From Macrostomum lignano (taxonomy: Eukaryota): DNA of 64,000 nucleotides. The DNA lies in NCBI GenBank assembly GCA_002269645.1, contig NIVC01003317.1, positions 40,331-104,330 of the forward strand, given 5' to 3'. The position numbers were made by a program, and so were the translations under genes. Below the pieces are notes generated by a model that was not told the origin of the DNA, did not search any database, and saw nothing but the letters and a program-made list of their open reading frames with translations. Positions 1-64,000 of this stretch are shown piece after piece (position 1 is the stretch's first letter; the number at the start of each line of letters is the position of its first letter).

Positions 1-686
1 CTGAATGCCCAACTCCTGTCTTTTCCAGTAGGTGGCTGGGCAGTCACTGACATGCTCGATGCTTTCCTCCTCAAGCCCGCAGCCTCTACAGATGCCATCC
101 GTTTCTTTGCCCAGTCTTTTTTTGTAGCTCGCCAGTTCGAGCGAGTGGCCAGTTCTAGCTCTCCTGAAGCTGGTGGCGTCTCCTCTGCTTTCAAAGGTGG
201 TCTTCTTAATGGTTGTTCGGTTGCCGCTGTAGGTCTTTTCACAGCGCGGGTGCGCCCGTCCAGCTTTTTTAGCTCTCTCTGCTTCTGCCGCCTTGATCGC
301 CTGACGCACAGCGCTCTTGCCCACCCTCGCCTCTTGCTGGTCCTCCTCGCAGGCTGCCGCAGCCGCTTTGTCTGCCTCCTCGTTTCCTGGCAGCCCGCGG
401 TGCGCTGGGATCCAGGCAAGCTCGACAATCTTACCCCTCTCCTTCAGCACTTCCAGCTTCCATCTGATCTCTCCAGCGCGCGGGTGCTTGCTGTTTGTTT
501 CTTTGCTGAAGAAAATACCCTTCAGGGCGCTCGCGCTGTCAGTGAGTATAGCAGCCTTCTGCCAACTTCTTTCCTGCCTGCAGACTCTTCCAGCGCCGTC
601 AGCTCCACCGTGCACGAGCTACACCACTTTCCAGCTGGCACCATGTGTCTTTCTTCCGTGCCTGGCCCCTTGCTCCATTTGACCAG
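1..686 (-). mobile_element. 5'-truncated, frameshifted non-LTR retrotransposon ORF2 fragment (RNase H + C-terminal zinc knuckle; I/R1/Tad-like group)
   Basis: Hand translation of minus strand 564..1 is stop-free: WQKAAILTDSASALKG...VELAWIPAHRGLPGNEEADKAA...RARTGHS...ICRGCGLEEESIEHVSDCPA. This matches RNase H motifs (TDS, WIPAH, GNExAD) and a CxxC..EH..C finger. The upstream part (AGKWCSSCTVELTAL) is in another frame, with a shift near 565-570. It runs off the window edge and is not in the ORF track. Confidence 0.88.
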
Positions 687-856
687 TGTTGTTGTTGTTG
701 TTGTTGTTAAAAAAAGAAAAAAATGATTTGTGCTGCAGCATTTTTATCTATTTTAATTTTCAAATTGCCGTATTTAATTAATTATACGCATGTATTTCTA
801 GAATTTTTCTAAATTATTCACTGTTGCGCAAAATAATCATTGACTGCACCAAAACC

Positions 857-1270
857 TTGGCGTCCCCCCCGTTTCAGCAGGCTTGGCGCCCCCCTCCCCC
901 TTCCAGCAGGCTTGGCGCCCCCCCCCCAACTTCCAGCAGGCTTGGCGCCCCCCCCTTCCAGCAGGCTTGGCGCCCCCCCCTCCAGCAGGCTTGGCGCCCC
1001 CCTCCAGCAGGCTTGGCGCCCCCCTTCCAGCAGGCTTGGCGCCGCCCCACTCCAGCAGGCTTGGCGCCCCCCCTCCAGCAGGCTTGGCGCCCCCATTACA
1101 GCAGGCTTGGCGCCCCCCCCCCTCCAGCAGGCTTGGCGCCCCCTCTCCAGCAGGCTTGGCGCCCCCCCCTCCAGCAGACTTGGCGCCCCCCTCCAGCAGG
1201 CTTGGCGCCCCCTCTCCAGCAGGCTTGGCGCCCCCTCTCCCCCTTCTAGCAGGCTTGGCGCCCCCCCCCC
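857..1270. repeat. GC-rich minisatellite, 22-25 bp unit CCAGCAGGCTTGGCGCCCCC(C)nT
   Basis: Tandem copies are visible directly. The ORFs at 818-1322 are translations of this repeat. Confidence 0.95.
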
Positions 1271-1594
1271 ATTGATCCAAGTGGGTGTCAAGAGGGTTGG
1301 ATAGATTATATTTTGATAACATTTTATAGTTTAATGCAATTTTATATACATGTAGACTACTTGAATCGAATACTTATATAGGTGTAATAAAATTATTTAA
1401 TTAGATTTATTCTGTTAACATTCCTATTTTCTTTGTCACTTAAGTCAACATTGAATGTTCCGCCCATTGAAATCGTACTTGGGGAAAACCGTAAAAAAGA
1501 GCAAAGTTACACTTGTGCGATAGGATGCCTTGGGTTACTTGCAATATTGTATTGAAATTCAATCCTGACTATTCAGGCCACAAATTCTAACTCA

Positions 1595-2830
1595 GGTCCT
1601 GGACTCGAACCCCCTACTCATAGAGTTACACTGCATCCCCAATTGCTAGGTCCTGGACTCGAACCCTTACCTCAGAGAGTCACACTGCATCCCCAATTGC
1701 TAGGTCCTGCACTCGAACCCCCACCTCAGAGAGTCACACTGCATCCCCAATTGCTAGGTCCTGGACTCGAACCCCCACCTCAGAGAGTCACACTGCATCC
1801 CAAATTGCTAGGTCCTGGACTCGAACCCCCACCTCAGAGAGTCACACTGCATCCCAAATTGCTAGGTCCTGGACTCGAACCCCCACCTCAGAGAGTCACA
1901 CTGCATCCCCGATTGCTAGGTCCTGCACTCGAATCCCCACCTCAGAGAGTCACACTGCATCCCCAATTGCTAGGTCCTGGACTCGAACCCCTACCTCAGA
2001 GAGTCACACTGCATCCCCAATTGCTAGGTCCTGGACTCGAACCCCCACCTCAGAGAGTTACACTGCATCCCCAATTGCTAGGTCCTGGACTCGAACCCCC
2101 ACCTCAGAGAGTTACACTGCATCCCCAATTGCTAGGTCCTGGACTCGAACCCACCTCACAGAGTCACACTGCATCCCCGATTGCTAGGTCCTGGACTCGA
2201 ACCCACCTCACAGAGTCACACTGCATCCCCGATTGCTAGGTCCTGGACTCGAACCCCCACCTCAGAGAGTCACACTGCATCCCCAATTGCTAGGTCCTGG
2301 ACTCGAACCCCCACCTCAGAGAGTTACACTGCATCCCCAATTGCTAGGTCCTGGACTCGAACCCACCTCACAGAGTCACACTGCATCCCCGATTGCTAGG
2401 TCCTGGACTCGAACCCCCACCTCAGAGAGTTACACTGCATCCCCAATTGCTAGGTCCTGGACTCGAACCCCCACCTCAGAGAGTTACACTGCATCCCCAA
2501 TTGCTAGGTCCTGGACTCGAACCCACCTCACAGAGTCACACTGCATCCCCGATTGCTAGGTCCTGGACTCGAACCCACCTCACAGAGTCACACTGCATCC
2601 CCGATTGCTAGGTCCTGGACTCGAACCCTCACCTCAGAGAGTCACACTGCATCCTTAATTGCTAGGTCCTGGACTCGAACCCCCACCTCAGAGAGTCACA
2701 CTGCATCCCCAATTGCTAGGTCATGGACTCGAACCCCCACCTCAGAGAGTCACACTGCATCCCCAATGCTAGGTCCTGGACTCGAACCCCTACCTCAGAG
2801 AGTCACACTGCATCCCCAATGCTAGGTCCC
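1595..2830. repeat. 54-bp (variant 52-bp) tandem array, about 23 copies, with a Pol III B-box on the minus strand
   Basis: Unit is CTAGGTCCTGGACTCGAACCCCCACCTCAGAGAGTCACACTGCATCCCCAATTG. Its reverse complement contains GGTTCGAGTCC. Confidence 0.95.
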
Positions 2831-4245
2831 GGACACAAAACAATAAGCTCGTAGTAAATACCCTGTAAAAACTTAAGAATTTTAGCAGTGGTAACTAAAT
2901 AATATGCTCTCTTCTTTAAAAAGCATTTGCATATTACGTTTGTGTATTTAATTCATTTGCCTGTTAGAAGTAAACCTTGCACCAAAGTGAATGGAAGACT
3001 GATGACTGACATTGTAGCGCACTGGTGTCGCGAGAACGAGAGTGTAAAAAATCCATGACGAAAAGTATACAATGAAGACAAAAAAATACATCTCGAAATA
3101 TTTCTGCTTTCATCTCATCTAAAATGGCGCTTTGTGGAAATGTTGGCGAAAATTGCACTAACTCGAAACAAGGCTGAGTCCCTCAGTCTGAGTAAGTCCA
3201 CTCAGAGTAAACATGAATTATCGCCACATACTACTGTTAGGAATCGAACGAATCCTGCTAAGGTAGTTTGAATAAAGTTTAAATTCACAATACAAAAATC
3301 AATAATTTAGAGCGCCAGCGCAAGCCAAAAGAACAAAAATTGTTGGGACAGTTTTGACAGAAAAAGCAAAATATAACAAGGATCTATATATAAATTATAA
3401 GTATTATTTGAATAGTAAATAATTAAATATTCGCAGGCAACAGTAGTGCCATGTTTGCTCTCATGGCTGGTGGAGGGAGATCGTTATCAACTCTAAAACA
3501 ATCAAATCGATTTCGCAAAGTGTCACGTGGCTAAGCTTCAACTGACGACCGATATGTGTGCATTCAATTACTGGCCTTTTGTTAGAATAAGTGCTAGAAT
3601 AACGATAGACAAAACTGCTTAACCAGAGTGGAAGCAAATTACATTAAAAGAAATCAGACGGATTCCGAATGAGAACTTCATTGTTAAATAAACTTTGGAT
3701 TTTTTACAAGCGAACGGGTACCAGAAACATTGTCGCCTTTCCTGCTAGTCTCAACCACCGGCGATTCAATTCCGTTTGTGGACGCTTGGAGGTTTTTAAA
3801 GTTTTTCAGCAAAAAAATTGTTTTTAATGCTTTTGATAGCAGGCAGACCCGAAGTTCGGCTTTTGATATGACTTGCCGGTCTTATACTCATGGGTTTGTT
3901 GGTATTCTTAAAACTGTCTGTTTGGAAAATCAGGATTCTATGTTAATTTTATATTCTAAGTAGATGCCCCTGTGCCTAAAAAACGTAAAGATGGCACAGC
4001 TTTTTCATCATTCCTAGCACCATTTTTACGATTTTTAGGAACAGGACATGTGCGAACCTATGTACATGTACGAGCGTACCTATGATTATCAATAGACCTA
4101 TATAAGAAGGGCAAATCATATCACTTCCATTCTTCGTAACGTCAAACCTGAGAAATTCATTTCTTTTTTGCCTTTTGCCCTTGATTGACTGTCGCAAGCA
4201 GTTCTATTCCACATATGGAATGCAATGAATGCCCCAATGCATTGG

Positions 4246-4251
4246 TTTATT
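4246..4251 (-). promoter_or_regulatory. Candidate polyadenylation signal AATAAA of the RASEF-like gene
   Basis: TTTATT on the plus strand, about 137 nt past the stop codon at 4388. Confidence 0.45.
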
Positions 4252-4387
4252 CAACTAGATGTGAATCGAGAGGTCAAAGCGATTCAAATCGGAGCACACA
4301 GCGTCATTGCCGGTGAAACTCGTTGAGCTTGGCTCTGATTTAAATAATATTCTCAAGAATTTCAGCAGAGATTTCACCTCATCCTTC

Positions 4388-4813
4388 TTAGCAACAGGAT
4401 CCCAGTTTCTTTCCTGCGCCATCTTTCAACTGAACACTGCCAGAACTGTCGCCACCGCCGCCTCGCATCAGCTCTGCGTCCTCTCGTTCCCATAGCAACC
4501 GACAGAGCTGCTCCACGGTCGAGCTGACGGCCAGGCCCGACGCGGCGCTCGTCTCCACAAACATCGCCGCCTCCAGCGACTCGGCAAGGCGGGCGCCCTC
4601 CGATGCGTCGACGCCTCGCCCGGTGCCGCCTCCACCGCGAAGGTCGGCCTTGTTGCCGGCCAGCACAACGGGGATGCCGGGCTCGGCGCAGTCCCGGATC
4701 GACTCCATCCAGTCGCGAGCGCTCAGGAACGAACGTTCGTGGGTGCAGTCGTACATGAGGATCACGCCGTCTGCACGACGGAAGTAGGACTTGGCAATGC
4801 TGCGGAAGCGCTC
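4388..4813 (-). CDS. RASEF: RASEF/Rab45-like, exon 2 (C-terminal part of Rab domain, ends in CC prenylation motif)
   Basis: Acceptor ccatcgccAG|GAG at 4814/4813, phase 0. Translation is ERFRSIAKSYFRRADGVILMYD...GNKADL...ETSA...KKLGSCC*. Confidence 0.93.
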   Translation of the reverse strand, partial: ERFRSIAKSYFRRADGVILMYDCTHERSFLSARDWMESIRDCAEPGIPVVLAGNKADLRGGGGTGRGVDASEGARLAESLEAAMFVETSAASGLAVSSTVEQLCRLLWEREDAELMRGGGGDSSGSVQLKDGAGKKLGSCC

Positions 4814-4824
4814 CTGGCGATGGT

Positions 4825-5280
4825 TTGAGATTTAGGTGAGAATTTTTAGTATATGGAATAGACGATTTTTCGGTGAGATTTTGGTGAGATTGGGTGAGAT
4901 TCAGGTAAGATTCAGGTGAGATTTGATGACGTTCAGGTGAGATTGGATAAGGTTCAGATGAGATTTAGGTGAGATGAGAAGATATTTTGGTGAGATTTAG
5001 GTGAGGTTACACAAGATTCAAGTGATATTCAGGTGAGATTGGATGATATTCAGGTGAGATTGGAAGAGATTTCGGTGATTCTGATGAGATTCTGGTGAGA
5101 TTCCGGTGAGATTCAGATGAGATTGCATGAAATTCCTGTGAAATTTGATGAGGTTCAGGTGAGATTCAGGTGAGAATTATAAGAGATTCAGGTGAGATTC
5201 ATAACAGATTCAGAGGGAGATTCAAGTTAGATTCAGGTGGAAGATTTTTTCGGTAGGATTTAGACAAGACTCAACGAAAG
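4825..5280. repeat. Degenerate ~10-bp repeat (AGGTGAGATT/C) at the 3' end of the RASEF intron
   Basis: Recurrent caggtgagatt-like units are visible. Confidence 0.8.
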
Positions 5281-6060
5281 ATTATTATGTGACTTCTGCA
5301 AGATTTCTTGTCAAATTCAGTATTTATCAGATGACATTGAGAGGAAATCGTCAGTCTAGCTGTCTTAAAATAAAATTTATAGTTTTCGCGACGCCTCGAA
5401 TGCTTTTTTAGCATTCTTAGAGCTCTGCCCTCTGTCTATTGCCAAGTGTAAGAGCTTCACTGGTAGTTTTTTTTTACTGGACTCTGATCGTGACCTGAAC
5501 TTTTCTGCTAGACTCTCGCCCTCTCTCCTCCCCTCTCTCTATTTCCCAATCGACTTCAACGACTGTTGGAGTTGAGCAAAATTAATTGCCAAATATCGTA
5601 TTTCCACAAAGCTAGCGGACTGTGACTGACTTGGCTTCAGGCGGGGCTAGTATGTTAGACTTTGAGTAGCGCGATAGAGGGTAGTACAATACAAAGAGTA
5701 AGGAGTTGAAGTGCTCAAAATTATACGGGTTTTCAATTGAGGTACTGAAAATTGTTTGACGTAGACAGTTCCATAGCCCCGCGGGTTTAGTTTCCATATT
5801 TGGCATTCACTGACTCACGCGGTGACGATATGTAGATATGTTTGGCTTTTTATGCCGTTAGTATGCTTGATTTATGACTTTGTTTTTGAGTCAAACTGTC
5901 TACTCGTATTTAATTTCCATATTATACGCTCGTATAGTCTGTCGTAAGTAATTGTTTACTGTCTATTGTTAAAAATTAGCGTGATCTGAGAATTTAACTT
6001 TATTTTGAGCTGTGCGAGTTTAATTGCGAGTTGAGTTAAATAAGGATAACGAGATTAGCT

Positions 6061-7335
6061 CTAGAGTTGGTACTGGAGAGTGACTCTAGAGTTGGTACTG
6101 GAGAGTGACTCTAGAGTTGGTACTGGAGAGTGACTCTAGAGTTGGTACTGGAGAGTGACTCTAGAGTTGGTACTGGAGAGTGACTCTCGGGTTGGGACTG
6201 GAGAGTGACTCTCGTGTTGGGACTGGAGAGTGACTCTCGTGTTGGGACTGGAGAGTGACTCTCGTGTTGGGACTGGAGAGTGACTCTCGTGTTGGGACTG
6301 GAGAGTGACTCTCGGGTTGGGACTGGAGAGTGACTCTCGGGTTGGGACTGGAGAGTGACTCTCGTGTTGGTACTGGAGAGTGACTCTAGAGTTGGTACTG
6401 GAGAGTGACTCTAGAGTTGGTACTGGAGAGTGACTCTCGGGTTGGGACTGGAGAGTGACTCTCGTGTTGGGACTGGAGAGTGACTCTCGTGTTGGGACTG
6501 GAGAGTGACTCTCGTGTTGGGACTGGAGAGTGACTCTCGTGTTGGGACTGGAGAGTGACTCTCGGGTTGGGACTGGAGAGTGACTCTCGGGTTGGGACTG
6601 GAGAGTGACTCTCGTGTTGGTACTGGAGAGTGACTCTAGAGTTGGTACTGGAGAGTGACTCTAGAGTTGATACTGGAGAGTGACTCTCGAGTTGGTACTG
6701 GAGAGTGACTCTAGAGTTGGTACTGGAGAGTGACTCTCGAGTTGGTACTGGAGAGTGACTCTAGAGTTGGTACTGGAGAGTGACTCTAGAGTTGGTACTG
6801 GAGAGTGACTCTAGAGTTGGTACTGGAGAGTGACTCTAGAGTTGGTACTGGAGAGTGACTCTAGAGTTGGTACTGGAGAGTGACTCTCGGGTTGGGACTG
6901 GAGAGTGACTCTCGTGTTGGGACTGGAGAGTGACTCTCGTGTTGGGACTGGAGAGTGACTCTCGTGTTGGGACTGGAGAGTGACTCTCGTGTTGGGACTG
7001 GAGAGTGACTCTCGGGTTGGGACTGGAGAGTGACTCTCGGGTTGGGACTGGAGAGTGACTCTCGTGTTGGTACTGGAGAGTGACTCTAGAGTTGGTACTG
7101 GAGAGTGACTCTAGAGTTGATACTGGAGAGTGACTCTCGAGTTGGTACTGGAGAGTGACTCTCGAGTTGGGACTGGAGAGTGACTCTCGAGTTGGTACTG
7201 GAGAGTGACTCTCGAGTTGGGACTGGAGAGTGACTCTCGAGTTGGTACTGGAGAGTGACTCTCGAGTTGGTACTGGAGAGTGACTCTAGAGTTGGTACTG
7301 GAGAGTGACTCTCGAGTTAAGACTGGAGAGTGACT
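6061..7335. repeat. 25-bp minisatellite, about 51 copies, with higher-order blocks, in the RASEF intron
   Basis: Unit is GAGAGTGACTCT(AGA/CGG/CGT/CGA)GTTGG(T/G)ACTG. The same run of variants starts at about 6181, 6431 and 6881. Confidence 0.95.
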
Positions 7336-7428
7336 TTTGAGTTTGACAATGGCTACAAGAAACTGGAGAATGCAAAGGCCGTTCGACATAAAATATGCGG
7401 ACAATTAGTTAGGGAAGTTTTTTCTAAC

Positions 7429-9336
7429 CTGGCCGGCCGTGTCCCAAAGCTGTACGGCCACAACTCGACCGTCCACTACCAGCGTCCGAGTCTTGAAGTC
7501 TACGCCCAGCGTGGCCGTCGTGTTGGCAGAGAATCGACCATCGCAAAATCGTCCAATGAAGCTGCTCTTGCCCACTGCCGCGTCGCCTGCCAACACCACC
7601 TTGAACATGCGCTCGGGTGGCGACATGGCAACCGACTCAGCAATTGACTCTGCCTGATCCACTTCAGCGCCCTCCTCCTCTTCCTCCGGATATCCCATCT
7701 GATGAGGCTGAGGACACCGACGGAGCTGCCGATGCCTTCGACTGCTGCGCAACGGCTGGCGATGACGGATGACTTCTCCGTCCTCCTGCGCTTCGGAGTA
7801 CATGTAGCAATCGTCCAGCTGTTGAGCGGTCGCCGAGCTCCGCTCCCGAGCTCCACAATCGACCAGAGTCTCTCGGGTGGAGTGAAGACCTTCTTCATCC
7901 TCTTCTACTTCTTCGTCGGTAAAATCGTACCCAAAGCCTTTGCCGCCGCTGCCGCCAAAAGGGATTACAAAGTGATCCGGGAAGTCGGCGGCAGAAGCCA
8001 TGGACTGTCGCTGATCGTCGCGACAGGTCGACATTCCGCTGTCAACCTCCTCGTCATCCTCATCTAGCTCGGTGCTCAGACCCACTCTTCTCTCCACCCC
8101 GTCTTCGCAAAATTCCTCCGCGGCCGCGGCGGTGCCGACGCTGCTCACGGGGCGACAGAAGCTGCCTCGTCCGGACGACGGCGTGACAGCGCCACCTCCG
8201 CCACCACCGCTGCTGACGCCGCTGTATTGGCGCTCAAGAGCGCAGCGCAGACTGTCGTTGGTGTCGCTTAGACTCCGGTTGGCCTGCTGTAGCAGCCGCA
8301 GCTGTAGTGCCAGCTGCTCCTGATCGCGCTGGTAGGTCTGAAGATTTCTTCTCTCGACCAGCAGCTCCCGGGTCCGGCCTTCCTGGTCCTGGCGCATTCG
8401 AGCGAGCTCGCTGCGGCTTACCGCTAGCGCCGTCTCCAGCCTCTGCATGTCCGCTAAGAGACTCTGGTTTCGCTCCCTGGTTTCTTCGACGCTGCGTCGT
8501 AACCCGACCTCTGAAGTGGCATCCGCGACATCCTGTCGGCTTCGTCGACGCTGCAGTTCGTCGATCATCGTCTGCAGCTCGTCGATTTCGGCCTGCTTTC
8601 TGTCCAGCAGGTCCTGGTACTGCTCGGCCAGCCGGCGTCTTTCCTGCGCTCTCGCTCGCTGCTCCAACTTGGTCATCTGGATCTCCATCTCCTCCTCCAG
8701 TTGGCGCACGTGGCTCTCGTTGGCCGCCTTGGCTCTGGCAAAGGCCTCCTCGAGTTGTTGACGTTCGCGACGCTGAGCTCCGACCTCCTTGGCTGCACTG
8801 ACAATAATGGACTCGAAGCTGTCTACAAGCTGGGGGTATTGGCGCTGCAACAGGCAGTGCAGCTCGCAGACTTTCTCTTGACAGCTGAGCTGCTGAAGTC
8901 CCTCGGTCAGCTGCTGCTCGAGGTCTGCACCGCTGGCACCGCTACGCTGCTGCGGCGGCTGTCGCAGCTCTTGGGGCTCGTCAACGTCTAGTAGCCGCTC
9001 CTGGGAGAAGGCCTTCATGCTCAGAGAGCTGCCAGCCTGGCCAGCTGCCAACTGCTGGTGATGATGCTGATGCTGGTTGTGCAACTCGCGGGAGGCCAAT
9101 GACAGGCCGATGGCCCTGAAGCCCGCCTGAAAGTCGGCCGCGTCAACCCGGCCGTCGCCGTCTTCGTCCAGCTGGGCGAAGATCTGTCGAACCTCGTCTG
9201 GCCTAAGATCACCGTCGCAGCAGCGAGCGAGGTCCGACTCGGTGATGAAGCCGGATCCGTCAGTGTCCAGGAGGCTGAACAGAGACGCCGCTCGCTGTGA
9301 TTCGGCCAGACTTGAGCCGAATTGTTCCTGCGTCAT
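7429..9336 (-). CDS. RASEF: RASEF/Rab45-like, exon 1 (two EF-hands, coiled coil, Rab G1-G3)
   Basis: ATG at 9336. EF loops DTDGSGFITESDL and DEDGDGRVDAADF, a long E/Q/R coiled coil, P-loop GDAAVGKSS and WDTAGQ. Donor CAG|GTTAGA at 7429/7428. Exon is 1908 nt, phase 0, and joins exon 2 in frame to give about 777 aa. Confidence 0.93.
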
Positions 9337-10244
9337 TGTGCTCAGCGAGATAGGTACGTAGGTAGGTGCTCAGGCGGCACTACATCACAGAGCCTCTTGT
9401 GTCTGAGAGGGCAAAAAATCCTCAAGAGTGTTGGAGAGGAGCCAGCTAGAATGGGAGATTAAATTGAAGCGGGAAACCCTGTAACAGCTAAAGCCAATCG
9501 CTTTGTTAGCCAAGGACTTGCATTTTAATCTTCGAGGCTTGGCGAGCAAGTCGAGCGGGAGAGAGAGAGAACTGAGCCAACAACAGTCTACCGCTCCCGC
9601 CCCAACCGAAGCGATCACGATCGGGAAAGAAATTTTGCAATCGATCGATCGATACTTCTGCTGCAGGGAGCTGAACTGGGAAATGAGCGCGAGGGGCCAA
9701 GCGCTGACAGCTTGCGGGAGTCCATGAGAGGAGAGAGGAGCTAGCGGTAGGCATTGCGGCCCTGCTGCAGTCAAAGCCTGGCTTGGGAGGGTCGCAGTTG
9801 CGGATATTTGCCAAATCCCTCCGAGAGACCAAAGCCCCCCCCCGTATCCACAGAAGAAGTCGTTTAGAGACGTGTGCTTGAGGGAAACAATAAAGAAACA
9901 CTTCAAAAAGGTCGCTAACAAAAGTCCGACTTAATGCGTCTCTCCCGGAAATTTTGCCGACATTTTTTGGACCAAAGAAATTCTTCTCTATTGAATCCTT
10001 TATAACTATGCGGTAGAGTGCGAGTAGACTCATTGGCAGCACGAATGCAGACTGGCACTTTAGTTAAGCTATGTCGTAAAAAGCACAAGTCTTGACCGCG
10101 CTTCAATGAGTATAACATGTTTTCTGATTTTAAAACTTTTAAACTGCGCAGATCCCAATTGCCTTTGAGCCATTGGTCATAAAAACGATTTTTAGCGATC
10201 CTTGCTTTAGAGTCTTTGGCCGAATGAGCCATTTCCTCTGAGTC

Positions 10245-10510
10245 ACTGGCGAAATGAGCGATGCCTTTTGAGTCATTGACCAATAATGAGCGATGCCCTT
10301 TGAGTCATTGACCAATAATGAGCGATGCCCTTTGAGTCGTTGACCAATAATGATCGATTCCGTTTGAGTCATTGACCAATAATGAGCGATTTCCTTTCTT
10401 TGAGTCATTGACCAATAATGAGCGATTCCGTTTGAGCCATTGACCAATAGTGAGCGATTCCCTTTGAGTCATTGAGCAATAAGGAGCGTTTCCTTTGAGT
10501 CATTGACCGA
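10245..10510. repeat. Degenerate ~33-bp minisatellite GAGTCATTGACCAATAATGAGCGATGCCCTTT
   Basis: About 8 visible copies. Confidence 0.85.
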
Positions 10511-11499
10511 AACACAAACCCTGTAGTATCTGTTCTAGAAGGGCCATTGAGCCAATCAGGTTTTTTCTGATGATTCCATTGTTCCTGGATCACGGGTGGG
10601 TTTTTAGGGCGAAGAAGATTGACAGTTAACCTTTTACTCATTCAATTCTTAGGATTGAAGGGGTTCTTTAAGTGTCCTCTTGTTCTCATAGAAGTCCACA
10701 GAATAAAGTAGGTCCACGTTCACGAAATAATAGGATTATATGAGCATTATGCAACTACTTTAAACAATCTCTTCAGCTATAAGACTTTCCAGCTAGAAAG
10801 CAATCTGCAATCTCAAATGACGACAAACCAAATCTCATGATTAATAATTGAAAATCCTGCAACAGGTGGTGCAGTATGACAGAAAACATACTCTGTCAGA
10901 CTATTGTAAGTAGCCTATTTTAAATCAAGGAACATGTCTATTAAAACAAAAGTTGAGTGAAAGTGAACTGAAAAAAAGTGTTTGGCTTGTTCTATAGACT
11001 GCAGCCAAAAATCAGACGCAGACATGCCGGATGTTGGGCTTTTTTTAACGGGACGGAGCTTTGCCTGAGTTTAGCAAATGTTTGCCTTGGACAGACTGCA
11101 AGCTCTGCTATTGTTCTGCAGCTGCGGATGCAAAGAATGACTGCAAAGCTATAAAGTCATCAAAGTTGGAATTGCTAAAAATTCGCGCTCTACGAGGTCT
11201 TGACAACTCGCGTCAGTTCTAATTTTCATGGCGTATGCAAAGCAATCCGTCAAAAGCACTGAAAAGTTGTCATATATTTTTCTGTTCAAAAAGCTGCCAA
11301 GGTATCAAATTATCAACGTTGATATGATTTCTTATTATTTTAAATAAATTTGTTTTGGAAGATGCATGGAATTATTGAGGTTTTCTTGTGAATGGAATTT
11401 AGGCCAAAGAAGCTGCTAATGTTTGTTTTATTGTCTATGGCCCAAAGCTTGAACGTTTGTGGAAAGAATCAAATCTGCTCCACTCTGCTCCACAGACCC

Positions 11500-11750
11500 C
11501 CTATAGGGCCATAGACATTGAAAAGCAAGACTTAAATAGCTTGGCTCTCCCACTACTAAGGATTAAGGCTGGTCCATAGACAATGAAAAAGAAGTCTTTG
11601 ATAGCGTCATTCCCCCACTAAGGATTCAGGTTGAGTCATAGACAATGAAAAGCAAGTCTTTAATAGCTTCATTTTCCTACTAAACGATCTAAGTTCGGCC
11701 ATAGACAATGGAAAGCAAGTCTTCATTCTCCCACTAAGGATTAAGTTGCT
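11500..11750. repeat. Degenerate ~60-bp repeat (CCATAGACAATGAAAAGCAAGTCTT...CCACTAAGGATT)
   Basis: About 4 diverged copies. Confidence 0.65.
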
Positions 11751-13746
11751 TGTCCAAAGCTAGCCTAATCTAGAAAATGCTATATTTATTTTTATCTGCT
11801 TTTTACATAATACAATATATATATTTGTTAAAGCATTCATGCTCAACATTATAAAGCTTTGGTAGTTTGCTGTACTTTAATCTAAAAACGTGTTTCTAAC
11901 TATACCAGCGCAAGCGAAAATACGATTGAAAACATAACTATAACATTTCTTTTTGTTACATTTTCATGTAACACGTTTTCAAGTGTCACTTGACTATAGT
12001 GCAAGGTTATTCCAGACATAGCCCGATATGCATGTTTTAGCAAGGAAATATGAGAAAAAGCATGGCTGAGAGCAGCATGTTCAATCATACGTCGAAGTCC
12101 TTTTCGCTCAGTCTCTCTCCTTCTCATACTCAAACCATCTCCATATCAAAGTTTGCTTTGAAGTTAGTTTTAATTGGCCTTGCTTAGTATAGTCAACATT
12201 TAACTACTGTAAACAGTTCATTTGGCACTTTCTATGCTGTGCAGAGTATTACCTAGGCCGGCTATGCCTAAGTATATTATAGCCTAATATTTACCTGTAC
12301 ACGTTAGGTTAGGTTACGTCTCAAGCTGACTTGGACGACGTCTTAAAGATAAACGAAAAGCGACAAAGAAAGAGCCAAGCTTATTGCTCAATGGTTATAG
12401 ATCAGAGTACTGAGGGGTGCGAGAGAGACAGTCTTAACCGAAGCGCGCAGACCCTGCTTGTACCGCATCAGCTCATAGTCTGGCAGTCTCAGGCAGACAG
12501 CACACACACTGGCTCAACAATGGCTAGTGGAATTCTCTCTCCGTATTTTCTGCCAGAGTTGGCAGTTGGGTGCCTGTCATTTGAAGTGGCCCAAGCCTAA
12601 AGACAGGTCTTTTTTAGAAATATACCTTGCTTGATACAGTTCTGCTTGGCGTCAAGAACTATTGTGTTTATCCAACAGAGAGTTCTCTATGAATCTTTTG
12701 TTTGTCGCACTGTTGTCGCAATATTCATAATTCATTAACTTTTGAACGAATAAAGGTCAGTGAGGGTAGATAAAAGTAAAAGAAAGTTGATGAGAGGTTG
12801 GACCTGTGGTTTGACTCCGTGTGCAGCCACATTAACTGCTGCTAGCGTAGTTCTGGCACACGGAGGCGAACCTCCAAGGCGCAGATAGTGTACATACCTG
12901 ACGCTGATAAAGTCAGGGCCACCGTTCACCCTGTGCGCCTGTGTACTTATCAGTGTAAGTTCTCAGGGGTCAGTGGACCTCAGCCACACCTGCAAGCAAT
13001 CCGACAGGTAGGGTAAGAGATGAGACAGTGGAAGAAAAAGAAATAAGCAGAGGAGAAACCTGAATGACGAACCTAGGAAAGGTTGCATTAAAAAAGATAT
13101 ATTCTGAAAAATGATTACAGTAACAGGTTAAGGCCAATAGATCTTAAGGCGATATTCTCGTATGTCGATACTAAAGCTGGTTGCGTGCTCAAGAACCCTG
13201 TCGCGGAAACCTGCTCAGACTCTTGAGTACATGACGAATAAAAATTTGCAGCAACCAATCTGCTGCTTACAGTGAGACTCTGAGCAGAGAGAGAGAGAGA
13301 GAGATGGCGCTCAAGATTATTCTCCACGATAAAACATGGGGGTTGGGTGTTCATTTGTCTGCAAACTAAAACGACAGTCTTTAATTTACTGCCCCACAAG
13401 CACCTGGCGCCGTACTGAAAACAGCGAGGCGGAGTGTGTGCACCTTCTCAATAGTTGAACCATACTCGCAAACAAAAGAGAGGCCAGAGCCGAGAAAGAC
13501 ACGCCAAGTAGAGACATCAGAAGACACAGACGAGTTGCATAGGAGCCACTTCGCCAGCGGGTCCCAAGCAGCCACTACACACTCGCACAGCTGCGGCTAT
13601 TGCAATAAAAGAGAAACACGTAGAGAGAAAATTAGCACCCTCAGCTGCCGCACAGAAAGAGAGAGAGAGAGAGAGAACAAACTATAGGCTTCAAAAGACG
13701 CTGCTCTGCTTCAATTTTTGTCGCTTTAGCTTCCAATTGGCTTGCG

Positions 13747-13760
13747 GTTGCCACAGAGAC
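13747..13760 (+). promoter_or_regulatory. X-box (RFX)-like motif GTTGCCACAGAGAC upstream of the TBATA-like gene
   Basis: Resembles the RFX site GTTGCCATGG(C/A)(A/G)AC. It lies about 150 bp upstream of the ATG, and a TATA-like TATTATAAG sits at 13816-13824. Confidence 0.4.
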
Positions 13761-13909
13761 CGACAGCGAGAGAGGCAGTCAGGGGGAGTGGGCGAGAGAC
13801 AGACTGTGGCCTCTGTATTATAAGGGACGCAGCAGCAGCAAGTGCAGTTGCCGTAGAAGCAAATTAGCGCGCTGCACTCGCCCAGATTCGATCAGCTCAA
13901 TAAAAAGCG

Positions 13910-14121
13910 ATGGCCACCGTGGAACTCCAGCCGGTGAAGAAGCCCGAGCCGTCCAACTCGACTCCAAGCCGGCCATCGACGCAGTCAGGCTACAGGTTCG
14001 GCCAGCTGTCCAAGAGTTCCTTCTTTGCCAGGCATAACCCGCACCCTCACAGGTGCGTTCACATCAAAGGACTGCTGGGCCTGCCCATTCCCGTGGTGGT
14101 CGATGACTGCGATGATAGCAG
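13910..14121 (+). CDS. TBATA: TBATA/SPATIAL-like protein, exon 1
   Basis: The motif FGQLSKSSFFARHNPHPHRCVHIKGLLGLPIPVV resembles the TBATA-family N-terminal block (from memory of the family). Donor AG|GTGAGG, phase 2. Confidence 0.75.
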
Positions 14122-14259
14122 GTGAGGGTCAGATTGATTTGTAAACCATTTTTAGAGCAACCTTTGATGTTACTTTCTTAATGTGGCTTCGAGAGGTTCA
14201 TTTAGACTACACCCACAGAGAAAAACTTGGAGTCCTCTGTGAAGTCTTAAATAGCCCCT

Positions 14260-15500
14260 TTACCTTTGGCGCCACATCTAGAAACCACAGCTTTTGTTCG
14301 CCACATCTAGAAACCACACCCTTTAGTACCACATCTAGAACCCACAGATATTTGGCGTCACATCTATAATCCACACCTTTTTAGCACCACATCTAGAAAC
14401 CCCACCCTTTAGTACCACATCTAGGACCCCTTTGGCGCCACATCTAGAACCCACACCCTTTAGTACCACATTTAGAACCCATACCCTTTAGTACCAAATC
14501 TAGAACCCATACCCTTTAGTACCACATTTAGAACCCATACCCTTTAGTACCACATCTAAGACCCATACCCTTTAGTACCACATCTAAGACCCACACCCTT
14601 TAGTGTCACATCTAGAACCCATAGCTTTTTGGCGCCACATCTAGAACCCACAGCTTTTTGGCACCACATCTAGAAACCACACACTTTAGTACGACATCTA
14701 GAACCCACACCCTTTTGGCGCCACATCTAGAAACCACACCCTTTAGTACCACATCTAGGACCCACACCCTTTAGTACCACATCTAGGACCCACACCCTTT
14801 AGTACCACATCTAGAACCCACAGCTTTTTGGCGCCGCATCTATAATCCACGCCCTTTTGGCGCCACATATAGAACCCACACCCTTCCCTTTTGGCGCCAC
14901 ATCTAAAACCCACACCCTTTTGGCGCCACATCTAGAAACCACACCCTTTTGGCGCCACATCTAGAAACCACACCCTTTAGTACCACATCTAGGACCCATA
15001 CCCTTTAGTACCACATCTAGAACCCACAGCTTTTTGATGCCACATCTAGAACCCACACCCTTTTGGCGCCACATCTAGAAACCACACCCTTTAGTACCAC
15101 ATCTATAATCCACACCCTTTTGGCGCCACATATAGAACCCACACCCTTCCATTTTGGCGCCACATCTAGAACCCACACCCTTTAGTACCACATCTAGAAC
15201 CCACACCCTTTAGTACCACATCTAGAACCCACACCCTTTAGTACCACATCTAGAACCCACACCCTTTAGTACCACATCTAGAACCCACACCCTTTAGTAC
15301 CACATCTAGAACCCACACCCTTTAGTACCACATCTAGAACCCACACCCTTTAGTACCACATCTAGAACCCACACCCTTTAGTACCACATCTAGAACCCAC
15401 ACCCTTTAGTACCACATCTATAATCCACACCCTTTTGGCGCCACATCTAGGACCTGCACTCTTTTGGCGCCACATCTAGAACCCACTCCCTTTTGGTGCC
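14260..15500. repeat. 28-bp minisatellite CCACATCTAGAACCCACACCCTTTAGTA (variant TTTTGGCG) filling TBATA intron 1
   Basis: Tandem copies are visible, and they are homogeneous from 15170 to 15420. Confidence 0.95.
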
Positions 15501-15563
15501 ACAACCGAGTACACTGCAACAATGTCCCTCAAGCACTAAACCCCGCAATAAAAACCAACGCAG

Positions 15564-15883
15564 CTACGAAACACACCTGTGCTTCCCTCCGAACGGGCAC
15601 AATGACGAGAAGCTGGCCAGCCAGAGGCTTCTGCTGCCGGTCAACGCCATCCATCTCAACTCGCACAAGCACCCGCTGGACACGGTGAATGGACTGCAGT
15701 ATTTCACCAACTTGAGAAACTATTCATTCAAGGAGAAGGCCGTACCAAGACTCGGTCTAGTTCCGGTAACCGAGAGCTGGAGAGAGCAGCTGAGAAGCCT
15801 CACTGACCAGACATTCCATCCTGAGCAGCCAGTGGCTCCGGCTCCGGCTGCAGACGGACGCGGCGACATGAACCTGCGGCGTG
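15564..15883 (+). CDS. TBATA: TBATA-like, exon 2
   Basis: Acceptor ccaacgCAG|C is phase 2 and matches exon 1. Encodes ...PRLGLVPVTESWREQLRSL.... Donor G|GTGAGT, phase 1. Confidence 0.72.
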
Positions 15884-15974
15884 GTGAGTAACTGCATACA
15901 GTTAGTAGGTGGCCAACTTTCGAGGCATGCCTACTTCTATGAAAGCTTGATCATTTTTTATTTTTGGCGCTATT

Positions 15975-18440
15975 TTGGATGTCTGTGGTGCTACCATGTA
16001 CTTTGATGTCTGTGGCGCTACTTTGATGTCTGTGGCGCTACCATGTACTTTGATGTCTGTGGCGCTACTTTGATGTCTGTGGTGCTACTTTGATGTCTGT
16101 GGCGCTACTTTGATGTCTGTGGCGCTACTTTGGATGTCTGTGGCACTACTTTGGATGTCTGTGGCGCTACCATGTACTTTGATGTCTGTAGCGCTACCAT
16201 GTACTTTGATGTCTGTGGCGCTACCATGTACGTTGATGTCTGTGGCGTTACCATGTACTTTGACGTCTGGGGCGCTACCATGTACTTTGGATGTCTGTGG
16301 TGCTACCATGTACTTTGATGTCTGTGGCGCTACCATGTACTTTGATGTCTGTGGCGCTACCATGTACTTTGATGTCTGTGGCGCTACCATGTACTTTGGA
16401 TGTCTGTGGTGCTACCATGTACTTTGATGTCTGGGGCGCTACCATGTACTTTGATGTCTGGGGCGCTACCATGTACTTTGATATCTGTGGCGCTACCATG
16501 TACTTTGATGTCTGTGGCGCTACCATGTACGTTGATGTCTGTGGCGCTACTTTGGATGTCTGTGGCGCTACTTTGGATGTCTGTGGCGCTACCATGTACT
16601 TTGATGTCTGTGGCGCTACTTTGGATGTCTGTTGCGCTACCATGTACTTTGATGTCTGTGGTGCTACTTTGGATGTCTGTTGCGCTACCACGTACTTTGA
16701 TGTCTGTGGCGCTACTTTGGATGTCTGTTGCGCTACCATGTACTTTGATGTCAGTGGCGCTACCATGTACTTTGATGTCTGTGGCGCTACTTTGCATGTC
16801 TGTTGCGCTACCATGTACTTTGATGTCTGTGGCGCTACTTTGATGTCTGGGGCGCTACCATGTACTTTGATGTCTGTGGCGCTACTTTGCATGTCTGTTG
16901 CGCTACCATGTACTTTGATGTCTGTGTAGCTACATTGGATGTCTGTGGCGCTACTTTGATGTCTGTGGCGCTACCATGTACTTTGATGTCTGTGGCGTTA
17001 CCATGTACGTTGATGTCTGTGGCGCTACCATGTACGTTGATGTCTGTGGCGCTACCATGTACTTTGACGTCTGGGGCGCTACTTTGGATGTCTGTGGCGC
17101 TACTTTGATGTCTGTGGCGCTACCATGTACTTTGATGTCTGTGGCGCTACCATGTACTTTGATGTCTGGAGCGCTACCATGTACTTTGATGTCTGTGGCG
17201 CTACCATGTACGTTGATGTCTGTGGCGCTACCATGTACTTTGATGTCTGGAGCGCTACCATGTACTTTGATGTCTGTGGCGCTACTTTGATGTCTGTGGC
17301 GCTACCATGTACTTTGATGTCTGTGGCGCTACCATGTACTTTGATGTCTGGAGCGCTACCATGTACTTTGATGTCTGTGGCGCTACCATGTACGTTGATG
17401 TCTGTGGCGCTACCATGTACTTTGATGTCTGGAGCGCTACCATGTACTTTGATGTCTGTGGCGCTACCATGTACTTTGATGTCTGTGGCGCTACTTTGGA
17501 TGTCTGTTGCGCTACCATCTACTTTGATGTCTGTGGCGCTACCATGTACTTTGATGTCTGTGGCGCTACTTTGGATGTCTGTTGCGCTATCATGTACTTT
17601 GATGCCTGTGGCGCTACTTTGGATGTCTGTGGCGCTACCATGTACTTTGATGTCTGACGTGGCGCTACTTTGGATGTCTGTTGCGCTAAAATGTACTTTG
17701 ATGTCTGTGGCGCTACTTTGGATGTCTGTGGCGCTACCATGTACTTTGATGTTTGTGGCGCTACTTTGGATGTCTGTTGCGCTACCATGTACTTTGATGT
17801 CTGTGGCGCTACTTTGGATGTCTGTTGCGCTAACATGTACTTTGATGTCTGTGGCGCTACTTTGGATGTCTGTGGCGCTACCATGTACTTTGATGTCTGT
17901 TGCGCTATCATGTACTTTGATGTCTGTGGCGCTACTTTGATGTCTGTGGCGCTACCATGTACTTTGATGTCTGTGGCGCTACCATGTACTTTGATGTCTG
18001 TGGCGCTACTTTGGATGTCTGTGGCGCTACCATGTACTTTGATGTCTGTGGCGCTACTTTGGATGTCTGTTGCGCTACCATGTACTTTGATGTCTGTGGC
18101 GCTACTTTGGATGTCTGTGGCGCTACCATGTACTTTGATGTCTGTGGCGCTACAATTGTACTTTGATGTCTGTGGCGCTACGATGTACTTTGATGTCTGT
18201 GGCGCTACCATGTACTTTGATGTCTGTGGCGCTACCATGTACTTTGATGTCTGTGGCGCTACCATGTACTTTGATGTCTGTGGCGCTACTTTGACGTCTG
18301 GGGCGCTACTTTGGATGTCTGTGGCGCTACTTTGATGTCTGTGGCGCTACTTTGATGTCTCTTGCGCTACCATGTACTTTGATGTCTGTGGCGCTTTTTT
18401 GATGTCTGAGGCGCTACTTTGATGTCTGTGGCGCTACTTT
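15975..18440. repeat. 2.5-kb satellite of 27-bp (GATGTCTGTGGCGCTACCATGTACTTT) and 20/21-bp subunits in TBATA intron 2
   Basis: Visible tandem array. All ORFs at 16085-18335 are translations of it. Confidence 0.95.
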
Positions 18441-19328
18441 TTTAGCTTGCACAAAAGTACGACTTTTAAAAGTTCATGACGCACCGGCAGTTCATTGTCG
18501 ATACAAAAATATATGTACTTAGCAACATTGTAAATTCGCCATCACAGAAGATTCTGTCTGTGGTCGCCACTTTTGAGAGCGCAGGTAAAGTCTCATCTCA
18601 ATTTTTGCCAGTGACGCAACTCAGCTCCGCCGCGGCAGCCTTGAGTTGAGGAATGAACTGGGGGAGCGGTGTGCGAGGGTTGGAGGGATTAAAGCTACTC
18701 CGATCTATTTTCTCGTGTCTTTTAAATTTCAGAATAGTCCCAGAGAAATTGCTCACTGGGCGCATAGAGTGGCGACTTTTCAATGTTGCTGAGTATATAG
18801 GAGAATTACGAGCTATTAATATCAATTTCTTTTTTGGACACACGCCAGCATATTTAATGAACACCAATTGGAGAAATCAGAATCAGAGAGTAGAATAAGC
18901 GTTTATTTTTTTCTTTTTTTGTAGAAGTTTGCTCTTAAGTGTCAAAATGCATTTTAACCAAATATGTTTGTTTTAGCTTATCAACAAAAAGCGTATTTCT
19001 AACCTTCCAAATATTTTTACTAACATATCCAATAGAGTGCGTACGCTGTGAGTCATCTAAAATCAGCGTCTGTGGTTAAGTGGCGCGATCTGATTGGCTG
19101 AGAGCCGATACGCTGCCTGACAGTTTTTTCTACCCCCCCCCCCAGCCAAGGGTGGTGCGATGGGTTGACTTTGAACGCGGGAAGGGAACGGGGCTGCAGT
19201 GAGGGGGGTGGTCGGACTGCTCAGTCAGCCAATTGCAGCCACTGGCGTGACCCCCAACCCCTAAGCGTAGCACAGTGTGTGAAACGTAATCTTTAGCTAG
19301 TATAATTTATAAAGCCTAACTCTGATCC

Positions 19329-19335
19329 TATAAAA
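19329..19335 (+). promoter_or_regulatory. TATA box (TATAAAA) of the nested secreted-protein gene
   Basis: Canonical TATAAAA about 80 bp upstream of ATG 19414. Confidence 0.5.
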
Positions 19336-19413
19336 TGGTCTGAAGTCTAATGGTTTTCGGGACTGTTGCTCACGTCTACCATTTTGATCATTTTGAGCAG
19401 CACTTGGAACAAT

Positions 19414-20439
19414 ATGAGAACTAGCTTAAATTGGCTGGCTCTGCTAGCCTTTGCTTGCGGGCTAGGCCTGGTTGAGTCGCACGGAGATCATGGCATTGCC
19501 AGAGGCACCAACACCTACGATGGATATCAGCAACCTTACAGCTCGGGTGTGAGCTACGGTAAGGGCAAGGATGATCGCTATGCCAAGGGCTACGACAAGG
19601 ACGACGGCTATGAAAAGGCCTATGACCGGAGCTACGACAGGAACGATGGGTATGGCAAGAGCTACGGCAAGGACGATGGCTATGACAAGGGCTACGGCAA
19701 GCGTTATGGCAAGGACGATGACTACAAGGGCTACGGCAAGAGCTACGGCAAGAACGATGTCTATGACAAGGGCTACGGCAAGCGTTACAGCAAGGACGAT
19801 GACTACGACAAGGGCTACGGCAAGCGCTACGGCAAGGACGATGACTACGACAAGGGCTACGGCAAGAGCTACCGCGAGAGCTACGGCAAGAGCTACGGCA
19901 AGGACGATGACTATGACAAGGGCTACGGAAAGCGTTACAGCAAGGACGATGACTACGACAAGGGCTACGGCAAGCGCTACGGCAAGGACGATGACTACGA
20001 CAAGGGCTACGGCAAGAGCTACCGCGAGAGCTACGGCAAGAGCTACGGCAAGGACGATGGCTATGGCAAGGGCTACGGCAAGGACGATGGCTATGGCAAG
20101 GGCTATGAACCCAGCTACGCCAAGGGCTACGATAAGTTAAATTATTATGACGACGACTACGCTGACGACTACAGCGGCGAAGATTACCTGGACCTGCTCG
20201 ATCTTTTCGACGACTACGGATTCGACGACTACTACGACAGTTTCTATGGCGGCGACTACGACTACGACGAGGTGATCGAAGAAGAGCTCGACAAGTACGG
20301 CAAGCCTCGCGTGGTTAGTCACTACCTGGAGAGCCCGAAGGGCGGCAAGCGCAAGCTGTTGTACAAGGCGCCTAAGGACAAGTATGGCAACTATAAGTAC
20401 AGCGACAACGGCTACGGCAGTCGGAAGAAGCGCTATTGA
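19414..20439 (+). CDS. Intronless secreted Tyr/Gly/Lys/Asp-rich repeat protein (341 aa), nested in TBATA intron 2; candidate DOPA/tanning structural protein
   Basis: The first ATG in the open frame gives signal peptide-like MRTSLNWLALLAFACGLGLVES. It is followed by YGK/YDK/KDDDY repeats (about 64 Tyr, no Cys in the mature part), an acidic block and a basic C-terminus. Third-position variation between repeat units suggests real coding sequence. Function is inferred. Confidence 0.85.
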   Translation: MRTSLNWLALLAFACGLGLVESHGDHGIARGTNTYDGYQQPYSSGVSYGKGKDDRYAKGYDKDDGYEKAYDRSYDRNDGYGKSYGKDDGYDKGYGKRYGKDDDYKGYGKSYGKNDVYDKGYGKRYSKDDDYDKGYGKRYGKDDDYDKGYGKSYRESYGKSYGKDDDYDKGYGKRYSKDDDYDKGYGKRYGKDDDYDKGYGKSYRESYGKSYGKDDGYGKGYGKDDGYGKGYEPSYAKGYDKLNYYDDDYADDYSGEDYLDLLDLFDDYGFDDYYDSFYGGDYDYDEVIEEELDKYGKPRVVSHYLESPKGGKRKLLYKAPKDKYGNYKYSDNGYGSRKKRY

Positions 20440-20949
20440 GGAGTGACTGCAGAGAAATATTGTTTTCAAAATTATCACAATCGTTTACAATATATTTGTA
20501 TGCTTTGTTTGTTATCGTCTAAATATATTTTGTTCAATTACTAAAACGTGCGCTGTCTGACTTTTTACTGGCTTCTAAGCCAGCTTTGCAGTTGGTAGTC
20601 GATTTAGAATTTAGACGAAAAATTTCTAAACACTACTAAAGTAGCATCATTGGAAGGAGAGCAGTAACTTTAAGCATCATTTAATTTCAAACGCGTGTTA
20701 CTTCGTATGATGTTGATATAAATGTAAAATTCTTAAGATGTAGTCGATAGATCTTCCAACAGTTTGGCCAGTTCTGTCAATGGAGTTCTGCCAATGAAAC
20801 TCTACCAATAGAAGTCTCTCAAATGAAGTAACTAGCGGGTCGTACTATAAAGCTGTCGTAGCGTAAGTTGGATCGTACGCCAGAACTTTTACACTGCGGA
20901 GATGGGAGCTAAGAACGATCTTATCTTACGATGGCTTTATAGAACTGGC

Positions 20950-21135
20950 TCTAGGACTTTAACAATAGAATTCTACCAACCGGAGTCTACCATTCTCTAC
21001 CAATAGAACTCTACCAACGGGACTTTACCATTCTCTACCAATAGAACTCTACCAACCGGAGTCTACCATTCTCTACCAATAGAACTCTACCAAAGTAAAT
21101 CTACCAATATCTACCAATTGGACTCCACCAATGAA
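20950..21135. repeat. Short degenerate repeat CTACCA(ATAGAACT/TTCT)
   Basis: Repeated ctaccaatagaact units, including a duplicated block of about 45 bp. Confidence 0.6.
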
Positions 21136-21297
21136 ACTCTTAACAGCATCGGCAATGCAGATCCAACCAATGTGTAAATATTAGTTTAACCATTTACATT
21201 AATGTTATCGGTCAACTTTGCCTATCTACTCATTTCGCCAGGGCTAAAAACTCACTAAACCTTAATTCGTGCACCAAACAACTTCACCAATCCGCAG

Positions 21298-21650
21298 AGG
21301 CCACCTATCCTGACCCAGCCCGCCAGCAGCAGCCGGAGCAGTCACAGACGGCCAGGCCGATGTACAGTCGACAGACCGGGCGGCTGATTCCGCCACCGTC
21401 ACGCGCAATGTCGCGTCGTCCGCTGCGCTCATCCCGTCGTTCCACGCCGGCCCACGTGCTGTCCAACTACGAGCACATCAGCGCCGCACCGGACCTCGAG
21501 TCCGCGGTGTTCAGCATGCTCTGCCAGATTCTACAGACCGAGGATTTCAACGCCGTCCAGGCTTGGCTGGTGAGCGCCTCCGATCGAGAGAAGGCGCTCG
21601 TCATGGACGTTATCCGATCTGCTGTGGCTAACAAAGCTGCGTACTACGAG
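21298..21650 (+). CDS. TBATA: TBATA-like, exon 3 (conserved C-terminal block)
   Basis: Acceptor tccgCAG|AG, phase 1. Encodes YSRQTGRLIPPPSRA and MLCQILQTEDFNAVQAWLVSASDREKALV, typical of the TBATA/C4orf17 family. Donor GAG|GTGAGG, phase 0. Confidence 0.8.
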
Positions 21651-22169
21651 GTGAGGACCGGCTGCTATGTTACCACCAGTAGCTCTGTAGTTCAAAGATT
21701 GCTCAAACCAATTTTATAATGGGTCTGAACCATCTGTACGAGCTAAATTGATTTGAGCAATCCTGGACTCGCGAAGCTACTAGCGGAGCGAGACGAAAAG
21801 TTTTGTGATCACACGATTCTAGTAAACTGTATTTTGCATGTAGCTTTGTTTATGAGTTTTTGGGGCTCTCTAAGTGTGGTGCCACTCAACAACTAGTAGA
21901 ATTCACGAGTCTGTTTATGCTGCCTAAACTCTACCAACTGATTTGTCTGCTATGACCCGCCAGGGGCCGATTTCACGAAGCTTAGCAGCTAGCAGTTAGC
22001 AGTAGCTCAACCAATCTATGGCCTCGATTCTGTCACGTGATGCATCGCTCAAGAGCTACTGTTGACTGTGTTGATTATACATTTGTGTCCTATATGCAAC
22101 CTGCTTCTCTGTACTAATTTATCTGAGCACGTCTCAAGACCCACCAAACCTGTCGGCCCCTCCACTCAG

Positions 22170-22544
22170 GCGGACCCCACTGGCGAGGTCTTCCAGCCCA
22201 CCAACATTCGCGAGGATTTGCACCTGCCACCAATTGCGGAGGATCCCGACCGACCGAAACGGGTCGACCGCCTCGTGATTGAGGACGCCGAGTCATCGGA
22301 GTCTCACCTGCACGGTCACCATCATGAGCAAGCCCAGTGTCAGCCTGAGGAGCAGCCGCAGGCCCCGGCTGAGAAGAAGCTTGAGGCGAAACCCGTGGCA
22401 GGAGCCAAGACGTCTCGGCAAGAGAAGGAGCCGAAGCAGAAGGAGCAACAGCAGCAACAACAGAAGCCAGCAAAGGCGGCTGCCGGAGCCAAAGGCGGCA
22501 AGAATTCGGACAAGAAGGCGAAAACTGGAGCTAAATTGAAGTAA
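22170..22544 (+). CDS. TBATA: TBATA-like, exon 4 (low-complexity E/Q/K tail)
   Basis: Branch-like TACTAAT at about 22112 and acceptor ccactCAG|GCG, phase 0. Open to TAA at 22544. The four exons total 1260 nt, about 419 aa. Confidence 0.65.
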   Translation, partial: ADPTGEVFQPTNIREDLHLPPIAEDPDRPKRVDRLVIEDAESSESHLHGHHHEQAQCQPEEQPQAPAEKKLEAKPVAGAKTSRQEKEPKQKEQQQQQQKPAKAAAGAKGGKNSDKKAKTGAKLK

Positions 22545-22599
22545 GAGCGATTGTTTTAAAACCAATGACTTTATCCATTGGATAAAAAATCGATAAAAT

Positions 22600-23241
22600 A
22601 GAAATACGGCAAACCCTCTGCAAGCTGACGTCAGGTGTGGCACCCTCAAGATCGATGCACTGCTGAGATGCAATCTAAGATCCCATTTTTTAACGCCAGC
22701 ACAAGATAGTAAAATATTTTGACGCGTGCCGATCGTTGAAATGAAAGTTAATAGACCGCCCATGTCGAGGCGGCGAGAGCGTGGCTGCTGGTCATTCAAA
22801 GTGGACTGGCCATCCTTGAACTGTTGGATTCATTTGTAAATAGCTTTTTTTCTTAATCCTTTTCTCACCATGGATTGAGAAAAGATGATTAGCAATTTTG
22901 GCTCCACTCCATCCTGCAGACCACAGGGCGAAAACTTGACTCCGCTGACTCTCAAGGATGTAGAGAGGAATCATCTTATAATCTTTAGCCGAAAGCAAGC
23001 ATTTAGTATGGACTAAGCAAGCGCTGACACCACTAGATCTGACCAGCAATTTTACTGGTTCTAATTCCAAAAATTGATGACGGAAAAATGACACCACAGA
23101 CATTCGAGATTGTCTAACACTGGTACAAGTTTTTTCGTTGCAAAATTATCTTTAGTTTGACACATAAAACATAAAAATTGGTCAAGGTACCGATCGGAGC
23201 TAGAGCAAACATTCCGGGAACTTTTGGGACACCCCTCGGTA
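22600..23241 (-). mobile_element. Truncated mariner (Tc1/mariner) relic: 5' TIR plus decayed transposase N-terminus
   Basis: Minus strand reads TA|CCGAGGGGTGTCCCAAAAGTTCCCGGAAT, a mariner-like TIR. Translation ...IANHLFSIHGEKRIKK[+1 shift in A7]AIYK*IQQFKDGQSTLNDQQPRS... resembles the mariner HTH, and a later RVPHLT resembles the WVPHEL motif. No second TIR was found. Confidence 0.7.
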
Positions 23242-23389
23242 GATTGGCTACGGAAGCTGGATTTGGCAAAAAAGTAACAAAAATTGGACCTGGGATAGCA
23301 GAGAACAGGCAAGGGGACAATTAGGGACTCCACTTCATGAGCTTAAGTTTACATAAAAGTCCCTGATTGTTTAAACTTGTTTAAGTCTA

Positions 23390-23775
23390 CATGCTTGGGC
23401 GCAACCTACGGATTCACCCGGCCGTTCCTATTGGCAACACACACATGTAAGTCGCTATTGGCCAAGAGCAGTCCCGTGACTACTATTCCGTCCAAATAGC
23501 GACTTACATGTGTGTGTTGCCAATAGGAACGGCCGTTTCTATCCTTGGGAATCCCAAGGATTTTTTTTGGGATTTTTTTGGGAATTTTTTTGGGATATTC
23601 CCCTTGGGAATCCCAAGGCCGTTTTCAACCTTGGGAATCACTCGGCCGTTTCTATTGGCAACACACACATGTAAGTCGCTATTGGCCAAAAGCAGTCACT
23701 ATTCCGTCCAATAGCGACTTACATGTGTGTGTTGCCAATAGAAACGGCCGAGTGATTCCCAAGGTTGCGCATGAG
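23390..23775. mobile_element. Palindromic foldback/MITE-like element with two long hairpins
   Basis: Inverted arms at 23419-23461/23492-23535 and a perfect 59-bp pair at 23627-23685/23708-23766. Two CCTTGGGAATCCCAAGG palindromes lie between them. Confidence 0.75.
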
Positions 23776-25719
23776 TGTAAAGTCTATAAATTGCAAGTTT
23801 AAATCTCCGTTTTCCCCCTTTGCATGGCAAACGCAACAGTTTTCGATAGCTAAAAAAGCATATGGTAAGCTTTCCAAGTGGCATATACGTTTTTGAATCA
23901 AGGGAAATCGTTGGAGCAATTTTGATAGCAATTTTCGCATCGAAGCAAAAAAATTGAAGCGGGTGTCTTTTCCTCTGCAGCCGAAAATCTTCCAGCCCAC
24001 GTGGCTAATTAGAACAATCAGACCAACGTCTGAGCTGCCGGCACCTGGCGACATCGGCCTGCAGATCAAACAGGCAAAAAAGCTGCAAGCATAGATTTGT
24101 CCCCAATTGGACCTTATCAACTATAATTATACAAAATCTTAGCAGGTGTGGCAAGTGATTACTAATCTTGAAATATTGCATAGGTTGCTCCGTAGCAACA
24201 TTCTGCACCCAAGGCTCTGTCTGGATCAAAAAGAATCTTCCCCAATTAACCGCGGCGCTTTTTGAGCAGATAACAGAAATCCGTAACGAGCAGCTGCCCA
24301 CAATTTCAGGTACTCAAAGCGCGAACCGGCTCTGACCAAACCGGGTGGCAAGTCAAAGGAGGTCTGGCGGCCTCAGGACTCGTACGCCGCCTGATGCCCC
24401 CCAGCGCCTGCAGACGCGTTCAAGCGGAACAAATTTATAATCAGACAGAAATTAAAACAAAATTAAATCTATTTTTCTCTCTATGTTGAAAATACGTCTT
24501 TTAGAAAGCCTGTGCTCCGTTCTATACGATTTCAAGCCATGTTGTTTGCTTTTCAAAAGTCAGTTTTTCGTAGTGACCAAGATATAGAGAGGATTTTTGG
24601 CTGTGAGAATGAAACTTCTGTGTGTTCCCTACTCCCAGATTTTCCTGTTGGTAGCTAATCAAGGCAGGACATGATCAATGAAACTCTTACTAAAAGACTC
24701 GAATTATCAAGACACGATTGATTTTTTCTGATAGTTCTGACTCGGCCCTTCTTTGTAATAGATGAACGTTTCTACTATTTCATATCCCTTTTTCAGAGGT
24801 TTTTTGCATGAGAGTTTTACGAGTTCCAAACAGGCTGATTTTCCCATATCGTTTGTTTGCCTTAATTAGGATTTGCTTTTTTAATTTTCAAACAAAAAAT
24901 ACTTCTATGAAACGTGTGCACAGACAAGCGCTATAAGCAGGCAAATTATTGTTAATAATTCTTTTCACACAATAAACTGCAGTTTTTGCTTTTTCTATCT
25001 GAATTAACATATCCGTTTCCTTTTCTCGTCAACCTGAATAGTGACAAACTGTCAGAGATATTGTGAAAGATTTTTGAGATATTAAAGATTTAATAAGACG
25101 TCTTTATGGATAAAAGAATGGCAAAAAAGATGCGAGAGACCTTCGTGGTGACGGCCATCCAAGCTTCAGATTAGCAAATTAATTTGACATTGAAACACTG
25201 TCAGATTGGTTTGTATTGACTAACGACTGACTATCGCAGTCGATGTGAGGGACTGACACGCAAATCGGAGAAAAACCTGCTGCTGATGGGGCGGTGAGGC
25301 GGTGGGCATGGAGTGGGATGATCATAATCATAGGCCTCTCCTCAGCTCCTCATCCTTTCCATTCGCTTGCCGAGAACCTCAGCATCCAATCAGGACAGAT
25401 CAGTTCTGAGAGCTCACCCGGTGGCGTCTCAGACGACAATAAACTGTTGTTTCAAGGCGGCCTTAAGCCTATCGCTCCAGGCTAAGCCTCGCTACAACCA
25501 GCTGGTCGGTCAAGTACTCGCTTAGCAAACCGGTTTAATAAAATCCTTTCGAAAATTCAGCTCCATCGCCAATCAGCAGTCATTGCTCTGTCGGGTTGGG
25601 CGCAATTCAGTTGGCCGGCACAAGTGGAAGCTTATTCAGCACTGCACCAGCAGCAGCAGTACCTCGTTGCACCTGCCGATATCGCACCCGGATTCCGACT
25701 GACTCACCGACATCCAGCC

Positions 25720-25930
25720 ATGGTAAGCGGGGTGAGCACATCGAACGGACAGGAACTCGCGGTGGCCTCCGCCGCCACGGGAGGCGGCAAGTCGGGGGAA
25801 CGCATCAAGCTGTTCGTCGGCCAGATCCCCCGGTCCATGGAGGAGGACGATCTGCGACCGCTGTTTGAGGAGTTCGGCGCGATCCTGGAGCTGACCGTGC
25901 TCAAGGACAAGTTCACTGGCGTTCACAAAG
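25720..25930 (+). CDS. CELF3/4/5/6: CELF3-6 (bruno-3/unc-75-type) RNA-binding protein, exon 1 (RRM1 N-half)
   Basis: [42 protein letters not shown]. Donor G|GTGAGT, phase 1. The start is uncertain: 25720 is the first in-frame ATG, but the frame is open at least 200 nt upstream and there is an acceptor-like site at 25560. Confidence 0.9.
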
Positions 25931-26022
25931 GTGAGTTGTCGAAGTTCTTAATTCGAAATCGTAAACCAGTATCTATTTTTGTTTCTCTGTATCAGTGTTC
26001 TCATAAATGCATGCTAGACATA

Positions 26023-26215
26023 GGGCCGTATGCAGAAAGCTTAGTCCAGACTAGCTAGTCCGGACTTGGGTAGTTCAGTCTATAGTCTATGGTCTAGCTA
26101 GCCTAGTTGTGCTATAGTAGACTGGTCTAACTCTGTGTTTCTGCATACCAAATCCAAGTCTAGACTAGCTTTTCAAGACCGGACTACCCTAGACAGAGCT
26201 TTCTGCATACGGCCC
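26023..26215. mobile_element. 193-bp MITE, PIF/Harbinger (Tourist)-like
   Basis: Perfect 19-bp TIRs GGGCCGTATGCAGAAAGCT / AGCTTTCTGCATACGGCCC, flanked on both sides by ATA (3-bp TSD). Confidence 0.8.
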
Positions 26216-26470
26216 ATAGAGATTATGCCTAAGTACTCAAAGTGCATCGAATTTGATGCCAGCATGCTTTTGTGAATTTGAAAAAGCAACGTTTTTTTCC
26301 TATACGCATGCGCTGAAACAAAACAGGTTCTTACTCATAGGCTTTTATAGGTGTGGAAAACATGAGCTGTTTTTGCAGCACCTAATCCGGAGGGCTTAGC
26401 GCTTTGTCATGCTTTCTCTTTCAAAATGTTACTTAAACTGGTTGTTTAAAGCTGAATACAGTGTAGTGTA

Positions 26471-27230
26471 TCACCTGTTAAATTAGTGTGTTACCTGTTA
26501 GACAGGAGTCTCACCTGTTAGACAGAAGTCTCACCTGTTAGATAGAAGTCTCACCTGTTAGACAGAAGTCTCAACTGTTAGACAGAAGTCTCACCTGTTA
26601 GACAGAAGTCCCACCTGTAAGATTGAAGTCTCACCTGTTAGACAGAAGTCCCACTTGTAAGATTGAAGTCTCACCTGTTAGACAGAAGTCTCACCTGTTA
26701 GACAGAAGTCTCACCTGTTAGATAGAAGTCTCACCTGTTAGACAGAAGTCCCACTTGTAAGATTGAAGTCTCACCTGTTAGACAGGAGTCTCACCTGTTA
26801 GACAGAAGTCTCAACTGTTAGACAGGAGTCTCACCTGTTAGACAGAAGTCTCACCTGTTAGACAGAAGTCTCACCTGTAAGATTGAAGTCTCACCTGTTA
26901 GACAGAAGTCCCACTTGTAAGATTGAAGTCTCACCTGTTAGACAGAAGTCTCACCTGTTAGACAGAAGTCTCACCTGTTAAATAGAAGTCTTAACTGTTA
27001 GACAGAAGTCTAACCTGTTAGACTAGTGTGTCAGCTGTTAGACAGGAGTCTTACCTGTTAGACAGAAGTCTCAACTGTTAGACAGGAGTCTCACCTGTTA
27101 GACAGGAGTCTCACCTGTTAGACAGGAGTCTCACCTGTTAGACTGAAGTCTCACCTGTTAGACAGGAGTCTCACCTGTTAGACAGAAGTCTCACCTGTTA
27201 GACACCTGTTTGTCTAGTGTGTCACCTGTT
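26471..27230. repeat. 20-bp minisatellite CTCACCTGTTAGACAGAAGT
   Basis: About 37 tandem copies are visible. Confidence 0.95.
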
Positions 27231-27804
27231 ACACAGACCAGCCAGTGTTTCACTTCAAGCCGAATTCAATTTTCTTTGCTTCAAACAAGCAAAGGTGGCA
27301 GCAAAAGGTAATAAAATATCAGTGAGTTCAAAGAAGAGGCAACCCAGCCGGGCCCGATGACAGTAGAAGCACACAAACACACACACTGGACTCACCCAGC
27401 CGGCCAGGGAGCTGGGTGGATGAGCTCGGGCAGATCCTCTCCCCAGTTCCTCTCTTAAAGCCTCTGACGGGTGACTTCCGCTGCGGCTGCCTACAGGACG
27501 GTCACGGGGAGAGGGGCGCGGTGAGCTCAGCGGATGAGGCCATCCCTCACTGCCATTCTCAGCCTCCCTGTCTACTTTCTTTATCTATCTGTGTCGGTTG
27601 AATAAATTCCAAATCATTTTTGTCAATGCGTCGCCCGTAATGCAACTTGGCAGGTTGATGTAAATGGAATAATTTTTGAAAAATGCGATTCGACATAGAC
27701 ATCAAAAAAGTGAACTACAGGTGAAACTGGCTTAGAACTCGGTGTGCCGTCTTGACTTCAGAAACGGAATGTTTTGTTCCAACTGTTGAGGGATAAGATC
27801 GATA

Positions 27805-28150
27805 ATGGGGAGGAGAGGAGGGGAGAGGAGAGAGAGAAAAGGAGAGAAGAGAGGGGAGAAGAGAGGGGAGGGGAGAGGAGAGGAGAAAGGACAGGAGAAA
27901 AAAGAGGAGAGAGGAGAGAGTTGAAAAGAGAGGGGAGAGAGGGGAGAAGAGAGAGGAGGAGAGAGGGGAGGAGAAAGGAGAGGAGAGAGGAGAGAGTTGA
28001 TAAGAGAGTTGAGAAGAGAGGGGAGAGAGGGGAGCAGAGAGGAAAGGAGAGAGGAGAGTGGAGAGGAGAGAGGAGAGGAGAAATTGAGAGTAGGGAGGAG
28101 AGAAGAGGGGAGGGGAGGGGAGAGAGTTGAGAAGAGAGGGGAGAAAAGGT
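27805..28150. repeat. GA-rich polypurine tract (left breakpoint region of the tandem duplication)
   Basis: Almost pure G/A sequence. Confidence 0.85.
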
Positions 28151-29213
28151 GGAGAAAATAGCTGAAATAGGGCTGAAATTATAAGCACGAAGCAGAACCC
28201 AAGAAAAAAGAAAACAAACTCACATAGCAACAAAACATTCATCAGAAGCCTTTGGCAGAGCAGCTCTGGCGGTAAACGCGCCTGACTCTCGCTCCACACG
28301 ACCCCTGATCCCGTGAGAGGCCAGATTAAGTTGAGGCTTGTGTGCACGGAAATCGGTCAGAGGTTTTTCTTGTGATTCACAGCCGTGAGGATCAGCAGAA
28401 TGAGCGTTGGTTGTTGGATGATTTCGCCGGAGATGTTGCGCCATGGTTCCAACTGTCCTCCTGCAATTAATATGATTATTACTACTATTATTATTATTAT
28501 TGACCCTTTGAACCAGAAAGACAAAGGAGATTAAAACGACAGGCAGATTGAAAAATGAAGACTGCAGCAGCCGCGACGCGAGCTTTTCAGTAGGAAATTA
28601 AAATTGATGCGCCTTGGGAGGCTGCAAGGGGGGGGGGCAGGGCTGAGCAGAAAGCAGAATGCTGCTCAGCTTTCACCTGCCTGCAGATCGGGTCTCAATC
28701 AGTTCCCCCGGAACCGGCCCCGACCGAGTCAGGCAGGCGAGTCAGCCGTCAGAACCTGAAATTCAGCGCAATGAGCCTCGCCTGATGATGTATTTCTGTC
28801 TTCTCCGATGCTCGTTTTAGGCACCTGACGCTGCGCACTGGATAAAGTGGGCTGACGGCTTTTTTAAGGCAGAGGGGATCCTGGCTGGCTTGGGTTTCAA
28901 AAGGATTCAAACAAATTCTGCTTCTCGTTTCAGCTTTGCCAAGCAGAAATTGCCATCCGAGTCACCTTGGGGGAGCCTGCTTTAATCTCATTGTAAAATT
29001 AATACCTCTGCCGTGTCTAGCAATGGCTTCCTGGTTTTACTGAGTCCTGCTTGCGGCCTTCATTGTCTCTGCTTGCATCTCGGATTCCTTCCGGTGTTCT
29101 ATTCTGTCCTGTCTTCCCCAGATTCTCTTCCTTCATCTCAGATTCTCTCTTCCTTCATCCTAGATATCTCTAATTCTCGGTCCTGTACGAGTATATTACA
29201 CCTACAGTCCTGA

Positions 29214-29454
<241 letters not shown>

Positions 29455-29717
29455 CAGACGTACATTCGTGGGTGACCCTGTATTAGTTGAATGCATACCC
29501 AAACCTACAGGTGCGTACGCATCTTACCAGCCTCATTTTTTGACCTAATAATTTCTTATAAAAGGAGACCCAGTAAAAAAACAGGAAATGAGCTTTTCTA
29601 TAAAAATTAAAGCCACTGGCTGCTACAAAAGCAGCTAGAGAGAGCACTGAAATCTGGCAAACCAACTTCTTTACTTATTAATCAACGAAAAAGATAAGGA
29701 GATATTACCAGTCTAAA

Positions 29718-31112
29718 ATCTGGGATCTAGGATCTGGGATCTAGGATCTGGGATCTAGGATCTGGGATCTAGGATCTGGGATCTAGGATCTGGGATCTAG
29801 GATCTGGGATCTAGGATCTGGGATCTAGGATCTGGGATCTAGGATCTGGGATCTAGGATCTGGGATCTAGGATCTGGGATCTAGGATCTGGGATCTAGGA
29901 TCTGGGATCTAGGATCTGGGATCTAGGATCTGGGATCTAGGATCTGGGATCTAGGATCTGGGATCTAGGATCTGGGATCTAGGATCTGGGATCTAGGATC
30001 TGGGATCTAGGATCTGGGATCTAGGATCTGGGATCTAGGATCTGGGATCTAGGATCTGGGATCTAGGATCTGGGATCTAGGATCTGGGATCTAGGATCTG
30101 GGATCTAGGATCTGGGATCTAGGATCTGGGATCTAGGATCTGGGATCTAGGATCTGGGATCTAGGATCTGGGATCTAGGATCTGGGATCTAGGATCTGGG
30201 ATCTAGGATCTGGGATCTAGGATCTGGGATCTAGGATCTGGGATCTAGGATCTGGGATCTAGGATCTGGGATCTAGGATCTGGGATCTAGGATCTGGGAT
30301 CTAGGATCTGGGATCTAGGATCTGGGATCTAGGATCTGGGATCTAGGATCTGGGATCTAGGATCTGGGATCTAGGATCTGGGATCTAGGATCTGGGATCT
30401 AGGATCTGGGATCTAGGATCTGGGATCTAGGATCTGGGATCTAGGATCTGGGATCTAGGATCTGGGATCTAGGATCTGGGATCTAGGATCTGGGATCTAG
30501 GATCTGGGATCTAGGATCTGGGATCTAGGATCTGGGATCTAGGATCTGGGATCTAGGATCTGGGATCTAGGATCTGGGATCTAGGATCTGGGATCTAGGA
30601 TCTGGGATCTAGGATCTGGGATCTAGGATCTGGGATCTAGGATCTGGGATCTAGGATCTGGGATCTAGGATCTGGGATCTAGGATCTGGGATCTAGGATC
30701 TGGGATCTAGGATCTGGGATCTAGGATCTGGGATCTAGGATCTGGGATCTAGGATCTGGGATCTAGGATCTGGGATCTAGGATCTGGGATCTAGGATCTG
30801 GGATCTAGGATCTGGGATCTAGGATCTGGGATCTAGGATCTGGGATCTAGGATCTGGGATCTAGGATCTGGGATCTAGGATCTGGGATCTAGGATCTGGG
30901 ATCTAGGATCTGGGATCTAGGATCTGGGATCTAGGATCTGGGATCTAGGATCTGGGATCTAGGATCTGGGATCTAGGATCTGGGATCTAGGATCTGGGAT
31001 CTAGGATCTGGGATCTAGGATCTGGGATCTAGGATCTGGGATCTAGGATCTGGGATCTAGGATCTGGGATCTAGGATCTGGGATCTAGGATCTGGGATCT
31101 GGGATCTAGGAT
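29718..31112. repeat. (GGATCTAGGATCTG)n array, about 100 perfect 14-bp units, copy A
   Basis: Directly visible, with one irregularity at the 3' end. Confidence 0.97.
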
Positions 31113-32830
31113 TCACCTAATTGCTTTGTTGCTGCAAGCAAAAAATTAAATGGAACAAGGCCGTTATGCTTAATCTGCTATGTCTTGTATCGTGGTCATG
31201 ACACGCAGTTACAATTCATTAATTTAAGCTTTCATCAAATTCCCTGCTCTGGGCGTGGCAGTTTTCCTAATCGAGAAAAGTGAAAAAATTCAATTTAATC
31301 TACCATCACAGATACTGAAACAGGGCTCCCAGCTAGAATTCTCGCAATTCAATCTTGAGTAATAATAAATTTTTTGTTCCATCTGACAATGTAAGCATCT
31401 GACAATGTAAGAATGATTGCTGCGCGTTTTAGCGTGATTAAAGAAAATTTGTTAATTAAAATAATTAGCTGGGGTTTTCTTAGAATGTCAAAGATGCTTT
31501 TTTCTTATGAAATTAATTTAGTGAATTGGCAAAATATTGGTGAATGCGATGAGGACATGGTCGATATTACTAGAGTTGAAGAGGAGGTAAAAAAGAGGCT
31601 GCGAGTGGGTAGAGAGGAAGAGTTGGAGCGAGGCGAGAGGAAGGAGAGAGAGGGGGAGAGGGGAGAGGGGAGAGGGGAGAGGAGAGAGGAGAGGAGAAAT
31701 TGAGAGTAGGGAGGAGAGAAGAGGGGAGGGGAGGGGAGAGAGTTGAGAAGAGAGGGGAGAAAAGGTGGAGAAAATAGCTGAAATAGGGCTGAAATTATAA
31801 GCACGAAGCAGAACCCAAGAAAAAAGAAAACAAACTCACATAGCAACAAAACATTCATCAGAAGCCTTTGGCAGAGCAGCTCTGGCGGTAAACGCGCCTG
31901 ACTCTCGCTCCACACGACCCCTGATCCCGTGAGAGGCCAGATTAAGTTGAGGCTTGTGTGCACGGAAATCGGTCAGAGGTTTTTCTTGTGATTCACAGCC
32001 GTGAGGATCAGCAGAATGAGCGTTGGTTGTTGGATGATTTCGCCGGAGATGTTGCGCCATGGTTCCAACTGTCCTCCTGCAATTAATATGATTATTACTA
32101 CTATTATTATTATTATTGACCCTTTGAACCAGAAAGACAAAGGAGATTAAAACGACAGGCAGATTGAAAAATGAAGACTGCAGCAGCCGCGACGCGAGCT
32201 TTTCAGTAGGAAATTAAAATTGATGCGCCTTGGGAGGCTGCAAGGGGGGGGGGCAGGGCTGAGCAGAAAGCAGAATGCTGCTCAGCTTTCACCTGCCTGC
32301 AGATCGGGTCTCAATCAGTTCCCCCGGAACCGTCCCCGACCGAGTCAGGCAGGCGAGTCAGCCGTCAGAAGCTGAAATTCAGCGCAATGAGCCTCGCCTG
32401 ATGATGTATTTCTGTCTTCTCCGATGCTCGTTTTAGGCACCTGACGCTGCGCACTGGATAAAGTGGGCTGACGGCTTTTTTAAGGCAGAGGGGATCCTGG
32501 CTGGCTTGGGTTTCAAAAGGATTCAAACAAATTCTGCTTCTCGTTTCAGCTTTGCCAAGCAGAAATTGCCATCCGAGTCACCTTGGGGGAGCCTGCTTTA
32601 ATCTCATTGTAAAATTAATACCTCTGCCGTGTCTAGCAATGGCTTCCTGGTTTTACTGAGTCCTGCTTGCGGCCTTCATTGTCTCTGCTTGCATCTCGGA
32701 TTCCTTCCGGTGTTCTATTCTGGCCTGTCTTCTCCCAGATTCTCTTCCTTCATCTCAGATTCTCTCTTCCTTCATCCTAGATATCTCTAATTCTCGGTCC
32801 TGTACGAGTATATTACACCTTCAGTCCTGA

Positions 32831-33115
<285 letters not shown>

Positions 33116-33378
33116 CAGACGTACATTCGTGGGTGACCCTGTATTAGTTGAATGCATACCCAAACCTACAGGTGCGTACGCATCTTACCAGCCTCATTTT
33201 TTGACCTAATAATTTCTTATAAAAGGAGACCCAGTAAAAAAACAGGAAATGAGCTTTTCTATAAAAATTAAAGCCACTGGCTGCTACAAAAGCAGCTAGA
33301 GAGAGCACTGAAATCTGGCAAACCAACTTCTTTACTTATTAATCAACGAAAAAGATCAGGAGATATTACCAGTCTAAA

Positions 33379-33891
33379 ATCTGGGATCTAGGATCTGGGA
33401 TCTAGGATCTGGGATCTAGGATCTGGGATCTAGGATCTGGGATCTAGGATCTGGGATCTAGGATCTGGGATCTAGGATCTGGGATCTAGGATCTGGGATC
33501 TAGGATCTGGGATCTAGGATCTGGGATCTAGGATCTGGGATCTAGGATCTGGGATCTAGGATCTGGGATCTAGGATCTGGGATCTAGGATCTGGGATCTA
33601 GGATCTGGGATCTAGGATCTGGGATCTAGGATCTGGGATCTAGGATCTGGGATCTAGGATCTGGGATCTAGGATCTGGGATCTAGGATCTGGGATCTAGG
33701 ATCTGGGATCTAGGATCTGGGATCTAGGATCTGGGATCTAGGATCTGGGATCTAGGATCTGGGATCTAGGATCTGGGATCTAGGATCTGGGATCTAGGAT
33801 CTGGGATCTAGGATCTGGGATCTAGGATCTGGGATCTAGGATCTGGGATCTAGGATCTGGGATCTAGGATCTGGGATCTGGGATCTAGGAT
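33379..33891. repeat. (GGATCTAGGATCTG)n array, about 37 units, copy B
   Basis: Same flanks and same terminal irregularity as copy A. Confidence 0.97.
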
Positions 33892-34419
33892 TCACCTAAT
33901 TGCTTTGTTGCTGCAAGCAAAAAATTAAATGGAACAAGGCCGTTATGCTTAATCTGCTATGTCTTGTATCGTGGTCATGACACGCAGTTACAATTCATTA
34001 ATTTAAGCTTTCATCAAATTCCCTGCTCTGGGCGTGGCAGTTTTCCTAATCGAGAAAAGTGAAAAAATTCAATTTAATCTACCATCACAGATACTGAAAC
34101 AGGGCTCCCAGCTAGAATTCTCGCAATTCAATCTTGAGTAATAAATTTTTTGTTCCATCTGACAATGTAAGCATCTGACAATGTAAGAATGATTGCTGCG
34201 CGTTTTAGCGTGATTAGAGAAAATTTGTTAATTAAAATAATTAGCTGGGGTTTTCTTAGAATGTCAAAGATGCTTTTTTCTTATGAAATTAATTTAGTGA
34301 ATTGGCAAAATATGGTGAATGCGATGAGGACATGGTCAAAATTACTAGAGTTGAAGAGGAGGTAAAAAAAGAGGCTGCGAGTGGGTAGAGAGGAAGAGTT
34401 GGAGCGAGGCGAGAGGAAG

Positions 34420-35500
34420 GAGAGAGAGGGGGAGAGGGGAGAGGGGAGAGGGGAGAGGGGAGAGGGGAAAGGTAAGAGGGGAGAGGGGAAAGGTAAGAGG
34501 GAGAGGGGAAAGGTAAGAGGGAGAGGGGAAAGGTAAGAGGGAGAGGGGAGAGGGGAGAGGGGAAAGGTAAGAGGGGAGAGGAGAGAGGAGAGGGGAAAGG
34601 TAAGAGGGGAGAGGGAGAGGGGAGAGGGAAAAGGTAAGAGGGGAGAGGGGAGAGGAGAGAGGGGAGAGGGGAAAGGTAAGAGGGAGAGGGAGAGGGAGAG
34701 GGAAAAGGTAAGAGGGGAGAGGGGAGAGGAGAGAGGGGAGAGGGGAAAGGTAAGAGGGGAGAGGAGAGAGGGGAGAGGGGAAAGGTAAGAGGGGAGAGGG
34801 GAAAGGTAAGAGGGGAGAGGGGAAAGGTAAGAGGGGAGAGGGGAAAGGTAAGAGGGGAGAGGGGAAAGGTAAGAGGGGAGAGGAGAGAGGGGAGAGGGGA
34901 AAGGTAAGAGGGGAGAGGGGAGAGGGGAGAGGGAAAAGGTAAGAGGGGAGAGGGGAGAGGAGAGAGGGGAGAGGGGAAAGGTAAGAGGGGAGAGGAGAGA
35001 GGGGAGAGGGGAAAGGTAAGAGGGGAGAGGGGAAAGGTAAGAGGGGAGAGGGGAAAGGTAAGAGGGGAGAGGGGAAAGGTAAGAGGGGAGAGGAGAGAGG
35101 GGAGAGGGAAAGGTAAGAGGGGAGAGGGGAGAGGGGAGAGGGAAAAGGTAAGAGGGGAGAGGGGAGAGGGGAAAGGTAAGAGGGGAGAGGGAGAGGAGAG
35201 AGGGAGAAGGGAAAGGTAAGAGGGGAGAGGGGAGAGGGAGAGGGGAAAGGTAAGAGGGAGAAGGGAGAGGAGAGAGGGGAGAAGGGAAAGGTAAGAGGGA
35301 GAGGGGAGAGGAGAGAGGGGAGAGGGGAAAGGTAAGAGGGGAGAGGGGAGAGGGGAGAGGGAAAAGGTAAGAGGGAGAGGGGAGAGGAGAGAGGGGAGAA
35401 GGGAAAGGTAAGAGGGGAGAGGGGAGAGTTGGAGCGAGGCGAAAGGATAGAGATGGAGAGAGAGAGAGAGAGAGAGAGTGGCGAGGTTAGAGGGGAGAGG
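34420..35500. repeat. Polypurine minisatellite GAGGGGAAAGGTAAGAGGGGA
   Basis: About 31 copies of AAAGGTAAGA embedded in G/A sequence. Confidence 0.9.
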
Positions 35501-36585
35501 GGAGAGAGGGGACGGATAGGAACCGTGACAATGGTGCTAAGGTACAAGTTATCACTAGCAGGTGTTTTGAGCAGACCAGAGGGCTATAAATCCGAGTTCA
35601 AGAGCATCCCCGGACTCCGCAGCTGTTGAGATGCCGGAAGCCCCAGCTGCCTCAGAGCTGTGCAGTGCTAAATTTCAGCAGCTGTCGAAATTCACCTGGC
35701 ATCCCGGCGGAGTTCTTATCGCTTTCAACTAAAAGTTGATTTGCCAGATAATCTTGCAGAGCAGCTGTGAGAACTGGCCGGCAGACGGCCCCTGAAGCCG
35801 CAGAAGCTCTGAGCAGCACTGATGGGGCGGACAGAATATGCCTGAGAGCCTTCCGCAGTTTCACCAGCAGCCAAAAACGAAGTCAGAGGAGTTTTTCTTT
35901 TCCCAGACTAAAGTGGAAGATGGGGCAGGGCAAATATTTGCCAATGGGGGTCACAGGGGGGTCCCTAATGCATCTTCTGACTGGGAGCTGCTGAGGACAG
36001 CTCAGGCTGAGCGGAGCAGCTAGCCTAGGGAGATATTTCTGAGGCTGGAAAATCGTAGCTTAAAAACTTTTTTATTCCTCAGGGCTGACAGTGAGTATTT
36101 CACACGTTTCCTACTCGGCAGGATGGAGACAGAGAGCAAGTGGCCAAATTCAATCCGGGACACGAACTGCGTCCCCCCTGTCTCTCGTGCGTCTTTTATC
36201 ACCTGGAAATAAGGGAGAAATCCCTAAACAAGAGGCTCATCGAGTCATGCCGAATATTATCCGTGACTTAAATATATTTATGGCAGAGAATAAATGAACT
36301 CGTTTGCAATTCCCAGCACAGATGGCTGGGCTGTCAGCGGGTGAGATGGGATTAAAGCCTGCTTGTGATTGTTAGCAGTCGCAAATCCTCACAGCAAGCG
36401 GCAACAGGTGCTTCATTAGCATTCCTGCGACTGCCCCGGCTCTGGTTTGTTGAGACGTGTCTGAAAATTATTGATTAAATCTGCCATCTTGTTTATTAAG
36501 CTCTGTTTGGCAATCTCTCTAGCCACGAATTCTTTTTTAACAACCTGTCATAACGTCGCAGATTTAATCTGCCTTTCAAACCGGT

Positions 36586-39060
36586 GTTTTGAACCGGGTA
36601 TTTTCACCTGTGTGTTTTGAACCGGGTATTTTCACCTGTGTGTTTTGAACCGGGTATTTTCGCCTGTGTGTTTTTAACCGGGAATTTTCACCTGTGTATA
36701 TTGAACCGGGTATTTTCACCTGTGTATTTTGAATCGGGTATTTTCGCCTGTGTGTTTTGAACCGGGTATTTTCACCTGTGTGTTTTGAATCGGGTATTTT
36801 CACCTGTGTATTTTGAATCGGGTATTTTCACCTGTGTGTTTTGAATCGGGTATTTTCACCTGTGTGTTTTGAACCGGGTATTTTCACCTGTGTATTTTGA
36901 ATCGGGTATTTTCGCCTGTGTGTTTTGAACCGGGTATTTTCACCTGTGTGTTTTGAACCGGGTATTTTCACCTGTGTGTTTTGAACCGGGTATTTTCACC
37001 TGTGTATATTGAACCGGGTATTTTCACCTGTGTGTTTTTAACCGGGTATTTTCACCTGTGTATTTTGAATCGGGTATTTTCACCTGTGTGTTTTGAACCG
37101 GGTATTTTCACCTGTGTGTTGTGAACCGGGTATTTTCACCTGTGTATATTGAACCGGGTATTTTCACCTGTGTGTTTTGAACCGGGTATTTTCACCTGTG
37201 TGTTTTGAATCGGGTATTTTCGCCTGTGTGTTTTGGACCGGGTATTTTCACCTGTGTATATTGAACCGGGTATTTTCACCTGTGTATATTGAACCGGGTA
37301 TTTTCACCAGTGTGTTTTGAACCGGGTATTTTCACCTGTGTGTTTTGAACCGGGTATTTTCACCTGTGTGTTTTGAACCGGGTATTTTCACCTGTGTGTT
37401 TTGAATCGGGTATTTTCGCCTGTGTGTTTTGAACCGGGTATTTTCACCTGTGTATATTGAACCGGGTATTTTCACCTGTGTATATTGAACCGGGTATTTT
37501 CACCTGTGTGTTTTGAATCGGGTATTTTCACCTGTGTGTTGTGAACCGGGTATTTTCACCTTTGTGTTGTGAACCGGGTATTTTCACCTGTGTGTTGTGA
37601 ACCGGGTATTTTCACCTGTGTGTTGTGAACCGGGTATTTTCACCTGTGTGTCTTGAACCGGGTATTTTCACCTGTTTGTTGTGAACCGGGTATTTTCACC
37701 TGTGTATATTGAACCGGGTATTTTCACCTGTGTGTCTTGAACCGGGTATTTTCACCTGTTTGTTGTGAACCGGGTTTTTTCACCTGTGTATATTGAACCG
37801 GGTATTTTCGTCTGTGTGTTTTGAACCGGGTATTTTCACCTGTGTGTTTTTAACCGGGAATTTTCACCTGTGTATATTGAACCGGGTATTTTCACCTGTG
37901 TGTTTTGAACCGGGTATTTTCACCAGTGTGTTTTGAACCAGGTATTTTCACCTGTGTGTTTTGAACCGGGTATTTTCACCTGTGTGTTTTGAACCGGGTA
38001 TTTTCACCTGTGTGTTTTGAATCGGGTATTTTCGCCTGTGTGTTTTGGACCGGGTATTTTCACCTGTGTATATTGAACCGGGTATTTTCACCTGTGTATA
38101 TTGAACCGGGTATTTTCACCTGTGTGTTTTGAACCGGGTATTTTCGCCTGTGTGTTTTGAACCGGGTATTTTCACCTGTGTGTTTTGAACCGGGTATTTT
38201 CACCTGTGTGTTTTGAACCGGGTATTTTCGCCTGTGTGTTTTGGACCGGGTATTTTCACCTGTGTATATTGAACCGGGTATTTTCACCTGTGTATATTGA
38301 ACCGGGTATTTTCACCTGTGTGTTTTGAACCGGGTATTTTCGCCTGTGTGTTTTGAACCGGGTATTTTCACCTGTGTGTTTTGAACCGGGTATTTTCACC
38401 TGTGTGTTTTGAACCGGGTATTTTCGCCTGTGTGTTTTGGACCGGGTATTTTCACCTGTGTATATTGAACCGGGTATTTTCACCTGTGTATATTGAACCG
38501 GGTATTTTCACCTGTGTGTTTTGAACCGGGTATTTTCGCCTGTGTGTTTTGAACCGGGTATTTTCACCTGTGTGTTTTGAACCGGGTATTTTCACCTGTG
38601 TGTTTTGAATCGGGTATTTTCGCCTGTGTGTTTTGAACCGGGTATTTTCACCTGTGTATATTGAACCGGGTATTTTCACCTGTGTATATTGAACCGGGTA
38701 TTTTCACCTGTGTGTTTTGAACCGGGTATTTTCACCTGTGTGTTTTGAACCGGGTATTTTCACCTGTGTGTTTTGAATCGGGTATTTTCGCCTGTGTGTT
38801 TTGGACCGGGTATTTTCACCTGTGTATATTGAACCGGGTATTTTCACCTGTGTATATTGAACCGGGTATTTTCACCTGTGTATATTGAACCGGGTATTTT
38901 CACCTGTGTGTTTTGAACCGGGTATTTTCACCTGTGTGTTTTGAATCGGGTATTTTCGCCTGTGTGTTTTGAACCGGGTATTTTCACCTGTGTATATTGA
39001 ACCGGGTATTTTCACCTGTGTGTTTTGAACCGGGAATTTTTACCGGTGTCTTCAAACAGG
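36586..39060. repeat. 28-bp satellite TTTTCACCTGTGTGTTTTGAACCGGGTA, about 88 copies, with a 196-bp (7-mer) higher-order unit
   Basis: Visible array. Near-identical ORFs at 38060, 38256 and 38452 are spaced 196 bp (7x28) apart. Confidence 0.97.
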
Positions 39061-39174
39061 TATTTTAACCTATGGTTTTATTTAAACCAAATTATTTAAG
39101 AACTAGAACTAGATGCTCAATTTAGAGTTTGTTAACTGCTCTGTCGTGGTTGGATTAAATCGTTTTTCAGACCC

Positions 39175-39325
39175 ATCATTTGCCAGCTCATTTGCCAGCT
39201 CATTTGACAGCTCATTTGCCAGCTCATTTGACAGCTCATTTGCCAGCTCATTTGACAGCTCATTTAATAGCTCATTTAACAGCTCATTTGACAGCTCATT
39301 TTCCAGCTCATTTGCCAGCTCATTA
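39175..39325. repeat. 12-bp repeat TG(C/A)CAGCTCATT
   Basis: About 12 copies. Confidence 0.9.
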
Positions 39326-39924
39326 GCGAGTGCTCAAATCAGATAGGAGAAAATCTGCAAGCCAACTAAACTAACCAAAAAAGGAAGGCTGCATCCTAGC
39401 GTCTCTCCCAAGCTTTATGAAAACCCTGATCACACTGGGGCTGAGCGCCAATTGAATATTAATTAAAATGTATACCCCGCTCCCGACAGGGGAGGCACTG
39501 GGGAAAATTGGGAAGATACGGGAAGGAAGAGTAAAGGATGAAGAGAGCTGGCATCGGGCCCAGAATCCTGCCGCCGCTAGCAGCTTCATCAGTCTTAATC
39601 TGCCTCATCTGTCTCCTCCTCCCATTTCGTGCCGCGGGGATCTCGAGGCCTCGAAGGTCGAGTCGAGCCTTCTCCCAGCGGTTCAGGAAATGAAATTTCC
39701 CCTCTTGAAAAAAATCTGGCGCTGAAAAATAGATTTTTGTTCGGGAGCAGCGAAGGAGGTGTAGCGGACTGCCGCTCTGCAGCTGCCGGCCCTGAGTAGA
39801 GAAGGAGGAGAGGGAGCTGGGGAATTTCCCAATAAAGCTGGGTTTAAAGCTGCAAAATAAATCCACAGACAATGAAAACATGGAGATTAAGGGGCAAAAT
39901 ATCCGAGCGAAGCCAGGGTCTTTC

Positions 39925-40322
39925 ATCTGAGTGGGGCGCTAATTCATTTGAGTGTGGCGCCATTTCATTTGAGTGGGGCGCCATTTCATTTGAGTGGGGC
40001 GCCATTTCATTTGAGTGGGGCGCCATTTCATTTGAGTGGGGCGCCGTTTCATTTGAGTGGGGCGCCATTTCATTTGAGTGGGGCGCCATTTCATTTGAGT
40101 GGGGCGCCGTTTCATCTGAGTGGGGCGCCATTTCATTTGAGTGGGGCACCATTTCATTTGAGTGGGCGCCATTTCATCTGAGTGGGGCGCCATTTCATTT
40201 GAGTGGGGCACCATTTCATTTGAGTGGGCGCCATTTCATCTGAGTGGGGCGCCATTTCATTTGAGTGGGGCGCCATTTCATTTGAGTGGGCGCCATTTCA
40301 TTTGAGTGGGGCGCCATTTCAT
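39925..40322. repeat. 21-bp minisatellite GAGTGGGGCGCCATTTCATTT
   Basis: About 19 copies. Confidence 0.95.
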
Positions 40323-41180
40323 TAGAGTGAGAGAGAGAGAGTGAGATGGAGCGAGAGGGAGAGTGAGATGGAGTGAGAGGGAGAGTGAGATGGAGTGAGA
40401 GGGAGATGAGATGGAGCGAGAGGAAGAGTGAGAGGGAGTGAGAGGGAGAGTGAGATGGAGTGAGAGGGAGAATGAGATAGAGTGAGAGGGAGAGTGTGAG
40501 GGAGTGAGAGGGAGAGTGAGATGGAGTGAGAGGGAGAATGAGATAGAGTGAGAGAGAGAGTGAGATGGAGTGAGAGGGAGAGTGAGATGGAGCGAGAGGG
40601 AGAGTGAGATGGAGCGAGAGGGAGAGTGAGATGGAGCGAGAGGGAGAGTGAGATGGAGTGAGAAGGAGAGTGAGATGGAGCGAGAGGGAGAGTGAGATGG
40701 AGTGAGAGGGAGAGTGAGATGGAGCGAGAGGGAGAGTGAGATGGAGCGAGAGGGAGAGTGAGATGGAGTGAGAGGGAGAGTGAGATGGAGTGAGAGGAAG
40801 AGTGAGAGGGAGTGAGAGGGAGAGTGAGATGGAATGAGAGGGAGAATGAGATAGAGTGAGAGGGAGACTGAGATGGAGCGAGAGGGAGAGTGAGATGGAG
40901 CGAGAGGAAGAGTGAGAGGGAGTGAGAGGGAGAGTGAGATGGAGTGAGAGGGATAATGAGATAGAGTGAGAGAGAGTGAGATGGAGTGAGAGGGAGAGTG
41001 AGATGGAGCGAGAGGGAGAGTGAGATGGAGCGAGAGGGAGAGTGAGAGGGAGTGAGAGGGAGAGTGAGATGGAGTGAGAGGGAGAGTGAGATGGAGTGAG
41101 AGGGAGAGTGAGATGGAGTGAGAGGGAGAGTGAGATTGATGGGTGAGATGGAGAGAGTGAAGAGATGAGGGAGAGAGTGG
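40323..41180. repeat. GA-rich minisatellite GAGTGAGATGGAG(T/C)GAGAGGGA
   Basis: Visible degenerate tandem array. Confidence 0.9.
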
Positions 41181-41664
41181 CACAGAGATTTAGAGTGAGC
41201 AGTTCAAACAAGAGTTGCATTACAGTTGTTAAATTGCCTGTTCCAGGAGCAGAGGCAGCAAGCGGCAGTGCAGTCAGTAGCAGAATTTCGCCCCACTCCC
41301 ACCATTTAGAGCTTCAACGCTTCAATTGGTTTCTATTAGTAGAAATAATGAAAGCGAAGCATTTGCCTCTCTCATTTGCTTTGTCAGCCTCAGAGGCTGT
41401 TCTTCGATTTCCCCAGCGGATCGGGTATTTTTCTATGAAAAAACTACTTCGCTTTCAAGCCAGGCCGTAGCGCAACAATGCACCTGCAGTCTCAGGAAAA
41501 AAAACGTCTCGGAAAAGCACAACAATTGATCGGTGCGGGGGGACTCTGGAAATTCAAAATAGCGTTTCTGCTTTGAAATTTTTCTGCTTTTTACCTTGTT
41601 TCAGCAAGTTGCTGAAGATCCAATTGAAGGCGTCTGAAGTCTCGTTTATTTTTCTCCATTGCAG

Positions 41665-41747
41665 GCTGTGCCTTCCTCACCTACCTGCAGAGAGAGTCCG
41701 CCATCAGGTGCCAGGGTGGCCTGCATGAGAAGCGAACCCTGCCCGGG
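41665..41747 (+). CDS. CELF3/4/5/6: CELF3-6, exon 2 (RRM1 C-half; not in ORF track)
   Basis: Acceptor tttctccattgCAG| and donor GGG|GTGAGC, 83 nt. Encodes (G)[27 protein letters not shown], which contains RNP1 and completes KGCAF across the phase-1 junction. Confidence 0.92.
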
Positions 41748-41789
41748 GTGAGCAGCGGCTGCTTGTGGCGATTTGGGGCGTGTTTTAGG

Positions 41790-42450
41790 GATGGATTCAG
41801 GGCTGATTCAGGGCTGATTCAGGGCTGATTCAGGGCTGATTTAGGGCTGATTTAGGGGCTGATTCAGGGCTGATTCAGGGGCAGATTAAGGGCTGATTCA
41901 GGGCTGATTCAGGGCTGATTTAGGGGCAGATTAAGGGCTGATTCAGGGCTGATTCAGGGCTGATTCAGGGCTGATTTAGGGCATATTTTGGGGCTGATTT
42001 AGGGCTGATTCAGGGCTGATTTAGCTAGATTTATAGATTTAGGGGCAGATTAAAGGCTGATTCAGGGCTGATTTAGGGCTGATTCAGGGCTGATTCAGGG
42101 CTGATTTGGGGCAGATTAAGGGGCAAATTAAGAGGCGGATTTAGGGATTGATTAGGGCGGATTAAGGGGCGGATTTAGGGATGGATTTAAGTGCGGATTT
42201 AAAGATATATTTAGGGGACGGATATAGGGAGATGCATTTGTGGGGCAGAGGTTGGATTTAGGGGCGGATTTAGGGGGGCAGAGGATGGATTTAATGGCAG
42301 ATTTAAGGGCGGATTTAGGGATGGATTAAGGGCAGATTTAGGGATGGAGTTAAGGGCGGATTTATGGGCGGATTTAGAGATATTTGTGGGACGGATATTA
42401 GGCGGATGGATTTAGGGAGCAGAAGTTGAATTTAGGGGCGGATTTAGGGG
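41790..42450. repeat. 11-bp repeat CAGGGCTGATT grading into AGGG(C/G)CGGATTT
   Basis: Visible array immediately downstream of the exon 2 donor. Confidence 0.85.
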
Positions 42451-43241
42451 GGGGGGGCAGAGGATGTAGGCAGAATCAAGAGTCAATTTTTGACAGCCGA
42501 TTTCGTGACTGCGGTTTTGACTTCTATATTTGGGCATTGAATCAAATTGTGTGGGTGGGTAATTATTGTTCAAAAGCGATTTTATCTACAAAGAACGAAG
42601 CGATACTGGAACGTTACGGCAGACTGCAAGCTTCAGCTTATTAACAAATGGCACTTGATGCACTTAAATTGGCACTCAAAAAAGCAAAATAAAGAAGCGC
42701 AAGAACGCCTTTGTAGCAAGCGGGTGGTTTTCTATCGCAGCGCTTGTTATCCAACTGCACTACTAGCAGTAAAACTACGTGGAAATTCTGTTCTAATTTA
42801 AACAAAACTATACAACAGAAAAGTTCGCCACTATTCGGCAGATCATTGCATCATGAAAAAATTACATGTAGGCCGTGAAAACTCCCCAGGAGAATGGCTG
42901 AGAGGCGCAAAAAAAGAAGTAGAATATGCAAAATGAGCTCGGATGGCAACCAGGGAAGGTGCCGTTGTCGGCTTGAATGGGGCAGAGAAGTTGAACAAAA
43001 AAATGAAATTACTCGAATAGCCCCGCGCGGGCGGCCGGCCCTCTGGGGGGCCTCGGACGCCCCCCTCAGCCGGTAATCGGATTGCCCACGCCGAGCCGAG
43101 CGAGAAAATGAAAATGGAGATCGCACTGGGGCTCCGGCTGGTCCCGAGCTGGCGTGAAATTTCAAATCCGTGCCGACTGTGGCTGAAAAAATGGTTTCTT
43201 TGCTGACGGAATCTCGCTGTTTTTTTCACACTACTGCTTTC

Positions 43242-43439
<198 letters not shown>

Positions 43440-45664
43440 GTAGGTAGTAGGGACAGCAGCAGTAGTGATTAAAGCAGGTGACAAGCAGGTGATAAAAGTA
43501 GTGACAGGAAAACCTGTTACCAGCGAGCCCGCAGCTACGATGCAGTACTCCGTCGATTCCCCTTAAGCCCCATAGCAACAGGAAGAAGGGGGGGAATGAA
43601 AGAAATTATTCCTCACGTGCTTGATATTACCTTGCTAGACATGCAGGGCTGACTCAGAGCTTGAGAACACGAGACAGGGATGGAGGAGAACAGGCTCGTG
43701 TGTATACAGGTGCGGCTCACGGAGGAGGAGGAGAGGAGGATGAGGAGGGCAGGACCGAGAGGGGAGATAAGCCGCTGCTGCTGAACCACCTTCCGCGATC
43801 CCCACAGCTGCCAGTCGGAGTTAAGCTTGGGCCTTGGGCAGCCTGATCTCGCACCGGCACATTTCCCGCCAGCATGCATGTAACTCCCCAATGGCCAAGC
43901 CGTTTCTCCGTATCTTGGCCTGACGCGGTTCTCACACTAGTTCCGTTATTCCTTCATCTTTATATCTGTATCCTCTCTCTCTCTCTCTCTGTGTGGGGGG
44001 GGGCAGATCTTATCGCCAGCAACAGCCACGGGTTGTTTGCCTTCTTTTTCTGCGATTTGCTCCGAGGTCAGCAAAATACGCGCTGGAAACGTCCGAACGT
44101 CCGTCCCAGCAAGAGTCTGTTCTCCGGCAGAGGCTAGATAGAGGGGAACTGGGATTCTCACTGGAAATTCATACATGCTTGTGAAATATTAGAAAACTGC
44201 ATATTGCACTATCAAGATAGAGCAGGATGTGAGAGCAGGTGCGCAGCTGCTATCAATCTGAGCGACGGGGTTGCAGAATTAAAAAGGATGGATGATGGAG
44301 AGGGGAAAACAAGCGAGGGGGCTGCGTGGAGAGGCAATATCGAAGGTAAATGAGCGACTGGCTGCAACAGGGAGTGATGAGAGCCTGCTGCTTTATTGCT
44401 ACAATATTCTCAGTAAGCAGCTGTCCCTGAACAAAAAGCATTGGCAGGGAGGCCCTCTTCTTAGCCGCGCGTCGCTTGCTGAGTGCGCGGAAGAAGCCAC
44501 CCGAGGGGCAATGAACGGATGGAGGGCTGGGGGCCGGGAGGAGCTCTCGGGGCATTAAAAGAGGAAAAGGATACGGGCCAGCCCACAGCCCGGGAGCTTT
44601 GGGATAAATGCAGCACGTCTCAGACCCGATGCTCGGTTGGGTGTGGACCAAAAAAGTAAAAAGGAAAAAAGCAACGGCAGCTGCTCTCCCTCTTCTCCTC
44701 ACTGCCTCTCTCTACTTTCTCTGTTCAACGCTACAGAATTTTGAGTCGCTGCCTCTTCCTCTTCCCGCCCCTCACCCCCGCAGTTTGCCGTGCCCTGCCT
44801 CATGCCCCTCTTATTTCTCGCACAAGAAGCTAAAAAGATCCGGCCCCGTATCAGGTCGCTACCCCAAAGCTGCCGACTCAAATTCTACCTCAGGGCACAC
44901 ACAAGCCGCCTCAACCCCTGCCATCTTGGATACCGCTGAGGCCTGTTGCACTGCTCACAGCGTCTCAATTCCATCAACCCCTTATCCTCGTCCCAGCACC
45001 CAATCGTCTGTCCAGAATCCCCACAGCCAACCGCCCCCTGCAGCGCCGCCAGCAGTATCCAGACTCACCGTTCATCCGCTCCGCGTCTCTTTCCCAGCTC
45101 ATAGCAGCTCGCTTTGTTAGCAGCCCCCTCGCCAATCCGGCCCGTCATTCTCCATCATTCCCTTTGCCCCCACCCTGTCAGCCGGGTGACAAAAGGATTC
45201 TGGGTGGCAGGGTCTGCTTGCTTGAGTCGCGCGCCAGACTTTCTGAGGGAAGAGCAACAGAGCCAAGCTAAACTCGGAGAGGCATCCAGATTTTCGTTGT
45301 TGCTGTCGACGACGAGTCGGGAGATCGAAGCTCTTTTAGTAGCAGCATTGAAAGCAGAGCGGCAGCAAGACGGACTTGCAGTTGGAGTCGGCCTACAGCC
45401 TGCTGCTCTCGCCAGCTGCCAGGGGCTCCTGCTACCTCGGCGGCGGCGGCAGCGCAGGTGTTGGAGGCAGCAGCGTCGGCGGTGGCGGTAACGGCAGCAT
45501 GTTGTTAGCCAGTGTGAGAGACAGTTTTCAGTTTGCTGCACGGATAAAGAAAGTGCTCAACCCTAGTGGCGATTGTCAAAATCTTCTTTGATGCTTTGTC
45601 GTGCACGATTGTGTTGTAGAATGCTAAACGAATTGTAAAAAAAAACTGAAATCCCCGATTTCAG

Positions 45665-45713
45665 ATGGCCCGCCCCCTGCAGGTGAAGCCGGCCGATAGC
45701 GAGCCTCGTTCTG
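45665..45713 (+). CDS. CELF3/4/5/6: CELF3-6, exon 3 (RRM1 end/linker; 49 nt; not in ORF track)
   Basis: Acceptor gatttCAG|ATG and donor G|GTGAGT. Encodes MARPLQVKPADSEPRS, matching the CELF RP(I/L)QVKPADSE motif. Phases 0 to 1 fit both neighbouring exons. Confidence 0.92.
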
Positions 45714-46340
45714 GTGAGTTTTGGCTTCGGTTTTGTTTGTAATATAGCGGCTTCTAAGCATGGGAAACTCAAGTAGAAGGCCCTCCCACCAACTAATTAT
45801 CGGTATATTATCGGTATATTCTATATGGCTCGTATATTCTTAACAGTTATAACAGTTATAAAATAGCTCGTAGCTTCTTTCAAAGCGCAAGTTAATGGCT
45901 TACTGATATTTATTTAACAAAGACATTGGAGGGGAGATTCTGTGTGACTAGTTTTAGGCTATACTTAAATTATCATGAAAATGATTATGAGAAATAGTCT
46001 CTCATCGACCAAGCACCCGCGTTGCTTTGCTAATGACGCAAAAAAACAAAAAAGTCATTTTAGGTACAATAGCAATCTCTCGCTTCATATTAGCTATTGT
46101 GTGTTTCATTGTCCTTGAAATTAGAAAGAAATATCCTCGATTTCAAGAGAAAAACTGAAGGACTCAGAATTTTCGATTCTAAATTCTCTGAAATGCAGTC
46201 GGCACTCCAGCTTAGTGGCACTTCAAACCCATCCAAAAATCCTGTCTTCTGCTCTCTGTTTGCTTGTTTTGAAAGGTGGTTGGGAACGAAACTGCAGGAC
46301 TATCAGGGCTTGTGGAAGATTAACTGTCATTGGTTATAGA

Positions 46341-46487
46341 GTAGACTAATGGTTAGAGCGTCGGGCTCAAGACCGAAAGGTCGGGTGTTCGATTCCCGAT
46401 CCCACTGGAACAATTTGTGTCATTGAGCAAGACTCTTAACTCTGAATTGCTTCAGTTCCCCCAGCAGTAGAATGGGTGCCAGCATTA
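46341..46487 (+). mobile_element. tRNA-derived SINE (A/B boxes plus CORE-like domain), copy 1
   Basis: A-box TAGACTAATGG, B-box GTTCGATTCCC, then GAGCAAGACTCTTAAC...CAGCAGTAGAATGGG. About 82% identical (hand count) to 54741-54886. Confidence 0.75.
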
Positions 46488-48706
46488 ATTATAATTGCTG
46501 TAATTAACGATGACTAAGGAGGCGTTAGAGGCGCAGGTTAGCAGATTAGCCATGGCACATTAGCCAGTAGCTTGTGCTCAAAAATAATTGACCGGAAAGG
46601 TGTCGTGCGATTCACATGAATCAGAGCCAACCTCCAAGGCACAGATAGAGTACACATGTCTGACAATCAGAAAGTGAGGGTTGCTTGTACACCCTGTATG
46701 AGCATGTACATGAGCCCGTGCTTCAGGAGAAGCTCAGGAGTCGACGGAATGGGCAGAACTGGACTATGTCACCTGAAGGCGTTGCGACAGGTTTCCCCTA
46801 ACTTTCCTGCTAATGATTATTTTGATTTAAAGTGACCTTTAATATGCGGAAAACCCTATAGGATTTGCAGATGGATGCTGGGTCTTCTAGGTGACAGTCT
46901 AAAAATGCTTTACAAGGATTAAAAGCTTTCAGTTTTCCTGAACCTTTCGATTTTCTTTGATCATTCAAAACCAGTAGGTGTTTTAGAAAAGACTGACAGT
47001 TGACACTGACCAAGCATATGAATAGAAAATACCGTATGATTTTTCTTGCTTTTTATTAGCGAATGCATCTTTTCCTAACTTGATATTGGTAAACTTATAA
47101 ATTATAGCTTTAACACTCGTAAATATGAAATACTCATATGCATTCCTATCAGAATAGAGAGAAACTGAATCTAGTAGACGATATGAGAATTGACCAAATG
47201 TGCAAAGTTGATTGCTACGAGAATGCGACAGAGAATCGAGTATCGAATAAAAATAAAAGCAGCATTGCTCTGGCATTCGGCAGTTGGTGAAAAGCTGACG
47301 AAAGCGGGTCAGGGCTGCAGCTGCAACATCCCCAACATCCCCAAGGGATCTGAGGCAGGACTGCAGTTGCCATCCCGAGAATAACCCTCCGGACTCAGAT
47401 GCGAGCTCAAACTTACGCCTATGTGTTGGCTGCCCATCTCTTTATTCGAATACGGAATTGTAGTCGAGCTACCGCCTGCCTCCCTTGGCCTGTAAATAAT
47501 TGACACCCCAGCCCAGCTCACTAATCCGTGGCACCTTCTGTCCCTCTCTTAGCTCTCTATCTGCCCGCCTGTCTTTCTTTAAGTCGCCTAACTAGTTCAT
47601 CGCGCGCCGGAATGCCCGATGAAGAAGAGTGAGGGGGGAGGCGTCGGTTGAGCAGGAGGAGGGTTGTTGTTGAGTTCTAGTGCAGCTGCGCCGCAAGTCT
47701 GCTGTCTCCGATCTGTGTGCATCCGGCATGTTCAGTTGAAATTATAGAGCTCTGAAAAGGCTTGTCATTGGCACTGTCTATTCTACATTTTGCGTGTATT
47801 TTTGAGACGCATTTTGATCACGCCTTGCACGCGAGAAGGCTACAGCGATACAGTCAGTGTTGGAGTGGCATTGGGAGAGAAAGTAGAGACGAAGAGAGTG
47901 AGAGTTCAGACAAATGATGGACGTCTGCGCTTCAATTCAGAGCAGATCGTATTGTTTCCCTCTGAGATCATCGATGCGTCTCGTTAATGAATGCAGTTGT
48001 GGGAAAAATAAGCCAGATATTTGGCAACAGGTTCAAAATAAAAAACTCAGAACGCGCAAGTGTCCTCCGTTTTTACCCTTGAGCTGTACATTTGAGCTGT
48101 ACTCGTACATGAATAAATATAAACTACAGATTGTATCTACAATAGTCACCATTGAAAATCTTCACAAAGCTGCAAAAGTCAATGGAAACAAGTGGAATAG
48201 CGGCAGTTGGACCTGCTTCCAGTCCGATAGGGTGTCTGGGGTGGGAATTGACACGCACACAGGGTGACACTGGAGTTCCCAAATGGAAAAGGAATAAGCC
48301 AGGAAAGGTTTGATGAGAGAAGGCGGAGAAAAGCTGCCCGGACCAAGACGTGGAGGCCGCATGAGGCGGCGCAGCTGCGGGCTATAATTTGATGCAGCTA
48401 AATTGCATATGCAAGCGAGACAGACATGAGATCGGGAAGAGGACAGGCGCACAAGGGAGACGGCGGCTCGGAGCACTGCGAAAGACGTCTCATTCTCTCT
48501 CTCTCTCTCTCTCTTGATGTAGGCGAGAAACTCGAAAAGACGAAAGAGAGAAGAGCAGGAGATGAGGAGAGAGAGAGTGAGAGAGAGATGAGGGGGGAGA
48601 GGTGAGGCGACTGCTCCATCCGCCTTGTTCATCTTTGGGCCGTGTGAAGCGCAAATCCCATTTGCCACACTTCTGCTTGAGGGGCTGCTGGCGGGCGGAC
48701 TCTGGC

Positions 48707-48748
<42 letters not shown>

Positions 48749-51700
48749 CGCACTGGACACACTGCTTGAGTCCCCAAAGCAGAAACGCGATCAGAAAGGA
48801 CTCCCGTGGCTTCCTGTTCGTATTGCTTCAGTCATTTTTGCCCCCTCATTTCGTCAAGTCCTCTTTCATATCCATTTCTTCTTTCTAGTCAACACGGGGC
48901 TAACGCCAGAAAGTAATTCCAGATGATAGGAAATTCCTGCACTGTCCCTGGTAGACTACTGCGAGTAAGAATGAGAAGCTGCAACAGCTGAATGTGTATC
49001 AACACGAACGGAAATATTAACGACAATTTAGGACATTTGAATGAACTGTCCGAGCGCTGCGACTAAAAGTGTGCGCTTTCTGCTTCCTGTCTTGACAGCT
49101 GGAACGGAAATGAACCGAGCCCCTGGACTCGAGCTCGGCTCGAATTCAAGCTGTCAGTTCCAGGCCTCGTCCCTTGTTTTCTGCACTGTCCGCTCTCAAT
49201 CTTCTCCTATTCCAAGAACGTTTCAAACCCTTTCTCTGAAATGAGAAACGGGAGAGACGCGAAGGGCAAAAGCTGCCTTCGTGCCCCGTGATTTATCTTG
49301 CCGATTTCTCCCTCACGGCTCCTTCTCTTCCCTGCAGGACCCATATATAGGCATTGCTTCCTTCCCCACAACATCTTAGTGCTTAAAAACCTTCCTTTCC
49401 CCTCGTTCTTTTCCCCTTTTTCTCCTGAGCGCTTCCTTATCCTCGGCAGGCTGCGGCAGCGCACGTACGCCCCCCCCCCCTGTCATCCCCTAGCCAATAT
49501 AGGCCCTGCGCTCCCTTCTGCAATTGCAATGCCATAAGGGGAGGAGGGTGGGCTCTGGCAGCGCGGCATTAGAGAGACTGCGATCTCCGGGACGCGGGTC
49601 ATAAAAGACCCGGCTTGGCTGTGAAGCCTCAAGTCCAGAATTCGTTCCTAAAATATAAGTAAGCCCCTTCTTTCCAATCCCCTCCCCTATAGCCTGCAGT
49701 TGTTCTTAAGACCTTCTCTCACAGAATCTGTGCCTCAATCGCGTCCCAGTCTCGTCGTGTGACGCGGGTGGTAAGCAAACTAACAACTCTAGAACGGAGG
49801 CAGGATTCTGTTCCTCACGGGGGAAAAGACGCTGAGAGAGAGGCTGAACGAAATTTGATGCGGACGCTGCTTATACGAGTGGAAAAGCCAATTCAACGGA
49901 TTCCTGCAATGAAAGGCTAATGAGATGGCGGGCAGGACTATAGGCGGCAGAGAGTCTTAGCCCGATGGAATTAGAGGGGGGGGCACGGAGAGGGTCGGAA
50001 GGGGAGACAGACGGCGGATGGGCAGAAGAGTGGATTAGTGCCCATCTGCAAAGAGAATATCTGCTGTCTTCCCTAGTTTCCTGCCCGCATTTTCTTCTCT
50101 TCCTATGAGTCGCTCTCGGCTCCTAATTCGTATGTGTCGCCTGCTTGGAGAAAAAGCAGAAGGCATCAAAGAAGTAGCGGAACAGGCTTGGATCTCTCAG
50201 CCGCTGCTGCGAGCTACGAGCTAGGTCGGGGAAGTTTGAAAAACTCCATCTGCAGCGATCCCGAATCCTCGGTGCTGTAAAAACCGAAGAAAACCGGGGG
50301 GGGGGGGCAAAATTTAAGCTTCGCTTGGTTAAAAGGGGATCGTGATCCCAGCTCATGCTAAGCTTTGTTTGAAATTAATGAAACTCTAATTAGAAGCTAT
50401 GTTTTATTCAAAAAGTTTTCTGGCTTTGCATCACGAGACAGTGGACTCATCGTGATTAGAGATGAGCTCAAAAGTAAAAAGCTAAGATGAAGGAGCTCCG
50501 GGGAGGCTGAGCGACTCGAGACGAATATGAGCAGCAAGATAAGAAATTGCAGACGAGAGTTGCATGGGAGGCAGAAAAACGAAGAGAAGTAGCAACACGG
50601 GGCAGCTCCGGTTCGAGGTTGGCCGTGCAAGTAAAAGGTTGATGCAGGCATGGGGGGGACATTATCGTCTCAAAATAGGGAGAATGGACAGTGATGGAAG
50701 CGAAGTCTGGCTTTCTTCTTCTCTTCCCTACCGCTGTTAGCGAGAAAGCCTGGCGAATCTCTCGCTGTCGAGGGTGGGGTCGGGCAGAGACGGAGTGGCT
50801 TGAGCAGTGCTCAATCCAGCATCCAGATCCGTCCCAAACCCTCGCGCACGCAAGCCAGGAGGGGGAGATGGGGACAGAGGGGCAGGGAAAAGCTCGCGAT
50901 AGGTGCTCAGCCAGTCCCCACAATCCCCGGCCCCATGGCATAGAAGATGGAGTGGCTGGCGCACCCAGGCTTATTCATAGTAAGGGATCTGGGGAACTTC
51001 TATTGATTCGGGGGAGGTCGTTCGCGCTCACTGGCCTCCCCCTGTCTCCCCTCTGCCCCACAGCCCCCCTCATCTCTGCCCGCAGCCTCCACATCCTCTC
51101 TCTGCTCACCAGCCAAGATATAAGCAATGCTGAGCAGCGCAGACTCCCCACACGGATTCGCCCACCCCACAACCCCTCGGCCTTTAACTGGGGTTGCCGC
51201 TCACTCGGTCTGTAAATAGCCGAGCAAGCGAGACAAAGCCTAGCTGACTCGGGAGCAGCATTTTTTTCTTGGATACAAAGGAAGACTGCCTGCCCTGCTG
51301 CGTGGTGGATAGCTGGCCAGCAAAAGGACACAAACTCGAACAGGGCCGGGAGCGTCTCGACTCGCTCACACCAGTTGACCCCGAATTCGTCAAGCACCGA
51401 TTGCCCTGCAGCTATTTCGCTGGCTAATAAATTTCGAATAGAGAAATTTCCGTAAAAAGGAAAAAAAAGCGAAAGGAGCAGTGAGGCTTAGTCACACCTC
51501 ACCTCTCTCTTTGTTTGCAGCAGAGAGAAAGAGAGAGAGAAAGATTGCCTCCTGATCCCAGCTTTAGGAAAATTTCCCACACTGGCCAACCAGGAACTGT
51601 GGCAACAATTCAGCGCAAAACCTTGAGCAGCAAAATCGAGAAAAGTCAGCGAAGCGTTGAAACAGATATACACCGCAGAGTAAGAGAGCCAGCCTGTCGA

Positions 51701-51843
51701 AAAAACGCTCGTTTCAATCAGTCTCAAAACAGGAGAGAGCTAAACAAGAGAGCCAGGTCGAACAAGGTCAATAACAGAGGCCGTTTATCAATAAGTTTTG
51801 TTCTTGCAATCGAGAGAGTAAGAGAGAGTAAGAGAGAGAGCAG

Positions 51844-52072
51844 ATGATGATTGCGGAGCACGCCATGAGCATGGCTCAGGTGATGCCCAAGGCGATTGAC
51901 TTTGGAGGTCTATGCCAGGCTCAGCAGGTTCCGCAGCAGCAGCAGCAGCAGCCTCAGCAGCAGCAGCATCCGCCCAATGGCAAGCTGTTTGATGGCTCGC
52001 AGAGCTTGCACTGCAATTTGGACAAGGTGAAATTGATCCAGTACCAGCTAGCAAATTTGCCAGGACACGAAG
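51844..52072 (+). CDS. CELF3/4/5/6: CELF3-6, candidate alternative first coding exon (Q-rich N-terminus; RRM1-less isoform)
   Basis: ATG preceded by an in-frame TAA at 51829. Translation is MMIAEHAMSMAQVMPK...QQQQQQPQQQQH...PGHE. Strong donor GAAG|GTGAGT, phase 1, in frame with the RRM2 exon. Confidence 0.65.
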
Positions 52073-53431
52073 GTGAGTTCGAAGAGTAAAGTCTGTGCAG
52101 TTTTTATTCAAGCCCACCTTATAGGCACAGGTAGAAGGCCTGTGATTTTATACTTTCCATTCTCTTTGTTTTTTTCCATTTCTTCTTATGCGGAGCAGCT
52201 GCTTCAAAGGGCTTTGATCTCCGGCCCCTTCTTCTATCTTCCTTCCCGGAATCAAAGCGCATGAGTTGAGCCAGTGAGTGCAAAGAGCCGGGTTTTCACT
52301 ACAAAACGCGCCCAGGCCGTGCCCCTAATGCGCGTGATAGCTTATTCCGTCTTTACCTGCTGATTAAACCCGATGCGAATAAAGATAAATGAGTAATTAA
52401 TGCTCTCTGGACTCAATTTCTTTGTCTATGCAGCTCGAAGTCTATTATTTTATCCAACTGGGACTTGTAGTTCCTGCCTCTCCGCTCTTCCCACCTAAAT
52501 ATCCCTTGCAGCGAGGGAAGGGGGCCCTTCCTTTTTCCCATTCATCCTCGCTCGGGTTACGCAATCAGAGCGGACTCTGCAGAGCCACCCGCCCCGGTCC
52601 GACCTCGGGGGTGTCACGCGCTGACGTGTCGCATTTTCTTTTTGAGGCGTCTGGACAGAATTGTGAGTCACTCGTTTCTTCGGCTCCACTTCTGCAAGGG
52701 TTCGAGTTGGTATTATCAAGACTGCCTCAGCTGCGAGTCGCATGGCTTCTGCATCCCCAGAGTTGGCTTTCTCCTCGCTAAAATTCGCTCTGAGTCATAT
52801 GGCTGCGACGGAGTCTCGACTCTTGTCGAGACCACCTGTCACCGCTTCGTCTTCTGGGACTTCTGCTGAAGAAAATCGAGCAGGCTCAGAATTAATTAGC
52901 CCACCTTTTACAGGCTTTGAAGCCAAAAAGGTTTTTAGACTCAAGGAAAAAATAATGGATGTAGCTTTTAAAGAAATTATACCTTTTTAAAAGCAGATTG
53001 AGGCAAATGGACAGAGATGACAACTAGAGTGAGTAGATCGTTATTGAACAAGGCAGTTTAAAACAACTCCAATAGCTTTCAAAATATGTGCGCGCATCTC
53101 AACAGCCGCACCTCAATACACTAGGCTAGTAAAAGCCCCACACAACTGCAGATACCCCGGCCCCATTAATGTGTGATGAAAACTATGAAAACGCGTCTAA
53201 TATTGCACGAATTTTGTGTAAATAGAATTGTATAATGCACCTGCAGTACTGCAACCACTGAAAATTATGCAGAGAATTAATAGCAATAAGAAAATTGAAT
53301 AGTGATAAGTCCTTCGGACCTGTACCTTGAAGTTTAAACTTTTACCTGTCACATGAAGCCGCTATCAAATATGCCTGGAATCTACAAACGCATACTATAA
53401 AAAAACTGCGCAAACCGTTGTCCTTGCACAG

Positions 53432-53640
53432 ACGATCGCAAACTATTCGTTGGCATGCTGTCCAAGCAGCAAAGTGAGGAGGATGTCCGGCGACTATTCG
53501 AGCCGTACGGTCAGATCGAGGAGTGCACCATTCTGCGGGACCAGAACGGGGCCAGCAAGGGCTGCGCGTTCGTCAAGTACGGCAACCACCTGGAGGCGCA
53601 GAGTGCTATCAACAATCTGCACGGCAGCCAGACCATGCCA
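53432..53640 (+). CDS. CELF3/4/5/6: CELF3-6, exon 4 (RRM2)
   Basis: Acceptor tccttgcaCAG|AC. Encodes [36 protein letters not shown]...KGCAFVKY...LHGSQTMP. Donor CCA|GTGAGT. Confidence 0.95.
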
Positions 53641-54740
53641 GTGAGTTCGCTTAAACCGGCTTTCCAAACATTTCTTTTAGCATCTGCTGATCGATATGAG
53701 TCCTTTTACTAGGCGAAGTACAGCTGTGGACTCAAACGAGAAGTATCGCCTCCTACCTTCACTGAACTGAAACCTCAGTCTCTTCTCTCTGTTTACCCGG
53801 CTTTCTTTCCATCTTTGCTCCCAACTGCCCCGATCTTCTCAGTTTTCTTCCCCTCTTCTTGCGCTCCGCTGCAGTAGCAGTGGATGCGCGGTGGTCTAGA
53901 TATGCAAGCAAATATCTGATGGATAACAAAGTACGTTGAGTACGAGTCCAGCCCCAAGCACTCAGCGGGGTGCGTCGATAGCTCGATAGCCTCCTAGCAG
54001 TAACGATACTCGCTAGCTGATTTTGACGATATCGTATTTTTAATTTGAAAAAAGGCTCATATTTTAAGCAGGAAGCGTCCACGCTATCGGATAGGGAAGA
54101 GCGGCGAGAGTGGGGAGCGAAGATCGGGGTAGAGGGGGGGGGCGCAGCTGCGACAGAAGCCGTTGTTGGCTTTTAGAGAATCAGGAAGCCGTCCCGGCCA
54201 ACCCTTCCATTGTGCAGCTGTCACAGCTGCTCAAGCTGATGGCTCAGCTACTGATTGAGAGAGAGAGAGAGAGAGAGAGGAGAGGAGATCAGAGGCCGCT
54301 GATGGAGATCCAAAGTTGAAAATCAAAATCGGGAATAAATCTCGGGCGCATCTCATCAGAGCTCTCTGCTCTCTGTTTCCACTCACTCACCCTCAGTTTC
54401 AATCCAGGCAAGGGGAAAGTGATCAGATTTTGAGGATCAGATTTTGAGGCTGATGCGGCTTAAAAGCTTGGTGAAGCGGTCATATCGCTGCGTTCGGTAG
54501 AATCTGATACATTTGCGTATGCGATGTTTCAATTTCTGAAATTTCATAAAAGCCATGATCATATAAATCGATATCGATACGTAATATGATATCTCTTTGA
54601 AATCAAAACTGCTTTAAAAGATTCAAAGCCTCTTATCGTAGAAGAATTTTTCTTTGACTCAGACATTGCGTTCATAAATTTTATTCTTCTCTTCTTAAAC
54701 GATCCGTCTGATCAGAGGTTCTCTTGCGTCCTAGGAAGTT

Positions 54741-55010
54741 GTAGCCTAGTGATTAGAGCGTTGGAATCTTGACTTGAAGGTCAGGGGTTCGATTCCCGAT
54801 CCCACTGAAACAATTTTTTCCTCAAACAAGACACTTAACTCTGCATTGTTTCAGTTCACCCAGCTGTAAAATGGGTGCCAGCATTAGCTGGATAATTGAG
54901 GGTGTGTGTGGAACCCCCACATTCTGGACTAAACAGCCGTACGCAGCCTTCAAGTTGCACACCTAGCAAAATTGGGACAGGTGTAATTAATTATTATATT
55001 ATTATTACGT
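54741..55010 (+). mobile_element. tRNA-derived SINE (CORE-like), copy 2, with 3' tail ending in (ATT)n
   Basis: A-box TAGCCTAGTGA, B-box GGTTCGATTCCC, core AACAAGACACTTAACTCTG...CCCAGCTGTAAAATGGG, and terminal TAATTAATTATTATATTATTATT. Confidence 0.75.
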
Positions 55011-55100
55011 GTGTCCTACAGCATTTTACGAGCGTAGTTAATACAAAGCTCCCGCGATACTCGCACGCTAATCCGCACCCACCACCGCCCCTCACGCCAG

Positions 55101-55256
55101 GGTGCCAGCAGCTCGATTGTGGTGAAATTCGCCGACAACGAGAACGAGCGTCAGCTGCGCAAGCTGCAGCAGATGGTGGGGCCGCTGGGCCTCATCTCGC
55201 CCGGACTGGCGGGCGTGGCCGGACAGCTCAACCCGGTGGCCACACCCTTTCCTCAG
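55101..55256 (+). CDS. CELF3/4/5/6: CELF3-6, exon 5 (RRM2 end, start of divergent domain)
   Basis: Acceptor cacgcCAG|GGT. Encodes [25 protein letters not shown]...PFPQ. Donor CAG|GTGCGT, 156 nt, phase 0-0. Confidence 0.92.
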
Positions 55257-55711
55257 GTGCGTGCAGTTAGATGAATTGAAATAGGCACATTAAAAAATGG
55301 AAAGGCTCTCTCGTAGGTAGGATAAGGTGATGAGGAACAAGGCTGTGATGAGTCTGTGTCTCAGGTTTGATTCCGCGCGTGGCCGCATCAACTCCGCAGT
55401 GAAATTGGCATCGAAATTAACTTGAGATTTACGAGCTGAATTCTCACGAGAAGGATCTCTAAGATGACCCAAGCTGCTAAAGATATGCGGTTTGTCCCTA
55501 TGCTTCTCCGCAACAAATAAACCTTGAAGCCATATAAGAGGATGATAAACGACGTGATCTCAGGATAGCGAAACTGAGATCAATCGTAAAGGTTTAGTAG
55601 AGAACACGCTTTGTGACAATATAAATCTGGGCAGCAGTGTGAAACCCGCTACATTTATAGTAACCAAAACACCTGCATATGCAGCGATGTTATCAAACCC
55701 CAATCATCCAG

Positions 55712-56081
55712 CAGTCCTCCGGCTACATCAACCCCGTCGCCGCTCTGGCCATCCAACTTCAAAGCGCCACCGGCCCCCAGACGGGCGGCTTGGGGGGTCT
55801 CACACCAGCGCTGAACTCCACCGTTGCGAATCCGGGCAGTGGATGCGGCGGAGGTCACACCTCGCTGACTTCGGCCGCGCAGGCTACGGTGCTGAGTCCG
55901 GTGAGCTCAGGTGCTGGCGGCCTGCAGCAGCAACAGCCTCTGTCTTCGGCTGCGGCTGCGGCAGCGGCTGTGAATGGAGCCGCCGCGGCTGCCGCTGCTG
56001 CGGCTGCTGCCTCTGCTGACACGGCTGCAGCTCTGTACGCGGCCACGAGCGGCATGCCGGCTCAGTACATCAATGGAGCCG
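55712..56081 (+). CDS. CELF3/4/5/6: CELF3-6, exon 6 (divergent domain, poly-Ala)
   Basis: Encodes QSSGYINPVAAL..., similar to the CELF4-type GYLNPMAA motif. Donor G|GTAAGC, phase 1. The acceptor is ambiguous among 55685, 55712 and 55715 (NAGNAG), all in frame. Confidence 0.8.
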
Positions 56082-57071
56082 GTAAGCGCTGCGCTGTCCT
56101 CTGCCTGCGTTTGAATTGATGCCCATGATTTTTTAAAACTAGCCGTAACGGACATTCGACCAAAACTTGAAAAATTTCTCCAGGAACCGATCCGCTACAT
56201 CAAATGTATTCGACTGTGCATCCTTACTCTGGAATAGGTGAGCTTCTAGAAGACGTTTATTTTTCTTTAGTGCCACAAAAGTAATCAAAACAACTCCAGC
56301 AAGAAAGATTTTAGAGAATACTCAGCAGTTTTACAGCCGTTTTCAGTTAGGAATAAGTTCTAGAGGTCCTTTTTTCTACCTGAAGGGGTAATTCTGGCCA
56401 AACGTCATGACTAACCGTACATAGCCTTTTTGAGTTCGAACAGAAAAGTATTGGAAAGTGAACCCGGATCTACTTTTATTAACCCCCCCCGGTGAAAGTA
56501 ATACTGTTTATGCATTTCATAACTCGGCTGCAATATGAACAGTTCGGATTGGCAAGCATTAACCGAATGCAATTTATCGACATTGAAACCCGGGGAGCAT
56601 ATCCAACAGATCCCTTGGGGACTTGCGGTCCCAGCTGGCTCGGCTTCCGCTAGGGTCTCTCAACTGCTAATCTTCTTCGCTTAGACGAAGCTCTGATTGA
56701 TTTCCAGATCCCCCTTCCTTCCTGGCCGAGCTGGCGCGAGGCTGCTGTTATTAAATCCGGTCATATTAAACTCGATATGCCGTTTATTTCGTTTTCGCTT
56801 AGCTAAATTATTTCATCTTGCTGACGACTTTTCTCGTAGCCAGCTATATGAGAATTCATATAAGTCCTTTACTCAGCAATGACGGCTTATGAGTGGCTGG
56901 CACGTGTACGTTTGAGTACTTGCATCTCGGATTTCGCATTTCTTGGCCTCTAGATAATCTGTCAGGAGGGGGGGGGGCAGCAATCAGCAAAGTACCTTAA
57001 CGAAGCTCTATACAGCAAAAAATGTCCCAGATGAATGCTCAGTCTCCCACCTCCTGCCAAACAACCTGCAG

Positions 57072-57490
57072 CTGCGTATCCAGCCGACCCAACGGCCACT
57101 TATCCAGCCGCAGCCGCTGCTGCCGCCTACGCAGCCGCTCCTTTCATGTCGCTAACGCAACAGGCCATGTCGATGCCTGTGCAGCACAAGGATGGCTCCA
57201 AGGAGTTCATCCTGACTGGGCCTGATGGCTGCAACCTGTTCATCTACCATCTGCCGCAGGAGTTCGGCGACTGCGAGCTCGCCCAGATGTTTGCTCCATT
57301 CGGCACGGTGATCTCCGCCAAGGTGTACGTCGACCGCGCCACCAACCAGAGCAAGTGCTTCGGCTTTGTGAGCTTCGACAACTCGGCAGCCGCGGCGGCT
57401 GCCATTCAAGCCATGAACGGCTTTCAGATTGGCATGAAGCGGCTCAAAGTGCAGCTGAAACGGCCTAAAGGCGAGGGCCGGCCCTACTGA
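57072..57490 (+). CDS. CELF3/4/5/6: CELF3-6, last exon (RRM3)
   Basis: Phase-1 acceptor acctgCAG|CT. Encodes [29 protein letters not shown]...[10 protein letters not shown]...[18 protein letters not shown], the CELF3-6-type ending. Confidence 0.93.
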
Positions 57491-60400
57491 CGAACGGACT
57501 CAGTTGCACTTCTCGACGCGTAAGTTGATTTACGTGAATCGGGTTAACGCTAAATCCTTGGAGGGCATTCTATCTGACTTAAAAGCATTAGCTAGTAACT
57601 ATGTTTGGAAAGTGGGTAAATATATTTGCTTTATCTATTGTAGTCCAAATCCATTTTTGGTAACTTTTGTCCAGATTTATTTAGAAGTTAAGCGTTCATT
57701 TCCAAAAAGTTTAAATGCCCGCTTGCAGTGCAAAAGCTCAAGAATAATAATTTTTGTTTTGCAGCCATTCCTAATTCCTAATTTATAACTCTTATAGTTT
57801 ATCGTGGATCTTATTACCTTCACTCTACCTTGCGATCCAATTTATTATTTAAGCATGTGAAGTCCATAAAACTACATCTAGCCCTGTGCATCTAGCAGTA
57901 GGACAAATGCGGCTTTTTTAGTTTCTCGGATTTCACTTTGCTGAGGATTTTTAGGGTTTTACGACTCGTATGGTGCTGCAGGGTAATTTTTATGCGATTC
58001 TGCAGGCCCAAACAACTGAACAAGATTGCCCAGCTCATGTTGAGATTGGCAACCATAAGCTTGATCAACGTTTCCTAAACGCACAATACCACCTAATGCA
58101 GGCCTGAGAAGTACACCAATCACTGCAGCCTCCACGGTGCTACCAATTAGTATTATTTATTTTCCATTGAGCAATCAATTGTTGGAGAGAGCAGCAAACT
58201 CGCAGTGAGCGACTGCGAGCCTGCAGACCCCCTGGTAAAAATATGAAATCTTATCTTTCATCATTTTTTTCTGCTCGTTGTTTGTCCAAATAAATGTGAC
58301 AGTCACTCTCTGTCCTAATTGATAATACGGGTGTATCGTTGACTAAGATACTCAAGACATCCAGGACCCGCTCTCTTCTCACGGACCACGTCTTAAAAGC
58401 TCATTCAAGATATTGACAAGACAGCAGTTCATCTTTGAACGCAAAAATATCTTCGAACAAATTTTAATTGTTAGCACTTGAAACTAACATCAGATTCTCG
58501 TCTTTCATATGTTCGAATTCGTTATTCACGTTTTGTGGGACGTTTTTGTAAGGCTGCTTAATCGTATTTTAGAACAAAAAAGTGTTTTAGCATTTTTAAT
58601 ATGACATTTTCTTTTCAAGTGTCGTTGCATTTACTTCTCGTGCCAATACTGGTTAAGTTCCCAACAGGAACAATTGTAGGAACACAAGCTAGACTGTATC
58701 CAATTAGGAATTCTAAAGCAAAGAAAGGTTTTGTTTAAATTTGTTCACACTTTCAAGATAAAGTTTGTTGTACAGTTTAGATCCAGCGCAGTGTCCTTGA
58801 ACGCGTCTGTTATGACTAATTATTTGCTTGCTTTCTAATTTAGCTGTTGCTCAAGCGGAAAGAATTTCGTGTTTAACACAGACCTATGCACTGACTTGGT
58901 CTGTTCGTTGTGATGATCGTTGCTAATTTAAAGAAGAGTTCTTTGAAAGTTAACTAAAATATAGGCTAAAAGCAACCTGAAATCATTACTTGCAAGCTTT
59001 TACTGTCACTTTGCATCGATTTTCATTGCAGATCAACAGATTTTGAAGCCGAAGTCAGACGCTGCAAAAAGTACTGAATGAAAACTCTTTTAACACCGTC
59101 GCCCCGAGGTCGACTTGCTAGCGTTTACCAATGCAAACTGACTCGTTTTTTACCTGACTTCGCCACTTAAATCTGACCATTTTCTGTCAAAAAATGATCA
59201 ATAATGACTTGGATTGTTTTAGAAATAGAATTATTTATGATGCGGAACATTTGTCAGGTGGACCAACATTACTTAGTATCGCTTGCTCTTTATAACAAAA
59301 TAGTTTGCGCTGCATATTCGGAACTCAAGATGTTGACCTTTTAATCTCAAACTGCCGGACTATCACTCATTTTTTTCTCTACGATTCCCGCTTTTTTGTT
59401 TTACCTTTTGTGTATTTTCTTTCCCACTGTTTAAGCCTCTTGTTATGCCTTGACTACGAAACTGAAACAAAGACACATCAGCCCTTGGCAAAGAGAAGTA
59501 CCAATTTGCAGCACTTCATGCAATTATAAGTTGCTTCAATACGATACAAATGCTACCGCTTGCTAACATATACTCAAACCTCCAAGTTCCTTCTGTTTTG
59601 CGAGTATTTTTGTTATAAGTCCGCTTTTCCGGCATAGCTCTCTCTATTTATCCTACTAATCAGTAGTCACGCGAGGTTGCAGCCGCTTTGCGAAGCACAT
59701 TTTTACCCCCCTCGTTTGTATTTAGGTATTTTTACAAGAGACCTCTGGACGTATTTATCCTCATTCTTAATTTTCCCAGCCCCAATCACTTTGCTCTAAG
59801 TCTTCTTCTACTTGTAGAATCTTCTTCTACTCGTAGAACAAGTCCTCTCTGTAAGGTGGGTTTCTAAATTAAGTATAGTTCCAATAAATCAACTTTCAAT
59901 AAGAGCATGATTTTTCAATACAACATTTTCTTCAAATCTGATTGTTGTCAAGAACCGCGTTAGCAGATCTACCAAAAGTGTGTGTTGTCACGCCTAGTTG
60001 TCGTTATTAAACTGTAGCAGATTCAAAACTACTCAAAGAAGTTTAATTCATTTCTAAGACTTTTTGCGTTACTTGGGCAACCCATTGATTGATCTCAGTA
60101 TTAAATTTTGAGTAAATTTGTCATTTAAACTATGAGTGATTCATCATATTATAGTGGTCCACTGTCGACACGACACACTTTACCGCTCCTCAACGCGTTG
60201 CATCCCATGACAAACTGATCAATCCCCTCTCAAATCTTAACCCATTGCACTCTTGTCGAACTTTAGATTCTAAAATTATACATATTATTGTTAATCATGA
60301 TAACTGCCAATTTTAAACACTAATAACTTGTGCAAGTTGTCAGCACTGGAAGACCCAGCGTGACATTTCCAATTTTTTCTCGAGCCCAAAACTCTTGTCC

Positions 60401-61039
60401 GTTTGACATTCTTTAATAAAATCGATTTTTGCGTCATTTCTCCTCTCCAACACAGTTCGAATGCACCGAATCGCTAAATACTACTAGATAGTAAGCATAG
60501 CGAATATTGAATTGATTTTTTTCTTCATTCCGAGGATTTTATCAGCTTTTTCGATTCCTTGTATTGTAAATCTGGACCCTCTTGCTGAACACTTAAACCG
60601 CAGTTTTTAGAGCTTGGCAATCCCTCTCCTGATTACTATATCTAGTCACTCTGGTTGCAACGTCATGGCCGGACTCCGATAGGCTTGCTCTAATTCTTAA
60701 ATATTACACTCGCGATTATTTATTGCGGTTTAGCATCACCGAAATTATGATAATGTAATTTAGCTTTGAATTGCATTAAGACCGTTATGTCTTCCATTCG
60801 TTGGCTTATTTCTAAAAATAACCTTTAAACACTTGAATAGGTTCCTCATCCTGACTAGGGATCATTCTACTAGATCCCACTTTTGTGCTGTAGCTGGAAA
60901 GGTCTGAATAAATCAAGATTCCTCTATTGATCCCGAACCCTGAGTAGATTCAGAATCTTGAGTAGATTACGAGTCCCAAATTCCAAGAACATCCAGAATA
61001 CCGAATAGATCTCGAATCTTGAACTCCAAAAAGTTCTAG

Positions 61040-62100
61040 AATAGTTTTTAAATCCTTCTGAATAAATCCCTAATCCCAGATAGATCCCAGATCCCAAAAA
61101 TTCCTAATCCCAAATAGATCCCCGATCCCACACATCCATAATCCCAAATAGATCCCAAATCCCAAAACATACATCCATAATCCCAAATTCTAAACATATC
61201 CATAATCCCAAATAGATGTAGATCCATAATCCTAAATACATGTAGATCCATAATCCCAAATAGATGTAGATCCATAATCCCAAATAGATGTAGATCCATA
61301 ATCCCAAATTCTAAACATATCCATAATCCCAAATAGATGTAGATCCATAATCCCAAATACATGTAGATCCATAATCCCAAATACATGTAGATCCATAATC
61401 CCAAATACATGTAGATCCATAATCCCAAATACATATTCCCCGATCCCTAATACTAAATAGATCCCTAATCCCAAATAAATCCATAATCCCAAATACATGT
61501 AGATCCCTAATCCTAAATAGATCCTTAATCCCAAATACATGTAGATCCATAATCGCAAATAGATCCCTAATCCCAAACAAATCTCTAATCCCAAATAGAT
61601 CCCTAATCCCAAACAGATCCCTAATCCCAAATAGATCCCTAATCCCAAATAGATCCCTAATCTCAAATAGATCCCTAACGATAAATTGACCCTTAATCCC
61701 AAATACATGTAGATCCCCAATCGCAAACAGATCCCTAATCCCAAATAGATCCCTAATGCCAAATAGATCCCTAATGCCAAATAGATCCCTAATGCCAAAT
61801 AGATCCCTAATTCCAAACAGATCCTTAATCCCAAATAGATCCCTAATTCCAAATAGATCCCTAATGCCAAATAGATCCCTAATGCCAAATAGATCCCTAA
61901 TTCCAAACAGATCCCTAATGCCAAATAGATCCCTAATGCCAAATAGATCCCTAATGCCAAATAGATCCTAATGCCAAACAGATCCCTAATTCCAAACAGA
62001 TCCCTAATGCCAAATAGATCCCTAATGCCAAATAGATCCCTAATACCAAATAGATCCCTATTACCAAATAGATCCCTAATGCCAAATAGATCCCTCATCC
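61040..62100. repeat. Composite 18/24-bp minisatellite (CCAAATAGATCCCTAATG/C; CCCAAATACATGTAGATCCATAAT)
   Basis: Visible array. The ORFs at 61048-62098 are translations of it. Confidence 0.93.
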
Positions 62101-62629
62101 CTTAAGAGATTTAATTGATCTTAAATCTAAAAATCAGCCTTCATTTTAACTCCCCTTAGCTTCCAGACTTAAATTCCAACAGTTCAAGACTCAGTGAATA
62201 TGGTCGAATATTATTGAATACAACTAATTCAAGGGAGACGAAAGACTTTAATTCTGAGTGTGCAAGTGCTCAAAAAAGGCTATAGCAGGCGCAACTTCTT
62301 CAGAACTCAGTATAGACAATGAACTTTCTTAGCGGTTATGACTCACACAGTTTAAAATCCGAAGGGCCTGTTAACCACCACCCCCCCATAGACTACTGGC
62401 AGCAGACATAGTCAGTAGACCATTATTGACTTCACGTTGGAATAATACGGACATTTGCTCAATGAGTCATCGCTTCTGCAGGGGAATACGGCGCATTCAA
62501 AACAGAAACCAACTTTTGATCTCTGTCAGTTTATTGAATTCCCATTGGGGGAGAAACTCATTGAGTTTCTTTTGCAGTCACACAACCACTGTCGTTACAG
62601 GTAGAGGTTCAAGTTTATGATTTAAAAGC

Positions 62630-63030
62630 GCTCCTGAAACCCATCATGTCGCTCCTGAAACCCACCTTGTCGCTCCTGAAACCCACCTTGTCGCTCCTGA
62701 AACCCAAATTGTCGCTCATAAAACCCATCTTGTCGAAGCCCATCTTGTAGCTCATAAACCATATTGCAGCTCATAAAACCCATCTTGTAGCTCATAAAAC
62801 CCATATTGCAGCTCATAAAACCCATCTTGTAGCTCATAAAACCCATCTTATCGCATATAAAACTCATCTTATCGCTTATAAAACCCATCTTATCGCTTCT
62901 AAAACCCATCTTACGCTTATAAAACCCATATTTTTTCGCTCATAAAACTCATCTTATCGCTCATAAAACCCATCTTATCGCTTATAAAACCCATATCTTG
63001 TTGCTCATAAAACTCATCTTTTCGCTCATG
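62630..63030. repeat. 21-bp minisatellite AAAACCCATCTT(G/A)TCGCTCAT
   Basis: About 18 degenerate copies. Confidence 0.88.
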
Positions 63031-64000
63031 GAATTCACCTTGTCGCAGAGAAAACTCCCTCAGTCGTTCGTAACTCTTTTTTTAACCTCTGAAACTCACT
63101 TCATCGCTTTTATGGCATTTGAAATCCAATTTATCACTCCTGAAATCTTTGTTTCTTCTGCGTGTGCAAGGGTTTCTCGAAAGGCGAGGCGGCCAAACTC
63201 GTTGCAGTGCTCACGCGGGACTATCCCAGTGTTTCAACAGTTGCCCCCTGCATGTTGCGCAACAACTTTTGTGGAGCGAAATTACTTATGAAGAGTTGGA
63301 GAGCAGGGAAGGTAACTATACTCTAGGGAATATTGTTACTGGCAACATGCAATAGCGTGCAGACACTGCAGCAGATCCCATGACTCCTGCACCCCGGAAG
63401 ATCCCAGCACAGTCTGAAGAGTAAGAGAAGAAATAAAAAAATTGCTTTCCCAACAGAACAGTTGCTTGAGCGCATTTGAAGTGACCCCACGGCGCTTGCA
63501 TGACTCATCCAAGTCCGTTGGCGAGGCCAGTTTGGTATATAGACTCCAATTCAATTCATTCATTGATTTTGATTCGCGCGTAAAATCTGCTATACACGTG
63601 GGCTGACGGCATGTCTATATGAATTATGCAAAATCGAGACAGTTAGACCTGACTGCATGGAACCGCAGACTTTTGAATCAGTCACAGAGTTTTGAGTTGA
63701 GGCGTTTCAATTTGAATTCGATTTCTGCAGTTCGAGAGCTCAAAAATTGGCTTCGGAATTTGGATTATTCGGACGATTGTTATAAATGTAAGTTGCATCT
63801 GCTTGAATTTTGCTTCAACTTTTGAAGAAGGAATTCTTTTATATCTTCATTTTTGCGATTATCCAGAGGTTTTTTAATTTGAACTTTAGATGGAATTGGA
63901 ATCAAAGTGCCTATTCAGTACATCGTGTAAATATTGCATTTGCATATAATTTATGAAGTATCATCACCTGTGCCATTTTTCCTACTTTCAGTAGCGTAGA

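What the first reader, a model, noticed from the sequence alone, without database searches (positions are those of the whole stretch)
19329..20439. Nested, same-strand, intronless gene for a secreted Tyr/Lys/Asp/Gly polyampholyte: candidate DOPA eggshell, adhesive or cement protein
Seen: its own TATA box, a signal peptide, and about 64 Tyr in about 319 mature residues (about 20%) with no Cys. The modules are xYGK, YDKG and KDDDY, with a 150-bp (50-aa) internal duplication (19861 vs 20011). These are followed by a strongly acidic Y/D/E block and a basic C-terminal block. It lies inside intron 2 of an unrelated gene on the same strand. Known: trematode vitelline/eggshell precursors and mussel adhesive proteins use Tyr-to-DOPA next to Lys for quinone tanning, and (S/D)YGK-like motifs occur in Fasciola vitelline protein B. 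Inference: a possibly undescribed sclerotising or self-coacervating biomaterial protein. Same-strand nesting implies transcriptional interference or mutually exclusive expression with the host gene.
Basis: partly seen in the sequence, partly recalled or inferred. Interest (0 to 1): 0.8.

Follow-up and report, generated by a model that had tools for sequence, protein, structure and literature searches.

The report
Secreted tyrosine-rich flatworm protein, nested gene
An unannotated, intron-free gene sits inside an intron of the TBATA gene of the flatworm Macrostomum lignano and encodes a secreted, disordered protein that is one-fifth tyrosine; it is most likely a building block that is chemically cross-linked into the eggshell, but neither its expression nor its function has been shown.

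Summary
An intact 341-codon ORF lies at 19414-20439 (+). It has TATAAA boxes at 19308 and 19329 and a classic 22-residue signal peptide. The mature protein has 319 residues (64 Tyr, 62 Asp, 55 Gly, 49 Lys, no Cys). It contains xYGK/YDKG/KDDDY modules, a 150-bp tandem period, an acidic Tyr/Asp/Glu block and a basic tail ending in RKKRY.

The window is Macrostomum lignano, a free-living flatworm. The host gene is TBATA, and the ORF lies in its intron 2 on the same strand.

Codon bias in the non-repetitive parts supports real coding sequence. So do repeat periods that are all multiples of 3, and an open frame that runs beyond the repeats.

No homologue was found in Pfam (including the trematode eggshell TES domain), in 5.8 billion proteins, in 1.84 billion representative proteins, or in metagenome contigs.

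By composition it resembles the Cys-free, Tyr-rich, Tyr-Gly and Lys-bearing eggshell precursors of parasitic flatworms. It belongs to none of their families.

Best reading (about 0.5): a precursor that is cross-linked through its tyrosines into the eggshell. No expression or chemical evidence was obtainable here. Interest is moderate.

The parts
19093..19097 (+). ATTGG (inverted CCAAT), a possible proximal promoter element
   Evidence: Sequence only; function not tested.
19229..19233 (+). CCAAT box, 100 nt upstream of the TATA box
   Evidence: Sequence only; function not tested.
19308..19313 (+). First TATAAA
19329..19334 (+). Second TATAAA, 85 nt upstream of the ATG; the transcription start is inferred near 19360
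   Evidence: the start site is an inference.
19380..19400 (+). Pyrimidine-rich tract ending in AG (cattttgatcattttgagcag|CAC), 13 nt before the ATG. It could be a spliced-leader trans-splice acceptor or a cis 3' splice site.
   Evidence: 38.8% of M. lignano genes are trans-spliced (PMC5730564). Use of this site is not shown.
19414..20439 (+). Complete intronless coding sequence, 341 codons plus stop
   Evidence: Codon-position GC is .53/.34/.78, with AAG:AAA 49:0 and GGC 49 of 57 Gly codons.
19414..19479 (+). Signal peptide (aa 1-22), predicted cut VES|HG
   Evidence: heuristic only, no SignalP available.
19480..19569 (+). Non-repetitive N-terminal segment (aa 23-52), HGDHGIARGTNTYDGYQQPYSSGVSYGKGK
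19570..20130 (+). Repeat domain (aa 53-239): 41 Tyr, 45 K+R, 44 D+E, 38 Gly. Units are xYGK, YDKG and (G/S)KDD(D/G)Y. Charges are finely mixed.
   Evidence: sequence charge decoration -0.61; 99.4% of shuffles are blockier.
19730..20082 (+). 150-bp (50-aa) tandem duplication, 2.4 copies, 97% matches, inside the repeat domain
20131..20289 (+). Acidic Tyr/Asp/Glu block (aa 240-292, pI 4.05). Ten Tyr lie in an acidic, base-free context, which resembles tyrosine sulfation sites.
20290..20436 (+). Basic C-terminal block (aa 293-341, pI 10.0) ending in SRKKRY. A predicted beta-hairpin at aa 284-306 spans the junction between the acidic and basic blocks.
   Evidence: the last 102 aa are strongly charge-segregated, z = -10.3.
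13910..14121 (+). Host gene TBATA, coding exon 1
   Evidence: 100% identical to P0001 residues 1-70.
15564..15883 (+). Host gene TBATA, coding exon 2. Intron 2 (15884-21297) holds the nested gene.
21298..21650 (+). Host gene TBATA, coding exon 3 (SPATIAL profile positions 114-201)
22170..22540 (+). Host gene TBATA, coding exon 4. A fifth exon lies near 24305-24385.

Best explanation
This is a real, independently expressed, intronless gene of Macrostomum lignano. Its product enters the secretory pathway and is almost wholly disordered.

The 187-residue repeat domain presents a Tyr every 4 or 6 residues. Most of these have Gly after them and a Lys within two residues. Asp balances Lys, so the chain stays soluble.

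The last 102 residues separate into an acidic Tyr/Asp/Glu block and a basic tail. These blocks could let the molecules condense on one another in secretory granules.

After release, a phenol oxidase (tyrosinase) or a peroxidase would convert Tyr to DOPA/quinone or to tyrosyl radicals. Those would cross-link to Lys or to other Tyr and harden the material.

The most likely material is the eggshell, whose granules M. lignano makes in its own oocytes and shell glands.

Shown here: the ORF, its composition and architecture, the signal-peptide-like N-terminus, promoter-like elements, the codon bias, the nesting, the species, and the lack of homologues.

Inferred: transcription, secretion, tissue of expression, condensation, and all the cross-linking chemistry.
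For: Coding evidence:
- The frame stays open 150 nt upstream and 340 nt downstream of the repeats. The other two frames of the C-terminal part are closed.
- In the non-repetitive C-terminal part, GC at codon positions 1/2/3 is .54/.26/.78 and AAG:AAA is 13:0. Neighbouring genes have GC3 of .67-.74.
- All repeat periods are multiples of 3 (12, 18, 30, 42, 108, 150). Most minisatellites elsewhere in the window are not (23, 25, 28, 20, 14, 22).

Secretion and promoter:
- The N-terminus looks like a signal peptide.
- TATAAA and CCAAT elements lie upstream.

Species: the TBATA exons match M. lignano UniProt A0A1I8H186 apart from one residue.

Composition matches what the literature gives for flatworm eggshell precursors:
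- Those are Cys-free and 12-15% Tyr (PMC11727788).
- Their Tyr is flanked by Gly on the carboxyl side, and quinones bind Lys (PMC2758302).
- Here 27 of 64 Tyr are followed by Gly and 47 of 64 have a Lys within two residues.

Biology of the worm:
- M. lignano oocytes make eggshell granules on massive rough ER (PMC3158854, PMC4490696).
- Shell and cement glands surround the antrum (PMC4490696, PMC7336406).
- Capsule tanning in a planarian needs tyrosinase (PMC5544531).

Structure and charge:
- AlphaFold2 gives pLDDT below 50 for residues 23-280.
- Charge is well mixed in the repeat domain and strongly segregated in the tail.
Against: - No transcript, protein or in situ data could be reached.
- The exact protein is not on record, and the public M. 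lignano proteome holds nothing like it.
- There is no AATAAA or ATTAAA within 960 nt after the stop. The TBATA 3' end in this window also lacks one in the sequence read.
- The repeats are young. Copy-to-copy differences are 2 synonymous and 6 non-synonymous, so they give no sign of purifying selection.
- There is no homology to any known eggshell family.
- 18% Asp and the acidic block are not features the literature read here gives for trematode eggshell precursors.
- Other secretory tissues of this worm also make orphan secreted proteins: prostate, cement glands, rhabdite glands and the stylet.
Confidence: 0.5

Rival explanations
1. It is a secreted structural or adhesive protein of another tissue. 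Candidates are the cement that glues the egg to the substrate (cement glands), rhabdite or mucus material, or the matrix of the hardened male stylet. The Tyr/Lys chemistry would be the same as in the best explanation.
For: The composition evidence is the same as for the eggshell reading. Cement glands that stick the eggs to the substrate exist around the antrum (PMC7336406, PMC4490696). Tyr next to Lys is also the hallmark of DOPA-based permanent adhesives (PMC9229212, introduction).
Against: The duo-gland temporary adhesive of macrostomids is described as two large proteins, and no L-DOPA has been found in temporary adhesives (PMC9229212). The one published shell/cement-gland marker whose sequence could be read, RNA815_13, is a different 16-kb transcript. 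Nothing in the sequence distinguishes one gland from another.
Confidence: 0.2
2. It is a seminal-fluid protein from the prostate glands. That class in M. lignano is rich in secreted, fast-evolving proteins without homologues. The acidic Tyr cluster would be sulfated and act on the mating partner.
For: It has a signal peptide and no homologue anywhere. Ten Tyr lie in an acidic, base-free context. Reproduction-related genes evolve rapidly in this genus (PMC7336406).
Against: A regular 20% Tyr with Gly and Lys neighbours across 187 residues looks like a material, not a ligand. No sequence of this gene occurs in the held supplements of the prostate screen, which is a weak test because those files are short.
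Confidence: 0.1
3. It is not an independent gene. The ORF would be an alternative 3'-terminal exon of TBATA, or an mRNA cut out of the TBATA pre-mRNA by spliced-leader trans-splicing at 19400|19401.
For: A good acceptor lies 13 nt before the ATG. Splicing TBATA exon 1 (phase 2) to 19401 would be in frame, giving ...DDCDDSSTWNNMRTSL.... [quoted passage not shown]
Against: Splicing from exon 2 gives a stop after 5 codons. An in-frame match for exon 1 has a 1-in-3 chance. A fusion would bury a perfect signal peptide behind 70 cytosolic residues. TATAAA and CCAAT lie at the expected distances for an own promoter. The public TBATA model skips the ORF. Trans-splicing of the gene's own short primary transcript would still make it an independent gene.
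Confidence: 0.06
4. It is a precursor of small amidated peptides. Cleavage at the Gly-Lys-Arg sites would release Tyr-amide peptides such as YSKDDDYDKGY-NH2 (two copies).
For: There are six GKR sites, five of them in the repeat domain, and a C-terminal RKKR. A signal peptide is present.
Against: Only 5 of about 40 repeat units carry KR. The same position is occupied by KS, KG or KD in the others. The predicted peptides differ greatly in length (11 to more than 30 residues). The 100-residue acidic and basic tail has no counterpart in peptide precursors. The strong codon bias and high Tyr content suggest a bulk material.
Confidence: 0.04
5. It is not a functional gene: an expanded minisatellite that happens to be open, in a genome full of minisatellites.
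For: The window is packed with tandem arrays that give long ORFs in several frames. The repeat region is also open in a second frame for 189 codons. There are no homologues. Repeat copies show no excess of synonymous change.
Against: The frame continues through 50 non-repetitive codons upstream and 112 downstream, with gene-like GC3 and AAG:AAA 13:0 there. It starts with a signal peptide directly after the ATG. All repeat periods are multiples of 3.
Confidence: 0.06

Closest known systems
Trematode eggshell precursor families P14, P19 (vitelline protein B, TES domain) and P48
   Same: All are from the same phylum. They are secreted, Cys-free and Tyr-rich, with Tyr often followed by Gly and Lys available as a cross-link partner. 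They are packed in granules and hardened by tyrosinase-dependent quinone tanning (PMC2758302, PMC11727788).
   Different: No sequence relationship was found: there is no TES or any other Pfam match at E<=10 and no hit to any named eggshell protein. This protein has more Tyr (20% against 12-15%), 18% Asp, a strict 4/6-residue Tyr spacing, and an acidic block plus a basic tail. The trematode proteins are made by vitelline cells. M. lignano has none and makes its shell granules in the oocyte.
Planarian capsule-tanning system (tyrosinase, tanning factor-1, surfactant b, C-type lectin; Schmidtea mediterranea)
   Same: It is a free-living flatworm eggshell hardened by oxidation of Tyr-rich or DOPA-rich proteins (PMC5544531). 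It is the likely enzymatic context for a protein like this one.
   Different: Those genes are enzymes or accessory factors expressed in yolk glands. No Tyr/Lys/Asp repeat substrate is described there.
Shematrins and Lys-rich matrix proteins (KRMPs) of pearl oysters
   Same: They are secreted, low-complexity Gly/Tyr-rich framework proteins with a basic C-terminal signature ending in Tyr (RKKKY, RRKKY, RRRKY; PMC3896809). This protein ends in RKKRY.
   Different: They come from molluscan shell matrix. They are Gly-dominated (GnY repeats) and are not Asp/Lys polyampholytes. RKKRY is not one of the listed signatures. No homology was detected, so the resemblance is best read as convergence.
DOPA adhesives of mussels and the sandcastle worm
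   Same: Tyr (converted to DOPA) lies next to Lys in disordered, secreted, repeat proteins. Oppositely charged components condense before curing (own knowledge; PMC9229212 for DOPA in mussel and Phragmatopoma glues).
   Different: The phyla and repeat motifs differ. Those proteins are strongly basic or are phosphoserine polyanions carried on separate molecules. This protein carries both charges in one chain and is near neutral overall (net charge per residue -0.025).

Membership tests
Trematode eggshell synthesis (TES) / vitelline protein B family (Pfam PF08034, IPR012615) | Match to the TES domain profile | tested here: not met
   hmmscan against all of Pfam-A at E<=10 returned 0 families.
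Trematode eggshell synthesis (TES) / vitelline protein B family (Pfam PF08034, IPR012615) | Cys-free, Tyr-rich (12-15%) secreted protein | tested here: met
   The mature protein has 0 Cys and 20% Tyr and a signal-peptide-like N-terminus. The criterion comes from PMC11727788.
Trematode eggshell synthesis (TES) / vitelline protein B family (Pfam PF08034, IPR012615) | Tyr converted to DOPA; protein found in eggshell | not testable with these tools
   This needs amino-acid analysis or mass spectrometry of eggshells.
Schistosome P14 / P48 eggshell protein families | Detectable sequence similarity to P14 or P48 | tested here: not met
   The word-indexed search of 5.8 billion proteins, which includes NCBI and UniProt flatworm proteomes, gave no hit at E<=0.001 and only one unrelated metagenomic hit at E<=10. 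Exhaustive phmmer against 1.84 billion representatives gave 14 hits. The ten whose sequences were read were unrelated periodic repeats; the other four were not inspected.
Schistosome P14 / P48 eggshell protein families | Tyr frequently flanked by Gly on the carboxyl side; Lys present for cross-linking | tested here: met
   27 of 64 Tyr are followed by Gly, and 47 of 64 have a Lys within two residues. The criterion comes from PMC2758302.
Schistosome P14 / P48 eggshell protein families | Expression restricted to the cells that make the eggshell | not testable with these tools
   No M. lignano expression data could be queried by sequence.
Shematrin family (pearl oyster shell framework proteins) | Gly/Tyr-rich repeats with a C-terminal RKKKY / RRKKY / RRRKY-type signature | tested here: inconclusive
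   The C-terminus is SRKKRY, which has the same basic-then-Tyr pattern but is not a listed motif (PMC3896809). The repeats are Tyr/Lys/Asp/Gly, not GnY. No homology was found.
Neuropeptide / amidated peptide precursors | Signal peptide followed by repeated near-identical peptides, each bounded by dibasic (G)KR sites | tested here: inconclusive
   Six GKR sites are present, but only two of the predicted peptides are identical. Most repeat units lack a dibasic site.
Nested (intronic) gene, same strand as the host | The whole transcription unit lies inside one intron of another gene | tested here: met
   The promoter elements and coding sequence (19229-20439) lie inside TBATA intron 2 (15884-21297), as defined by the public protein model and the Pfam SPATIAL profile. 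The 3' end of the transcript is not mapped.
Nested (intronic) gene, same strand as the host | An independent transcript with its own start and poly(A) site | not testable with these tools
   Only sequence motifs were seen: TATAAA, CCAAT and a possible trans-splice acceptor. No canonical poly(A) signal is present.

The most novel reading that the evidence does not exclude
This would be the first molecularly identified eggshell (or egg-cement) precursor of an archoophoran flatworm, made by the oocyte itself. It would found a new protein family unrelated to the P14, P19 and P48 families of parasitic flatworms. It would work as a single-chain block polyampholyte. A charge-mixed Tyr/Lys/Asp repeat keeps it soluble. 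Its acidic and basic C-terminal blocks drive self-condensation in granules. Tyr-Lys cross-linking then hardens it. If true, Tyr-rich shell proteins were recruited more than once within the phylum, and the protein offers a compact new design for tyrosinase-curable materials.
Probability: 0.3. Interest if true: 0.6.

Novelty: new variant of a known kind. Interest (0 to 1): 0.4.

Why it matters
[quoted passage not shown] Macrostomum belongs to an early-branching group that has no vitelline cells; its oocytes make the shell granules.

A shell precursor from this animal would show whether the Tyr/Lys tanning chemistry predates the split, and whether the proteins themselves are shared or were reinvented. 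The lack of any homologue points to reinvention.

M. lignano supports RNAi, in situ hybridisation and transgenesis, so the prediction is cheap to test.

The case also shows that a well-formed gene can be missing from a public proteome. The likely reasons are its low complexity and its position inside another gene's intron.

The sequence (YGK / YDKG / KDDDY plus an acidic and a basic block) is a simple template for enzyme-curable or coacervating polymers.

Tried and rejected
Searches for relatives that found nothing:
- Pfam-A on the protein at E<=10: nothing.
- Word-indexed homology search at E<=0.001 and again at E<=10: nothing, then one E=1.5 metagenomic protein with KNDGKGYGK repeats and no signal peptide, judged compositional.
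- Exhaustive phmmer against 1.84 billion representatives: 14 hits. The ten sequences that were read were periodic low-complexity proteins (for example FTDYDTSFGNVQRK repeats in a 7009-aa protein) and were rejected as relatives; the other four hits were not read.
- Exact look-ups of the protein and of the M. lignano TBATA protein in the contig index, aimed at orthologous loci: not on record.
- Metagenome scan: 108 pattern matches, none confirmed.
- Rfam on the window: nothing.
- tblastn and blastn of the gene against the window: no second copy. Weak hits at 34-35 kb are a GAGAGGG satellite.

Attempts to reach expression data:
- I tested whether the published shell/cement-gland marker RNA815_13 is this gene. 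It is not; it is a different 16-kb transcript.
- Unique 20-22-mers of the gene were searched in the supplements of the prostate in situ screen: none found.
- The Lengerer et al. 2018 tail-organ screen is not held.

Structure and selection:
- AlphaFold2 on the full protein and on the last 67 residues gave disorder plus one hairpin. That is too little for a fold search, so none was run.
- Synonymous against non-synonymous differences between repeat copies are uninformative (2 against 6).

Rejected ideas:
- The bacterial promoter/terminator scanner was not used because it does not apply to a eukaryote.
- From the sequence alone I first considered a mollusc, lamprey or shrimp origin. The TBATA match rejected all three.
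Full report
WHAT IS THERE

The + strand carries an uninterrupted ORF from ATG 19414 to a stop at 20437-20439, 341 codons. The product starts with MRTSLNWLALLAFACGLGLVES|HGD. This has a basic n-region, a 16-residue hydrophobic core and V-x-S before the predicted cut. It is the only hydrophobic segment of the protein.

The mature 319 residues contain 64 Tyr (20%), 62 Asp, 55 Gly and 49 Lys. They contain no Cys; the one Cys lies in the signal peptide.

The protein has four parts:
- A short non-repetitive head (aa 23-52).
- A 187-residue repeat domain (aa 53-239) with 41 Tyr, 45 basic and 44 acidic residues.
- An acidic block (aa 240-292) with 22 D+E, 1 basic residue and 11 Tyr.
- A basic tail (aa 293-341) with 15 K+R, ending in SRKKRY.

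Tyr residues in the repeat domain are spaced 4 or 6 apart with almost no variation. The sd is 0.95 and the maximum 6, and none of 1000 shuffles was as regular.

Tandem Repeats Finder reports periods of 12, 18, 30, 42, 108 and 150 bp. The 150-bp unit is present in 2.4 copies at 97% identity (19730-20082), with 130 bp exactly identical between 19780-19909 and 19930-20059.

IS IT A GENE RATHER THAN AN OPEN MINISATELLITE?

The question matters, because the window is crowded with minisatellites that produce long ORFs in several frames. Four points favour a gene.

1. The frame stays open through 50 non-repetitive codons before the repeats and 112 after them. The other two frames of the C-terminal part are closed.
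2. The non-repetitive C-terminal part has GC of .54/.26/.78 at codon positions 1/2/3 and uses AAG 13 times and AAA never. Neighbouring genes have GC3 of .67-.74. Over the whole ORF, AAG:AAA is 49:0 and GGC makes up 49 of 57 Gly codons. That pattern is typical of heavily expressed genes, which is an inference.
3. All repeat periods are multiples of three, unlike most arrays elsewhere in the window (23, 25, 28, 20, 14, 22 bp).
4. The ATG is followed directly by a signal peptide. It is preceded by TATAAA at 19329 (85 nt upstream) and 19308, and by CCAAT at 19229.

Against a gene:
- There is no AATAAA or ATTAAA within 960 nt after the stop. The 3' end of TBATA in this window also shows none in the sequence read.
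- Differences between repeat copies (2 synonymous, 6 non-synonymous) give no evidence of purifying selection, because the copies are too young.

WHOSE GENOME, AND WHAT SURROUNDS THE GENE

A spliced model of the flanking exons covers the whole Pfam SPATIAL/TBATA profile (positions 1-201, E = 1e-41). Its best database match is the TBATA protein of Macrostomum lignano (UniProt A0A1I8H186). That protein is identical to the window's exons except for one residue; my first exon boundaries explain the 88% figure. The next best hits are mollusc TBATA proteins at about 43%. The window is therefore M. lignano, a free-living, early-branching flatworm.

The public TBATA model uses exons 13910-14121, 15564-15883, 21298-21650 and 22170-22540, plus one near 24305. 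The Tyr-rich gene lies wholly in intron 2 (15884-21297) on the same strand. It sits downstream of a 2.3-kb minisatellite with 27/48-bp units.

A pyrimidine-rich tract ending in AG lies 13 nt before the ATG (19380-19400).
- Splicing TBATA exon 2 to it gives a stop after five codons.
- Splicing exon 1 to it would be in frame. That has a one-in-three chance and would bury the signal peptide.
- Because 38.8% of M. lignano genes receive a spliced leader (PMC5730564), the site is more plausibly a trans-splice acceptor for the gene's own short primary transcript.

None of this is shown by data.

RELATIVES

None were found.
- Pfam-A gave no family at E<=10, which includes the trematode eggshell TES domain.
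- The word-indexed search of 5.8 billion proteins gave nothing at E<=0.001. At E<=10 it gave one unrelated metagenomic repeat protein.
- An exhaustive phmmer scan of 1.84 billion cluster representatives gave 14 hits. I read ten of them, and all ten were unrelated periodic repeat proteins; the other four were not read.
- A metagenome scan confirmed nothing.
- The window holds no second copy.

The reach of this negative result is limited. For TBATA, the only Macrostomum sequence in the collections was the single UniProt entry. Other Macrostomum species and M. lignano transcriptomes are therefore evidently not covered, and conservation within the genus is unknown. What the result does show is that the public M. 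lignano proteome lacks this gene. It also shows that no annotated protein of schistosomes, liver flukes, tapeworms, planarians or any other animal is detectably related.

WHAT IT MOST LIKELY DOES

AlphaFold2 without an alignment predicts disorder for residues 23-280 (pLDDT below 50). It predicts one beta-hairpin at 284-306 at moderate confidence.

The chemistry offered by the sequence is dense, regularly spaced Tyr. 27 of 64 Tyr have Gly after them, and 47 of 64 have a Lys within two residues.

The literature describes flatworm eggshell precursors in just these terms.
- Trematode vitelline proteins lack Cys and contain 12-15% Tyr (PMC11727788).
- In the P14, P19 and P48 families, Tyr is often followed by Gly and is oxidised to DOPA-quinone, which binds Lys of neighbouring chains (PMC2758302).
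- In a planarian, capsule tanning needs tyrosinase (PMC5544531).

M. lignano has no vitellaria. Its vitellogenic oocytes build eggshell granules on massive rough ER (PMC3158854, PMC4490696), and shell and cement glands surround the female antrum (PMC4490696, PMC7336406).

I therefore propose a five-step mechanism:
- The protein enters the secretory pathway.
- It is stored in granules.
- It is released around the egg.
- Its Tyr residues are oxidised by a phenol oxidase or peroxidase.
- It is cross-linked through Tyr-Lys or Tyr-Tyr bonds into the shell.

The charge pattern adds a second idea. Charges in the repeat domain are mixed more finely than in 99.4% of shuffles, which should keep the chain expanded and soluble. 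The last 102 residues are segregated into a -21 block and a +11 block (z = -10.3 against shuffles). Such blocks could drive head-to-tail condensation in the granule.

Every step after "has a signal peptide" is inference. I put about 0.5 on an eggshell precursor.

RIVALS

- About 0.2 goes to the same kind of material in another tissue (egg cement, rhabdites, stylet).
- The temporary adhesive itself is unlikely. In macrostomids it is described as two large proteins, and no L-DOPA is known from temporary adhesives (PMC9229212).
- A prostate seminal-fluid protein (0.1) fits the orphan status and the ten Tyr in acidic, sulfation-like context. It does not fit the material-like regularity.
- A peptide precursor (0.04) is suggested by six GKR sites. 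Most units lack them, however, and the predicted peptides are heterogeneous.
- An alternative TBATA exon (0.06) and a non-functional open minisatellite (0.06) are discussed above.

COMPARISON WITH WHAT IS KNOWN

The protein works like the trematode eggshell precursors but is not a member of their families. The defining sequence features were tested and not met, while the compositional features were met.

It also resembles pearl-oyster shematrins. These are Gly/Tyr-rich framework proteins with a basic C-terminal signature ending in Tyr, namely RKKKY, RRKKY or RRRKY (PMC3896809). Here the end is RKKRY. The repeats, the phylum and the context all differ, so this is best read as convergence.

Compared with mussel and sandcastle-worm DOPA adhesives, it shares the Tyr-Lys pairing. 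It differs in carrying both charges in one near-neutral chain (net charge per residue -0.025).

VERDICT

The kind of protein and the nesting are right, and the flatworm origin makes the eggshell reading the best one. Homology to known eggshell or adhesive proteins is absent, and no functional evidence exists.

It is a new, lineage-restricted variant of a known kind of protein, and it is missing from the public proteome. Interest is moderate at 0.4. It would rise if in situ hybridisation and RNAi in this tractable animal place it in the eggshell.

Noticed in passing
window 14272-15493 and 15978-18289: Two large minisatellites fill TBATA introns 1 and 2: 28-bp units x43, and 27/48-bp units x92 (2.3 kb). 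The second lies about 1 kb upstream of the nested gene's promoter. Both give long spurious ORFs on both strands.
   Followed up: partly
window 27984-31200 and 31611-33979: A tandem segmental duplication of about 3.6 kb (97.7-99.7% identity). Each copy carries a (TGTC)n microsatellite and a 14-bp satellite (ATCTGGGATCTAGG, up to 100 copies). It lies inside an intron of the CELF-like gene.
   Followed up: partly
window 4388-9336, minus strand: A gene for an EF-hand + coiled-coil + Rab GTPase protein (CRACR2A/Rab44-like by domain order). Most of it is one 643-codon exon. A 25-bp x51 minisatellite (6059-7343) lies between its Ras-domain exons.
   Followed up: partly
window 25624-57490, plus strand: A CELF/Bruno-like RNA-binding protein gene (RRM exons at 25624-26058 and 57035-57490). 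It spans more than 30 kb of satellite-filled introns.
   Followed up: no
window 22356 region (TBATA exon 4): The window encodes ...EEQPQAPAEKK..., where the UniProt M. lignano TBATA has ...EEQPQALAEKK... The window therefore comes from another allele, homeologous copy or assembly version of this hidden-polyploid genome.
   Followed up: no
window 20263-20331 (aa 284-306): AlphaFold2 without an alignment predicts a beta-hairpin (EVIEEEL / PRVVSHYLE) with pLDDT about 80, exactly at the junction of the acidic and basic blocks. It is the only ordered element predicted in the protein.
   Followed up: partly
window 20440-21400 and 22545-22700: Neither the nested gene nor TBATA has a canonical AATAAA or ATTAAA after its stop codon. 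M. lignano may use variant poly(A) signals.
   Followed up: no
P0135 (ENA metagenome protein, 308 aa): An unrelated environmental protein carries (KNDGKGYGK)n repeats very like the YGK units here (E = 1.5), but it has no signal peptide. The same short motif seems to arise independently.
   Followed up: no
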